Of a DNA stretch of 64,000 nt, positions 1 to 64,000 are shown piece after piece. A program made the translations under genes and the position numbers. The stretch's first letter is position 1, and each line of letters begins with the position of its first letter. The notes beneath the pieces were generated by a model. That model saw only the letters and a program-made list of their open reading frames with translations. It was not told where the DNA came from and searched no databases. This stretch comes from Adineta vaga (lineage: Eukaryota; Animalia; Rotifera). The stretch lies in the NCBI GenBank assembly GCA_021613535.1, contig CP075492.1:13702001-13766000 (forward strand), in the 5' to 3' direction.

Positions 1-1
1 T

Positions 2-1780
2 ACAACATCATTACAGCCTTCAATAGAGTGTGCTATCAATGAAAATGCTACAGGTTTTCTCGATGTCCTTATAAGACAACAACAAAAATTGAATTATGAT
101 GAAAAGAAATGTTCAACAGACGATATATTTCATCGATGTAAATGGCGTTATCGACATACGATGCTTAATTATGCAATCGATCGTAAAGCTTCTGAATGTA
201 TTAGCTTGATATTAGAAAATATTTTTGCTAGACGAATCTATTTCACAATTATCGATCATGTTTGTTTAAATGGACGAACAGCACTTTGGTATGCATGTCT
301 AAATGGAGATTTTGATCTCGTACAAATATTAGTTGAACGTGGACGTGCAACAATTCATAAATGTGGAGTTTTGATAGTTGCTACACAAAATGGCCATCGA
401 ATATCGTTGATTATCTTTTATGTAGAGGATGTAATCCAAATCGACGAGCAGAAAAAATTGCAATGAAACTGCATTGCATGCAGCTTCTCGTCGAAATCAT
501 ATTAATTTAGTGAAATTACTTCTAGCATGTGGTGCTAATACGACTGTATTCGATTATAAGGAAAGAACTCCTTTAGATTATGCCATACACAAAAGACATA
601 ATGAAATAGGTAAAATCCTTATAAGTCATCAAAATGGTTATTTTATCATGAGCCAAACAGGTTTTACACCTTTGATGTTAGCTACCTATTGTAATAATCA
701 ACCAATCGCTAACATACTTGAGAATATATTATCGACTGAACAAATTCTAGATGAAATGACTTTAGTTGCTTGTATGTTATACGAAATGATGATAATAAAT
801 TACGTATGTATGCATTGATGGTTAGCGAACGATTTCTATTAAAAATGAATAAAATAAATTGTTTTATTAAACTTCTTCTAAAACAAAGCAATACCTATAA
901 GCATCAAGGAATGTTGCACCGTTGTCTTCAATTACGAGTGCATGTTTATCAACTACTGATGAAATTCAATCAGTCTCCAAATAGTAAATATCATCAAAGT
1001 TCTCTTAGTGGATTAACCAGTCTTCTATGTGAATATCCTGCAGAAAGGAGATAAAATTCCTATCAAATCACTAGCAACTATTTGGATATGGATATTAAAT
1101 AGAAAAAGCGATAAAAAACAAATTACTCATCTATTTAGACTTCTCTTCTTGATAACACATGTATGTGGTATTTTTCAATCGAATTCTATTGATGTTTTTA
1201 TTATAGCTCATTGAATCCGGAAGTGTAAATGACAATGAACGTCATATCCTTCTGGATCTTGTATATCAAGCGTTACAAAAAAATATTATCATTGAAAATG
1301 AATATCCTCTGTTCAGCTATTTGATTAGCAGAATATCAATGGGTCAGCATATCTATACGTATTCCTTTCTCAAGTATGAATTATTAATATAAAAAATTGT
1401 AATATATTTCGCTTTTAGTATTCCAATTCTATTTAGCCTTCGTGTTTCAATTGATAGTGGAGTAGATGTGAATGAAGTTATTCTAAGCGCAAAATCAACA
1501 CTATTACATTTGATTGCTCGATGTCGTAATATTGACAAGATCTGTCATACAACTACTTCTAGATACAGATGCTCACATAGATTGCATCGATAGAAATGGT
1601 TCAAAGCCAGAAGACTTAGCATTGATTTGGGAAATTCGAATGTTTCTACAAGAGAATCGAAAGCTTTCTCTTAAATGCCAATGTGCACATTTGATCAATA
1701 CACGAAATCTGTCCTATAGAAGTCATCTTTCATCGGCACTTATTAATTTCATTCGAATGCATGGTACAGTTTGTAGTTGA
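2..1780 (+). pseudogene. Fem-1-like ankyrin-repeat protein, frameshifted, 5' end beyond window
   Basis: Ankyrin motifs (GRTALWYACLNG, ETALHAAS, ERTPLDYA, GFTPLMLA) are split over successive frames (ORFs 89-466, 474-818, 770-1054, 1029-1214, 1514-1780). C-terminal LSLKCQCAHLI resembles the Fem-1 BC/VHL box. Frame changes at ~400, ~460 and ~1025 have no plausible introns. Confidence 0.7.
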
Positions 1781-1909
1781 CACTTCAGTATACAGATCCT
1801 TTATAGGAATTAAATGCAATCAAACGATTATTTTTTTTACTCTGTATTGCACAAAAAAAGAGGCAAGAAACATGTTGATTTTTTTCCATTCGAAATGAAA
1901 ATGTCTTTA

Positions 1910-2835
1910 GTCAAGACTTTGCTAATATTTTATTTCGTTGAATGAGTTCATCAATTGCATGTAGAGCGTTGTGTTCAATAAAATTGTTCTAAAGATATAG
2001 ATACCGTGCTATTTTGTAATGTTTTGATTAGATTCTATGCCCCGGTATATCTAATTTCATTCCTTTCAAGATTTAGTAATGCCAATGCCTGTGACATTAA
2101 ATGTTGTTAGATACATCCGAGAGCTAGTGCACTAAGTGTCTATAAGACTAAATCAAGTTCTATACATGAAATAAAAGTATTATACCTGTTAATTCTCAGA
2201 GCATTTGCTCTATGTTGCATACCAAAATGTTTGATTGTATTATATCGAATATCCAATGTGGTTAGTGCCTGTGTACGTACAAATATAAATTGTTATAGAA
2301 GGTTGATGAAAAGTGCTATATAGTCACAGTATTATATTATATATATATGTTATGAATGAAGAGAAACTAATAACTACTTTATTAACTTTTAAAGCATCAA
2401 TTAGATATTGTGCTGCAACAATTTCGAGTGTATTTTCACAGAGAACTAGTGTAACTAGTCTCTGTATAATGACAAACCATATAATCATTAGTTAACACTG
2501 TTTTCGGTGTTTCACTTGATTCTAAACTTTGAGATAGACAGATCTAATCTTTACGTATGTATGTAAATTGAAGAGAATATAAAGAAAAAAGATTGCCAAT
2601 CTCGACTTAGTTCATATCATATTGAATTTTATTGATCTTTGGATCAACAAATAATGCAAAAGATTAAGGGAAAAGATAGACGAATGTAGAGTGAGAACAA
2701 ATTTTTACCTGATGTCGATAATTGTATTAAATCATTGATATACATATCACGCATTGAACAGAGAAGCGTGAACTCGCTCTGATGATTCAGAATTCGATAG
2801 AAAAGTTCTATTGGTAATGTATGCAAAGATATACT
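1910..2835 (-). pseudogene. Degenerate F-box-like + LRR gene
   Basis: N-terminal LHTLPIELFYRIL (F-box-like, 2644-2826). Downstream AG/GT-flanked LRR exons read ALTTLDIRYNTIKHFGMQHRANALRIN (~2186-2268) and ALALLNLERNEIRYTGA*NLIKTLQNST (~2004-2087, in-frame stop). Confidence 0.65.
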
Positions 2836-3150
2836 GTTTTTTTTTCGACATCAATCAAAACTCGTGAAATGTGCTTTGTGTCGTCTTATCTTTTTGAATA
2901 TTTTAGTATGTGTAGATATATATCGTTATTCATATGACATCTCAAAACGAATTTTTTTCTTCTATTCACGTTGTGCAAATACGAAGAAAAAAAGAACAGT
3001 CATCTTTCGTTCTTCACATGATTCATATACACTTGATAAACAAAGTTGTCATTAAAACGCAATTTTGTTGCTGTTCTGTTTTTTTTCTTCATAACACACA
3101 AGGTAACGTTTAGAAGGATATTATCAACAAATTTCGTGATCGATCTATTA

Positions 3151-4275
3151 ATGTCCTCGACAAATTCTCAACATACGAATATCAAACAAAATGATTCAGG
3201 AAAATATATCGAAGCAGTTAGAAAAAATGACATTGATACTGTCAAACAATATATTCAATGTGATGGTGATTTAAATTCTCCAATTGTACCACAAGGTGCA
3301 ATACATTGTGCTGTATTTTTTAATTACGTGGACATGTTAAAATTATTACTTGAAGCTGGAATTAATGTTAATCAACCAGATGAAGATGGCGACACAGCAT
3401 TACATTACGCAATTGGTCAAACAAAAAATGTTGAATGTATCAAATTATTATTACAGTATGGTGCTTGTCCATTTCTTCCAAATAATTCAACAAAAAAAAT
3501 CACACCAATAAATCTAGCGAATCAAATCAATCATCAAGAAATTACTGACATTTTAACAGAAACTATTGATCTAACTAAACGATTGTGTAAAGCAGCAGAA
3601 GATGGAAATCTTGCACTTGTTGAAAATTTATTAACAACAACAAAAGCTAATCCAAATGGATTATCTGATGAATTTGTCAATCCATTACATGAAGCATGTC
3701 TTGCCGGACATTTATCCATAGTAAAATTATTACTTCAATATAATGTTAATATCAATGCAAAAACAGCCTCAGAATCAACACGTTATAATATGCCATTACA
3801 TTGTGCAGCTTTACGAGGTCATCTCGATGTTGCAAAATATTTAATTGAAAATGGAGCAAAGAAAGATATTCCAAATTCAAATAAACATACACCATTACTT
3901 TGTGCAGTTATTATGGAACAGATCAATGTTGCTGAATATCTTATTAAGGCTGGTTGTGATGTACATGTGCGTGATACTGTCGGAAAAACACCACTTCATT
4001 GGGCAGCATTTTATGGATTGAATAGTATCATCTTGTTATTGCTTGAATATGGAGCAGATATTGATGCAATAGCTAATTTAGGTCTACCTCCATTACATTG
4101 TGCTGTTCAACATCCATTTCATTCAAATACGATCAAATTATTAATAGAAAAAGGTGCTAATGTGGACATTAGAGACGATATGCGACTGGCAATACTTGAC
4201 TATGTAATTAATCATAAACCAGATGATCAGGAACTAATTCAATTGATTCAAAATCGTAGTAAACAAGTTTCATAA
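3151..4275 (+). CDS. Ankyrin-repeat protein (~9-10 repeats), single exon
   Basis: Open ORF with repeated ankyrin motifs (GDTALHYA, NPLHEAC, MPLHCAA, HTPLLCA, GKTPLHWAA, LPPLHCA). First ATG at 3151. Confidence 0.9.
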   Translation: MSSTNSQHTNIKQNDSGKYIEAVRKNDIDTVKQYIQCDGDLNSPIVPQGAIHCAVFFNYVDMLKLLLEAGINVNQPDEDGDTALHYAIGQTKNVECIKLLLQYGACPFLPNNSTKKITPINLANQINHQEITDILTETIDLTKRLCKAAEDGNLALVENLLTTTKANPNGLSDEFVNPLHEACLAGHLSIVKLLLQYNVNINAKTASESTRYNMPLHCAALRGHLDVAKYLIENGAKKDIPNSNKHTPLLCAVIMEQINVAEYLIKAGCDVHVRDTVGKTPLHWAAFYGLNSIILLLLEYGADIDAIANLGLPPLHCAVQHPFHSNTIKLLIEKGANVDIRDDMRLAILDYVINHKPDDQELIQLIQNRSKQVS

Positions 4276-5139
4276 AAATCAAAAGATAAACACCTATCTA
4301 TTATTATCATAATTTTGTCTTATGATTATATTAACTTTCATATATGGCTCAAAGATTCTTTCGTTTGAAACTATCGTTGACGTATTCATCAATTTTCTGA
4401 ATTGTTCTAAATAAGATCAAAGTTCATTATAATTTATGTTAGATTTTTTTCTCTTTCGATGCTTTTCTTATTCTCATCGTTCAGTGCAAAAATGAAATTT
4501 ACTGACTCTTTTCACTTTTCATAATCAATTATACGTATGAATATCATCACGATTATTAAAGCAAAGAATTTCCATTTTCTTTCATCTTTATTATATACTC
4601 TATCTATCATTTAGTTGATAATAAAGCGAATATTGTTTCTCTTTATGTCATTGTAACAGTAAGAGATGCTTTCAAAAAACGTTGTTCTTCATGTTGTTAT
4701 ATCACAAGACTTTTCTTTTCTATAGCAATTTAAAAGCATTAAAACTTGCATGGAACATCTGCATGTTGGTAAATGTCGTTATCTAGATTCACGGCTACAA
4801 GAAGCTGAATTATGTATTTTGCCATGTTTACTGAAGGACTATTTCATTGGACAATTAATTTATAATTGACGTTTAATAATTATTCTTTTTTATTTTATGC
4901 TGATGTTTTACAAAGAATGAGCAGAGATTAGTATGATCAAGAAGACATGTATTTATTCGACCATTTCTTTATTTTATTTTGAAAGAGTTTTATCATAATA
5001 CAAGTTAGAAGATAAATTCATTTATTATATTGAGATTACAAGAGAAAGCTCACTATGTTTATATGAGCTTCTCACTCTTTCAACTTCTATTAATATAGAT
5101 TGTATTCAACAATTTTCATATCTTCATCATTTCCACAAT

Positions 5140-5620
5140 AACTACTTTCGATTCAACAAACAACTACGTGTTATTTATACTCGGTTTTTCTTTTTTTTTG
5201 GTATAATTGGGTGTTCTCGTAACATCTTAGTCATTACTTGACTACAATTCCGTATCGTATCCTGTTTTATTTGTAAGTAACTTTATTTATAAATGAAAAT
5301 ATCAATTCATAAAAATTCATTCTTTCTGTTTATACAGATTTTATCTCAGCAACAGCAACAATGACTGTTACTTTGTTTATGTCTCGTGAGCATGCTAAGT
5401 ATGCATTCAATCATCAAGATCCACTTGTGAGATCAAGCGTGTTTTGTAAAATCCGTTACTATGTTATTTAATCAACGTCAGTGATGTACCGGTAGTCTTT
5501 AAGTGCAGCTTGCTTCGATCAGTATGCGTTATCATCATTCAACGTTCGTTTGAGAAATTTTGCTCATGTCAATATTGCACGACGATTTGTAGTGATTATC
5601 GTATTACTTTGGATGATATA
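5140..5620 (+). pseudogene. Rhodopsin-like GPCR remnant (TM1-TM4)
   Basis: Hand translation gives LFFGIIGCSRNILVIT*LQFRIVSCF, then a GTAAGT..ACAG intron (~5273-5337), then FCKIRYYVI*STSVMYR*SLSAACFDQYALSS..RLRNF..IARR. Three in-frame stops and a DRY-like CFDQY motif. Confidence 0.65.
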
Positions 5621-6298
5621 ACAATGGGAATGTTTGAGTTAAACCAAGAGAAAATGAAGTTGCACGTCAACCAGGCATACATCCAGTAAACGGTACAGTC
5701 ATGTCTTGAGGGTATGGACGGGTGTGTTTATTCTTTCATCATCCCCCCTTCTTCACAGAAGACGGTGACTTGACTATAGGAAATATTTCATTGATATTTT
5801 GACAATTAACTTTAGAATGAATTCTAATTATTATAGTGTGGAAGCGTATGGAATCAATTTTCTGTTTAATTAAGTATTGAAAATCATTTTGAGAAATATC
5901 ATTCACAGTACTATGAAGAAAATAGAAGATATTGTGTTTGTTTTGCAGACAGAGGAAGGTACAATATATTTGTGTAATGAAAACTCGACACGGTTTATAT
6001 AGACGGACGCAAGACAACATAGTCAATTACAACAAAAACATCCCATGTTACAAATTTGATGATTAAATTGTCTTTACAGTTGGATTATCTTAGAAATTTC
6101 CTTAGTGAAATCTTCGATAAATATTATTTGCAAATAAAAACTCTCAAAAATAAATATACTTAGACAAAATTTGTAATTTTAGAGCAAAATATGAATATAA
6201 TTTGTAAAGCAATTGTTGCTGGACTCTATATTATATTTATCTTTTCTTCACTGACTATCGTTTATTTTTAAAGAAAATAAACACATTTTTTAACAAAT

Positions 6299-7264
6299 TT
6301 ATGGACATCCATAATAGGCTTTCAATTTTTGAATATCTTGAGCACTCATTTTATCTCCACGACCCATAATAGGCTCCCAACCTTCATATCCAGCAAGACT
6401 AGGTTTAATTGTTGGACGACCATTGATTGAAAAAGCATCATTTCGATAATGCATAATTGAACCTAAACTATTTTGATTGAACGAAAGAAAATATCTTATA
6501 GAAAATTCTCACCATAATCATATGCTTGATTGTACATATTTACTTGATTAGAAGGGAATTTATCGAATGCAAATGATTGACCTTGAAAAAAACAAAAAGC
6601 AAAAATGAAAATATAACGCAAGAATAAAATAATTGATCGAACTTGATTCAATATTTTCATAATAAACACGAACATATTTATCACGATCAGGACGTGTATG
6701 TTCATGAATAAAACCAAGTGCATGTAAAAATTCATGTAAAGCTACGGAATGATGAACACAACCAGGAATTTGAAGTGAAAGATCTTGTTTACCATTACTA
6801 ACAGTTTTTCCCATATATGACCAACATCTAAAAGTATCAATTTCTTTCGATTCCCAATGAAACAGAACAGAATTCATCTATAATTACCCTTGACCAGAAT
6901 GAATTCGTAACCAAACAGGATTATTATTACGCCAGACAAATCGAATACAATCATTTGTATTTTGACTAATAGTCGTCATGGCACCAATAATTACATTTTT
7001 TTGTGCTTCAGTGAATGCACCATCAAATTCCACAGGCACAATACCATTGGGCCATTTGGGTGATGCAGTATATGCAGTTCGACCAGTATGTATAGGTAAA
7101 GCAATATCACCCTCTACTAATTCGATATCACTTCGATTGTTAACTAACATACCCGGTAAATTAAATAGATTAGGAACATTGTTTGGATCGTGTGCAGATA
7201 TAATATTTGCCTTGCAGAAGAGCACAGAGACAAAACTCAAAATTAGATAGACTCTCATAAACAT
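6299..7264 (-). CDS. Secreted astacin (M12A) zinc metalloprotease, 4 exons
   Basis: Signal peptide, EGDI prodomain motif, HEFLHALGFIHEHTRPDRD zinc motif and Met-turn SIMHY. Exons 7264-6888, 6827-6643, 6581-6513 and 6462-6299 splice in frame via GT-AG introns. Confidence 0.93.
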
Positions 7265-8425
7265 TTTTACTGTAATATACTCATGTAATGAAGAGAAGAA
7301 AAACAACGTATATATCTATTCCATCGTATGTTGTTATTACCGGCAGATTTCGTGAGAGTAAAACGCATCTGGAAACAGTAGTTTTGAAAACAAAGATTAA
7401 CATCTGAGTTAGATTAATTGTATTTCACATCAAAGTAGGCGTTCGTATGTTTAATAGATTAATTTAGTAATTTGATGAACAAATAAAACAAGGTTTTTAT
7501 TCTGAGAAATGTATATACATTTGTACTTTAAAAGCACTTATTTCAAGTGTTGTTGGTAATTTCCAAGAGGAAGTATACTTTGTCAGTTTTGATGAGAAAG
7601 CATAGCAGGTATAGAGAGAATTGCAGGTGTAAATTAACGGACCATAACTGCATGCAGATACATCTTTATTTCATACAATACTTTTGCTTTGTAACTAACA
7701 GTTGATACAACGATGCGAGTCTATAAAGATCGAGAACCAGTAACAACTTTTTTTGGTCTTATATGCTTACTGCTTGTGTTTTCTGTTTGTGCAAACAGAC
7801 TCATAGTACTATGATAAATTATGTTGCGAATGACGATAATTGTATTGATTTGGATGAATATCTGCCACTTATTGTAATGAATCATGATCAACTTCAACAA
7901 CTTGTGGGCATTTCGAGTACTTACCTTCAAGAGTTTGATTTCCTAGAAAGATTCATTCAAAGTCCAGCTGTTGATCGACTCGCACGTAGTGAACATTATG
8001 AATAAGAATTTAATAATTTTAATATACGATCAATTAATTCTGAGAATATCCATAGTATTGCCGCCAAGGCACAAGTTCATACAACATATTATGTAGGAAA
8101 CACTTGCGTGTGATTGTTGATTATAAATTCTTGTTTATATTTCAGACATCTCCATAGATGACGAAAAACATCGTTTTTCTCTATCAGATAGTTATTATGA
8201 TAAGCGCTTGATTGTATAATGTTGACAGCATAGTAAACTGCATGAGTATATTCATGTTCCCATTCAACGACTCTTAACACAACCTGAAATGCCTAAAACA
8301 TCTACATCTGTTCCGAAACCAATTATAGAGGCTAATGATATCTTTTCATGTCTAATTCAAACCAATGAAAAAAAAAAAGTGATGTTCTGCTGCTCTTCAC
8401 CCTATGGAAATATTTTCGAACTAAC

Positions 8426-9610
8426 ATGCGCTATAAACTATTTATTTTATTTTCAATATTGATTGCGGTTTTCATCGCTGTTCCATTTACATATCCTCGT
8501 TATACTGAAGAAGATGATGTTCATATGCTTGAAAAATATTTATCCATTAAACAGAATCTTTTATCTGTCATGACATTTAACATTCGATTCGATGGAATTG
8601 AACATGATCCAAATAATCATTTTACAAAACGAGTTTATCGTTTAACTGAAACTATAGGAAAATGGCAACCAGCTATTCTTGGTGTACAAGAACCATTTAC
8701 CGATCAATTATTACATTTGCAATCTCATTTACCAAACTATTACCAACATGTTGGTTATCAACATCATGGTACTGATAAAAACCATCCATCAACATCATCG
8801 CAACACGATTTTAAAGTTGCTATTCTTTACAATGATCAACAATTAAAATTACTCGAGCAAGATTATCTATGGTTATCAAAAACACCACGAACTGTAGGAA
8901 GTAAAGATTGGAATAGTGGTGGAGCGCGAACATTAAATATTGCACGATTTGAATTAATCAATACTGATGATTCAACAGAAATTCTTGTTTTTAATACACA
9001 TTTAGATGTTCAAAGTGAACAAGCACGTCAAGAACAAGCAAAATTAATTCGTTCAATAATCAGTCAATGGCAACAGAAATATCCCACAGCTATTCTTCTA
9101 TTACTTGGCGATTTTAATGCAATGCCAAATCAAACTGCTTATCAAATCTTAACATTTTCAGATTTTCTCTATGATACTTGGATAGTTTGTAAATCTCATC
9201 GGACTATTTGTCTATCGAATTCATTTTCATCTACATTTCATGGTTGGTTTGGATCATTAGTTAATACTTATGGTATTCAAATTCTACAAACTATACTTTT
9301 TACTTTTCATGGTACTGGTGTTAAAATACCATATAACATACCAACAAATTATTCTGCTTATATCGATATTGTCAAACAACTGTTAAAATTTTGTCGATTA
9401 CTCAATTTGTCAGATATGATTTCATTATGGTCATCACATCGATTTCATGTCGATTGGATATTATATCAGAATTCGAAGGATAGAAGCAAAGATTTACAAC
9501 CACAATTTATATCTGTCGTAGATATTCGATCAAGAAATTATTCTTCAGATCATTTTCCAGTCATTGCTTTATTCAAAATAAATACTCAGTTAGATACCCA
9601 GGTTTTTTAA
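8426..9610 (+). CDS. Endonuclease/exonuclease/phosphatase (EEP) family hydrolase with N-terminal signal/anchor
   Basis: Motifs MTFNIR, GVQE, NTHLD, GDFN, VDWI and SSDH. Intronless; resembles the microbial subtype. Confidence 0.88.
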   Translation: MRYKLFILFSILIAVFIAVPFTYPRYTEEDDVHMLEKYLSIKQNLLSVMTFNIRFDGIEHDPNNHFTKRVYRLTETIGKWQPAILGVQEPFTDQLLHLQSHLPNYYQHVGYQHHGTDKNHPSTSSQHDFKVAILYNDQQLKLLEQDYLWLSKTPRTVGSKDWNSGGARTLNIARFELINTDDSTEILVFNTHLDVQSEQARQEQAKLIRSIISQWQQKYPTAILLLLGDFNAMPNQTAYQILTFSDFLYDTWIVCKSHRTICLSNSFSSTFHGWFGSLVNTYGIQILQTILFTFHGTGVKIPYNIPTNYSAYIDIVKQLLKFCRLLNLSDMISLWSSHRFHVDWILYQNSKDRSKDLQPQFISVVDIRSRNYSSDHFPVIALFKINTQLDTQVF

Positions 9611-10430
9611 TGAAACGATACAAATAAAGTTATTTTTATACACATAATATTGGTCTATTTCTCACGATTTATTGAGATGATCAATCTTAATATTATTATC
9701 TATATTTCTATCTGATTGAGAAAGTTAGATAAAGGATAAAACAGATCGATCAACACACGTCGTATATGATAAGACTAAGGACATTTGCTTGTTGCTCACG
9801 ATGTCAAGAGAGAGAGAGAAAAATAAGAATATAAACCAAATCCAGAATTGTTTTTATGACAAGTATATCACAAATAAAGAAGATCTCTCTCTCTCTCGTT
9901 TTATCAAAACAATACTATTTATTCTCACTCATAAGTGATATTCATCATTTATAAAAAATGTGAAGAATTATAAAAGCTATAGTATAGTGATAATACGAAA
10001 CAGTTAATTTAAATAATCATTGATTTTATATCCCGTGCAGAAATGACAAGATTTTACTACACTCGAATTCATTGAAATTAATGCATCTCTGATGTTACTC
10101 ATATATTGACAATGATTAATACAATATACAAGTAGCAAATATAAAATTACTAATCGAATGTAATAAACAATATTACATTTCAACAAATCGAAACATCAAT
10201 TGAAATCATTTCATGTTTTACTTTTGTTTTATTCTGAAACTAAATAGTACGTTCTTTTTCATATATTTTATTTCGATATAAAAGACAACGAATGAGTATC
10301 TTGACGAAATAGATTACTCTTTTAAGTAGTCACATTTTGAAGAAGTGAGATCATAAAAGAAAGTTTTATATTGTATCAATACAAGTATCTTACCGTAACA
10401 AGAAACACAGCGAGTTAGACAACGAATAAA

Positions 10431-11972
10431 ATGAGTCAAAATTATCAACGAAGACAGGTATCTTCTGGACGAAGACAATCAACAAGTTTACCTGTTTTTC
10501 TTCGAGATTCTGATGAACTAAATCTTGAACGTCGATTAAGTACATGTATTAATTTTCAACGAAGATTATCAACTGTTTCTCAATTATATTTACCTAATGG
10601 AACTGACTATCATCCACAAGCACATGTTCCACCAACAGGTCCTGAAGCTCAACAACCATTTCTTGTTACATCTATTGAGAATGATACATCAGATGGACGT
10701 CGATTATCAATCATCTCTCATCGTTTTCAGCCTATCGATGAAGAAACTACTGATTCTATTAAAGAATCTCACATAGAAAAATTAGATAAACATCAACGAA
10801 AAGCTTTATTTATTTCCGAGCCACTTATCAGTAGTTTAATCATCTTTCCAATTCTCGTTCTCTTTTGGGAATGTGGTTGGAATCTTATATTGATATTTCT
10901 CAATCGTTTAAACGAATTCGATGCAAATTTACATCTAGACGAAATGACTCAAGAAGATTTTGAATCCTATACATATCAATCGTTATTATTTCCATATTTA
11001 ATCGCTGAATTTCTTCTTCTTTTGTATTATCTCGGTCAAGATATCATACATAATTTTTTGAAAAATCAACATTGGTTTATTCGAGCAGTTTTATTAAAAT
11101 TACATATTCTTCTATTAGCTTCGCTTTATATCGTTCAATGGGAAATGTTATGGACAATTTGGGATCAATTTACACCTCATGAATGGTATTTCGAAATAAC
11201 AATGTCTTTTGCATCATTATTTGCATTAATTGTTTTTATTGGACATTTATCCGATTTAGTTTGTTCACCATTTGTTTTCAGTTATGATTCAATTGATTAT
11301 TGTATCTTTTTCGGTTGTCCTCTTCTTACAAGAGAAGTAAGTTAAAATGATTTTTCTTGTTTTCTTTTTTGAAAACAAACATTGATTTCATATTAGATGT
11401 CAACATGGAAAATCAATCTAATTAATTATATTTTATATGAAATTATAATATCGAATTTATCAATTATAACATGGCGTGGTTTTTATCATTTTCTTGATGA
11501 ACATCTTTATCCGGATGATGTCAATTTATCTGCTGGAATTTGTTTGATTATTGGTTATGTTCTCTATTTTCCCTTGATGTATTTTCAAACATATTTAGAA
11601 GAATTAAATTTAAAATATGAATTCTGGACATTTGTTTCAATCAATTTTCCACAATTTTATCGTAATATTCGTCATCTATTAGCGTTTGTATCATGTGTAT
11701 TTACTTGGCGTGGCTTTTGGGTTTTATTTGATGCTTATGTTGATATATTTTATGATTATTATCTGACGTATTTATTTTTATATCTTCTAACTTTCATCAT
11801 TTTATCTCTTCTTCAAACAGCATCATCAACCAATGGACCATTGAGTAATATGGAAGATCCGAATAATTTCTTTCCATTATATCCTCATTGTTATGTTTCA
11901 ACAGTCCATCAAAAACTTTCCAAATTCTCATTATTTCAACCGAAATATGCAGAAGAAGATACACATTTGTGA
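10431..11972 (+). CDS. Fuseless-like multi-pass membrane protein, 2 exons
   Basis: Intron 11337-11396 (GTAAGT..TTAG) joins the two ORFs in frame. Repeated W-x-G-x-W type helices: FWECGWNL, TWRGFYHFLD, TWRGFWVLFD. Confidence 0.72.
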
Positions 11973-12470
11973 AAAGATGGAACTCAATGACTTTTCATCG
12001 CAGTCAGATAGAATACTTACGAAAACTTTCGTATAGTTTTATAAAGTTTTTAAATTCAAGAAGAAAAAAAGAACATTTTTTTTATTTTAATCAATAAACG
12101 AATTTAATTGAATACAATACATTGAAATGACCGATAATACTTCTTATGTTGAAGTGATACAAGCTAGTGTGCCTTATTTTAAAGTCTTTGGATAATGTAT
12201 TGTGGTTTAAAATTATTTTGATTTTTGTTGACTAAGGAAATGTTTTTTTTTCATAAGCCAAAAGTATGACGTTTTTCTCTCAACTGTACATCATTACCTC
12301 TGCAAGTTTACTTTCTTTATACAAACAAATGTGTAAATTACACGGATTGATTCTGCAATGATATGATTCCAAAGCCAGCAGAAATTCCATAATTCTACAT
12401 AAGGAATTGCATCTTGTACGTAACGACTAATCTTTTCACACATTACAAGACATAGCCCTGTAAATTGTAT

Positions 12471-13424
12471 TCATATTGGGTGAACAGTGTTCGTGACCAA
12501 TCGTCTATGATGCATATTCTTTCGAATCCATTTGGAAAATTCAGGCAGCAAACAAGCATACATCCAAGGAAAAAGAAAACATATCAGATATGGAAATTCA
12601 GATATGTAATCCATTTGAAATTTAATTAATAAATCGGTAGGACTCACATTTAGTATTAATGTATTGATAATCAAAGGTGTCCATGCAATGAGATAAAGAC
12701 TAGATACACAAACTAACTGCAACGTCAAACGTCTATGATTTTTCCAAGTCATTGGTCGATTAAAACGACGTTTTTGTCTAATAACACGCATTATAAGTGA
12801 GATATTTGCTAGGAAAATAACAATTATTGGTACACTGTTATTCACTATGTAATCGAATAATGTCAACAGTCTATCATACAAGAAATAACAATTAGAAAAA
12901 CCACATACAGGCAATGTAAAATCCCATTGTGTACCATCACAAGTAATGAAGAAAATACTAAAAATATAAAATATAAGTGGATATGTAATACATAATATTA
13001 AGGGAAGATAATAGAAGATATAACGTTTGATATGATGTTGGAATAGATGCAATCGAAATACGAATAAATGTCGTTGAATAGAAATAGTTGCCATTAAAAA
13101 CTCACTGATTACTGAGAAACTGAATAATGTAAATGTCCACCAAGTACAATATTCTACTGTTGCAGGATGAACAGAATGAAAATAATAGAAATGAATACTC
13201 ATTGGCATATTGGTTGATAATTGTAGAAAGTTGATAATAAACAAGATGAAAAGAGAATGATTTTGGAAATTGATTAATTCAGCACGATTTGTAATGAAAA
13301 ATGTAAAAATTAGAAAACTTAGAATCATTGCTGGTGCATAAAATGTGATTAGAAGAAGAAATTTTGTATGATATAAAAATTCAGATGTTTGATCGACGAC
13401 TATGTCTGTCTGATTGGCATTCAT
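12471..13424 (-). CDS. Rhodopsin-like 7TM GPCR
   Basis: Seven hydrophobic segments, SIQRH at the DRY position, AWTP in TM6, PWMY in TM7. Confidence 0.85.
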   Translation of the reverse strand: MNANQTDIVVDQTSEFLYHTKFLLLITFYAPAMILSFLIFTFFITNRAELINFQNHSLFILFIINFLQLSTNMPMSIHFYYFHSVHPATVEYCTWWTFTLFSFSVISEFLMATISIQRHLFVFRLHLFQHHIKRYIFYYLPLILCITYPLIFYIFSIFFITCDGTQWDFTLPVCGFSNCYFLYDRLLTLFDYIVNNSVPIIVIFLANISLIMRVIRQKRRFNRPMTWKNHRRLTLQLVCVSSLYLIAWTPLIINTLILNVSPTDLLIKFQMDYISEFPYLICFLFPWMYACLLPEFSKWIRKNMHHRRLVTNTVHPI

Positions 13425-13783
13425 TGTTACTGCGAGATCTAAATAGATTATTGTGAACTTTCTCTCTTTTTTTCTATATCTACTTAAAAATATGAAATGA
13501 TAATCTATATGTGAGAGATGTACTTTTGAAACTAAAATAATTATTGAATGAACGTGCCGATTGTTTCTCTCATTTGAGAAGAGAAAAGAGTTATTTATTT
13601 TAAAGTCATTATTAAATGCAATGTGGCAGAAAAAGTTTCAAAAAGGTGATTAGAAGATTTTTATAATTATAGATGTCCCAGTATTCCTATTTTTAAAATA
13701 AGTCAATATAGGCAACATAAGAGTAATTACGATGTTCTATTTTGATGCTATACATCACTTCATATCGAATGATGTTCTAAAAA
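12472..13783. repeat. Direct segmental duplication, copy A (GPCR + ~360 bp upstream)
   Basis: Near-identical to 20153-21067. Weaker similarity continues at ~14001-14125 vs ~21211-21341. Confidence 0.9.
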
Positions 13784-15090
13784 CTTATAAAACATGTGAA
13801 CGTTTAAACTCGTGTTTCATTTTTACTTGTACACAATGCATCAAAAACTTACACATCTTCTAGGCATTTCATTAACAAGTAATACTAATAAGTCAAATAA
13901 TCTATTCGGATATTCTTATGAATTATTTCGCTCAAAATATATTAACGTGCATGAAATATGTAGTATAAAAAAGTCTTCAAATTATTTTCTATATTACATA
14001 GATTGAATGATTCCTAGAATAATCTCATCATTGTCGATTTATTTTTAATCTTCAGAAATAATCTAGAAATAAATTTATGTCAAAAAATGAAAGTTTTTTT
14101 CTCTGTAATGATGTAAACTCGTCAGAGGCAACGAACTAGAAACAATTTGGAAAAAAAATGAATGACATGTTTCATTATACCTTTTTCTTTTAACATTGTA
14201 ATGTAGTGAATTATCCTCTCATTGCCGAAGATAAGAATGAATTAGTATCTCTTAAAGCAATGAACTAAATTAGTTGATCTATCCTATATCAGTTAGATTT
14301 CTGTTTTAATAAAATTATCTTCTAAAACTTGTTTGAAATGAAAGATGTACAACAAAAATCATAGATACACTCAAGTATTTGCTGAATAGATTGTATATTT
14401 CTAAAACGTATAATTATGTGAATATTACTTATTGATAACTATACACTTATTGCTTCTACTATCTCCGACGAATTTCTTATTTATTACCTTTCCAAGCAAT
14501 AATTTTCAAGGACCATTCGAATATGATGTTTTTCTTCTTCTGTAAATTTTGTTTCTCAAGCAAGAACTATATCTTTTGACTTATTTTAAAGTTACATTAA
14601 GATCTTTGATGGAAAAATGCTTTCAATAAAAATAGAGTTAAAAGCCTCTATATGAAAAGAAACGAAAGTATAGAATATTTTGAGCTGATATCATATTTAC
14701 TCATCTTAATATAAATATATTGCTCTTACTATATCGAATACAAACATAAAAAAATCAATGGAAAAGTTAGGATTAAAACAAATATTTTGCCTTCATATTT
14801 CAATTGGCTTGACACATTCTTAAGATTTTATCTACAAATTTCTTCAGTATGATTACAGTATTGTCATTTTAGTTCATTTATGATCAATTTAGAGAATGAC
14901 TTAATATCCTAGTACACACTTAGCATCCGCCATCTTTTTAAGACGCTTACTATCAGATATATATTCAAAATTTTTGTTTAACAAGATAAATGTAAAGTAG
15001 AATATTTATTGAAATATGAAACTTTCGTAGTATGATCTACGTATAGTTTCTATAAGTGTAAAATAATTGTTTAACGTCTTTTCGTTCAAT

Positions 15091-15420
15091 CTAGTAGCAA
15101 TCACATCGAAGCCAACCAGTTAATGCATTACAATAGCCACCTTTGAAGCCATTACTTTTACAATGTGAATTGCATTGGTATTCGTTTTTATCTAAAGGTC
15201 CATTACATCCAAATCCTCGAGGAGTTGCAATTTGATCAACATCTCGAAGATCGAAATCAGCATCATTCGAATCATCATCCACACGTTCTAATTCAAAACA
15301 ATTTCAAACAATAAAGATAGAAATATAATCCTTACCGATATAACGTGGATATGCTCGACTTTGCACGCATAACATCATACCAATCATAACCACAATTAGA
15401 AGAAATGATTTCGAAATCAT
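15091..15420 (-). CDS. CS-alpha-beta defensin precursor (plectasin/ancient invertebrate type), 2 exons, 93 aa
   Basis: Exon 1 (15420-15336) encodes signal peptide MISKSFLLIVVMIGMMLCVQS. A 48-nt GT-AG intron follows. Exon 2 (15287-15091) encodes an acidic propeptide ending in R and the mature GFGCNGPLDKNEYQCNSHCKSNGFKGGYCNALTGWLRCDCY (6 Cys, CxxxC, GxC, CxC). Confidence 0.93.
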
Positions 15421-18400
15421 GATATTAGTTGAAAAAAACTATTAGAATTGAGAATAGTTTGATCAATTAGTCCGATTTTTTTTCAATCGAAAGTAGAATG
15501 AAATGAATTCGAAGGCAACTAACCAACTTTTATATAGAAAATCAAAGTTTATTGAGTTCGATAAGTCATTATTTTAGTTGACTTTTGAGATATCTAAGAT
15601 TAGATTATTGAAATAAAAGAAAAGTATTATTTCAGTTTAAACAAAGATTAGAGATATGGTAGATTACATTTGAATTGAAATTCGATGTGACGCACTAACA
15701 TTTTTTAATAATAATAATTCGAACCGAAAGAACTTTATGTGAACATTTCTAAACCGTAATGTCCATAACAACATCTCCTACGATCAATCGTTTTTTTTCT
15801 TCTCATTGTACATGTGCTTTTATTGAGTTATCTACGCTTGACTTCCCACACGTGCGTTGTTCTATTGACTCATTCATGTATTTTTAAATTAATCGCAATA
15901 AATCAAATCGTTGTTTCTTCTTTGTATAGGTTCTCGATTTTCGATATTCTCTACAAGAAAACATATAAATTTTCATGAATAAAAGAAGATTTTTAATGAA
16001 ATATTCAATCGTGGAAAAACTAGCTAAACAGAAATGTATATTAAAATGTTTGGTCGATGAATGAATTGAAATTCTTTTGAAGAATCAATATATATCTTTC
16101 TATTTACTAATAAATGATTCAGATATTCTGAATTAAACGAAATGAACATCATTTGATCGACTGTAGAACAGATCTTTAGACAGCAATTGTATACATTCGA
16201 TCAATAGTACATTCTTCTACTATAGACTTATCAGACATTTGATTTATAATCTGAAGTACAATGATAAATACATAGAGAAAATGAATAAATACAAGAAATA
16301 TCCTTTTCAAATATTTACATCACGTTCTATATGAAGTTTTGAGTTATGAAACAGATATGAAAGACAGAAGATGGAAATAATAGCGAATAATATCATATTC
16401 TAATATTTTATTTATATCTTATTTACTATTTAAATTTCATACTATGATGAAAACATTCATTATAAATAAATAATATCAACAAATGTTCTGTTCAACTAAA
16501 TTTTTCAAAAATTCAAATAAGTCGATAAATTTAAAACATTGAATGTATCTACAAGCCATATGAATAAGTTCTATGAAGACAACATTCATACATATTGTTC
16601 CTATCGTTTTTTAACATTCCGATTTGAGTGTATCGATGAAAATCATATGAAAACGGGATTCGACATACCAAAATGGTATTCAAATAGTATTTTCACTATT
16701 TTCTACAATTTTTCTCTGATAAAATGATTATAAAACACAAGATCAATGAATTTGATATACTAAAATATTATTCATCTATTTCAATGAATTCTTCTCGACA
16801 ATTTTCAAATGATCAGATAACCAGCAAATCTATCGTAAACAAACAATTGCTAATAAAATGCTATTCCAATATTATTCCTTTTCGACATATAACTATCGCA
16901 AACCTTTTCGATGATTAACAAACACATTAGAAAAGACTTTATCAAAAGAAAATCTTGTTCAATTACTTTCCTCATATGAAATCTTAACTTTGACAATAAT
17001 ATGATCATCACAAAACACAACATAAACATATAAACTATACCAATAAAATATTCAAATATCTGTGGAAAATTTTATTTCAAAATCTTAGCTAACCAGATGA
17101 TCGAATAAGACAACGTATATCAATCATTGATAAGAGTATAACATTCAAATATTTGTCTTGTTTTTCTGCACTAAATTTATTGGTAATTATAAAATTAACA
17201 AATACCAAGCAATTGAATGAATTCTAAGAAATGATATTCAAATATTTCATTCATTTTTCACCTTATCTTTTGAAATGAATCAATGATTGAGAAACAAAAA
17301 AGAAACGGATCGATCATCCCAGGATTGTACTATTCAAATATTTTCATCTTTCAATTTCAATTCTACGTGAAAATAAGTGTCATTCAATACATTATAACAG
17401 AATAATTCATAACAATAAAATATTCATATATTCTTTTGTTCGATTATTTCAATAATGAAGTCAATCAACTTATCAAGAGATTTGTAGTAAATATATACTT
17501 CTTACAAAGAAATGTTTCGAATATTTGATTGTCATATTAAGTCAAAGATGAAAAGATTAATTCTTTTATCATAACAGACATAAGATACGAATGATTTCTA
17601 TGATAAAATATTTGTTACAATATTTTATTCACAATAAATAAAAGCTAGAATTGAATAAGAACGATTGATAATTATCCTATACACGAACGAATCTAACCAA
17701 ATAAATCTTCATAAATATTATTTACACTCAAGAAAAGGTTCTAATTTAACAAGATAATAAATATACAAAGTATGAATGTGAATAATTCAAAGGAATGTAC
17801 TATTTATATATTTGATCATATGCAAAAGAGCGATGTGAATTAGATCGAGTCTGATTGATAAAGACATTAGAAATGAATGAACAAGCAAAAACGTTAGTCA
17901 GATACAAGTGTACTTCATCCGACATATATCAAACTGCGATAACGAATCTAAACTTTGAAATAAAAGAATATTTCAAACAATCTCTTTATTCCAATCACTT
18001 ATTTATTGTATAAAACACTAATTGATTCAATCCGTTGAGTACTAAATGCAAAATATCTGAATGATTTAGAACAACATTCTATACACATATGTGAATATGA
18101 TCAATTATAGATGAAGAAGATGAGTATATAACTTACGATTCTATGATTATTGAATACTATCGATGATAATCGTTTTCAACTATGTTATTTACTCAAATAT
18201 AGATGAAAATAAACATTAAAACGAACGATTATGTATATTAAATGGATAGAACGAATCAGATTTTCTTTCTAATATCTTATTTATATTCAATAAAATCGAT
18301 GAAAATAATTGGGTGATTATCGAACATATGATTAATGAATAATCTCGAACAGAATTTCATACGAGTTTGTTATATGAGATAGAATAAAGATGAAAATGAA

Positions 18401-20151
18401 TAAGATATTTCAAGATTATATATTAAATGAATAGTTCGAAAGATCAATTTCATCTAATACATTGTTTATCATAAGATATGAATAGAAGTGTTTAGATAAT
18501 AAAATAAATAGGATGAATAATGAATAATACTAAAGATGATTCTGTACTGAAATTATGTTGTGTAGAAGACTAATTCAAATTAAAAATATGTTTGTAAATT
18601 TGATATGTTAAATGATAATGTTAAACCATTCCTTTTCTCTAGTATTTCATTTTCTTTGAAGATAATGACAAATGTTCACTCAATGATGATCAATACATAG
18701 TTATTGAATGATATCAACCAAACGTTGAATCACATATTTTATTTCGTAAAAGTTTTATTCAAGTAAACATCATATAGTTGAGAATTATATAACTAATGAA
18801 AGATTTAAAGAAGAAATTTTCTCGACTATTTTCATGATACATGTATAATATACTCATCAGAAATATTAATAAATGATCACACAAATGAAATGAATGATTT
18901 TTATAAAAAGTGTTATCAAATATTGATTTCCCGATTGTACACAATCTGAAATATATTCGATAATATGAAGTACGTTCGTTATATGAATAAAATAAACAAG
19001 GAAAATCATTTCAGATATTGTGTTCATATTCGAAGTAATAGTACAAAAATATCTTCGATGATTAAACAAATCATAGTTAATGAATTGTTTTACTCATGGA
19101 GATATTGAGTAATTTCATTTGTATCAAAACAAATATGTTGATTACGATTTATAATATATGATTATAGGATAGTTGATGTATTCAAATTAATATTTCATGC
19201 GAATAGTTAATAATGTCGAAAAGATGTAGTTGATATTCATCATATTAATGTTAAACACATCATAAATGAATAAGTTTAATCAATGTTTCGTTTAGATATA
19301 TCATTGACGCCAATGAAGAAGATTCTTTTGTTCATCATAACATCAATAAATACATAGAACATGAATGAATCAAACCCATGTCTATTCATATAACCAAGAT
19401 ATGTGAGAGAAGAAAAAATCGATATTCATTCTTTATATGACGGGTACGATATTAAGGAATAGATTCAACTACTGTTTTGTGCGTATATATCATTACATTC
19501 AAGACATTTATTTCTATAGTCTGTAGTGTGGCTAAGAAAATATGACAAATAGATAATTTCAACAATCCATATATTGTTATTCATTTGTTGAAATCCATTC
19601 AGAAGAAATAATATAATGTATATTCAAATATTTTCTTCCTATCAAAGTAGATCGAATGAAACTTTGATTGTACTTCGAATGATTTGATTTTAATATGAGT
19701 TTATCGATCATTTTGATATTGAAATTCCTTAGTCGTATCTGAATAATCTATTTTTGCGAGTTGCATGACACTATTAATAAGAGTAGAATACAAATTCCAT
19801 AGATAAATGTCTTCATCTTGTTTAATTTCGATGTGAATATGAATATGAATATACTTGCAACGATGTCGATTCTAAGGTAAATGAGAACAAACGAAATCTT
19901 TTCTTTCCTTTATAGAAACGAGCAATTTATACTCTTTTACATTCGATATTATTCATACGAAATAACGTATAAGGGATTATATATAGAAATATGTATAGAA
20001 AAGAATCAAATGGTTGAAAATCGTTATTACGATTGATAAAATCAAACTATTATATGTTGATCAGGAGAAAAAAAACAATACGGAGTCATTCATGATATAT
20101 TTGTAATGAAAGGTAAAAAGTAAAGAACTGTTCGAAATATATGAGTTGTAT

Positions 20152-20700
20152 TTATATTGGGTGAACAGTGTTCGTGACCAATCGTCTATGACGCATATTC
20201 TTTCGAATCCATTTGGAGAATTCAGGCAGCAAACAAGCATACATCCAAGGAAAAAGAAAACATATCAGATATGGAAATTTAGATATGTAATCCATTTGAA
20301 ATTTAATATGATGTTGGAATAGATGCAATCGAAATACGAATAAATGTCGTTGAATAGAAATAGTTGCCATTAAAAACTCACTGATTACTGACAAACTGAA
20401 TAATGTAAATGTCCACCAAGTACAATATTCTACTGTTGCAGGATGCACAGAATGAAAATAATAGAAATGAATACTCATTGGCATATTGGTTGATAATTGT
20501 AGAAAGTTGATAATAAACAAGATGAAAAGTGAATGATTTTGGAAATTGATTAATTCAGCACGATTTGTGATGAAAAATGCAAAAATTAGAAAACTTAGAA
20601 TCATTGCTGGTGCATAAAATGTGATTAGAAGAAGAAATTTTGTATGATATAAAAATTCAGATCTTTGATCGACGACTATGTCTGTCTGATTGGCATTCAT
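20152..20700 (-). pseudogene. Internally deleted duplicate of the 12471-13424 GPCR (ORF still open)
   Basis: Almost identical N- and C-termini. Lacks 405 nt equivalent to 12627-13031 (about TM4-TM6). Confidence 0.85.
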
Positions 20701-21067
20701 TATTACTGCGAGATCTAAATAGATTATTGTGAACTTTCTCTCTTTTTTTCTATATCTACTTAAAAATATGAAATGATAATCTATATGTGAGAGATGTACT
20801 TTTGAAACTAAAATAATTATTGAATGAACGTGCCGATTGTTTCTCTCATTTGAGAAGAGAAAAGAGTTATTTATTTTAAAGTCATTATTAAATGTAATGT
20901 GGCAGAAAAAGTTTCAAAAAAGTGATTAGAAGACTTCTTACAATCATAGATGTCCCAATATTGTTATTTTAGAAATAACAGTTAAGTCACAAAAGACAAT
21001 ATAAGGGTAATTACGATGTTCTATTTTGATGCTATACATCACTTCATATCGAATGATGTTCTAAAAA
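20153..21067. repeat. Direct segmental duplication, copy B
   Basis: Matches 12472-13783 apart from the 405-nt deletion and scattered substitutions/indels. Confidence 0.9.
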
Positions 21068-22117
21068 TGGCATTCATTATAATGTGCATCATTCGATGAC
21101 TACATGAAACCTGTTTCATGAGCTTTAATACATTCGCTACAAAACAATCCGTGGGAATATTCTATGGTCTGTCAAGACAAAAATTTTAAATTATCTTGTA
21201 TCTCACATGCATTGAATGATTCCTAAAATAATCCAACAACAGCTGTAAATTTTTGTCGACAAAATGGTGCACTAATTACATCAAACAGATAGAAGCACAA
21301 GATGAAAGTCTTTTTCTTGCTAATGATGGAAACTCGTCAGATATTATATATAAGTTAGAAAAACTATATGATAATCGAAGTTGCATGACTTTACAGAATG
21401 TTTAACATAAATATTAATAAATTTGTCGTGCGTATATTACTTCATATTGTTCATTGAAATGTGAATAACACAACTGCATATCATCATTGAACATTATAAT
21501 CAGAGAAGCCAAGTGCTTCGGAAAAATTCCTGATCTTGCTCACATTCTAAAGGTGTGTAATTGACTTTGTGCAAGTTTACTATTTTCTTCTACTATAAAT
21601 AATAGAATAGATCGTATCATAGTCTCTGTTGTGTGATTTTTTTATGTCTTTCAATTACAGAATGATTGATGAAAACACAGGATGAAAATATTTTAGAGGA
21701 ATATGGATTTATCATCAACAACATATAAACAAGAATAAAGAAAAGAAATAATCCATTCGAAATGTTGAACTGAATTAATTGTTGAAAAAATAATGTACAA
21801 AATAACTGTCTCATTCTTTATTTTTCTTAGAAAGAAAAAGAAATAAACCACATAGTCTTACGGCTTTCTATCTGTTTTTATCTCTTTACTTTGTAACAAC
21901 ACTAGAATGTAAAAGAAAGACATTTGTATAATTATATAATCATTCATATGATACATACTGGTTCGTGTAGTATATATTTTATTTATTATTTTCTCACACG
22001 TCATTTTCTTTTCGTTCTCTTGTTCGTAATCTGTCTGACGGCATAGTCGTTTCTTTTTGTATTTTTTTCTATTGTAAAAGAAAATTAATTTCATTCAAAG
22101 ATTCAAATTTTCAATCA

Positions 22118-23434
22118 ATGACTGTTCACCATCGAATAAAAACAATCGGCTTTTTGCTGCTATTTTTAATTGCTTTTCCAATTACTTGGTTAATCACATT
22201 AATCACATATTGTCTTCATTTTATGACTCGAAAGCCGACAATAATCAATCCAAGTATGAAAAGAATCTTAATATCAAACGGTGGTATGACAAAAGCATTA
22301 CAAATCGCACGTTCTTTACATTCAGCTGGTCATTATATCGTTCTTACTGAAGAATATTCATTAGCAACTCATCGTTTTTCTCGATGTATTTCACAATTTT
22401 ATCTTTGTGCTGATAGTGATGATGTACCAGCATATATTCAATCGATTGTTAGTATTGTTGAACGCGAAAAGATCGACATATACATACCTGTATCACATTC
22501 AACAACTGAACGTATTGATGCTCGTATTCGAGACGTTTTAATAAAGTACAATTGTGAAACTTTTCATGGTAATGTTGAACAATTAAATATGTTAAGTGAT
22601 AAATATGCATTTATTGATCAAGCTCGTTCATATGGTTTAACCGTACCGAAATCATACAAGATTATCAATCCAAAACAAGTTCTTGATTTTGATTTTACAA
22701 AAGAAAAACATGAATTTATTCTAAAAAGTATTGCCTATAATAGTATTGCTCGATCGAATTTACGTAAAGTTCCTTGTCAAACTCGACAAGAAACAATCGA
22801 TTATGTAAACAGTTTATCAATCAATGAAGATTCACCATGGATTATGCAAGAATTTATTCCTGGTAAAGAATATTGTACACATGGTGCAATTCGAAATGGA
22901 GAATTAAGATTATTTTGTTGTTGTGAATCATCATCATGGCTTCTTCATTATAAACATGTTAATGATAAACCTTTAATTCTCAAATGGGTACGTGAATTTT
23001 GTACACAAGTCAATTTAACTGGTCAAGCTTCATTTGATTTTATTGAAAGTAGTGAAGATGGTCAACCTTATGCAATCGAATGTAATCCTCGAACTCATAC
23101 AGCAATTACTACATTCTACAATCATTCATCTGTTGCTGAAGCTTATCTCGATGAAAAACCTCTTACAAATGGTCCATTTCAACCATATTCAACTGCTCGT
23201 GAAACCTATTGGCTTTATCATGAACTTTGGAGTTTAATTACAGTACGATGTTTTCAAGATTGGTTATGTCATCTCAAACGATTATTTCATGGTAAAGAAG
23301 CAATTCATTCAATCGAAGATCCATTACCATTCTTTCTTCATTATACAATTCATATGCCCTATTTATTATGTTATAATTTGTATCATCCAAGACAATATAA
23401 TAGAGTCGACTGCAGTCTAGGTCTTCTTCTTTAG
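22118..23434 (+). CDS. mysC: ATP-grasp ligase, MysC (mycosporine-glycine synthetase) family
   Basis: MysC-type motifs: GMTKALQIARSLHSAGH, HRFS, DKYAF, GLTVPKS, FDF, ILKSIAYNS, PWIMQEFIPGKEYCTH, LTGQASFDFIE, AIECNPRTHTAITTFYNH, TYWLYHELW, DPLPF. Also has the N-terminal hydrophobic segment seen in cyanobacterial MysC. Confidence 0.88.
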   Translation: MTVHHRIKTIGFLLLFLIAFPITWLITLITYCLHFMTRKPTIINPSMKRILISNGGMTKALQIARSLHSAGHYIVLTEEYSLATHRFSRCISQFYLCADSDDVPAYIQSIVSIVEREKIDIYIPVSHSTTERIDARIRDVLIKYNCETFHGNVEQLNMLSDKYAFIDQARSYGLTVPKSYKIINPKQVLDFDFTKEKHEFILKSIAYNSIARSNLRKVPCQTRQETIDYVNSLSINEDSPWIMQEFIPGKEYCTHGAIRNGELRLFCCCESSSWLLHYKHVNDKPLILKWVREFCTQVNLTGQASFDFIESSEDGQPYAIECNPRTHTAITTFYNHSSVAEAYLDEKPLTNGPFQPYSTARETYWLYHELWSLITVRCFQDWLCHLKRLFHGKEAIHSIEDPLPFFLHYTIHMPYLLCYNLYHPRQYNRVDCSLGLLL

Positions 23435-23553
23435 GAAAAAAACTTTGTTTGTCCATTATTATCGATTTCATTTATTTCCTAATAAAATCATCACTTTTTT
23501 TGCAAAAGATATTTATTTATTTATTCAAAGATAAAAGCAAAAATAGTCTTTTT

Positions 23554-24249
23554 CTAAATATTGATACGATGATTTTCATCGTGATATTTTGAATGAAGAG
23601 CAGGACGTCGAAGTTCTGGTCGATCAAGAGCAACACATATTTTCGGTAATTCATCTCCAGTAACATGATCAAAAATGCGCCAAGCAACTTTATTCCAATC
23701 CGAACCAAAATTTTCATCTAAATGTCGTTGAATATCATCATTATTCATACCACGTAATGTTAAATGACCAAATGGAACATCTACAAGACGTTGAAAACAT
23801 CCATATGGTAGTGGTTCACCTGGAAAGAGATCGAGTGCACCTTCAAGAACTTCATATCTATTATCTTTTGTATCAATTAAGAAAATATCAACAAAAGGTA
23901 TAGGAACACTATCACTAGTACGAATCATCGTTCGACGAGGATCCCAAATACGATAACCAAACATAGGTTGTATATCAAGAGTAAAACCTTGATCAGCAAA
24001 TGTTTCTTTCAATGCTACAAGTCTTTCGACATCTTTCATTTCAATTGCAATATCACCATCATCATCCCACGGTATTTGACCACCATGTCGATAACTACCA
24101 AGCATAGTTCCACAAATAATGGTATAATTAATCTTTGCATTTCGTAATATTTTATCGGCTATTTCCAAGGTATCATAAATGATATCGACCATTTCTTGAG
24201 ACGTCTGTTTTAATATATTTTCATGTTTTAATGAATCTGGATCGGACAT
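23554..24249 (-). CDS. LicD/fukutin-family phosphotransferase
   Basis: GTMLGSYRHGGQIPWDDDGD signature, FVDIF, and C-terminal L..NFGSDW. First ATG at 24249. Confidence 0.88.
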   Translation of the reverse strand: MSDPDSLKHENILKQTSQEMVDIIYDTLEIADKILRNAKINYTIICGTMLGSYRHGGQIPWDDDGDIAIEMKDVERLVALKETFADQGFTLDIQPMFGYRIWDPRRTMIRTSDSVPIPFVDIFLIDTKDNRYEVLEGALDLFPGEPLPYGCFQRLVDVPFGHLTLRGMNNDDIQRHLDENFGSDWNKVAWRIFDHVTGDELPKICVALDRPELRRPALHSKYHDENHRINI

Positions 24250-24648
24250 TTTGAAAATAAAAGTTTCTATAATAGAAATCAAAGAAGAAGAAAAAAGTCC
24301 TTAATAAGGTCAATGAGTACATTTTTCCTCGCAAACAAAATCTGTCGAGAGTTTTTGATGAGAATATTTATAAACATACATAAACTTGAAAAATCGAATT
24401 ATCAATGTGAAATACGTACAATATCATTTGATTTCAATAGGCAAATATAAAGTTAGAGGTAGAAAAGTACTGTCTGATAAATGATAAGAAAGAAAAAGGA
24501 AAAATGTATTCTGAAGGAGCGCAAATCATTTCTTTCTTTCTTTTTTTTCTTCCTGCACATATTTTCTTTTTTTGTCCATTCTCTATTCTTCACGTACCGC
24601 AGTTACTGTTACACATCGAGATTGAAAAGAAATATGTATTTTTATTGT

Positions 24649-25850
24649 TTAATAACGCACAAACTTTTGTATACGATGATTATACTGATCAACCACATAC
24701 AAATTCAATTGACTATCTAATGTTATACTAGAAGGAAAGTTTAATTGTGAAGACGTCGAACCACTTGATCCGCTGATACCAGCAAGAGTAATACCATTTG
24801 ATTGCCCGGGTGAAAAAAATTGAATTCGATGATTTTGCATATCTGCTATATAAATATTACCCATCGGATCGAGGGTAACATCAGTTGGTGATTGTAGAAG
24901 GGAGGCATTATTGCCCGAAAGTCCATTTGAACTACCAGCAACAATTGTCCAATTATGTGCACCGAGAATCCAACGAACGATATTATGTCCACCGGCATTA
25001 GCAATAAGAAAACTATTCGATAGGGAATCAATATAAAAATCATAGGGATATGACAATTGAGAACTACTAATTCCACTGCCATAACCACCAGCAACAACTT
25101 CACCCAATTGCGAATTATTTCTATAACGCATAATACGATGATTGAAACTATCAGCAATATAGAGTATACTTGAACTTGGATCACGCCATATTCCATAAGG
25201 ATTGTATAATAAATTGTCGGCAGACCCGATAGTACCTATGAAGAAATAAAGTATATAGTGTATATAACAGACTGATTAACTTATTACTATTTCCAATCAA
25301 TGTTCGATTTGTTGTTGCTCCATTTGGACAAAATTGTATTCGATTATTATCAGTATCTGATATATAAACATTTCCATTTATATCGACATGAATACCGGTT
25401 GGCAAATTAAGTGCATCCATTGCTATACCAGAAGTTGCATTCATTCGACCTGCAATTGTTGTCCCATTATTTATATTCATTGCAAATTTCTGTATACGAT
25501 TATTAAATCGATCACTAACATAGAGATTATTAGATAAATCTAATTTGACATCCCATGGTGCTTTTAAATTATTAGATGCACTACCTGCTACACCTACAAT
25601 ACCAGCAACAGTAATACCTGATGTATTCCATCGTAGAAAAGGCTCCTTGACCTTTGTTACTGTTGTTGCTATTGAATTCGATGGTTTTACTAACCATAAT
25701 GGTAATACAATAGTTAATATTATCAAATCAACTAAAACGCCTAATATTAGGCCTTGTACAAATGGTGATAAAGATGACCACCATTTTAATAGTTTACACG
25801 ATGATGATTTCGATCTTATAGATTGAAGAGAAATATTTTTATGATTAGTC
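24649..25850 (-). CDS. NHL-repeat beta-propeller protein with N-terminal TM segment (5' end unclear, possibly disrupted)
   Basis: Six NHL repeats (LYVSDRFNNRIQKF, VYISDTDNNRIQ, LYIADSFNHRIMRY, IANAGGHNIVRW, IYIADMQNHRIQ, LYVVDQYNHRIQKF). Intron 25287-25236 joins the frames. An upstream in-frame TGA near 25856 leaves no clean start. Confidence 0.8.
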
Positions 25851-26409
25851 TGAATTCATATTGGCAAACTTACTGAGTAGTTGAATTTTGTGCAACAATA
25901 TCGATAACGTTAGAAGTGTTGGCTGGCATCTGATTACGAGTAATTCTACGAATATATTTTGTAGTTTGAGAAACAATGGGTAATAATGAACCTGTTGACC
26001 GATTGCTTGCGTGAGAGTTAGAAACTTGCGAGTGTTTTTTTACTGATGTACATCGAAATTGATTGAGAATCAGATGTAAGGTATCCTTTCTTAATTATTT
26101 TTATTTTTCTTATAAAAAAAAGAACTATTAGGGAGTAAAACATAAAATGATTTCGGAGTCTTCACGTTCTTCTAAGATGAAAATACAAAAAACAATTAAA
26201 TATCTAGAAAACGTATCGAAAAAATATTTAGACGTCTTTTTTCTTTATTATGTATGTAAATTTGGACATTCTATACAATCAAAATATGGAGAAACAATAG
26301 CCATTGTTAGAAGATATTTTGAAAAAGCACACAATACCAAAACGAAACAACTAGAAACATAACCAATCATTGAAAACATATTCGAAATAATTGAATTTGT
26401 TCATCAACT

Positions 26410-27061
26410 TACCAATGAATGTAAATGTGGATCGTAAAGTAAATGCTCCATTGAAAAGTGACGCTATAATTAAAAAATCGAATATCTTTTTTCTGAAAAC
26501 CGATGCTTACTTGTTGAATTATAGGTTGTATTTCCAACTGTAAAATATGCACAGCCACGAAGACCATTATTACAATCTAAGTCTATTTTAAGTATTCGTT
26601 CAACCAAGAATGAAGCTTATTTTATACAAAGGAATAATATATCAGTTATAACATAGTTAGATGGAAGGAATTCTATACTAACCCAAATTAGCATGATTTA
26701 TTTGAATAGTACGTACATACAGTTGATCATGATTTGTAGCATAAATAATATCGGCAATCGATGAGTTACGTTCAGTTGCATCGATATATGTATTCATAAA
26801 TTGTTCTTGACTAGGTTCATAGTAAGAAAATCCACGACTATTACATCCTTGACCAGCCGCTAGATTTGATCCATTAGCTAAACGAATTGGATTATTTTTA
26901 TTCAATTGAACATCACCTGGACTATTTGGCTGCGGTGGTGGTAGAATAAATGATGGATAGATCGGATTTGTAAATCCATAGATGCAATCCGTTGGGAAGG
27001 TAACTGCTATTTCAGCATTTATTATCCCACATAATAAAACAAATGTTAATAATGTTTTCAT
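26410..27061 (-). CDS. Putative secreted protein of unknown function, probably multi-exon or decayed
   Basis: Signal peptide MKTLLTFVLLCGIINA and a 127-aa ORF. Downstream exon-like pieces (DLDCNNGLRGCAYFTVGNTTYNST; SLFNGAFTLRSTFTFIG) end at GT donors. Confidence 0.45.
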
Positions 27062-27929
27062 CCTACTATAGAAAAAAACGAAGTTTCTTTGGAGAAAGAT
27101 AAGCTTTTTATATTATGTTCTTCTTTTCGACGTGTTCGTAATCATCTCAAGTATTCTGTCGACCTTTATCATTGATAATAAAAGATATATCTTGGTTATT
27201 TGCTAACAAGAATGAAAAAATAATTCATCGCAATGCGTTAGAACAATTGATGATTTGATCCTAATGAAGTTTTATAGTTTCATTTCATCTTTTGTGGAAA
27301 AAAAGTAACTATTATTTGTCATGTTATTCATCATTAGACATTCATTCGAATTTTTCTCTCTCCATGCTTTTTACTATACATTTAGTGTAATTGACTCATT
27401 TGAGCACGAAGCTAGTTCCAACTCCGTAATAGTTAGGGAAAAAAAGTAAAATAAAAATTTTGCTAATATTTTTTTTCTGACAGTCAACAGGTGTTCTTAT
27501 GACCGTGATGTATGTAGAAAAATAGAAGGCAAGCAACAAAAATGATTGCAAACATTATAAATATAGTTTCTTAGAATGATAAACACGTTCTTTTTTATTG
27601 TACTTATAGATCATTCTTCTCTATTATCCATTCTAATTGTATATTTCAAATGATATAATTCAAATGAATTAAAAATAGCTTTGAACTATTTCTACAAATA
27701 TTGTTTATGTTGATAGGTCTGTCGGGTGCTCATCGTTGGAATACAACTGGCATAATTATTCGTAAGATCTCAACGTTTTCTTCATCTTTAGATTCTATTT
27801 CGCTTTATGTAAAATTTTCATTTTGAGCAACGCTTTTCATATAAATAATTTTTATTTACGTGATCAACCATTAATTTAGTTACTGACTAATTTCACCTAT
27901 TTCTTCAATATTTCTATAGAGTAAACAAA

Positions 27930-28946
27930 TTACGATGCACAAGGTGATCCTATACAGGATGAATGAAACCATTGGCATCGATGAGTAGTAGTATTCACGA
28001 GTGTTGAGGGTGCATCAACTGGATACAGTCCAAGAATAACATGCCAAAGATGTTCAAATGTTCCTCCAAACCATTGAATACCATTGCCGAGTTCTTCATT
28101 TTCTCGTTTTGTTGTACAAATCGGTTCAAAATTAGCACGATATACTGACAACCATTGCTCATATGTATATCGATGAATACGTTCTTTCGTTACATAAAAT
28201 TGAGCACAACAAAAACCTGAGATTACATTTTCATCTTTTGGAGTCGTTTTTGTAGGATTTAATTGCGATTCACCATCATAACCAAACAGAGTCAAAATAC
28301 GTTTAGCACATTTATACATAATTGCTACATTATCATCAGGATCACGAGGCCAATATGTCCATGGTCGCTTACGAATCCATTCTCTTTCATCATTGATACT
28401 AGCGAAGTGAACATCATCACGAATACATTGTGCTGATTGAATAGGATTATGACTTGTATGTACATAAGGTTTACCATGCATAAATAACATTTTATCTGGT
28501 AAATCATGATAATGATCATGAATGAACTGTAGAAAGACGCCCGTTTCTTCATGTATATTGATACAATATGGCCAATCATAGGGAAATGTAGAATTAGGAT
28601 CGATACGTTGATAAAGATGAACATGATATGAGCGTGAAGTTTCATTTGACCAACCAAGTCCATGTCGAAGCCATTGTGGCCAACTCGGACGATTATTCCA
28701 ATCAATTTCTTTCCAAATAATTGGTATAACAACTAATGTATTTCTTGGCCATTTACTCAATTTAGTATTATTATTCGTTGTTTTTAGAGATATAATCAAT
28801 TGAGGTGTTGACATTTTCTGTGTTGTAATAGTCAACAAAATAATAGTAATAAGAAATGTACCAATCAGAATCATTATAGTTGTTGAACTAGATAAAAAAA
28901 TTAGAATTTGTTTTACTATGAGATATTTTCTATGTATTCTTTTCAT
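27930..28946 (-). CDS. DUF3431-family type II membrane protein
   Basis: EETGVFLQFIHDHYHDLPDKMLFMHG, CCAQFYVTKERI and FEHLWHVILG match DUF3431 motifs. N-terminal TM anchor; intronless. Confidence 0.8.
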   Translation of the reverse strand: MKRIHRKYLIVKQILIFLSSSTTIMILIGTFLITIILLTITTQKMSTPQLIISLKTTNNNTKLSKWPRNTLVVIPIIWKEIDWNNRPSWPQWLRHGLGWSNETSRSYHVHLYQRIDPNSTFPYDWPYCINIHEETGVFLQFIHDHYHDLPDKMLFMHGKPYVHTSHNPIQSAQCIRDDVHFASINDEREWIRKRPWTYWPRDPDDNVAIMYKCAKRILTLFGYDGESQLNPTKTTPKDENVISGFCCAQFYVTKERIHRYTYEQWLSVYRANFEPICTTKRENEELGNGIQWFGGTFEHLWHVILGLYPVDAPSTLVNTTTHRCQWFHSSCIGSPCAS

Positions 28947-30514
28947 GAGAAAAGAAAAAGTATCTCTCTCTCTATATGCAATATGATGTTCATTTACCTG
29001 TATTTTTTTCTAATCATGATGATCGATCGAAAATAAATTAGCAGTAACTCTAAAGTAATATATCGATAGAAAACAAATAAAACCAGTCACAATTAATAAC
29101 TCAATGTGATCGTTGTTTTCCGACGATAGAAAAAATAAAATGAAGTGTTTCTCGTTCTCTAGCAAGAAACACAAACATGCACTTCTTTCATCAAAAGATC
29201 ATTTTAAACAAAGAGAAAAAGGCGCGTTTGATGTTTTTTTTTTCATCGACGATAGTTAAATAAAACTAATATCAACATACGTCTTGAAAACCTCAGCATG
29301 TTCAATCAACATTTTAACATACTATGTGTTGTATACACACATATTTATGTTAACAGATTGCAAAACGTTGATGATAGAAATCGCGAAGAATAAGAAAAAG
29401 AGAATTTCAATAAAAATCAACTATTCTATTTTAGTTTTTTAATTAGCAAATAAAGAAATGATAAACACATAGTGAAGTCAGTTCTTTTCTCGGTCCCTTA
29501 TTTATAAGAGCATTGAAAAAAGGTTGAATGCTAATTCTACTACATGTAATTATATATTTTTTTGAAAATTTTGAAGTAACACATCACTTATACTTGACGG
29601 AAAATGTGAAATATTCACTTCTAAACTCTCCCTTTCCTTTTTTTAGATGCATCAAAAATAAGTGTATAGCACTTGTTACCGTTAGGTTTCTTTTCCTTGA
29701 TTGAAACCGTCACATTGATCGGAACAAATAATCGCCTTATGAATATATATATGTATAGAAGAATATTAGAAAGTATATAAGTACTCAATTACAACCACAT
29801 TCTTGAAATAAAAAAGGATGAAAAGAGTTAGTTTTATTGTGAGAAAGAAAAATCAAAAAACTGATTGGAGTCGCGAGTAAATTTTTTCAGTCTATATTTT
29901 GAACCTTTATGAATGATTGCTTCGTGAGGATGTGGGTATCGATTCTTTATTTCAATCCACACCATCAAGATATTCACTTATCAATATTGTTAGCTAATAT
30001 CAAGGTATCTGATGTGTCTTTGACAAAACAATGATGTGAAAATCAAAACACGAATACGATATTGAAGGTGAGACGAAGTTAAAAACGAATTTAAGAAAAA
30101 AAAAGTGTCATTCGAATAATTGCAATCTGAAATCTTTGTAAAAACTTTCCAATTTATTTTACTGAACGATTACAGACCATAAAATATTAATTTAATCTTT
30201 ATAATTGTTGTAAAAAAAAGCCTCGGTATTATTCATAATCTATAACATTTTCACTTGAAAGGTAAACAAATGAGAATAGATCATCATAAGAACTATAAGA
30301 TAAAAATGTATTTTACAAACAAAAACATTTATTTGAAAACATATTTATCTAGCATTTTGATTATTTCTTTAGAGTTATTAATTAGTTTATATTATTAAAT
30401 ATGATAAAAATCAACACTAATTTAGTACAAATGGTCTATTTGAACACTATTTTGTTGACAAGTTTTTGTCACAATAGCTATTTAAATATATTGAAACAAA
30501 AAAGAATCGAAGCC

Positions 30515-31503
30515 AGTCGATTTGATGGGTCAATCACGAATATTGACGGCATACTCGTCGGTCATAGTTCAAAAAAGAACGTTCTACTGGGTGTACAGTG
30601 ATAGTATGTAAAACAACATGTGTCGGAAGTGTTGATGTTCGCGGATCAGCTCCGGGTACGTGTGAAACTGATCTTCTCGATCCAGTTAATATGATCAATA
30701 CGGTGAATGCTACTGTCTTATCCGGTGGTAGTGCATTTGGATTAGATACAGCATCTGGTGTGGTTCGATGTTTAGTCAAAAAAAATATAGGATTTGAAAC
30801 TCGTGATCGTCGTATTCCTATTGTATCGGCTGCAGTCTTATATGATTTAAGCGTTGGTAATAATCCATTTATCGTACCTGATGCTGATCTAGGGTATTCA
30901 GCTTGTATGACGGCTACTAATTCACGTGTTAGTGAAGGTAATGTTGACGCTGGAGCTGGAGCTAGCATAGGGAAGTTATTTGGTATGCAACATACTATGA
31001 AAGCAGGTGTGGGTAGTACTTCGCTAACTGTTCGCAATTCAACCATGAATATCACTGTTACAGTAGGAGTTCTCGTTGCTGTTAATGCTCTTGGAGACAT
31101 CTATAAAAATGGAGTATTACTAGCCGGTGCACGAACAACAAATGGAAGACATCTGTTGAACACAGTCAATCATTTACTTGGTATAGATTTCAATAGTATT
31201 AACAATGTTTCTGCTGGAACGACAACAACGATTGGTTGTATAGTAACCGATGCTACATTAACAAAAGCTCAAGCTAAAAATGTTTCACAAATGGCAAATG
31301 ATAGATATGCTCGAGCAATCAATCCAATTCATACAATGTTTGATGGGGATACTATTTTTACATGAGCAACTGGAGCATAGACTGCTTCCAGTGTTAATCT
31401 AATCGGTTTAATGGTAGCTGAAGTGATAGAACAAGCCATTATTCGAGCTGTTGAACAAGCATCTAGCCTACCAAATCTACCAAGTTTACATGAACTACAT
31501 TGA
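30515..31503 (+). pseudogene. Peptidase S58 (DmpA/P1 family) pseudogene
   Basis: Motifs SITNIDGILVGH, TGCTVIV, VDVRGSAPGTCETDLL, VLSGGSAFGL, AVLYDL and HTMFDGDTIF. Frameshift in the A-run at ~30570-30576 and in-frame stops at 31363 and 31378 before the natural end at 31503. Confidence 0.85.
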
Positions 31504-32602
31504 ACAGGTCAGAAAATTTTATTTAGTATTATTTTATTGATACTATGCTTATTCTTGAACTACTTTTAAAAAGAAAATAAAGCTATAAACACTTATTAAC
31601 TTCCTTATTGTCTTGTTTTAAATATATATCCTTTTAAATTTGCAAACGTAGTGCGTTTTCTAACCTTCAAGTTCTAAAATTATACATATAACTGCGTACG
31701 TTTTGTTTTTCTACAGATTTTGCAGCCAGCAATACGCCCATTCCCGAATGAAAAATCAATCAAAAGTATGTATTTTAAATGAAAAAATATAATCGATGAT
31801 ATCTTTCGCTATATTTGTTGAATCAATAAACTACTAGTATAGTTGTACATTATTACAACGTAATATTCTATGGATATGCAGAATGGGATTGTCCTAATTT
31901 CAGTGTGAATATTGTACACGAATATAATATAAGTTTGCCTGCACACTCACAAATTCTTGATTGAATTATTGCGGAAGACTATCTCAATAGTAAAGCAAAA
32001 GAAAATTGGAAGAAAAAACATGTTATTTGATATTCGAATGTTGATGATGCAATAGAAGTTTTCTTTTTCTTCGTGACTCTGTAAACATTAAAGCGCAAGT
32101 ATTCAAACATATATTGGCGTGTTTTTTCCAACTTCACTTTTGGAAGTAACATCGATGGTTTCGTAAACTTTGTAAGCGTAATTTTCGAAGTAACTTGGAA
32201 AGAAAAACTTCGGGCATGATGAAGTATATATATACAATGAAAAAAAAAGAAAAAATTTCATTTGAAATATATTCATCAAAGGTAAGATTTTACACACGTT
32301 TAATGGTTGTAGGAGAAAAACATCGCGAAATCGATTGTTCAAAGAAAAGATATGAATATGCATAAGAAGTAGATTTTTCGTAACGATAACCAATATAATT
32401 ACCATCTGCGCTTGTGAAAATATTCTTATTTTTCGGAGGGTATAATTAGTGTGTGTAAGTTTCAGTTGAAGGGTTTTTGAGCTACTCTCTTCCTCACAAA
32501 TCGATTTATATTACAAAGAATGATCATAACATATGAATGACGTAAGATTAAACGTAATTATTATATTTATAGAAGAGATACACATTGATCAACAATCAGA
32601 AA

Positions 32603-33507
32603 ATGTCTACAATGTCTAATACAAAACCTGGGGTAGATATTATGATTCCATTCAGAATGTGATTTGTTACATGATTTTTTATATTTCAAGAGTTCGCTTC
32701 GTGACAGATATCGTCCTGGAAATCAAGAAGATAAACGTCAAAAGCTTCTAAAGGAAATCCAAGAAGATTATCTCGCCAACGGTGATTATAAAATGAAAAC
32801 GGTTCAACATGTCAATATTTTGATCATTGGCAGAACGCGCACTGGTAAATCAACCATCAAAACGTTACTTGTCGATCCAACAAATATTCCCGATGAGTTG
32901 ACACTGAAATCAGGTACAAAAGATCCACATTTTCAATCATTTCATTTGAATGAAAAGAATACTGTATTAAACATAATCGATACACCTGGTTTATTTGAAC
33001 GTAGTAGTAATGAAATTGATATTCGAGATAATGAAACTATCATGAACACCATCAAAATGTGTGCCAATATGGAAATTACAAAGTTTCATGCAATTTGTTT
33101 TTGTGTTTCACTTACAAATGGTATTAATGAACAAGATATAACATCAACTGAAAAACTAATCGAATATATGGGTCCAGAGATATCCAAAAATTCTTGTCTT
33201 ATTATAACACATTGTGAATCCAAAACCGAAGCACAACGCGAAAAGTTAAAAGAAGAATTAATACATGATGCGCATTAGTCTAGCTCGATCCAATGCTGCT
33301 GCCAAGAAGCAAATCGAGGCTGAGTTACAAAAGATTCAAGAATATGTTGAAGAGCAAGAACACGTTATCGCTGAGTTTCAACAGAAAGGAGCTTTCGACG
33401 AACAGCGAATAAAACAACTAATGAAAAACTATCGTAAGGCTGTTACCCAGCAAGAACAATTACGTTCACAACTGTACAAAGAAAAGGAAACAGATACTCG
33501 ATATTGA
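32603..33507 (+). pseudogene. AIG1/GIMAP-like P-loop GTPase with coiled-coil tail, apparently disrupted
   Basis: Exon 32603-32632 splices in frame to 32691. Motifs G1 GRTRTGKS, G3 DTPG, G4-like ITHCE. Stop at 33276-33278, with the coiled-coil tail in another frame (33265-33507). Confidence 0.65.
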
Positions 33508-33637
33508 TTTAATCGCAGAATGAACAATTATATTAACTGAAAGAATTTATAGTCGAGAGAGTGTGTGTCTATAATTTATTGACTTTAATAAAGAACTTTA
33601 CTTATATATTTATAGAACAAAACAAAGAGAAAAGGAA

Positions 33638-36349
33638 TTACAAAGTTAAAGATCCTATCTCTGATGGAAGTTTTTGTTTCGAAAAAGTTAAATCTTCCAT
33701 TGACATTTTAACTGGTTCTTCAGGTACAGCTATATCTTCTGTTGAGACTTTAATCGATTCTCTTGATGAAGATTTTTCTCGTTCTTGTAATCTTGTTATA
33801 AAATTTTTAATCACGTATCTTTTCTTCCATGCAAATGCTATCAATCCAATCGTACTAATTACACCAAATGTAATAAATAAACCAACCATAGATTCAATAG
33901 TCATAGCTTGTGATACTTCTTGTGCTTGTGAACAATAGGATGCTTGAAACCATTTCTTTTTCAAAGCATCTAATGAACCTGCTTCTCTTAATGATAGAAT
34001 TGTTACATCTAAAATTTGTTCATATTGCCAATTCTTTTGAAAAACAATGCCAAATGAACTTTGTTCAAAATCTTTTCCAACTAATGTTAGATTACAATAA
34101 ATATTATTTGTCACATATTCCAATACACCTGAATCCATAATTGATGCATCTATCAGATTATTCAATAGGTCATCATAAATTTCTTGTTTTAATTTTAATG
34201 GATAATAATTTTTATTTCCCGATGAAATTTCTCGTAAATAATATTCTTCAAGTGATGTACCGACTAATATTCCAATACGACTAAATGATAATCGTCCATT
34301 TTTAATATCATCAATACCATCGATAATATCTTTCGATTTTGCAATAGTTAAATCAGATGCTAAATTAGCTGTATATGCAGCAACTAGTACTAAACTTAGA
34401 ATATATAATGCAATGGCGACAACTCGACCAGCAGCAGTTGATGCATGAAAATCAACACCATAACCAACTATTGTACCCGATGAAAACCATAGACTCATAC
34501 CGATTTGTGAAAAAATGGATTTATTTCGTAATGCAGCATTATATTCTCGTTCGATTACAGCGAATAGAAAGCCTGCATAAATACAAGCAGCTAATAAAGT
34601 AAACCAAAGTTTGATAGAAAATGGTGATAAATATGAAAATAAACTTATATTTGGATTTAAATCTTTTCGAATAATTACACGTAAAGAATTATCAAATATC
34701 GAATCAGAAAATCCAACTACTTGTCTTCGAAGAGACGTAATTGTTGTTTGTGCAACAAAGATATCATATTCATCATTAGCAACAGCTTTAATCACTTGAT
34801 TAAATGTTAGATTCACTGTTAATGTTATATTGGGAATAAAACCCATACGAACGCGTAAAAGTTCAATTAAATCTGGCATATAACCCATTAATTTATCTGT
34901 TGTTACTCCGGCACTATCAGTAACTTGCCTTACCATTGTAAATGGAGCTGTTTCAATGACGGCAATACGTAAATTGACACCGGCAAGTGATGCATAACCA
35001 GTTGGTGTAATTAAAGAATTTCCTGGCCATACAACAACGCTTGTTGATGAATATAACGTCCAATCATGTGTAGACGACCATACTAAAACAGGTACAGCAG
35101 CAATACCATCAGAAAATAATTGAATATTCCTTGAAACATAATAGGTTCCATCCATACGATCAGTACTATTACTTGAAAATTGTATCGCACCAGATACACC
35201 AAGATATTTTATACTGTTGAGAATATTAAATAATGCAGTTGGATTGATAAAACGTCGATCGAAACAGAATTCATCACCAATAAATTGAATACACGATGAA
35301 TTATTCGTCATATTCATTGAACATAATTTTTGTAACGATTGAATTAATAACCAAGCTGCATCAAATGCAAATAAAGCATAATAATCGACATTATTGGCTC
35401 CTGGAAATGTTTCAGGTTCATATTCTTGCCAGAGATGATAAGCAGCACTTAATAATGTATCATTTATTGGTGCATTAACAACACTACCTACGACAGGTTC
35501 AATAGTTATGATTCCATTTAGTTTTGAATGAGAAGTTCGATTGAAACTATCCCATTCAATACTTGAACTCAAAATCCATGTGAATTGTGGACCAAGAACA
35601 TCAACACGAAGTGCATTATTTATAATTATTGTAGCATACGTACCCATCGCCCATAAGATGACAATTCGTGCTGAATTTTTTGTTAAAAGTGGTTGCAGAT
35701 CACCACGAATAGAGAGTGTTGCAATATCAAATATGATGGTATCAGTCACTGCTATATTTTGATCACTCAATGCGCTACTGATCGCATCCAAACCCCCTGA
35801 TCCAAATTCATCATTTTGATAAATAATAATACATTGTGTCCAATTAAATCTGATGAATAATTTTGCAATAGCCAATGCGGCAATATTATCTGAAGGAACT
35901 GTTCGATAAAAAGCAGGATAACTACGTCGATCTGATAGAGTAGGATCAGTTGCACTATACGATATAACAGGTATACCAAGTTTCGCAGCAAAAGAAGCCA
36001 TCACATGGGATTCTCGAGAATATCCTGGTCCGATAATACCAACGAGATTGGAATAATTTAAAGCGCGACATGTATTAGCAAGTGAATTCATTGCATCACC
36101 ACCTGTTAGAAATGATTGATAACCGAGAAATTGTCCACCGATCGTGATATTGTACTGTTGAGCAAGTATGACTGCCACTTGGAACATGGCCTGGGAATGA
36201 TATGACGAAGTTGTTGTTTCATTTGAATTGATTGTATCAGGAAAAAGACCGGCTAATTGTATATATGATGGATTTGATAAGGGCCATTTTGCATGTGCAC
36301 TTTGAAGAAATTGAATCACTATTAGAATTTTCAGCCATATGCGTAACAT
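33638..36349 (-). CDS. Ionotropic glutamate receptor, AvGluR1-like (K+-channel signature pore)
   Basis: Signal peptide, periplasmic-binding-type ATD, S1, M1, pore loop GTIVGYG, M3 AYTANLAS, S2, M4. Single exon, 903 aa. Confidence 0.95.
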   Translation of the reverse strand: MLRIWLKILIVIQFLQSAHAKWPLSNPSYIQLAGLFPDTINSNETTTSSYHSQAMFQVAVILAQQYNITIGGQFLGYQSFLTGGDAMNSLANTCRALNYSNLVGIIGPGYSRESHVMASFAAKLGIPVISYSATDPTLSDRRSYPAFYRTVPSDNIAALAIAKLFIRFNWTQCIIIYQNDEFGSGGLDAISSALSDQNIAVTDTIIFDIATLSIRGDLQPLLTKNSARIVILWAMGTYATIIINNALRVDVLGPQFTWILSSSIEWDSFNRTSHSKLNGIITIEPVVGSVVNAPINDTLLSAAYHLWQEYEPETFPGANNVDYYALFAFDAAWLLIQSLQKLCSMNMTNNSSCIQFIGDEFCFDRRFINPTALFNILNSIKYLGVSGAIQFSSNSTDRMDGTYYVSRNIQLFSDGIAAVPVLVWSSTHDWTLYSSTSVVVWPGNSLITPTGYASLAGVNLRIAVIETAPFTMVRQVTDSAGVTTDKLMGYMPDLIELLRVRMGFIPNITLTVNLTFNQVIKAVANDEYDIFVAQTTITSLRRQVVGFSDSIFDNSLRVIIRKDLNPNISLFSYLSPFSIKLWFTLLAACIYAGFLFAVIEREYNAALRNKSIFSQIGMSLWFSSGTIVGYGVDFHASTAAGRVVAIALYILSLVLVAAYTANLASDLTIAKSKDIIDGIDDIKNGRLSFSRIGILVGTSLEEYYLREISSGNKNYYPLKLKQEIYDDLLNNLIDASIMDSGVLEYVTNNIYCNLTLVGKDFEQSSFGIVFQKNWQYEQILDVTILSLREAGSLDALKKKWFQASYCSQAQEVSQAMTIESMVGLFITFGVISTIGLIAFAWKKRYVIKNFITRLQEREKSSSRESIKVSTEDIAVPEEPVKMSMEDLTFSKQKLPSEIGSLTL

Positions 36350-37598
36350 TTGTCCACAATGTCAGAATGAGAAACTGATGAAAGTTTTGGTAACACAAAT
36401 ATATAAAATCAATCAAATATTTTGTTTTTCTCTCGTCACTTATAGTTATATCTTTCTCATTAAATTTCCTTATTCTCCATAATTATTCGAGCAAAATGAG
36501 AAGAATTTAATGATTGAAATGATTTTCAAAATCGCATATCTATACGATAATGAATGTCATAACGAAAAGTACGAAGAAATAAAAAGTAATTAGTATTGAG
36601 AAAAAAAAGATTGTTTTCGTATCATCTATTATTGTATACATACCTTGATAACAACATACATATATCTTCAGAAACACTTGTTTTTTTTTGCATATAAATA
36701 TCAATATAATATGTCATAAAAGATCAATTATTTCTCCTTTCTTTTTGATTGAAGTTTTGTTCTGGATAGAAACTATGCCAACGATTTAACTATAGAATTT
36801 TGTCCTTTCAGATTTTACATGTTGAGATAGATATGAAGGAAAAAAAAGAACGTGTTTTATATTCTATCGTAATGCATTTGCGAATTGTTTTGCAGTTATA
36901 AGAGAATAGTAAATGTCTATATTGGTTATTAAAATATATATGTCATGTTGTAAAAACATGATCTAAATACCTGTTTTTCATCCTACTGTAAAGAAGTGTG
37001 GAAATGAATTTTATATATTGGATAGTACTGCAAAGCACCAGCTAAATTTTGTGTTCAATTATTATTTCGTTTGTACATATTTAAAGTGAATAATTTTTAA
37101 TTGACTAAGAGAAAATATTTTGTCCGAAGCTATACAAAGATGAACAACAATAATATCTAATATAAGTATTAGAAATTAGGTTTAATAGGTGATAAAAAAG
37201 CAGCTATGAGTAATCATATTCGGTCATTATGTATGTTTCTTTGTTTCAAAAGTCCATGAGTCATAATACTAGCTTACTATAATTGGTTTCAATTCATTTG
37301 ATGTATTAACATTGTTTTATTAAAATATTTTGATGGAGAAAAGCACTCAAAGTTGATTCGTATTAACGATTGCTGGCGGTTCTCGCTTTTTTCCTTTTGG
37401 TTCTGTTCTTCAATTTGATATTCTGGATTCATTCTTTTTTGTTGGTTCTACAGATATTTTTCTCTGCTACGAGTAAACGTCGAGTAAGATTGTACAGTCT
37501 CTTGTTTATTCTTCACCACGGATATATGATTTTACGTTGGATAGTTCTCTGTTGAGTACCCTATTTAGAAAATATAATAAGTATACCTCAATACAATT

Positions 37599-37863
37599 AA
37601 TTGTATCGAAAGATTGCTCTTTCATGACATCGATTTATATATTGGGGATGAAAGAAATAATGGTGACATATTTACTGGTGATTCTTTTCATTCTGTCATT
37701 CGTAAAGAAAGTTCTTGACGTCAGATGTTAAAATTGTATCGAATAATTATTCTTTTGTGACATCGATATATATTGGGACTGAAAGAAATAGTGGTCACAT
37801 ATTTACTGGTGATTTTGTTTCATCTTGTCATTTGTAGTGAAAGTGTTTTACATCAGATGTTAA
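37599..37863. repeat. Two-copy diverged tandem repeat, ~133-bp unit
   Basis: 37599-37731 and 37732-37863 both run aattgtatcgaa...tgacatcgat...tgaaagaaata.tggt.acatatttactggtgatt...tcagatgttaa. Confidence 0.85.
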
Positions 37864-37936
37864 GAATCAGTGGAAGACCGAGAAAAGGAAATATCAAATA
37901 AGTGAATGATTAATTACTGTCGGTTGTCTCCAGATA

Positions 37937-39004
37937 ATGTTACTGAGCGGTAAATATCATCAATCCAACATCAAATATGTATGGTTTCTGATATCCATAA
38001 TATGTCTAACGATTGTATCCTATCTAACTCTATTCAAATCAGTTCCAAACATTTTATCATGGACATTAACAATTAAAACAACATTAACATCTGTGATACG
38101 CACTAGTACTACGACTACTCAGTCGCTGTTCAAGCCTAAAAAACCATCGTGTATTCCATTTACCATACCCGATAATCGATCATTTTTTGAGCGTGAATAT
38201 CCTCAATCGAATTTGCCACGACTTATATCAAGTTCAACTTATCGAAATGTCACTCAACAGCTTAACTCTCGTCGATTAGTTGTTGTAGGATGTGCTCGTA
38301 ATGTTCAATCAAATATTGATAATTATCGAAGTCGTATAGAACAAATTATTGATTTATTTCATTCATCATCTCGTATTCTGATTTTTGAAAGTGATTCGAG
38401 TGATGAAACTAGCAAAAAATTAATGCAATGGTCACGTGCAGAAGTTTTTACAAATGGGACCTTAACAAGATCATATCCGTCTCGTACCGATCGACTTTCC
38501 TATTGTCGAAATACACTGTTAACTAAGGCATATAACTATACACCTGATTATATTCTTGTTACTGACGTAGATATATTTTCTACTAGTGTTTCTTCGTTTC
38601 TATCAAATTTTCAATATGATACAAACGACTGGGCTGTGATGACAGCATCAACAAATGGAAACTATTATGATATTTGGGCATTACGAACATTATCAGATTC
38701 AGTTATGAATTTTGATGTATGGCATCGAATATGGGAGTTAGAAAGATCTGCTGCGAAGTATTGTAACCCATCAAGATTTACTGATCTCATTATTGGTATT
38801 CATCAGAAACATATTTCAACTGAACACGGTCTTATTGAAGTACGTTCTGCATTTGGTGGTGCTGGTTTGTATAAAGTAAATTCAACATATGGATGTCAAT
38901 ACGATGGTAGCCATTCTACTTGTGAACATGTTCCTTTTCATTTATGCATGCGAGACAAAAATCGAGCTAGAATATTTATTAATCCGCAGTTTATAGTTCG
39001 ATAA
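37937..39004 (+). CDS. GT-A fold glycosyltransferase, type II membrane
   Basis: TM anchor, Thr-rich stem, GCARN, IFESDSSD, RLSYCRN, DxD (TDVD), YYDIWALR, VRSAFGGAGLY, CEHV. Intronless. Confidence 0.82.
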   Translation: MLLSGKYHQSNIKYVWFLISIICLTIVSYLTLFKSVPNILSWTLTIKTTLTSVIRTSTTTTQSLFKPKKPSCIPFTIPDNRSFFEREYPQSNLPRLISSSTYRNVTQQLNSRRLVVVGCARNVQSNIDNYRSRIEQIIDLFHSSSRILIFESDSSDETSKKLMQWSRAEVFTNGTLTRSYPSRTDRLSYCRNTLLTKAYNYTPDYILVTDVDIFSTSVSSFLSNFQYDTNDWAVMTASTNGNYYDIWALRTLSDSVMNFDVWHRIWELERSAAKYCNPSRFTDLIIGIHQKHISTEHGLIEVRSAFGGAGLYKVNSTYGCQYDGSHSTCEHVPFHLCMRDKNRARIFINPQFIVR

Positions 39005-39299
39005 GTAGTATTCATTTTGATTTGTAATTAAATCTAATTAAGTAATTACTAACGAGGTCTTTTTCGTACAATCGTGGAATTGTGCATGCAAGTATTTTAT
39101 TATGTAATATTAGGGTTTTTTTTCTGTATGATCATGAAATGTTACTGTCAAAAATACATAAATACATACTTATAATTGAAATACAGATGTAATTGTTACA
39201 TTTATATTTTAATTAGAAAAATTTCGAACACATAAATCGATATTATTCCACATCATGTAGTATATAATAAGATTTCTTTTTAGTACTAGTTCACGATAT

Positions 39300-40181
39300 C
39301 TATGGACGATGGATAATTATTTGTTTGAGAAAACTACGTACAGGCTGATTCATATAGATTAAGAAGATAACATCATGAAGTATGGTCAATGATGGTAGTA
39401 TTTGAAAACAAGCATCGAGAAAACGGGGAATTGAATCGTTCTTATTAAACATTTGTATAACAAACGAAGGAGTCCATCCTATAAAAAATACTATAAAAGT
39501 CCCGATCATTGTTTTAAGTAAAAACACATCACGTGAATGTGACACTTGATATCCAGTACCTGTTGTATGTACACGACGAGTAGATTGATGGACAAATACA
39601 AAAATTCGAGCATTACATACAGTTACGATTGTAATTGGTATGAAAAGAGTCGTTATTAGAGTATAATATGGTAAAAACGTTGCTTGTGTAGTTATTGAAC
39701 AAGCGAAACCATCGACAAACAAATATGGTAAAGCAATAAGAAAAGCAACAAGCCATCCACATCCAATACAAATCCATATATAAATATTTGAACGAAAGAA
39801 ATGTTTATTTGCATGTACAATCGTAAATAACCTACTGATAGCAACTACACAATGTGAATACATTAACTGACATGCAGCCATATCTGATAAATATCCTTGT
39901 AATCGACACGATAAACGACTTGATATGTTCAATAGTTGTTGGATTTGTATTCCAAATATTAAAATACATAACCATGCACTTGTAAGACATACATTTATAG
40001 TAAACCAATTGAGTTTATTGCTTCGAAATATCGGTCGACTAAGTATTAGAATCGTATAACCAATAGCAAGAATAATAGAGAGCAAAAGAATCGGTAATTG
40101 AATGATAATAGTCGTTGAATCATCTGAAAAACCAACATTACTGATAGATTGATTACTATCAACAGTAATATTCTTACTCAT
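39300..40181 (-). CDS. Rhodopsin-like 7TM GPCR
   Basis: Seven TM segments, TM3 Cys (SCRLQ), AISRL, GWTP, MNQPVR. First ATG at 40181. Confidence 0.82.
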   Translation of the reverse strand: MSKNITVDSNQSISNVGFSDDSTTIIIQLPILLLSIILAIGYTILILSRPIFRSNKLNWFTINVCLTSAWLCILIFGIQIQQLLNISSRLSCRLQGYLSDMAACQLMYSHCVVAISRLFTIVHANKHFFRSNIYIWICIGCGWLVAFLIALPYLFVDGFACSITTQATFLPYYTLITTLFIPITIVTVCNARIFVFVHQSTRRVHTTGTGYQVSHSRDVFLLKTMIGTFIVFFIGWTPSFVIQMFNKNDSIPRFLDACFQILPSLTILHDVIFLIYMNQPVRSFLKQIIIHRP

Positions 40182-41052
40182 GACGATACTTGTGTATGAT
40201 GTCAAAAAAAAACAAATGCATGATTATCATCATCGCATAGAACAAATATAATGAAACTAATTCCATAACATCGCATCCGTTCATCTTCTTATAGAGAAAA
40301 AACGTTTCTATAGCAACACATTTCACGTTGTCTGGATAGAATTATAAATAAGTTTGTATTTTAAGGATGATATATTTATGACGATGACTACTACAATATT
40401 GTAGTTTTATGGAGTGTATGAATAATACGACTGATGAATATATTATATTTCTGCTTTTAGAAGAAAATCAACTTTTTTATTCTTCATCTTCAAGATCCTT
40501 GGTTAACAAAGCTCATTAGAAGTATATAGAATCTAATTTTAGCATCTATTTGTAAATAGACAATTTGAATTCAATCAAAAATTGAAGTTATACTAAATAA
40601 TTTGATGAAGTAGAATTAAAATGTTGACTCAGTACACATTTGACATATTAACAGAAGTATTTTTTTCCTTCTATCTGACAAATTTGCTTACTCTTTTTTT
40701 TCTGTTTGTCAAGGTAAATAACATTATCACATGGGCATATGTATTTTCTTCGTTTCTTCTGTCTGACATGTTGCCGCTGGTTTTACGTTCTCTATTTATA
40801 CAATATAGAGAAAGAAAAGTGATCGATTGCAAACACATATATTCAATGAAATGCATGCTTATTATTCCGTCAGTATAAAACGACGGTAATATATTTGTAT
40901 GTACAATTTTTGCTTCTCTTTACTCTGCACCATCATACTGATCATTACAATAAAATGACATAAAAATGTAAGTGTAAATTGCAAGTTTGTTTATGTATGT
41001 TGACTGTAGTTATTCGTTTTTTTCTTTCAAAAGTGAATATATAATAACACTT

Positions 41053-44000
41053 ATGGAGAATAGTGAACTAAATGAATTGACCATATTAGTCGATGACATC
41101 AACAGACCAGTCGAAGGTGATGAACATGATCACTTCGATTCTCATCCATTACAAATAAATCATTCAAACAGTAAAGATCAAGGTGATTATGTTTAATAAC
41201 AGTGCAAATTGACTTAACTGATTGTTTACTTTTGATTTATTTAGAACGATCTGTATATCCTACTATGGCATCAGAAGTAGAAGAACGAGTTAAACATGTA
41301 TGTTTATATATATAAATAAAAATTGAGAGTAAAGAACGAGTTTTTAAATTACAGGTGATCGATACATTGAAACTTAATCTAGCAGATTCAACTAGGTGAG
41401 TTGCTTTCGTAAAGTTCGTATAATACAAGTGAATCCTCTCAATATGTTTATTTAGTGACATTCCAGCGTATTTTGGCTTTTTGAAATTTGTTTATGCAAA
41501 CGATGCTGATAAAAACGATCGTTTATCTTCGGTAAATAATATTCTATGTTAAGTTCTTAAAACGAGTCTCCTATTTCTTTAGTTCATACATCTTGCTACA
41601 GAATCACGGCCGTGGATGGTAGCAAATCTTATTGAAGCATATCATCTTCCTACTCCCGATTTTATTCTATCAATTCAAACTGGAAGCATTCAACAGTACG
41701 GACCATATAAAGATAGATCTGGTATTCAAATTGAAACTGAACATGCTATTCAACGTGGTCTAACTGCTCTAGCAACAATTACACGTGAGTAATTGAGAGA
41801 TGTTTTGAACGAATCGATATTATTATTTAGATCCATGGGTGACAACGAGTTGTAATAAACAAGACATGATTAAATTAGTTGGCAATGCATTACATCGAGA
41901 TATGTGTGGGGCTGATGTTCCTTGTATTAGTTTTTGTAATTGGAAATCTGTTGCAGGTAGACTTTATACATTCAATCAGTATATATGTATGATTGAAACA
42001 ATATCGTTTATTTAGATCATTCTCAATTAGAAAAAGGAAAAACTCTAATTTCACATCTTTTTGATACGCGATTTGTGGTAAAGAAATAAGATTAATCTAT
42101 AAATTTGATTTGGATTGTTTTTTGTTAGATGAACGATAGAAGTAGTGGACCACGTTTTATTCATGAATATCAATTAACAAAAAATAATGATAATGAAACG
42201 AGCATTTCTGGTTGGCATCTTGATCCAAATCATACTCATTTTCTTCTTTTTGATGATGGATCAAATGATGTTAAAAATATGCTATTAAAACGTCAAGAAA
42301 TCGAACATGAATTCAGTATTAGTAAAGCATTAAAATCACCTGTCAATGGTTACCAACCAATGAGTACGAGTACGTACTAAACATCATTTTTATAAATATG
42401 TATATGTACATATTATTCTTTTTGCTAGTATTTGATAATGATATTCCCATTGTTATGATATTATTGGGTGGTAATTTTACAACATTGATTGCTATATGTC
42501 AAGGTTTAGAAAATGGAACACCCGTTGTCGTTGTTCGAGTAAACATTTGATCGTTTGGTTGTTTTCAATGAAATGAAAGATGATTTGTACTGTAGGATAC
42601 TGGTGGTTTAGCTGATATTATAGCTCAATTATGTCGCAAGTTATCACCAATGGATGAACTTGCAGAATTTCGAAAGATAACATATATTGAAGAATGTAAA
42701 ATAGAATTGAAACGATTATGTTATGAAGAAGGTATACTATCGGAACGTGATGATGAAATTAAAATTAATGATCAAATATCTGAAATTGAAAAATATGTCG
42801 ACGTATTGAAAGAAATGGAAAAACTTATTGTAATATTTGATGCAATTGAACGTAAAAATAATTTAGAAAACGCTGTTGCTGATGCAATGTTAAACGGAAT
42901 AAAGTATCGAGTAGAAAATTATGAACAATTCTTCAGTTCAGAAACCAGAGCAGCAGAATTAGAATGGTGTTTAGTAAGTAATTCAAAGATTTCTTTCCAT
43001 ATGATATGTAAGATATATTATTTCTTTAGATATGGAATAAAATTGATCATGCTCTTCAATTATTAATCGATCGTAATGATAAGACAATAATGTCAATGAA
43101 TGACATGAATTTAAATAAAGATCAAGTAAACGAAACAAGATTTCGATAGTAGAGGTAAATGTTACTGAATGTTTTTTCTTTTAAATAGAAAATAACCTTG
43201 ACCCAACAATTATTATACGAAGCTTTGTATCGAAATAACGTTCTTTTCGTCAATCTATTGGTAGAATGTGGTGCATCAATAGAAGAATTAACAGAAGAAC
43301 AACTCATTGTTATTTGTATCAAAACTATGGTAACTAAATTATTCACAATTCAAGACAACTATAATGTTTTTTCTTTTCTTCAGAACGATGGTGCCCTTCC
43401 ATTAGAACATGTATCTAACAAATACTATCCATATACACATGATATAACAATAAATCAATTGAAAAAATATGTCGAACAAATTTACAATAGTTATCTTCGA
43501 GAATATTTAGGTCATTATGTAAGCATTCTCTGTAGATTTTTGAAACAGATCATATCGTTTCGTTCTTCTGTAATTTAGATTTCACAAGATATAAGTCGAA
43601 AAAGAATACAAGCAAGAAATGAACGTTTTAGTGGATTTAATATTGGAAAAATTATGAGTTCGAATACTAATCGAATATCCAAAATATTCGAAGGACGAAA
43701 AATCGAAGCACTCTACCTTTGGTTTGTATTCATGAATCTACCAGATATGGCCAAATATCTTTGTTCTCGATGTCGAGTAAGATATATACTCTCTATTTAC
43801 TATTACTATTTTCATATTATTAGAATCAAACAGTGGGAACTCTCCTTGCCAGTGACATTTACTTTGCAGCAACCAGAAGAAATACACAAAACAAACGGAA
43901 TCTTCAAATAATGGCACAGTAGGTTGATAAAATCATCTGCTCTTTTATGTATGAATTTATGAAAATAGAGAATTCGATCGACATTCAAGAGGCATCATTG

Positions 44001-46228
44001 ACAAATGTTATGCAAAAGATGATGATTTTGCATTGAAATTATTAAAATCTAAAGCAACAATGTTCTACACCTGTTTTCCATTACATATAGCACGACGAGC
44101 AGATTGTCGAGCATTTCTTGCTAGTAATACAGTACAAAAACATCTTCATAATAAATGGTTTCATAATTTTGATTATCAACGACGATTGATGAAATTACCT
44201 ATGGGAATTTGGGTTTGTTGCAAACTATTGGATCAGACGTCTTTTTAAAACGTCTTTCTGACTTTAGATCTGTCTATCATCATTATTATTACCTATGTTA
44301 CCTATTGCGTCAATAGTTTTACCTTCTCTCTATAAAAAAACCTCGATCAAAGAGAATTCATCATCAGTAAGATAAATATAATGCATTTATTCATAAGTTT
44401 TTTTTCAATGATTGAAACAATTGCATGATTGTTCAGGAACGTAACCTATTGAATCGATATCGACCAACAATAACGTATCAGTCTATATTGGAAAAAACGG
44501 ATCATCAAAGTTCAAAAGCACCTAATATGCGTGAACGAATCAAATGGTTTTATGAAGCACCAGTAGTACACTTTTACTATTACTTTGTTAGTATATACCA
44601 TTCATATAATTTCTAATCTTTATCTTATTCGATATCTAGATATTCTTTGTCTCCTTTCTGGGTTTATTCAGTTATGTTCTTCTGTTCGATTATTTTCCTT
44701 TAAATATCTATGGTGAAAAACGATCTGGTATTCAAAATTTACCTATACCTATCACTGAAATTTTATTACACATCTGTATTGCTAGTTTAATTATTGATGA
44801 AATTTATCAAGTTAGTCTTTTTTCTCAGTAGCAATAATAATTTCATTTTATTTACATGTAGTATACCTTACAAACAATCAAAGAATATCATTACAGTACA
44901 AATCCATGGAATTGGATGGATCTAACTGGAATTCTTTTTTATATAATTGCATTCATTCTTCGTTGGTTTGTCAAAGAACCAGTTTTCATCTGTTCAAAGT
45001 AAGATGTTTTCAGAAGAAACAATGAATTTTCTATATTCCGTAATTTTTATTTTTGTCTAGAATATTTATGTCTATTGATTTAATTATCTGGTATATTCGA
45101 ATACTTTATCTTTTTGCTGCATACGAAATCTTAGGACCAAAATTAACTATGATTTATGAAATGGTTAGTCTATTCTATCTCACAAACAATATCGACTCAA
45201 ATAAATACATGTGTTTTCTAGATGAAAGATGCTCTCCTAATCTTTTTATGTTTTATTCTTATTCTTCTATTCGGATTTTCGATTGCTTCATGGTCTCTTC
45301 TAACAACAACACAACAAGTCATTTGGACAAATGTAACTAATAGTACATCAACGAACAAGTTTACCATAGTAGAAGGAAATGGTGAATCGAGCAGTTGGCA
45401 ACTATTAAGAGATGTACTCAATTGGGGTATTTGGAAAGTGTTTGGACAGGTAGCTGAACCTTACAATGGTGCTGTTAGTGGTATGAATACATTTTTATTA
45501 TTGATATTAAGAATGAATGAATGCATTTTGTCTCCGTGTTTAAGAAAATGATGCTTATGGTACGTTTGTATTCATATTTGCTGTTGGTTTTACCGTAATA
45601 TCGAATGTTCTTCTTCTCAATGTTCTCATTGCAATGTTTAAGTAAGTAAAAGAAACGAATCTCATCATAGATAACTGTTTTCTGTATGGAATAGTGAGAA
45701 AATTTTACGTGTTCAAGAAAAATCAAACGAATTATGGAGATATCAACGATTCTGGTTGATCAATGAATACAAAGATAAAACTGTACTACCTCCTCCGTTG
45801 AATATTCTATGTTATCTAATTCAATTTCTGAATTATGTTATCTGTTGTAAATGTCGATCTAGATCATCTGCTTTGCTCGATCCAGATTCTGGTATCATTA
45901 TATTGTACATACGATATTTTTAGATTGATCTCGTTTCTTTATTTATAGATATTTCATCGGATGAAACTTCTATTGATATTAATATAAATGGAGAATCTTT
46001 GATTGATACTCGTCAAATGAATCGTGAAAAGTCTTCGCTGAAACGTATTGGCGACAGATATTTGAGGAAGAAAAACAAGAAAAATCGTAAATTATTTTGA
46101 CAAAGTTTAGAAAGAAAAATTTCAATATCACTTTTGTTTCATTTCATAGACTAAATAAACAACAAGATGAAACGAATGAAGTAATTCAAAATTATGATTC
46201 TCAAAAACCACTCAATGCAACACTTCAA
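41053..46228 (+). CDS. TRPM-like cation channel (N-terminal part of a probable TRPM-LRR fusion), >20 short exons
   Basis: MHR/SLOG motifs LDPNHTHFLLFDDG and IPIVMILLGG..GTPVVVVRDTGGLADII. Also LLYEALYRNNVLFVNLLVECG, WFYEAPVVHF, S4-S5 LGPKLTMIYEMMKD, pore VFGQ, S6 SNVLLLNVLIAMFN and TRP region LWRYQRFWLINEY..VLPPPLNI. As assembled, splicing gives a stop at 46152-46154. Confidence 0.9.
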
Positions 46229-46292
46229 GTATAGAAATACTAAATGCTATATTAGATGAATATTTGCTCTATTATTATTATTATTTTCATAG

Positions 46293-49200
46293 ACATTAGA
46301 ACAACTCGATTTTAGCAACAAACAAATCGGATACAAAGGCGCTGAACAACTTGCAGATGCTGTAAGAAACAGCACAGTAAGTTATACTATCATTTATTCA
46401 TATTTTCAATTTTAACTTCTTTTCTATGTTACATAGACACTGACTGAACTGGATTTATCCAAAAATCACATTGGTGACCAAGGAGTTCAATATCTTGCAG
46501 ATGCTTTATTACACAACAAAGTAAAATTCATTCCGATCGTCTTTTTTTTCAAATTCATTTTCTTTTCGTATAGACAATTATTACACTTGATCTTGCTGAT
46601 AATAATATTGGAGCACATGGAGCTCATTATCTCGCTAATGCTTTTCGAAACAATAAAGTAAATAGTATTCTTTCCTATATATGCACTCTCTCAAGTATCT
46701 ATTCAGACATTGATCAATATTAATCTTTCAAATAATCAACTTGGCGATGAAGGAATTGAATATCTAGCTGATGCTTTTCGATATAATACAGTAATCATGG
46801 ATTTTTGTTCAATACATATACTCATAAACGTGTGTATAGACGCTCAATACATTGAAACTTCCAGCGAATCGAATAACTGATTATGGTGCTGAATGTTTAG
46901 CGAAAACGCTCAGAAATAATATAGTATGTCTCTTTTCTTGTCGTCGATATTTTCATCAACATGTTTTTTTGTTCTGTGAAAAAGACAATTAACATGTTAG
47001 ATCTTCGATGGAATAATATTTCGACTAAAGGAACACAACAATTGGCTGAAGCCTTACCACATAATACAGTAGAATATTTCTCTCTATCAACATAAACATC
47101 TTCTTATATATGATATAGACACTTACTAACTTAGATCTTTCATGGAATGCAATTGACGATCAAGGTGCTCAATCTTTAGCTGATGCGTTACAAAATAATA
47201 CAGTATACCCCTTTTAAGATTTATTATTTTCGATTCGTATAACTTCGATCTTTTCTACAGATATTGGAAACACTCAATCTTGCATCCAATAGAATTGGTG
47301 GCCATGGCGCTCAACAGCTAGTAGCTGCTCGACAAAATCATGATGTTTGTTTCTTCTCTTACATACTCATTATTTTATCTCTATTCTATTTTGTAGATTC
47401 TGACGACATTCAATCTATCAAGCAATCATATAGGACATGATGGAATGAAACTGTTAGCTGATGCTTTGAAGACTAATAAAGTAATAATATCACACCACAA
47501 TTGTTCTTACGATTATTTTATTTCATAGTCAATTGTTACACTTGATCTCGCTAGTAATCGCATTGGAGATGATGGAGTACAACATTTGATTTTTGCACTA
47601 AAAAATAATACAGTATATATCTTTCGTTGCGCACTCCTGTTTTTATTTTTCTTTGCACTTCATCGTTCGCACTTATAGACATTGGCAACACTAAATCTAT
47701 CCAGTAATCAAATTCGTACATCTGGCATCGCATATCTTGCTCAAACTATAGAAGACACCACTGTAAATTTCAAGGGTTTTTATCCTAATTCCATGACAAT
47801 AACGCGTTTTTCGTCTAGGCACTCACAGTAATCGATCTTAGTTACAACGAAATTGGAATAACTGGTGCTAAAGATCTAGCGACTATTATCCTAACTAATG
47901 CAGTAAATACATTTAATATCAATCGAATCATTCTTATCTGTATTTATCAATATAGACGATTACCACTCTTCTTGTTTCGAATAATCAAATTGGATCTAGC
48001 GGAATCCAATATATCTCATATGCTTTACAAAATAACACAGTAAACTTTGCTTCTTATTGTTTACTTCTCTCGCACTTTAATCAATGTTCTTCTTTTGTAT
48101 AGACAATCATCAGTATAGATCTATCAAAAAATCAAATTGGAGATGAAGGTATGAAACATTTGGCGAACGCATTAAAACATAACACGGTATACAATCCTAT
48201 ATTCAAAGAGATCATTCATTCATTCATTCATTCATTCATTCATTCATATGTCTGTTTTTCATCGGCAGACAATTACTACGATTGATCTATCGCAGAATCA
48301 AATTACTGATAAAGGTATTGAACATTTAGGAAATGTTTTGAAATTCAATACGGTAAATTTTATGAATTATTCATTTCCTATCTCTAGTTAAGATTAAATA
48401 TTATCATAGACATTGACTAATATCTCTCTTGTCAGCAATAAAATAACTGATAAAGGTGCTGACTCTTTGGCAAGTTCTATTCAACAACATAAAGTAATAT
48501 TCCGTTCCCAAAAGTTATTTACGTATCTTTTTCATATCTATATTTCTCAATACAGATCATGATTAAAGAACTCAATCTAGCACATAATCTAATCGGTGAT
48601 CAGGGAGCTCGATCACTTGCTAACTATCTACAATATCAAACTGTAAATTCATTCGTCATATATTTTCTTTCTTTTATCTTCCTATATGATTATTTAGACA
48701 TTAACGAAATTGGAACTTATAGGTAATCCAATTACGAGCAATGCTTCACGCTACTTGTCCGACGCTTTTCGACATAATACGGTAAATAAATCACAATTCA
48801 TATATTTCCAAGATATACATATATAATATTCTATATATAGACACTCGTAAGTCTTAATCTTTCATTGAGTCAAATTGATGAAGAGGAGAGACAAACTGTT
48901 ACAAATGCATATCGCAGTAATTCGGTATTTATATATCTAGTACATTGTTATTCATTTCATATATATTCTATCCTTTTGCACAGACATTCACTAGTCTTGA
49001 TCTTGAACATAGTGGTATTGGACGTACGGGTGCGCAGATTCTTACAGTACTACTGCGACTAAATACAGTGAGCTTCTGATATGACTCTTTATAGACACAA
49101 CCTATTTTCTCTTATATGTAGACATTATCGAATCTCAATCTTCGACATAATAAAATAACTGGCAAAGCAATTCAACATCTTTCCGAAGCTTTACGAACTG

Positions 49201-52200
49201 GCACAGTAACTGAATATTTCAGTCATTACTTTTCCTTTCATGTCGATTTTGATAACCTAGACATTGACTACACTCGAGCTGGCAGATAATGAAATGGGTG
49301 TAGAAGGAATGCAACGTCTAGCTGATGCTATTAAACACAACCAGGTATAATGATAGGTGTCTTCTAATATAGATTGGATTCAAAATTTTTTACCTCCACA
49401 GACACTCACTACACTTGATCTTGCAGCGAATGGAATCGGTACCGAAGGAGCTCGGTATTTAGCTGATGCCATTCGAAATAACAAAGTAAAGATGTTTTTG
49501 TGAAACTATTTTCTCAATTTTATTGATTTTTGCGATTGTAGACCATCACTTCGCTGGATCTCAAATCGAACAAGATTGGTAGCGGAGGTGTACGATATTT
49601 AGCTGATGTTTTTCGAAATAATAAGGTAAATATCATGCTTTTCTCATTGTTAGTGATCATTGTATTTAGACACTCGTAACACTTGATCTCGGATCAAATG
49701 CAATCGGTACCGAAGGAATACAATATCTGGTTGATGTTTTTCAAGATAATAAAGTAGGAAGGCTTTTTTTGCTCTTGTTTCCATTAGTATAATCTCCAAG
49801 CGATTTTCTCCTTATGGATAGACATTGAGTGCACTCGATTTGGGAACAAATGGAATTGGCGTTGATGGAGCACAACATTTAGCGAATGCTTTCCGAAACA
49901 ATGTGGTGAAGATCTTTAATTATTTCATTAATCATTAACATTTCGAATTTCTTCACTTTTACATATAGACACTAACTACACTCGATCTTCGATGTAATGA
50001 AATTGGTGTAGAAGGTGTACGACATCTGAGTGATATGTTTCGAGATAATAAGGTAAATTTCTAAAAATGTTTTTTGTATACATTGTCGATATCTTTATAC
50101 TCTTTCTTTTCAATATAGACACTTACTATATTGGATCTTCGATCAAACGGAATTGGAGATAAAGGAGCACAATATTTGGCGGAAGCCTTTCGAAATAACA
50201 ATGTAATTATATTTTCTTTCATTAAGAAAACTTTGTATTTTTGACATAGACACTAACGACACTTCATCTCGGATCTAACGGTATTCGAGCCAAAGGAATA
50301 CGCTATTTGCTACTTGATGCTTTCCAATCTAATCAAGTAAACAGTCATTTTGTTTACTAAAATCAACACTAATTTTATTCGTAGACACTCACTTATTTAG
50401 ATCTATCAGATAATAAGATTAGTCTTGAAGGAGTAAAATATCTTGCTGATGGTCTTCGCACTAATAAAGTAAATTTAATTTTATATTTTACTTCGCTTCA
50501 ATGAACAACTCCATTTTCTTTGCTATAGACATTAACAAATATCAATCTTGCGAATAACAAAGTGGGCGTTGAAGGAATACAGTACATAGCCGATGCTCTA
50601 CGTAGTAATGTGGTGAGTATATATATTTCTATTATTTCTACTATTTCCATCAAAAACTTATTGGTATAGACACTCACAATGCTGGATCTATCGGGTAATA
50701 AAATGGGTGTTGAAGGGGCACAACATTTAGCTAATGCTATTCGTAATAATGAGGTAGTTATTTTTGAAAATTCTTCAATTCTATTTATACAAAATATTGT
50801 AATTCTGAAGACACTCATTATTCTCAATCTTGCGGATAATAGAATTGGTGACCAAGGAGTACAATATCTTGGCGATGCTCTTCAAAATAATACTGTAATC
50901 ATTTTTGTTTCTATTCTTATTCTCAATTGTTTAGATCTATATTCTTTCTCGTTCATAGACACTTACGACACTTGATCTATCAGATAATGAAATTGGTACT
51001 GAGGGAGCACGATATTTAGCTGATGCTTTCGAAGACAATAAAGTAAATCTTACGTATTTTTTATTCTTATCTTCCATTCAATTCATATAAAGGTTCTTAC
51101 AAAAGTCTACCTACAAAGAAGTGATATGAACAACAAAGAAACACAACGTGTATCCGATGCATTAAGAGCACATGTAGTAAGTACTATTTCTTTTCTTTGC
51201 AACTTTAAGTACAATTTTTTATTCTTAGATACAAACACTTCCGGCCCAAAATGTTCCAGTCACAGAAGTTTTAACTGATGTATCCAAAACAATAGCTGAT
51301 GTACTAAGAAATAAAAAAGTATTTTCGATTTCTTTCGTCTAATTATCGTCGATCTTCAATTTTTCAAATAGAATATGACTAAACTTTGCCTTCGAGATTT
51401 GAAAATGGGTCCTGAAGAATGTCGACATCTTGCTGCTGCTTTTCGAGATAATCAAGTTTGTTTCTCTTTTTCCTCTATTCTCAAGAAATCTTCGTTTTTT
51501 ATGTAGACACTCACTACATTGGATCTCACGTTTAATGCCATCGGTCCCGAAGGAGCACAACACATTGCTAATGCTTTTCAAGATAACAAGGTCTGTATTA
51601 TATAACCATGATGTTTTCCCATGCTATCTATACATGTATGATTTTGTTCGATAGACGCTCACAACATTATTGCTCGGATCGAATAGAATTGCTGATGAAG
51701 GAGCACGTCATTTGGCTAAAAGCTTTCGAACGAATACAGTAAATGATTGTCTTTTGTTCTCTTTATCGTACGCATCTCAACTTGTTGGGTAATAGACACT
51801 CACTACATTGGATCTGACATTGAATGGAATTGGTAGTGAAGGAGCACGTTATTTAGCTGATGCTTTTCGTCATAATGCAGTAAATATTTTTCTATTATAA
51901 TCAACAATGCATTATTTTCTTTATAGACACTCACTACACTCGATCTTCGATCGAATTCAATCGGAACTGAAGGAGCACGATGTTTTGCCGATGCATTTCG
52001 AAATAACATGGTAATTCGCGTACATTTTTTTCAGGAGAGCGCCTATTACCATCTGATCGTTTATTTTCTATGTAGACACTAACATCACTTGATTTTAGTT
52101 CGAATAAAATTAGCAATGAAGGAGCACAATATTTAGTTGACATTTTTCGCGATCAAACGGTACGAACCTTTCTCTTATCAATTTTTTTTCATTGATATTT

Positions 52201-53276
52201 CTATCTAAAAAAACAGATCCTTCATACACTACATCTTGGTTCGAACGAAATCGATGCAGAAGGAATGGAATCGATATCTAATGCATTTCGAGAAAATAAA
52301 GTACATATTGTTGTACCTAGCTTATTGTTATCATATGTCCACTTCTGTTACCCAGACACTCGTTGTTCTTGATCTTCAATCAGATGAGATTGGTGATAAT
52401 GGTGTTCAATATTTAGCTGATGCTATTCGAAACCATCAAGTACTTATTATCATTCATTTTTTTTTCTTATGCATATATTGATGTGGAAATTCTTCTGTTT
52501 AGACAATAACTACTATAGATCTGTCAGATAATAGTATCGGTGCTGAAGGAATACAACACTTAGCCAACGTTCTTCGTGATAATACCGTAATGATCAGTTC
52601 TAAGTTCTTTTTCTGTTACCATTGATAAACAATTTTCTTACAGATGCTTACAAAACTTGACCTCTCGTTCAATCTTATTGGTGCTGAAGGAGCACGATAT
52701 TTGAGTGAAACTATACGAGAGAATACGGTAAATATTTTTTTTTAATTTTCTCATATTATTAGAGATTTCGTTTTATGTATATCGAATGTATAGACAATTA
52801 CTTCATTGAATCTTCATTCGAATGAAATTGGTACTGAAGGCGCACAATATTTGGCTGATGCCTTTCGAAATAATAAAGTGAGTTGTTTTTCTTTTTCTAT
52901 TATCTATTTAGTCCTTTGATGAAAACGTTTATTTTCCAACTTTAGACATTGACAACAATCAATCTTCGTTCGAACGGAATTGGAGATAAAGGAGCGCAAT
53001 ATTTAACAAATGCATTGCAAAGTAACAAGATATTGACCAATCTTGATCTATCTGACAATGGTATTGGAGACAGAGGAGTGCATCTGTTGACTACTGCTCT
53101 ACGTGATAATAAAGTAATCATCGAATTTTATTTTACTTGAGTATATTCTGATTTCTATTTGTCGAATGTAGAATCTCACTATTTTCCATCTTGAAGGCAA
53201 TGAGATCGGCAAAATATCGAAACATCGTGTCATGCAAACTTTCAAGGAACATAGTGGATTGAGATTATTTTTTTAG
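46293..53276 (+). CDS. Array of ~50 RI/NLR-type 28-aa leucine-rich repeats, one repeat per exon
   Basis: I counted 49 AG/GT-flanked phase-0 exons, mostly 84 nt, with consensus TLTTLDLxxNxIGxEGAxxLAxAxRxNx (e.g. 46293-46376 TLEQLDFSNKQIGYKGAEQLADAVRNST). No stops seen in them. The terminal exon 53172-53276 ends in TAG. Confidence 0.93.
48213..48247. repeat. (CATT)n microsatellite in an LRR-array intron
   Basis: About 9 perfect CATT units. Confidence 0.9.
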
Positions 53277-53648
53277 CACTATTATAAAATTAACTTTGTT
53301 CATAGCTTATAGTTAATCTCCAAATAAATTTATTACATATTACATCAGAAAACTAAATACACTCAATGTGCATAAGAAGATAAAGTAAGATGACCTGTTT
53401 GTTTGCATTCAGACTTTCTTCAAAGTTTGCACGTAGAATACAAAATTAAGACTTAATGTATAGTGATAAAAGCTAAGTTGACATAAAAAATTATAGATCT
53501 GTTATATGGAGTTATACTTCGCAGAAGCTTTGTCTCTATTAATGAAGGATATTCTGTTTATTGAAATATAGATGAGGATGAGTGGGTGGGTGGGTGTGTA
53601 CATATAAGATTAATGTTCAAACTAGAATAGTTCCTTTGTTGTAGAAAA

Positions 53649-54653
53649 TTAGTGATTGATTGTAGGAAGTTTTAAAGATAACATATTTGCATTGGTTTGT
53701 GAATGTGGGTGTGTTGGAGCTGTTTTAGTTAAGAGATTCGGTCCAACTCTTCCATTGATTTCATGGCATCCAAATAGTTTATTACATTCTCGTCGAAATT
53801 CTTTGAATGTAATGTAATAAAGTGGACAGGATAAAATATGATAAGTATACAGAGTTGAATCTAAGGTTTTCGCTAATGTTGTTGTTGGAACCGTAAAAAA
53901 AAATGCAGCAACAATAGTTGCTGGAATGGTCATAAGTAAAAAGAGAAATGTTGTAATTACCAAAGTAATTGATATTGCTCGATGTTGACTATGATGATTT
54001 TTAATGATAAGTGCTCGTCGACGACTAGTCAAATGATAGATGACGAAACTATTGAAGATAACCATGAAAATAAATGGTGCGCAATTGTACACACCTAAAT
54101 TAATATAATCCCAAAGCGGATAGATTTTGTATAATGCAGCATTAGGACTAATAGTTCCATTAGGTCGGTAATAGCAAGCAAAAATGAAAAAATGAAAATT
54201 GAATAGCGTAATAATGATAATGGTGCTGACAATTAAAATAAGAACACCTTTTTGACGACTATACCAAGGACGATGAAGACGGCTTGCTGCTATATATCGA
54301 TCAAGACACATTAATACCCGAAGCCAAGCTGATGATTGTCCAGCAAAGTAATTCAAAAAGCCAAAAATCTTGCATGTTACCATTGAATATGTTAAAAGTA
54401 TAAAACCATGTTCAATTGAAAGATAATGATCAAGATTCCAACCATATAACATCAGAATATCAAATACGGCTATTGTACGCATATAATAAATAATAGGTTG
54501 TTTCTTTGTATCTCGAAAAGCTGGCCGACAAAGAATATACAAAGTAAAAAGATTGAGGATAGTACCAACAATAACCAATGTTAATGGATAATAAGCAGCA
54601 ACCAATGGTTCACTTGATGTAACGCTTGCTGTTGTTGGTGTGCTATTCGACAT
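53649..54653 (-). CDS. Rhodopsin-like peptide-receptor-type GPCR
   Basis: GTILN in TM1, TM2 Asp, CKIFGF, CLDRY, TM5 Pro, CPLYY..FKEFR. Confidence 0.88.
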   Translation of the reverse strand: MSNSTPTTASVTSSEPLVAAYYPLTLVIVGTILNLFTLYILCRPAFRDTKKQPIIYYMRTIAVFDILMLYGWNLDHYLSIEHGFILLTYSMVTCKIFGFLNYFAGQSSAWLRVLMCLDRYIAASRLHRPWYSRQKGVLILIVSTIIIITLFNFHFFIFACYYRPNGTISPNAALYKIYPLWDYINLGVYNCAPFIFMVIFNSFVIYHLTSRRRALIIKNHHSQHRAISITLVITTFLFLLMTIPATIVAAFFFTVPTTTLAKTLDSTLYTYHILSCPLYYITFKEFRRECNKLFGCHEINGRVGPNLLTKTAPTHPHSQTNANMLSLKLPTINH

Positions 54654-57600
54654 GATCGATCAAAAAGCCAGAGGTATATTGATGTCAGATAATCTATCAA
54701 AAGAGAGTAGAACTCGTAAGAAGTACTCTAAAAAAAGAACTTATTAGAAAAAATCTTTTCGCTATTCTATATATATATCTATACGTACTATCTCCTCAAT
54801 ATCTAACGGCGACATTTTCTTGTTAAAATAATTAACAGCGACGAAGGAAATTAAGAAAAAAGAAACTTGACAATCGTTCATGTTTTTTAACAGCGGAAGT
54901 TTCGTCTATGAATAATATTTCTGTTGATTGAATATTATTACGAGTAAATGATTCCAATTATATTTCGAAGTTCAAGTATTTTGATCGAGTTCTCATAGTT
55001 AAATAAAGTTCATACAATATATTTCTCCTACATTTTTTTACTTCATTTCAAAGATAAATTCACCACAAAAATGAATTCAACGTTCTCACATTTGAATAAT
55101 TATTTTGCACATCTTTATATACTTGATATATCCCGTTCACCTGTCGGATTTGATAAAAAAAAATAATGACGTATATACGGAGACATCTAATCTACTTTTC
55201 TTGTCTCCTAAATCAGCGAAGACATGATAAAGGCCGAGTTCATTTTGCTAATGAAATCTAATTTAGTACGTTTCACTATGAAAATGAAATTACATCAGCA
55301 ATAACTGAATCAAGTAGGTTAAATCTGGCAGTTCTTTTTTAATTCATTCTTTTTAGAATATTTCATTGTATTTCCCAGTATGCATAAACATAAGGAAAAA
55401 AACCTGACATTTAAAACCTTCGTAATGCTAATGACTGTGATCTTTTGAATTCAGGCAAACATCTTCACTTCTTTATCATCATGAAAGTCATGAAAAAGAT
55501 GCCTATATTTTCTATTTAAAGCAATATATTAATAGCGTGTCTGAAACAAACTATTCATTCAAATTCAATGCTAGACACACATTGTACAACAGAAGGATCA
55601 ATTCAATTTCGATCAGTTAAAAATCGTCGTTTCCATGACTGTGAATATTATTTCACGAAAACATATATCACTTGTCTTATACATAGAATTTCATCCAAGA
55701 AAATCTTACTACATAGTTCAGTTTGATAGTTGAACCAATTATATATGGACTTAATCTTTCCATTGCTAATCGTGCAAGATCATCTCAATTGATTACTAAA
55801 TTAATTATATAAATATGATAAATAACAACAGGTATCATTAGAATGATGAACAGGATATTAATAGTGGAAGAAATCCACTCAATATCGGATAGAAAACGAA
55901 AAACATAGAATAGTAGAGATTACACATTGAGTTAAAGATACTGTACTCATTTGTCGTACATATAAATGATGATTTGTTGAGAGATATTGATCAAATGCTG
56001 CTAAACACATTGTAAATAATCTATACTTAATAGAAATGTTTGTTCAATTATTGTTCGAATTTTACAACAGACTGATGAATACTGAGAAAGATCAGATCCA
56101 TAAAGAATTATTGAAAAACGTAGATCAAAATAGAAGATTAATAAATGATTCACTTATTAAATACAATAGACTAATATAAATGGTATATTGTTGAAATATA
56201 TCGATAATTGATTCAGTTGTATATTGAGAAGACATTTATTGATATCAGACAGTCAAAACAAAGCTTTAGAATTTATGCAGGCGAAAAAGAAAAACTGACA
56301 TTTGTCAAATTGAAGTAATTATCAAGTTCCGTAGTACCGCAACATGAAGAATAGTTTCATTCATGCTGTTTCATAATGAAAGTACGAGGACCTAAATCAT
56401 TAAGATTTTAAGGTACACTGTGGGTAGATTCAAAATAAAGGGATTTTTGATGATGAAAAATTCTTGTATATAATAGTAGACAAAAAAAAGATGAGTATTA
56501 GATTTACAATGATGTCAATTGTCGTCTTTTTCCAGAGAGAATGTATAGTTTACGAAACATGCATTAAGAATAAAATACTTCAATGACAGTTTAGATAGTT
56601 CAGTAGAGTGAATATGAAAGATGATAATATTTTCATTCATAAAATAAGGATAGAAAAACTATGGATTAAAGTATTACTTTAGATTATTACAAGTATCGAA
56701 TGTTGATTGCCAAATATACTTACGAAGACAGAAATGAAACATGAAAATGATGTTAATTCAAGGAAGTTTTTAATAACTAAACTAATCGTACCTCATTGAA
56801 GCACTTTTGATTAGTTTACTGGTGATATGAAGTTTAGCGACTGCGTGGGAATTAGACAAACTATTCAAAAACGTACATCCTCTCTCAACAGGTCTATGTT
56901 ATCTTTAATATCGTAGCAATTATTTTTCAATATTCGTACTTATGAAGACATCCATCTGGATATCAAACAATTAATCCGATATGACTAGTTCTTCATATAT
57001 TCAAATGCATCAGATTCCAAATATCATCCTGAAAATCTTATTGGTTTTTTATTATTAACTGACGTGAATTACTGATTAAATATTATAAAATTATTGAAAT
57101 TGTGAAGATGGCATATAATTTAAATGTCATCGTTTCATAAGATCTTGCAAATCTGCATCTTTTTATAATTGTCAAAGAAAGATTTCAAGAAATTCAGCTG
57201 TATAGTATACATCGTAGGTGACTACACAAATAATACAGCAGAAATAAGTTTTAAAGGTGAAGATGAAAATCTTTTACTTTCACGCTTATTCATAAGTATA
57301 CCTATAGTTGTTCGAAATAAATATATGAATCAACGTGTTGAGAATGTTTACATCATTACTAACTATAGAAGCAAGATTTCTTAATCTAGTGGCAAAATCG
57401 ATATGCAAAATTATTACACTGATTTCCATTTACTGATTCAAAGGTGGAAAATAATATAGTCACAGACTAGTATATGTAGTGAATAAGAATATTAAGATAA
57501 TCTAGTTTACTACACCCATCATAGATTTCGGATAAACTAACGACAAAGACATGATATATATTTTTCTATTAGATTCTTGTGTTATCAATTCTATGGATCT

Positions 57601-58376
57601 AAACAAAAACAATGCATACCTTCTTCCATCAACCTGACATATGACACAGTGCAAAGTCTAAAGCAATAGAGAAAATCTCAATATCTTAGTTACTCAAACA
57701 AAGATGATGACTGAAATAGCTCCAGTAACGACAAAACTTTCTGCTATACGCCGTTTTATTGAATTTATCCAATAAATTCAATTTATGCAATCTACAATGC
57801 ATAGTTAAACAACAAATATAGCAAATGCTACGTCTAGCACAATAGAATCAACGAGCAGTTCAACAACTACCGAAACGTCTGGCAATGGTTCAATGCAAGA
57901 TATAACTGATATGCTTAGTTTATTCGCACTTGACTCTCACAAAGTACTAAACTACAGATTTTTAATCATATTGTGCGCCAGAAAGGATCTTATACAAACT
58001 TTTTTTTACCTATATTCAAATAATTCAATGATAAGAAGAGTATCCTTTATTTTCAAGATTTTATCATACCGTCCTTGGATTATTAATCGGAAACTAAAAC
58101 TAACATAATTGTCAAAGTTTTTATATGTCGCAGCAAAATGACGAATTGATCGATTCAAAACGATGCTGCTGAAAACGTCATATTCTCATACGCATGTTGA
58201 ATTGTCGTCAACGCATTAAAACATTTTCAAAATCGACTGTCAAAGAAAGAAATGTTACTATTGAATTGCAGCGAATCGAATTGTTTATAATGCGACTACA
58301 ACAACAAATTTATAACACATTTCTTTTTTTTCTCTAAATTTCTTTAACGATGTGTGAAAGATTTTTTAGATTACAA

Positions 58377-59881
58377 ATGTCAGCCATACTAAGATCGATT
58401 ATGTTATCATCTGGAATTCTTCTGTGCACAACGATGTTCGTCGTCTGCTCGATGACAGACAGAAATACTAGTCATATAGTATTGATTACATCGCCTTTCT
58501 ATGGTCATATGATTCCAATGATAGATTTAGCTAAACGTTTAGCTGTTCATCATTATGTTACTTATATTGTATCAGTATCTAAACTTGATATACTCAAACA
58601 TCGTGGATTTATTGACGAAAACGAAACGAATGATTTGAATGATTCAAGACTAAAGATAATTGGTTTATATGATGGTAATAATGATGATTATGAAGTAAGT
58701 TGAATCATACTGGAAATGAAACATAATTACGTATTTCGAAAAAAAAACAATGGAAGTAAGAGAAGTCATTTTGTTAATAGGCTACCAATCCCGATACTAT
58801 CAATCATATTCCATTAATACTCGATCGAATGCATGAACCACTTTTACAGCTTCTTTTTCCTGTATCGACTACTTCTTCGTCTTCTCGACTGATTCGTTAT
58901 CCCATTGATCTAATCATTTCAGATCTATTCATTGTCTCACCTGTTTTTGAAGGCTCTAAAAGAGGTATTATGACTTATTTCTTTGTGCCTAACAATTTGA
59001 GAGCGCATATGAATTATATCAATCTATCATCGAAAAAAATTCAAAATGATGAATCGGGTATAGATTTTGATCGTTCTCTACACAAAGCAATGTCCTTTGT
59101 CAAAGGACTGGTTTGTAATTCGATTCGTGAATTAGATAGACAATCTCTTCAAGATTTACGACAAAAAACAGTACCAGGTTCAGATAAACCCATTTTCTTT
59201 ATCGCACCACTTATGTCCGAAGATCATCTCGACGAAAAATACCGTGATGCAAGTGTTAAACAATGGTTAGATACACAATGGAAAAAAACAAATGGTATAC
59301 CATCTGTAATCTATATTAGTTTTGGATCATGGGCCTATCTCAAACCAAAACAACTCGAGGAAATTATTTGTGCTCTTAAACAATATCCTTTTATTTGGTC
59401 ATTGAAAGCAAATTTACAAGCAACAATTTCATCTTCGTCGATTCATAAAGATAAACATATACTTCTTCAGTGGGCTCCGCAACGATCGATTCTTTCACAT
59501 CCTGCAATACGTCTATTTATTTCACATGGTGGTTGGAATAGTCTACTTGAAGGTATGTTAGCTGGAAAACCAATACTTGTTTGGCCTCTATTTGGTGATC
59601 AAATTATTAATGGACTTCGATTAGAAGTTGAATTTGAGATGGGTCGATGTATAAGATATGCTGATCTTTCTAGTGGTCAACGACTTGTATCGAGTGATGA
59701 GCTGACACAATACTTAAAAGAAATATTCAATCAAGAAATGACCTACGTTCGAAATGCTCAACATATTCGACAAATAATGATGCATGCTAAAGAGAGAAGT
59801 TCCCGGAAAGATTTCGAAAAGATTATCAAAATTGTTAATAATCGAATAGCTACACAACCAACTAAACACACTGATTTGTGA
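58377..59881 (+). CDS. UDP-glycosyltransferase family 1 (PSPG-box type), 2 exons
   Basis: Catalytic-His motif PFYGHMIP, YISFGS, and PSPG box WAPQRSILSHPAIRLFISHGGWNSLLEG..PILVWPLFGDQ. Intron 58695-58780 restores the frame. Confidence 0.92.
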
Positions 59882-60253
59882 TCTAATATAAATTTATTCA
59901 CTTCCAAACAATATAATTGATAAAGCTGACTAAATAGATTTCGAAAGAACAATAATATCATGTACATCAAAATACAATCGTTTTTTAGATAAGAAGAAAA
60001 CAAAATCCGTATTCATTAACCGTACACAGACGTTTTGTTCTGTTTACTTGAATACATCGTTATGTTTCCTTTCCTTATCATACATTCATGTATTAATCTC
60101 TCATAATTTTCTTATCTGAATTTCTTTTCGAACAAAATTCCACAAGAAATAATCGATGTTATTTGTAACTCTTAGAACTACCTAGAATAACATTTATTGA
60201 CGAATGCATTCTTCATACTTATTTTTTTCATAGCAACATGCAAAAAACATCAG

Positions 60254-61351
60254 TTAGAGAACTTCTTTAAATAATTGTTTATAGAGTTCGATGCGTTTAT
60301 CACCAGCCCATTCACTTTGAGCCATTTGCTGCATAATGATACTATATTCTGTTTGTGATGGTGCAGTATTAACTTCGAGAAAAAAGATTTTCTCATCTGG
60401 AAGTTTAAGCATCAAATCAATTCGAACTAGTCCACTTAAATTAAGCTTTTCATACAGTTCACGTACACCAATTTCTACTCGTTTCTTTATTTCTTCATTC
60501 AGATTTGCCGGAGTGATTACTTGAGTTTCTGGACTGCCTTCAAATTTTGTTTCACTATCGAAGAAACCTGATGCTCGTTGATGAACGATTTCTGTAATAG
60601 GTAAAACTTGAATATCACCATTGATTTTAAAAAGACCAACAGTTAATTCACGACCATCAATAAATTGTTCGACAAGGATTTGATTTGATTCTTTGAAAGC
60701 AACATTGAAAGCTTCGTTCAATTGTGATATTTCCGTTATTTTTGTTACTCCAAGACTCGAACCAGAATCTGCAGGTTTAACGATTAATGGCAAACGAAAA
60801 TGATTCGTTTCAAGTGCATGTAATACTAATGAATCATCAACTGATACAGAACGAAAGACGTCAATGGATGGTGAAACGTGAATAATAGAAGAATTGAAAG
60901 AACGAACTATTCGATTGGCGATACTTTTATTGAATGTAATAGCTAAAATATAGATTCTTATATAATAAAATGAAATTATTTCAAATATACCTGATGAAAG
61001 AAGATTACATCCAATAAATGGTACATTAGAAATCTGTAGATATCCTTGTATTTGACCATCTTCACCTGGAGCGCCACCAATCAGAAGAAAAGCTAATTTG
61101 AATTTAATTGTCTCTTGATTTGGTAATGTTAATGAAAAATTATTTCGATCAATATGAATTTTTTGTTCATTATTATTCGAATCTTCGTAATACCATCCAT
61201 CTTTATTAACATAAATTAAATAGGTTTGATACTCTTCATCTCCTTGAAAAAGTTTCTCAATATGTTTGGCACTCCAAACAGCACAAACACCTTCGGGAGA
61301 ATATCCACCAGCAAGAAGAGCAATCGGTGCGCTTTTATTACTTTTTTTCAT
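60254..61351 (-). CDS. ddl: D-alanine--D-alanine ligase family ATP-grasp enzyme, with a 48-nt in-frame intron
   Basis: GGYSPE, PGEDGQIQG, VKPADSGSSLG, VEQFIDGRELTV, RIDL, LEVNT. Removing GT..AG 60990-60943 restores LLSSAITFNK. Confidence 0.9.
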   Translation of the reverse strand: MKKSNKSAPIALLAGGYSPEGVCAVWSAKHIEKLFQGDEEYQTYLIYVNKDGWYYEDSNNNEQKIHIDRNNFSLTLPNQETIKFKLAFLLIGGAPGEDGQIQGYLQISNVPFIGCNLLSSGIFEIISFYYIRIYILAITFNKSIANRIVRSFNSSIIHVSPSIDVFRSVSVDDSLVLHALETNHFRLPLIVKPADSGSSLGVTKITEISQLNEAFNVAFKESNQILVEQFIDGRELTVGLFKINGDIQVLPITEIVHQRASGFFDSETKFEGSPETQVITPANLNEEIKKRVEIGVRELYEKLNLSGLVRIDLMLKLPDEKIFFLEVNTAPSQTEYSIIMQQMAQSEWAGDKRIELYKQLFKEVL

Positions 61352-61523
61352 TTATGCACTCGATGAGACGACAATGTGTAAATGATTTTTACTCAAGGTT
61401 TTATTCTGCAGAACGGAAAGAAAGATAAATATACAGGCTTATGAAACTATGCTAATCAAGTGAAGAAAAATAAAAGCACGTTTATCTCACACGTAGTAAT
61501 TGTTATTTACAGAGAAATACGAC

Positions 61524-62784
61524 ATGTGTTCACTTCATCGATCTATACTAGCACCAAATGAATGTACAGTATCTGAGATTGTTACTGCATCTTCGATTAT
61601 GCGCATTGATTTGAATGCAATGCGATGTAATCTCGAGCAATTCTGCAGTGTTGTTGCATCAACAACCAAAATGATGATGATAGTTAAAGCTTCAGCATAT
61701 GGTGTTGGTATAAAAAAAATTGGTAAATGGGCAGAAAAAACACGTTTAATCGATTATTTAGCTGTAGTATATACAGCAGAAGGTGTAGAACTAAGGAAAG
61801 CAAATATTCATTTACCAATTATGGTAATTAACATTGATAAAGAAGATTTTAAGATATGTCAAGAATACAATCTTGAACTAGTTATCTATTCTATCTCATT
61901 ATTACAACAATTGATGATATGGCTTGAAAAAAATACTCAAAGTACGTAAAAATCGGATATTCTATTTATTGTATTTATTCTTTTTAGTATGTAGCTTTCC
62001 AAGCATTCACGTAAAGATAAATACTGGTATGAATCGTTTAGGATTGGATATAGATGAAATTCCGGTGTTTCTGAATATTCTCTTCAAGTATACTAGGTGT
62101 CGTCTGATGGTGAAATCGATTTATACCCATGTAGCAGCTAGTGATGATCCTCAGGAAGATCAATATACAGCCGACCAAACACGTGCCTATCTTTCCAGTG
62201 TTCATATCTTGGAGACAGGTCTTGGTTATACAGTATTGAAACATATGTGTAATTCAATGGGTATTTTACGTCATCCAAATCTTCATTTTGATATGGTGCG
62301 AGTAGGAGGTGGTTTATATGGTGCTGCTGAATGTTTCCTACCATATATGTCAACATTGTTACCTGCTATATCTATGATGAGTACTGTCACACAAGTACGT
62401 CATGTTAAAAAAGATTCGACAATTGGTTATAACCGACGTGGACGAGTCAATCGTGATTCTTTTATTGGGATCCTTCGTCTTGGTTATGCCGATGGTTTAC
62501 GACGACAACTAGGAAATGGACATGGACATGTATGGATACATGATTGTCGAGTGTCATTTATTGGTTCTATATGTATGGATTTTGCTATGATCGATCTGAC
62601 CGATGTTCCAGTTGATAACAAGTATGAATTAGAAAATGAATCTGTCGAAATATTTGGTAGTCATAATAATATTGAAGAAATAGCTCGGTGTTCTGATACG
62701 ATTGTGTTTGATTTTATTTCAACTATTGGTAAAAGAGTAAAGCGTGTGTATATCGAGGATGAAAAGAATAAAGAAGATTTTTAG
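61524..62784 (+). CDS. alr: Alanine racemase, 2 exons
   Basis: PLP lysine motif VKASAYGVG, HVKINTGMNRLG, YTHVA, catalytic Tyr motif TIGY, GYADG, GSICMD. Intron 61942-61987 (or 61946-61994) joins the two ORFs in frame. Confidence 0.93.
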
Positions 62785-62907
62785 TGCTTACAAAATAGAA
62801 TTTTATGTTCCGTAACAGATTAAATTAGAATGTAGTATATTTATTTAAAAGCATTAAACGGCACAAATAAATATATGAACAAAAAAATGACAAATAAAAG
62901 ATTCTAT

Positions 62908-64000
62908 TTAATTAATTATATTATAAACGCTGTCTTGTACTATTTTCTTTCCTTTGAACATATCTGTTAACCAATGACTATCGGCATTCTTTTCTTCTAT
63001 GTAAAGATCAAGTGCTTTTCGACATCTTCGACGAATATTGAAAAGATTCATTAAGTCTGTTGATGATAACAAATGTATTTCTTCACATGCTTGAAATACA
63101 TATTCGATAAAGCCATGTTGAATTCCAACTAAAATTGCTTCATTCTGTTCTGGATGAGCTGATATGCATAACAATTGCGCAGCAAATTGACGCACACATT
63201 CACTAATATTTTCAAGAGAAATACTTGCAATTTCGATAACACCATAAGTTGGTTGATTCGATGTTACTTCATACATACCAGCACAAATATCAGATTCGGG
63301 TAAGAAACCGTAAAGTGCTCGAAGACATCTGATCGCCATCATTCCGTAAGAACTAGCACATTTGGCTGGAAGTGACGAAATATATTCAAAAGGAATGGCT
63401 GATATTGATAGTAAAGATAAAATTGCATCAGTCTTTTCTTCAGATGATAATAGAACAAGTGAACTAATTGGTTCTAAATGAACATTCGAACATCGAGGTG
63501 CCGATGGACGAGTAAGAATTGAATTGAAATTAAGAGTTAAACTAGTATCTGGAAGTTTTATTTCAACATCTGTGAATGTTTCATAAGATTTAGTTCTTTC
63601 CATTGGTATTTCATATTGAGTTAAATGACGAATCCATGCTTGTAGAATGGAAACTTCTTGTGATGTAAATGCACCAAACATACGTCCACCCCATTTCATT
63701 TCACGAACAAGTTTACTTCGTTCCGGTTCACCACGAACAATCCATTGACTATCAGCAAGTGTACGTAGGAAGGTCAGCGAATGATTAGGATAAAGAAGTG
63801 GATCGAGCCAATCATTCAGTTTCATTCCTGTTCGACCTCCAATTTTTCCCAAACATGATGCATGAATTGAATGAGCTGCAATTGATTTTTCACCAAAGAT
63901 TTTTTCTAATGACTTGTCAAGATCAGAATACGGTATTGGTGTTGTAGGAAGTTCAGATGCGAGAAGAAATCCTGCTTGAATACGTTTCCAAGCCGTACTT
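62908..64000 (-). CDS. C-terminal part of an iron-containing redox enzyme / heme-oxygenase-like diiron protein (5' end beyond window)
   Basis: Frame is open to the window edge: WKRIQAGFLLASELP..KSIAAHSIH..KIGG..LNDWL..WIVRGEPERSKLV..GRMFGAFT.QE..IL..WI. This pattern resembles fungal/bacterial members. The iron-binding residues are not in the window. Confidence 0.6.
   Translation of the reverse strand, partial: STAWKRIQAGFLLASELPTTPIPYSDLDKSLEKIFGEKSIAAHSIHASCLGKIGGRTGMKLNDWLDPLLYPNHSLTFLRTLADSQWIVRGEPERSKLVREMKWGGRMFGAFTSQEVSILQAWIRHLTQYEIPMERTKSYETFTDVEIKLPDTSLTLNFNSILTRPSAPRCSNVHLEPISSLVLLSSEEKTDAILSLLSISAIPFEYISSLPAKCASSYGMMAIRCLRALYGFLPESDICAGMYEVTSNQPTYGVIEIASISLENISECVRQFAAQLLCISAHPEQNEAILVGIQHGFIEYVFQACEEIHLLSSTDLMNLFNIRRRCRKALDLYIEEKNADSHWLTDMFKGKKIVQDSVYNIIN

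Follow-up and report, generated by a model that had tools for sequence, protein, structure and literature searches.

A probable TRPM channel gene extended by fifty ribonuclease inhibitor-type leucine-rich repeats in the bdelloid rotifer Adineta vaga

Introduction

Does a cation channel that runs, exon after exon, into some fifty leucine-rich repeats (LRRs) belong to the same gene as those repeats, or do two neighbours lie side by side? The question arises from a locus of Adineta vaga, analysed here in a window of 64,000 nucleotides of the chromosome-scale contig CP075492.1 (C3). A preliminary description of this DNA had proposed that a TRPM-like channel is followed, on the same strand, by a linker exon (46150-46228) and 49 LRR exons, the whole making a single polypeptide. 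Fusion of a cytosolic module at the C-terminus is a known route by which TRPM channels acquire new sensing functions (NUDT9-H in TRPM2, alpha-kinase in TRPM6/7). A solenoid of 50 repeats of the ribonuclease inhibitor (RI)/NLR class, about 1,400 residues long, is a third and very different module, which broadens this theme. It is, in our judgement, quite likely that the locus is one expressed bdelloid gene coding for a TRPM subunit, the usual C-terminal tail of which has been replaced by 50 RI-type LRRs.

Organization of the gene

The splice model treats 41053-53276 (+) as a single gene of 75 exons and about 2,659 codons (~300 kDa), comprising 24 TRPM exons, a post-TRP exon, the linker exon and 49 LRR exons; the parts named in the preliminary description all lie where it had placed them. 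The gaps are intron-sized throughout, as had been noted: the 74 introns, all GT-AG, measure 44 to 82 nt (median 57), and the model recovers the 16 RNA-supported introns without exception. TRPM-like exons extend from the start ATG at 41053 to 46086. The 49 LRR exons, all in phase 0, occupy 46293-53276 and encode 50 repeats of 28 aa; they are 84 nt long, save for four of 87, 87, 90 and 168 nt and the last one (105 nt). The features are as follows.

41053..53276 (+): whole TRPM-LRR gene; splice model, with A. steineri protein P0023 colinear over residues 1-2375 at 61% identity
41053..41170 (+): first coding exon with start ATG; start shared with GenBank model I4U23_015247 (P0024)
41583..42538 (+): SLOG / MHR1-2 exons; Pfam LSDAT_euk, 70.4 bits (cut-off 25.7), residues 100-365 of P0024; also a single-exon match
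43189..44212 (+): TRPM2-like exons (MHR3/4 to pre-S1); Pfam PF25508, 75.3 bits (cut-off 27), residues 511-746 of P0024
44640..45641 (+): S1-S6 module with pore; Pfam Ion_trans, 41 bits (cut-off 25); alignments to nvTRPM2 (6co7) and TRPM7; RNA-confirmed introns
44793-44810, 44907-44921 and 45438-45452 (+): within the S1-S6 module, S2 E/Q, S3 N/D and FGQ filter, respectively
45695..45891 (+): TRP-helix exon (WRYQRF box, LPPP motif); aligned to the TRPM7 TRP domain; RNA joints on both sides
45949..46086 (+): post-TRP exon; its A-run at 46027-46030 lacks one base in the window
46087..46149 (+): intron of 63 nt, GTAAAT..AG; contains the TGA at 46098-46100 that ends the window's shifted-frame ORF
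46150..46228 (+): linker exon, 79 nt, in phase 2, out phase 0; RNA joint at its 5' end; homologous exon in relatives
46293..53113 (+): 48 LRR exons (49 RI-type 28-aa repeats); Pfam LRR_6; nine introns between 46376 and 47529 RNA-confirmed
53172..53276 (+): last exon, final repeat / C-terminal cap, stop at 53274-53276; C-terminus conserved in A. steineri P0023 and in the paralog

The channel part

The SLOG region, the TRPM2-like domain and the six-transmembrane module are thus all present, and the details of the pore agree with them. The filter VFGQV (FGQ) aligns with the FGE filter of TRPM7 and with nvTRPM2, the TRP box WRYQRF matches WKYQRY of TRPM7, KTVLPPPLNIL matches its KPVLPPPLIIL, and S6 is intact. 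The best solved relative is nvTRPM2 (1e-48), with which four residues, E, Q, N and D, align at E893, Q896, N918 and D921; these we take to form the transmembrane Ca2+ site of the TRPM2/4/5/8 type. Homology to solved TRPMs ends at about residue 1165. No pole-helix coiled coil was detected, AF2 giving one 28-residue helix before the LRRs with a pLDDT below 50, and tetramer assembly is therefore assumed from family membership.

The leucine-rich repeat tail

The tail begins about 85 residues past the TRP helix and comprises about 1,410 residues, in keeping with the ~50 repeats and ~1400 residues estimated beforehand. Its repeats follow the consensus TLTTLDLxxNxIGxEGAxxLAxAxxxNx and are degenerate at 48841-48924 and 51093-51455; in the ortholog P0023 they score 544.8 bits with Pfam LRR_6, which places them in the RI type. 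Ribonuclease inhibitor is the best match both in sequence (1.8e-41) and in fold. Indeed, AF2 models one strand and one helix per 28 residues, and Foldseek aligns the modelled tail to chicken RI with a TM-score of 0.85, so that structure prediction, too, sides with the preliminary description: the tail of the predicted channel is RI-like. NOD2 and NLRP also appear among the matches, while LRRC34 and DRC5, RI-like LRR proteins of the axoneme, are among the best in sequence and fold. In profile searches the three Adineta TRPM-LRR proteins come first, followed by NACHT+LRR giants. The protein thus ends, in the manner of an NLR, in an RI-type LRR domain; for the central NTPase of NLRs, Pfam finds no NACHT or NB-ARC match in P0024, P0023 or P0021. 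NACHT genes are present elsewhere in the genome.

Reading frame and public annotation

The single polypeptide put forward in the preliminary description finds support in cis-spliced RNA and in a conserved junction, but its frame is broken in the window as assembled, a 1-bp shortfall that had been overlooked. The run at 46027-46030 is read as A4, one base too few, so that the TRPM exons and the linker no longer share a frame: translation across the splice 46086>46150 is shifted and ends after 1,223 codons, and reading on without the splice meets the TGA at 46098. An extra A behind 46026 is found in all four read sets, RNA X1, X7 and X8 and DNA X5 (depth 107); A4 is seen in none of these four runs. 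With the extra A the frame is open from 41053 to 53276, the splice removing the TGA at 46098; without it, a stop falls at codon 1224 or 1227. The A5 run, together with the frame encoding REKV/I-A-E-x-YW, is also present in the A. vaga paralog, in the Rotaria locus and in the metagenome copy.

The shortfall in the window copy most probably arose in assembly or polishing. GenBank model I4U23_015247 (P0024), with its 1,227 aa, stops after the linker exon at TAG 46232 because of this missing base, and proteome-based architecture surveys will therefore miss the gene. The other way to read the A4 of the assembly is as a real 1-bp deletion in the assembled haplotype, which would leave a truncated, LRR-less channel or a young pseudogene beside an intact other allele and an intact paralog. 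In its favour, the sole X5 contig in this region shows 12 differences from the window over 1,547 bases and may be the other allele. Yet the X1 RNA contig, without a single substitution against the window over exons 44640-46086, carries the extra A, every downstream exon is still open, and A4/A5 homopolymer errors are a frequent assembly artefact. We regard a real deletion as very unlikely.

Transcripts across the junction

Spliced RNA contigs from three studies (X1, X7 and X8) show GT..AG joints 45890>45948, 46086>46150, 46376>46437 and onward. One contig from each RNA set (X1, X7, X8) carries the joint 46086>46150; the DNA run X5 lacks it. Record 14 of X8 (1,601 nt) connects the TRP exon with LRR exons; exactly 499 nt (79 + 5 x 84) separate the piece of it that ends at 46086 from the one that starts at 46985, a spacing from which the joint 46228>46293 follows. 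This evidence consists of assembled contigs rather than raw reads, and a contig across two genes would not by itself demonstrate that they share one transcript. The 8 kb coding sequence is covered in full by no contig, the RNA support running, short of the 5' end, from the channel exons to 47600 in the LRR exons. A transcript cis-spliced across the junction is nevertheless observed, its ORF being continuous only with the extra A.

Could two adjacent genes, a TRPM ending at TGA 46098 or TAG 46232 and a separate gene for the LRRs, perhaps subject to co-transcription and trans-splicing, account for these data? Spliced-leader trans-splicing is known in bdelloids, the window frame does stop at 46098, and the GenBank protein does end past the linker exon. 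Against this, the RNA contigs cis-splice 46086>46150 and run on into the LRR exons, the donor at 46031 used by the GenBank model is in no RNA contig, and five further sequences have an in-frame junction. The preliminary description had also remarked that a separate LRR gene would have neither a start codon nor room for a promoter, and both points hold: the linker and the first eight LRR exons are without an in-frame ATG, and both flanking genes are rhodopsin-type GPCR genes on the opposite strand, which leaves no space for a separate same-strand promoter region. Two genes are hence extremely unlikely; the cis-spliced contigs and the conserved in-frame junction support one polypeptide that joins a TRPM channel to about 1,400 residues of RI-type LRRs.

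Homologues and constraint

The five sequences that share the in-frame junction are an A. vaga paralog (at 3.35 Mb on C3, in frame without correction), two A. steineri proteins, a Rotaria socialis locus (L016) and a metagenome contig (L018). The linker exon has homologues in all of these relatives. Both A. steineri proteins, P0023 (2,402 aa) and P0021 (2,574 aa), automatic predictions as they are, combine SLOG, Ion_trans and LRR_6, the very architecture that the preliminary description had suggested looking for. TRPM-LRR genes form a single clade (SH-aLRT 100%), and the family consists of only two old paralogs with 1:1 orthologs, without lineage expansions. The fusion predates the split between Adineta and Rotaria and has been kept as two paralogs. 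Between Adineta species, identity is 67% in the LRRs and 73% in the TRPM part, and the repeats are colinear one by one. They are old, neither recently duplicated nor converted among themselves. Within them, conservation is higher at the exposed positions of the concave face than on the helix side (65% versus 54%, p = 0.017). The TRPM-LRR design is transcribed and conserved across bdelloid genera; the fusion is under purifying selection and therefore has a function.

Discussion

What might this function be? The product is predicted to be a tetrameric, Ca2+-dependent, non-selective cation channel. Since TRPM channels have their C-terminus in the cytosol, four LRR solenoids would be suspended below the pore, and each, having too many repeats for one horseshoe, would probably form a superhelix or several arcs. 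We lean, if only slightly, towards the LRRs being a platform to which a conserved endogenous protein binds. Such a partner would gate, tether or localise the channel, in a role like that of NUDT9-H, the alpha-kinase and the LRRs of LRRC8 in their own channels. Judged from sequence comparison, the colinear repeats, their identity between species and their conserved concave face suggest a conserved partner rather than pathogen-driven diversification.

The same features weigh against an immune role, that of a single-chain immune receptor-channel whose solenoid would sense molecular patterns or danger in the cytosol and open the pore once a microbial or stress ligand had bound. The LRR class, that of RI and NLRs with NOD2 and NLRP matches, speaks for it, as do the NACHT+LRR giants that come next in profile searches; plant NLR resistosomes, moreover, couple LRR sensing to Ca2+ channels. 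A sensor of this kind nonetheless sits badly with the lack of a NACHT/NB-ARC domain, with just two ancient paralogs in 1:1 orthology, and with old repeats free of recent duplication or conversion, so that we hold it unlikely. We think it quite unlikely, too, that the superhelix is a mechanical tether or gating spring to cytoskeleton or cilia, like the 29 ankyrin repeats of NOMPC. From RI geometry, 50 unbroken repeats would make a spring-like superhelix, repeat number and order are conserved, and axonemal LRRC34 and DRC5 are among the best matches; but such axonemal matches are generic for the RI class, and conservation of the concave face suggests specific binding, not elasticity alone. A broader version of the sensing idea, a single-chain receptor-channel in which the solenoid binds a specific intracellular ligand (of microbial or danger origin, or a signalling protein of the animal itself) and gates the TRPM pore directly, strikes us as doubtful. 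If true, animals would have their own version of the link between LRRs and Ca2+ channels found in plant NLR resistosomes, dispensing with the NTPase switch.

An assembled channel of this design would have a mass of about 1.2 MDa and join a scaffold for protein recognition straight to a cation pore. It would reveal a way of converting LRR binding into an ionic signal with no NTPase involved. No description of a TRPM-LRR channel was found in the literature, in line with the preliminary description, which knew of no such architecture.

Comparison with known systems

The closest known systems are TRPM2, TRPM6/7 and nvTRPM2 (Nematostella TRPM2-like, PDB 6co7), which have in common with the rotifer protein the SLOG/MHR region, the TRPM2-like domain, the six-transmembrane FGQ pore, the Ca2+ site and the TRP box. 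In TRPM2 (NUDT9-H) and TRPM6/7 (alpha-kinase), as in the rotifer protein, the C-terminus is extended by a large cytosolic module; their tail is derived from an enzyme, whereas here it is a 50-repeat RI-type LRR solenoid. LRRC8A-E, the volume-regulated anion channel, likewise have a C-terminal cytosolic LRR domain in the channel polypeptide, and this domain modulates gating. Their pore, however, is a pannexin-like, four-transmembrane, hexameric anion pore, with about 16 LRRs, while the rotifer pore is a TRPM Ion_trans without sequence relationship to it, predicted to be a tetrameric cation pore and followed by 50 repeats of the RI class.

The LRRs of ribonuclease inhibitor and of NLRs (NOD2, NLRP) resemble the rotifer array in their 28-residue repeat of one strand and one helix, and NLR and RI genes, too, typically devote one exon to each repeat. 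The rotifer array has about three times the repeat number of RI; compared with NLRs, it is joined to an ion channel, in a protein without NACHT/NB-ARC, CARD, PYD or TIR. NOMPC (TRPN) is also a TRP channel with a very long cytosolic tandem-repeat solenoid, but it belongs to another subfamily and its 29 ankyrin repeats are N-terminal, whereas the 50 LRRs are C-terminal and their mechanical role is hypothetical. Finally, polycystin-1 (PKD1) is a TRP-related membrane protein which likewise contains LRRs; these belong to the typical class, are few and lie N-terminally outside the cell, in contrast to the long RI-type array of the rotifer protein, predicted to be cytosolic.

Structure of the gene

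The forward strand of the window carries, between 41053 and 53276, a gene in which a TRPM channel is continued by a tail of ribonuclease inhibitor (RI)-type leucine-rich repeats (LRRs). Across the window, which is Adineta vaga DNA, GC content is about 30% and introns are very short. Open segments with TRPM signatures occupy 41053-46086 (+). From 46293 to 53276 (+) there follow regular open segments of 84 nt, each encoding one 28-residue repeat, TLTTLDLxxNxIGxEGAxxLAxAxxxNx. A splice model was obtained by dynamic programming, trained on introns seen in RNA, with a few LRR exons adjusted manually to fit the 84-nt rule. The model comprises 75 exons: 26 for the TRPM part, the post-TRP region and the linker, and 49 LRR exons, making 50 repeats. 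All of its 74 introns are GT-AG, with lengths of 44-82 nt (median 57), and the 16 introns supported by RNA in the stretch that could be checked are all reproduced. The coordinates proposed in the preliminary description, with a linker exon at 46150-46228 and 49 LRR exons, agree throughout with the open segments and with this model. Two further genes flank the fusion:

39303-40205, minus strand, single-exon rhodopsin-family GPCR gene (Pfam 7tm_1, 50.2 bits)
53652-54653, minus strand, single-exon rhodopsin-family GPCR gene (Pfam 7tm_1, 34.8 bits)

The junction and its reading frame

As assembled, the window does not read through from channel to repeats. The post-TRP exon (45949-46086) runs on into a TGA at 46098; its donor at 46086 (GTAAAT) is in phase 1, while the linker exon requires phase 2, and splicing there leads to a stop after 1,223 codons. 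We looked at this region in assembled contigs (not raw reads) of four public runs, restricted to 44600-47600. Contigs of three sets from three studies (X1, X7, X8) are spliced, and therefore derived from RNA; those of the DNA set X5 are unspliced. The RNA contigs contain the GT..AG joints 45890>45948, 46086>46150, 46376>46437, 46520>46574 and onward. One of them (X8 record 14, 1,601 nt) extends from the TRP exon at 45710 through LRR exons past 47480. The stretch separating its piece that ends at 46086 from the one that begins at 46985 measures exactly 499 nt, which equals 79 + 5 x 84 and so matches one linker and five LRR exons. None of the contigs spans the complete coding sequence.

One additional A, placed behind 46026 within the run 46027-46030, is common to all four sets (X1, X7, X8 and X5). 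X1 has not a single substitution relative to the window over exons 44640-46086, and yet the additional A is present. Once this base is included, the frame that begins at 41053 stays open for about 2,659 codons, as far as the stop at 53274-53276. For these reasons the assembly has most likely miscounted a homopolymer at the four-A run of the window, although one haplotype may truly lack the base. The only two other ways to restore the frame, the weak donor at 46031 (used by GenBank) and the weak acceptor at 46166, are both absent from the RNA contigs, and the 1-bp correction was preferred to them.

The contigs of X1 and X7 also contain jumps between LRR exons that are not GT-AG, 46505>46761 and 47600>46470 (the latter going back 1131 nt). 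Most likely they reflect de Bruijn assembly that joined similar repeats wrongly, rather than splicing events. No joint skipping a whole exon appears among those listed in the RNA contigs for 44600-47600. The introns of the LRR region are all in phase 0, so that skipping of an LRR exon would keep the frame; one of them, 50754-50810, separates two LRR exons and spans 57 nt with no stop in frame, so that its retention would add 19 residues and leave the ORF intact. The RNA contigs of 44600-47600 show neither event. In the corrected, five-A frame, retention of intron 46087-46149 ends translation at once, after ...EKQEKS. An isoform devoid of LRRs is thus conceivable through this retained intron; none was seen.

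Homologues carrying the fusion

The GenBank product of the gene (I4U23_015247, here P0024) is only 1,227 aa long. It uses the donor at 46031 and ends at a TAG at 46232, just past the linker exon, and the LRR half is therefore missing from the annotated protein. Predictions from Adineta steineri are more complete: P0023 (2,402 aa) and P0021 (2,574 aa) each unite SLOG, the TRPM2-like domain, Ion_trans and LRR_6 in one protein. Our splice model follows P0023 colinearly across residues 1-2375, junction included, and shares 61% identity with it.

When the TRP exon was searched against the A. vaga genome (100.8 Mb, 6 contigs), a paralog 76% identical in this exon came out at 3.35 Mb of the same chromosome-scale contig, C3:

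C3:3339000-3352600, minus strand, paralogous TRPM-LRR gene (L013-L015): TRPM exons, homologous linker exon, about 45-47 LRR exons

Its frame needs no correction, the homologous run having five A. Its GenBank model (UJR07341.1, I4U23_011628, 'hypothetical protein', 1,549 aa) omits the linker exon along with the majority of the LRR exons; this gene is likewise under-annotated. UJR07341.1 is among the matches, only 16 in number, that one TRPM exon found in 1.84 billion representative proteins. A profile search for further TRPM+LRR proteins returned three Adineta entries and no others, whether from monogononts or from outside the rotifers, though such homologues may exist.

Two contigs from other sources, one from Rotaria socialis (L016, CAJNYD010002712.1) and one from a JGI metagenome (L018), show the same order, all in frame: TRP box, a REK(V/A)(I/F)A..YW helix, linker, LRR exons. 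In L018 no interruption separates the TRP exon from the post-TRP exon: both lie in a single open frame, and the reading frame can be taken from it directly. The Rotaria gene is annotated as a 600-aa fragment only. Between homologous exons it has gaps of 1.2-2.5 kb (10103-12582, 13155-15486 and 16684-17892), one of which contains a poly-C tract and an N; all three may be large introns or insertions.

A tree of the TRPM parts (quick maximum-likelihood search, midpoint root) places all TRPM-LRR genes in one clade with SH-aLRT of 100%. This clade divides into the group of the window gene and that of the paralog. Because the Rotaria gene falls within the latter, both the fusion and its duplication seem, on this phylogeny, to predate the split between Adineta and Rotaria. 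The ten other A. vaga TRPM paralogs that were fetched are not followed by LRRs, nor is the TRPM gene of L017, and the fusion is thus confined to one clade. L017 (GCA_963970355.1, CAXANX010000019.1) is a 42-kb contig labelled Sphagnum troendelagicum; its TRPM gene has short introns and is 37-82% identical to the rotifer gene. This is probably rotifer contamination of a moss assembly.

The channel

Single exons gave only weak matches in Pfam scans; scores above the curated cut-offs come from the database protein P0024, with 70.4 bits for LSDAT_euk, 75.3 bits for the TRPM2-like domain and 41 bits for Ion_trans. The closest solved structure is the TRPM2-like channel of Nematostella (6co7, 1e-48), followed by TRPM5, TRPM2 and TRPM8. 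In the alignment with 6co7, residues E893, Q896, N918 and D921 of S2/S3, which form the transmembrane Ca2+ site, stand opposite E, Q, N and D of the window protein. The alignment with TRPM7 covers the pore helix together with the filter (VFGQV), then S6, the TRP box (WRYQRF) and the LPPP segment. With filter, S6, TRP box and Ca2+ site intact, the protein would be a working Ca2+-dependent cation channel. Similarity to solved TRPMs stops near residue 1165, and comparison with them revealed no recognisable pole-helix coiled coil.

The LRR tail and its possible role

The top matches of the tail are the ribonuclease inhibitor (1.8e-41), RI-like axonemal proteins, NOD2 and NLRPs. Residues 1105-1790 of the A. 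steineri ortholog, folded with AlphaFold2 from a single sequence, gave a mean pLDDT of 70.9 (70-90 in the repeats), each 28-residue unit consisting of a strand and a helix. For this ortholog model, the best-ranked Foldseek matches are ribonuclease inhibitors, with a target TM-score up to 0.85. Pfam finds neither NACHT nor NB-ARC anywhere in P0024, P0023 or P0021; hence these proteins are not NLRs. Some 20 NACHT-domain matches do occur in the A. vaga genome (for example C6:416764, C5:13356117 and C5:13265490), many in uninterrupted frames of 1,262-2,283 aa, so that NLR-like genes are present apart from the TRPM-LRR genes. A first look at the genome gave more than 1,200 candidate LRR matches. 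At C5:5309496-5310718 (-) lies another RI-type array with one repeat per exon, with a period of about 142 nt and about 70% identity to the window repeats.

Since the C-terminus of TRPM channels is cytosolic, a tetramer of about 1.2 MDa would hold four LRR solenoids beneath the pore, on the cytosolic side. What might they do there? We lean, at somewhat better than even chances, towards a regulatory or anchoring platform that would bind an endogenous protein partner. The LRRs of the window gene correspond one by one, in the same order, to those of the A. steineri ortholog and are 67% identical to them (73% in the TRPM part, 84% in the transmembrane module). Where the repeats of the protein differ among themselves, positions are still 58-68% conserved between species; exposed concave positions are conserved at 65%, against 54% for variable helix-side positions (Fisher p = 0.017). 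The LRR exons share at most 80% nucleotide identity with one another and their introns are unrelated: to judge from their sequences, the repeats are old. Finally, there are only two such paralogs, each with 1:1 orthologs. The pattern as a whole suggests that the tail binds a conserved partner or serves a structural purpose, and speaks less for diversification driven by pathogens. An immune or danger sensor we rate as unlikely. A mechanical tether or spring we consider slightly less likely still, and what remains of the probability goes to other roles of the tail.

Relation to known systems

Full-text searches of the searchable literature brought up no account of a TRPM-LRR protein. A 2021 preprint on TRP diversity, A. 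vaga included, leaves LRRs unmentioned, and in GenBank and UniProt these proteins are unnamed predictions, that of the window gene being truncated. The closest known proteins are TRPM 'fusion' channels, TRPM2 with its NUDT9-H domain and TRPM6/7 with their alpha-kinase. LRRC8 is also among the closest, but it has a different pore and about 16 cytosolic LRRs. NOMPC provides a precedent for a TRP channel bearing a long solenoid of repeats.
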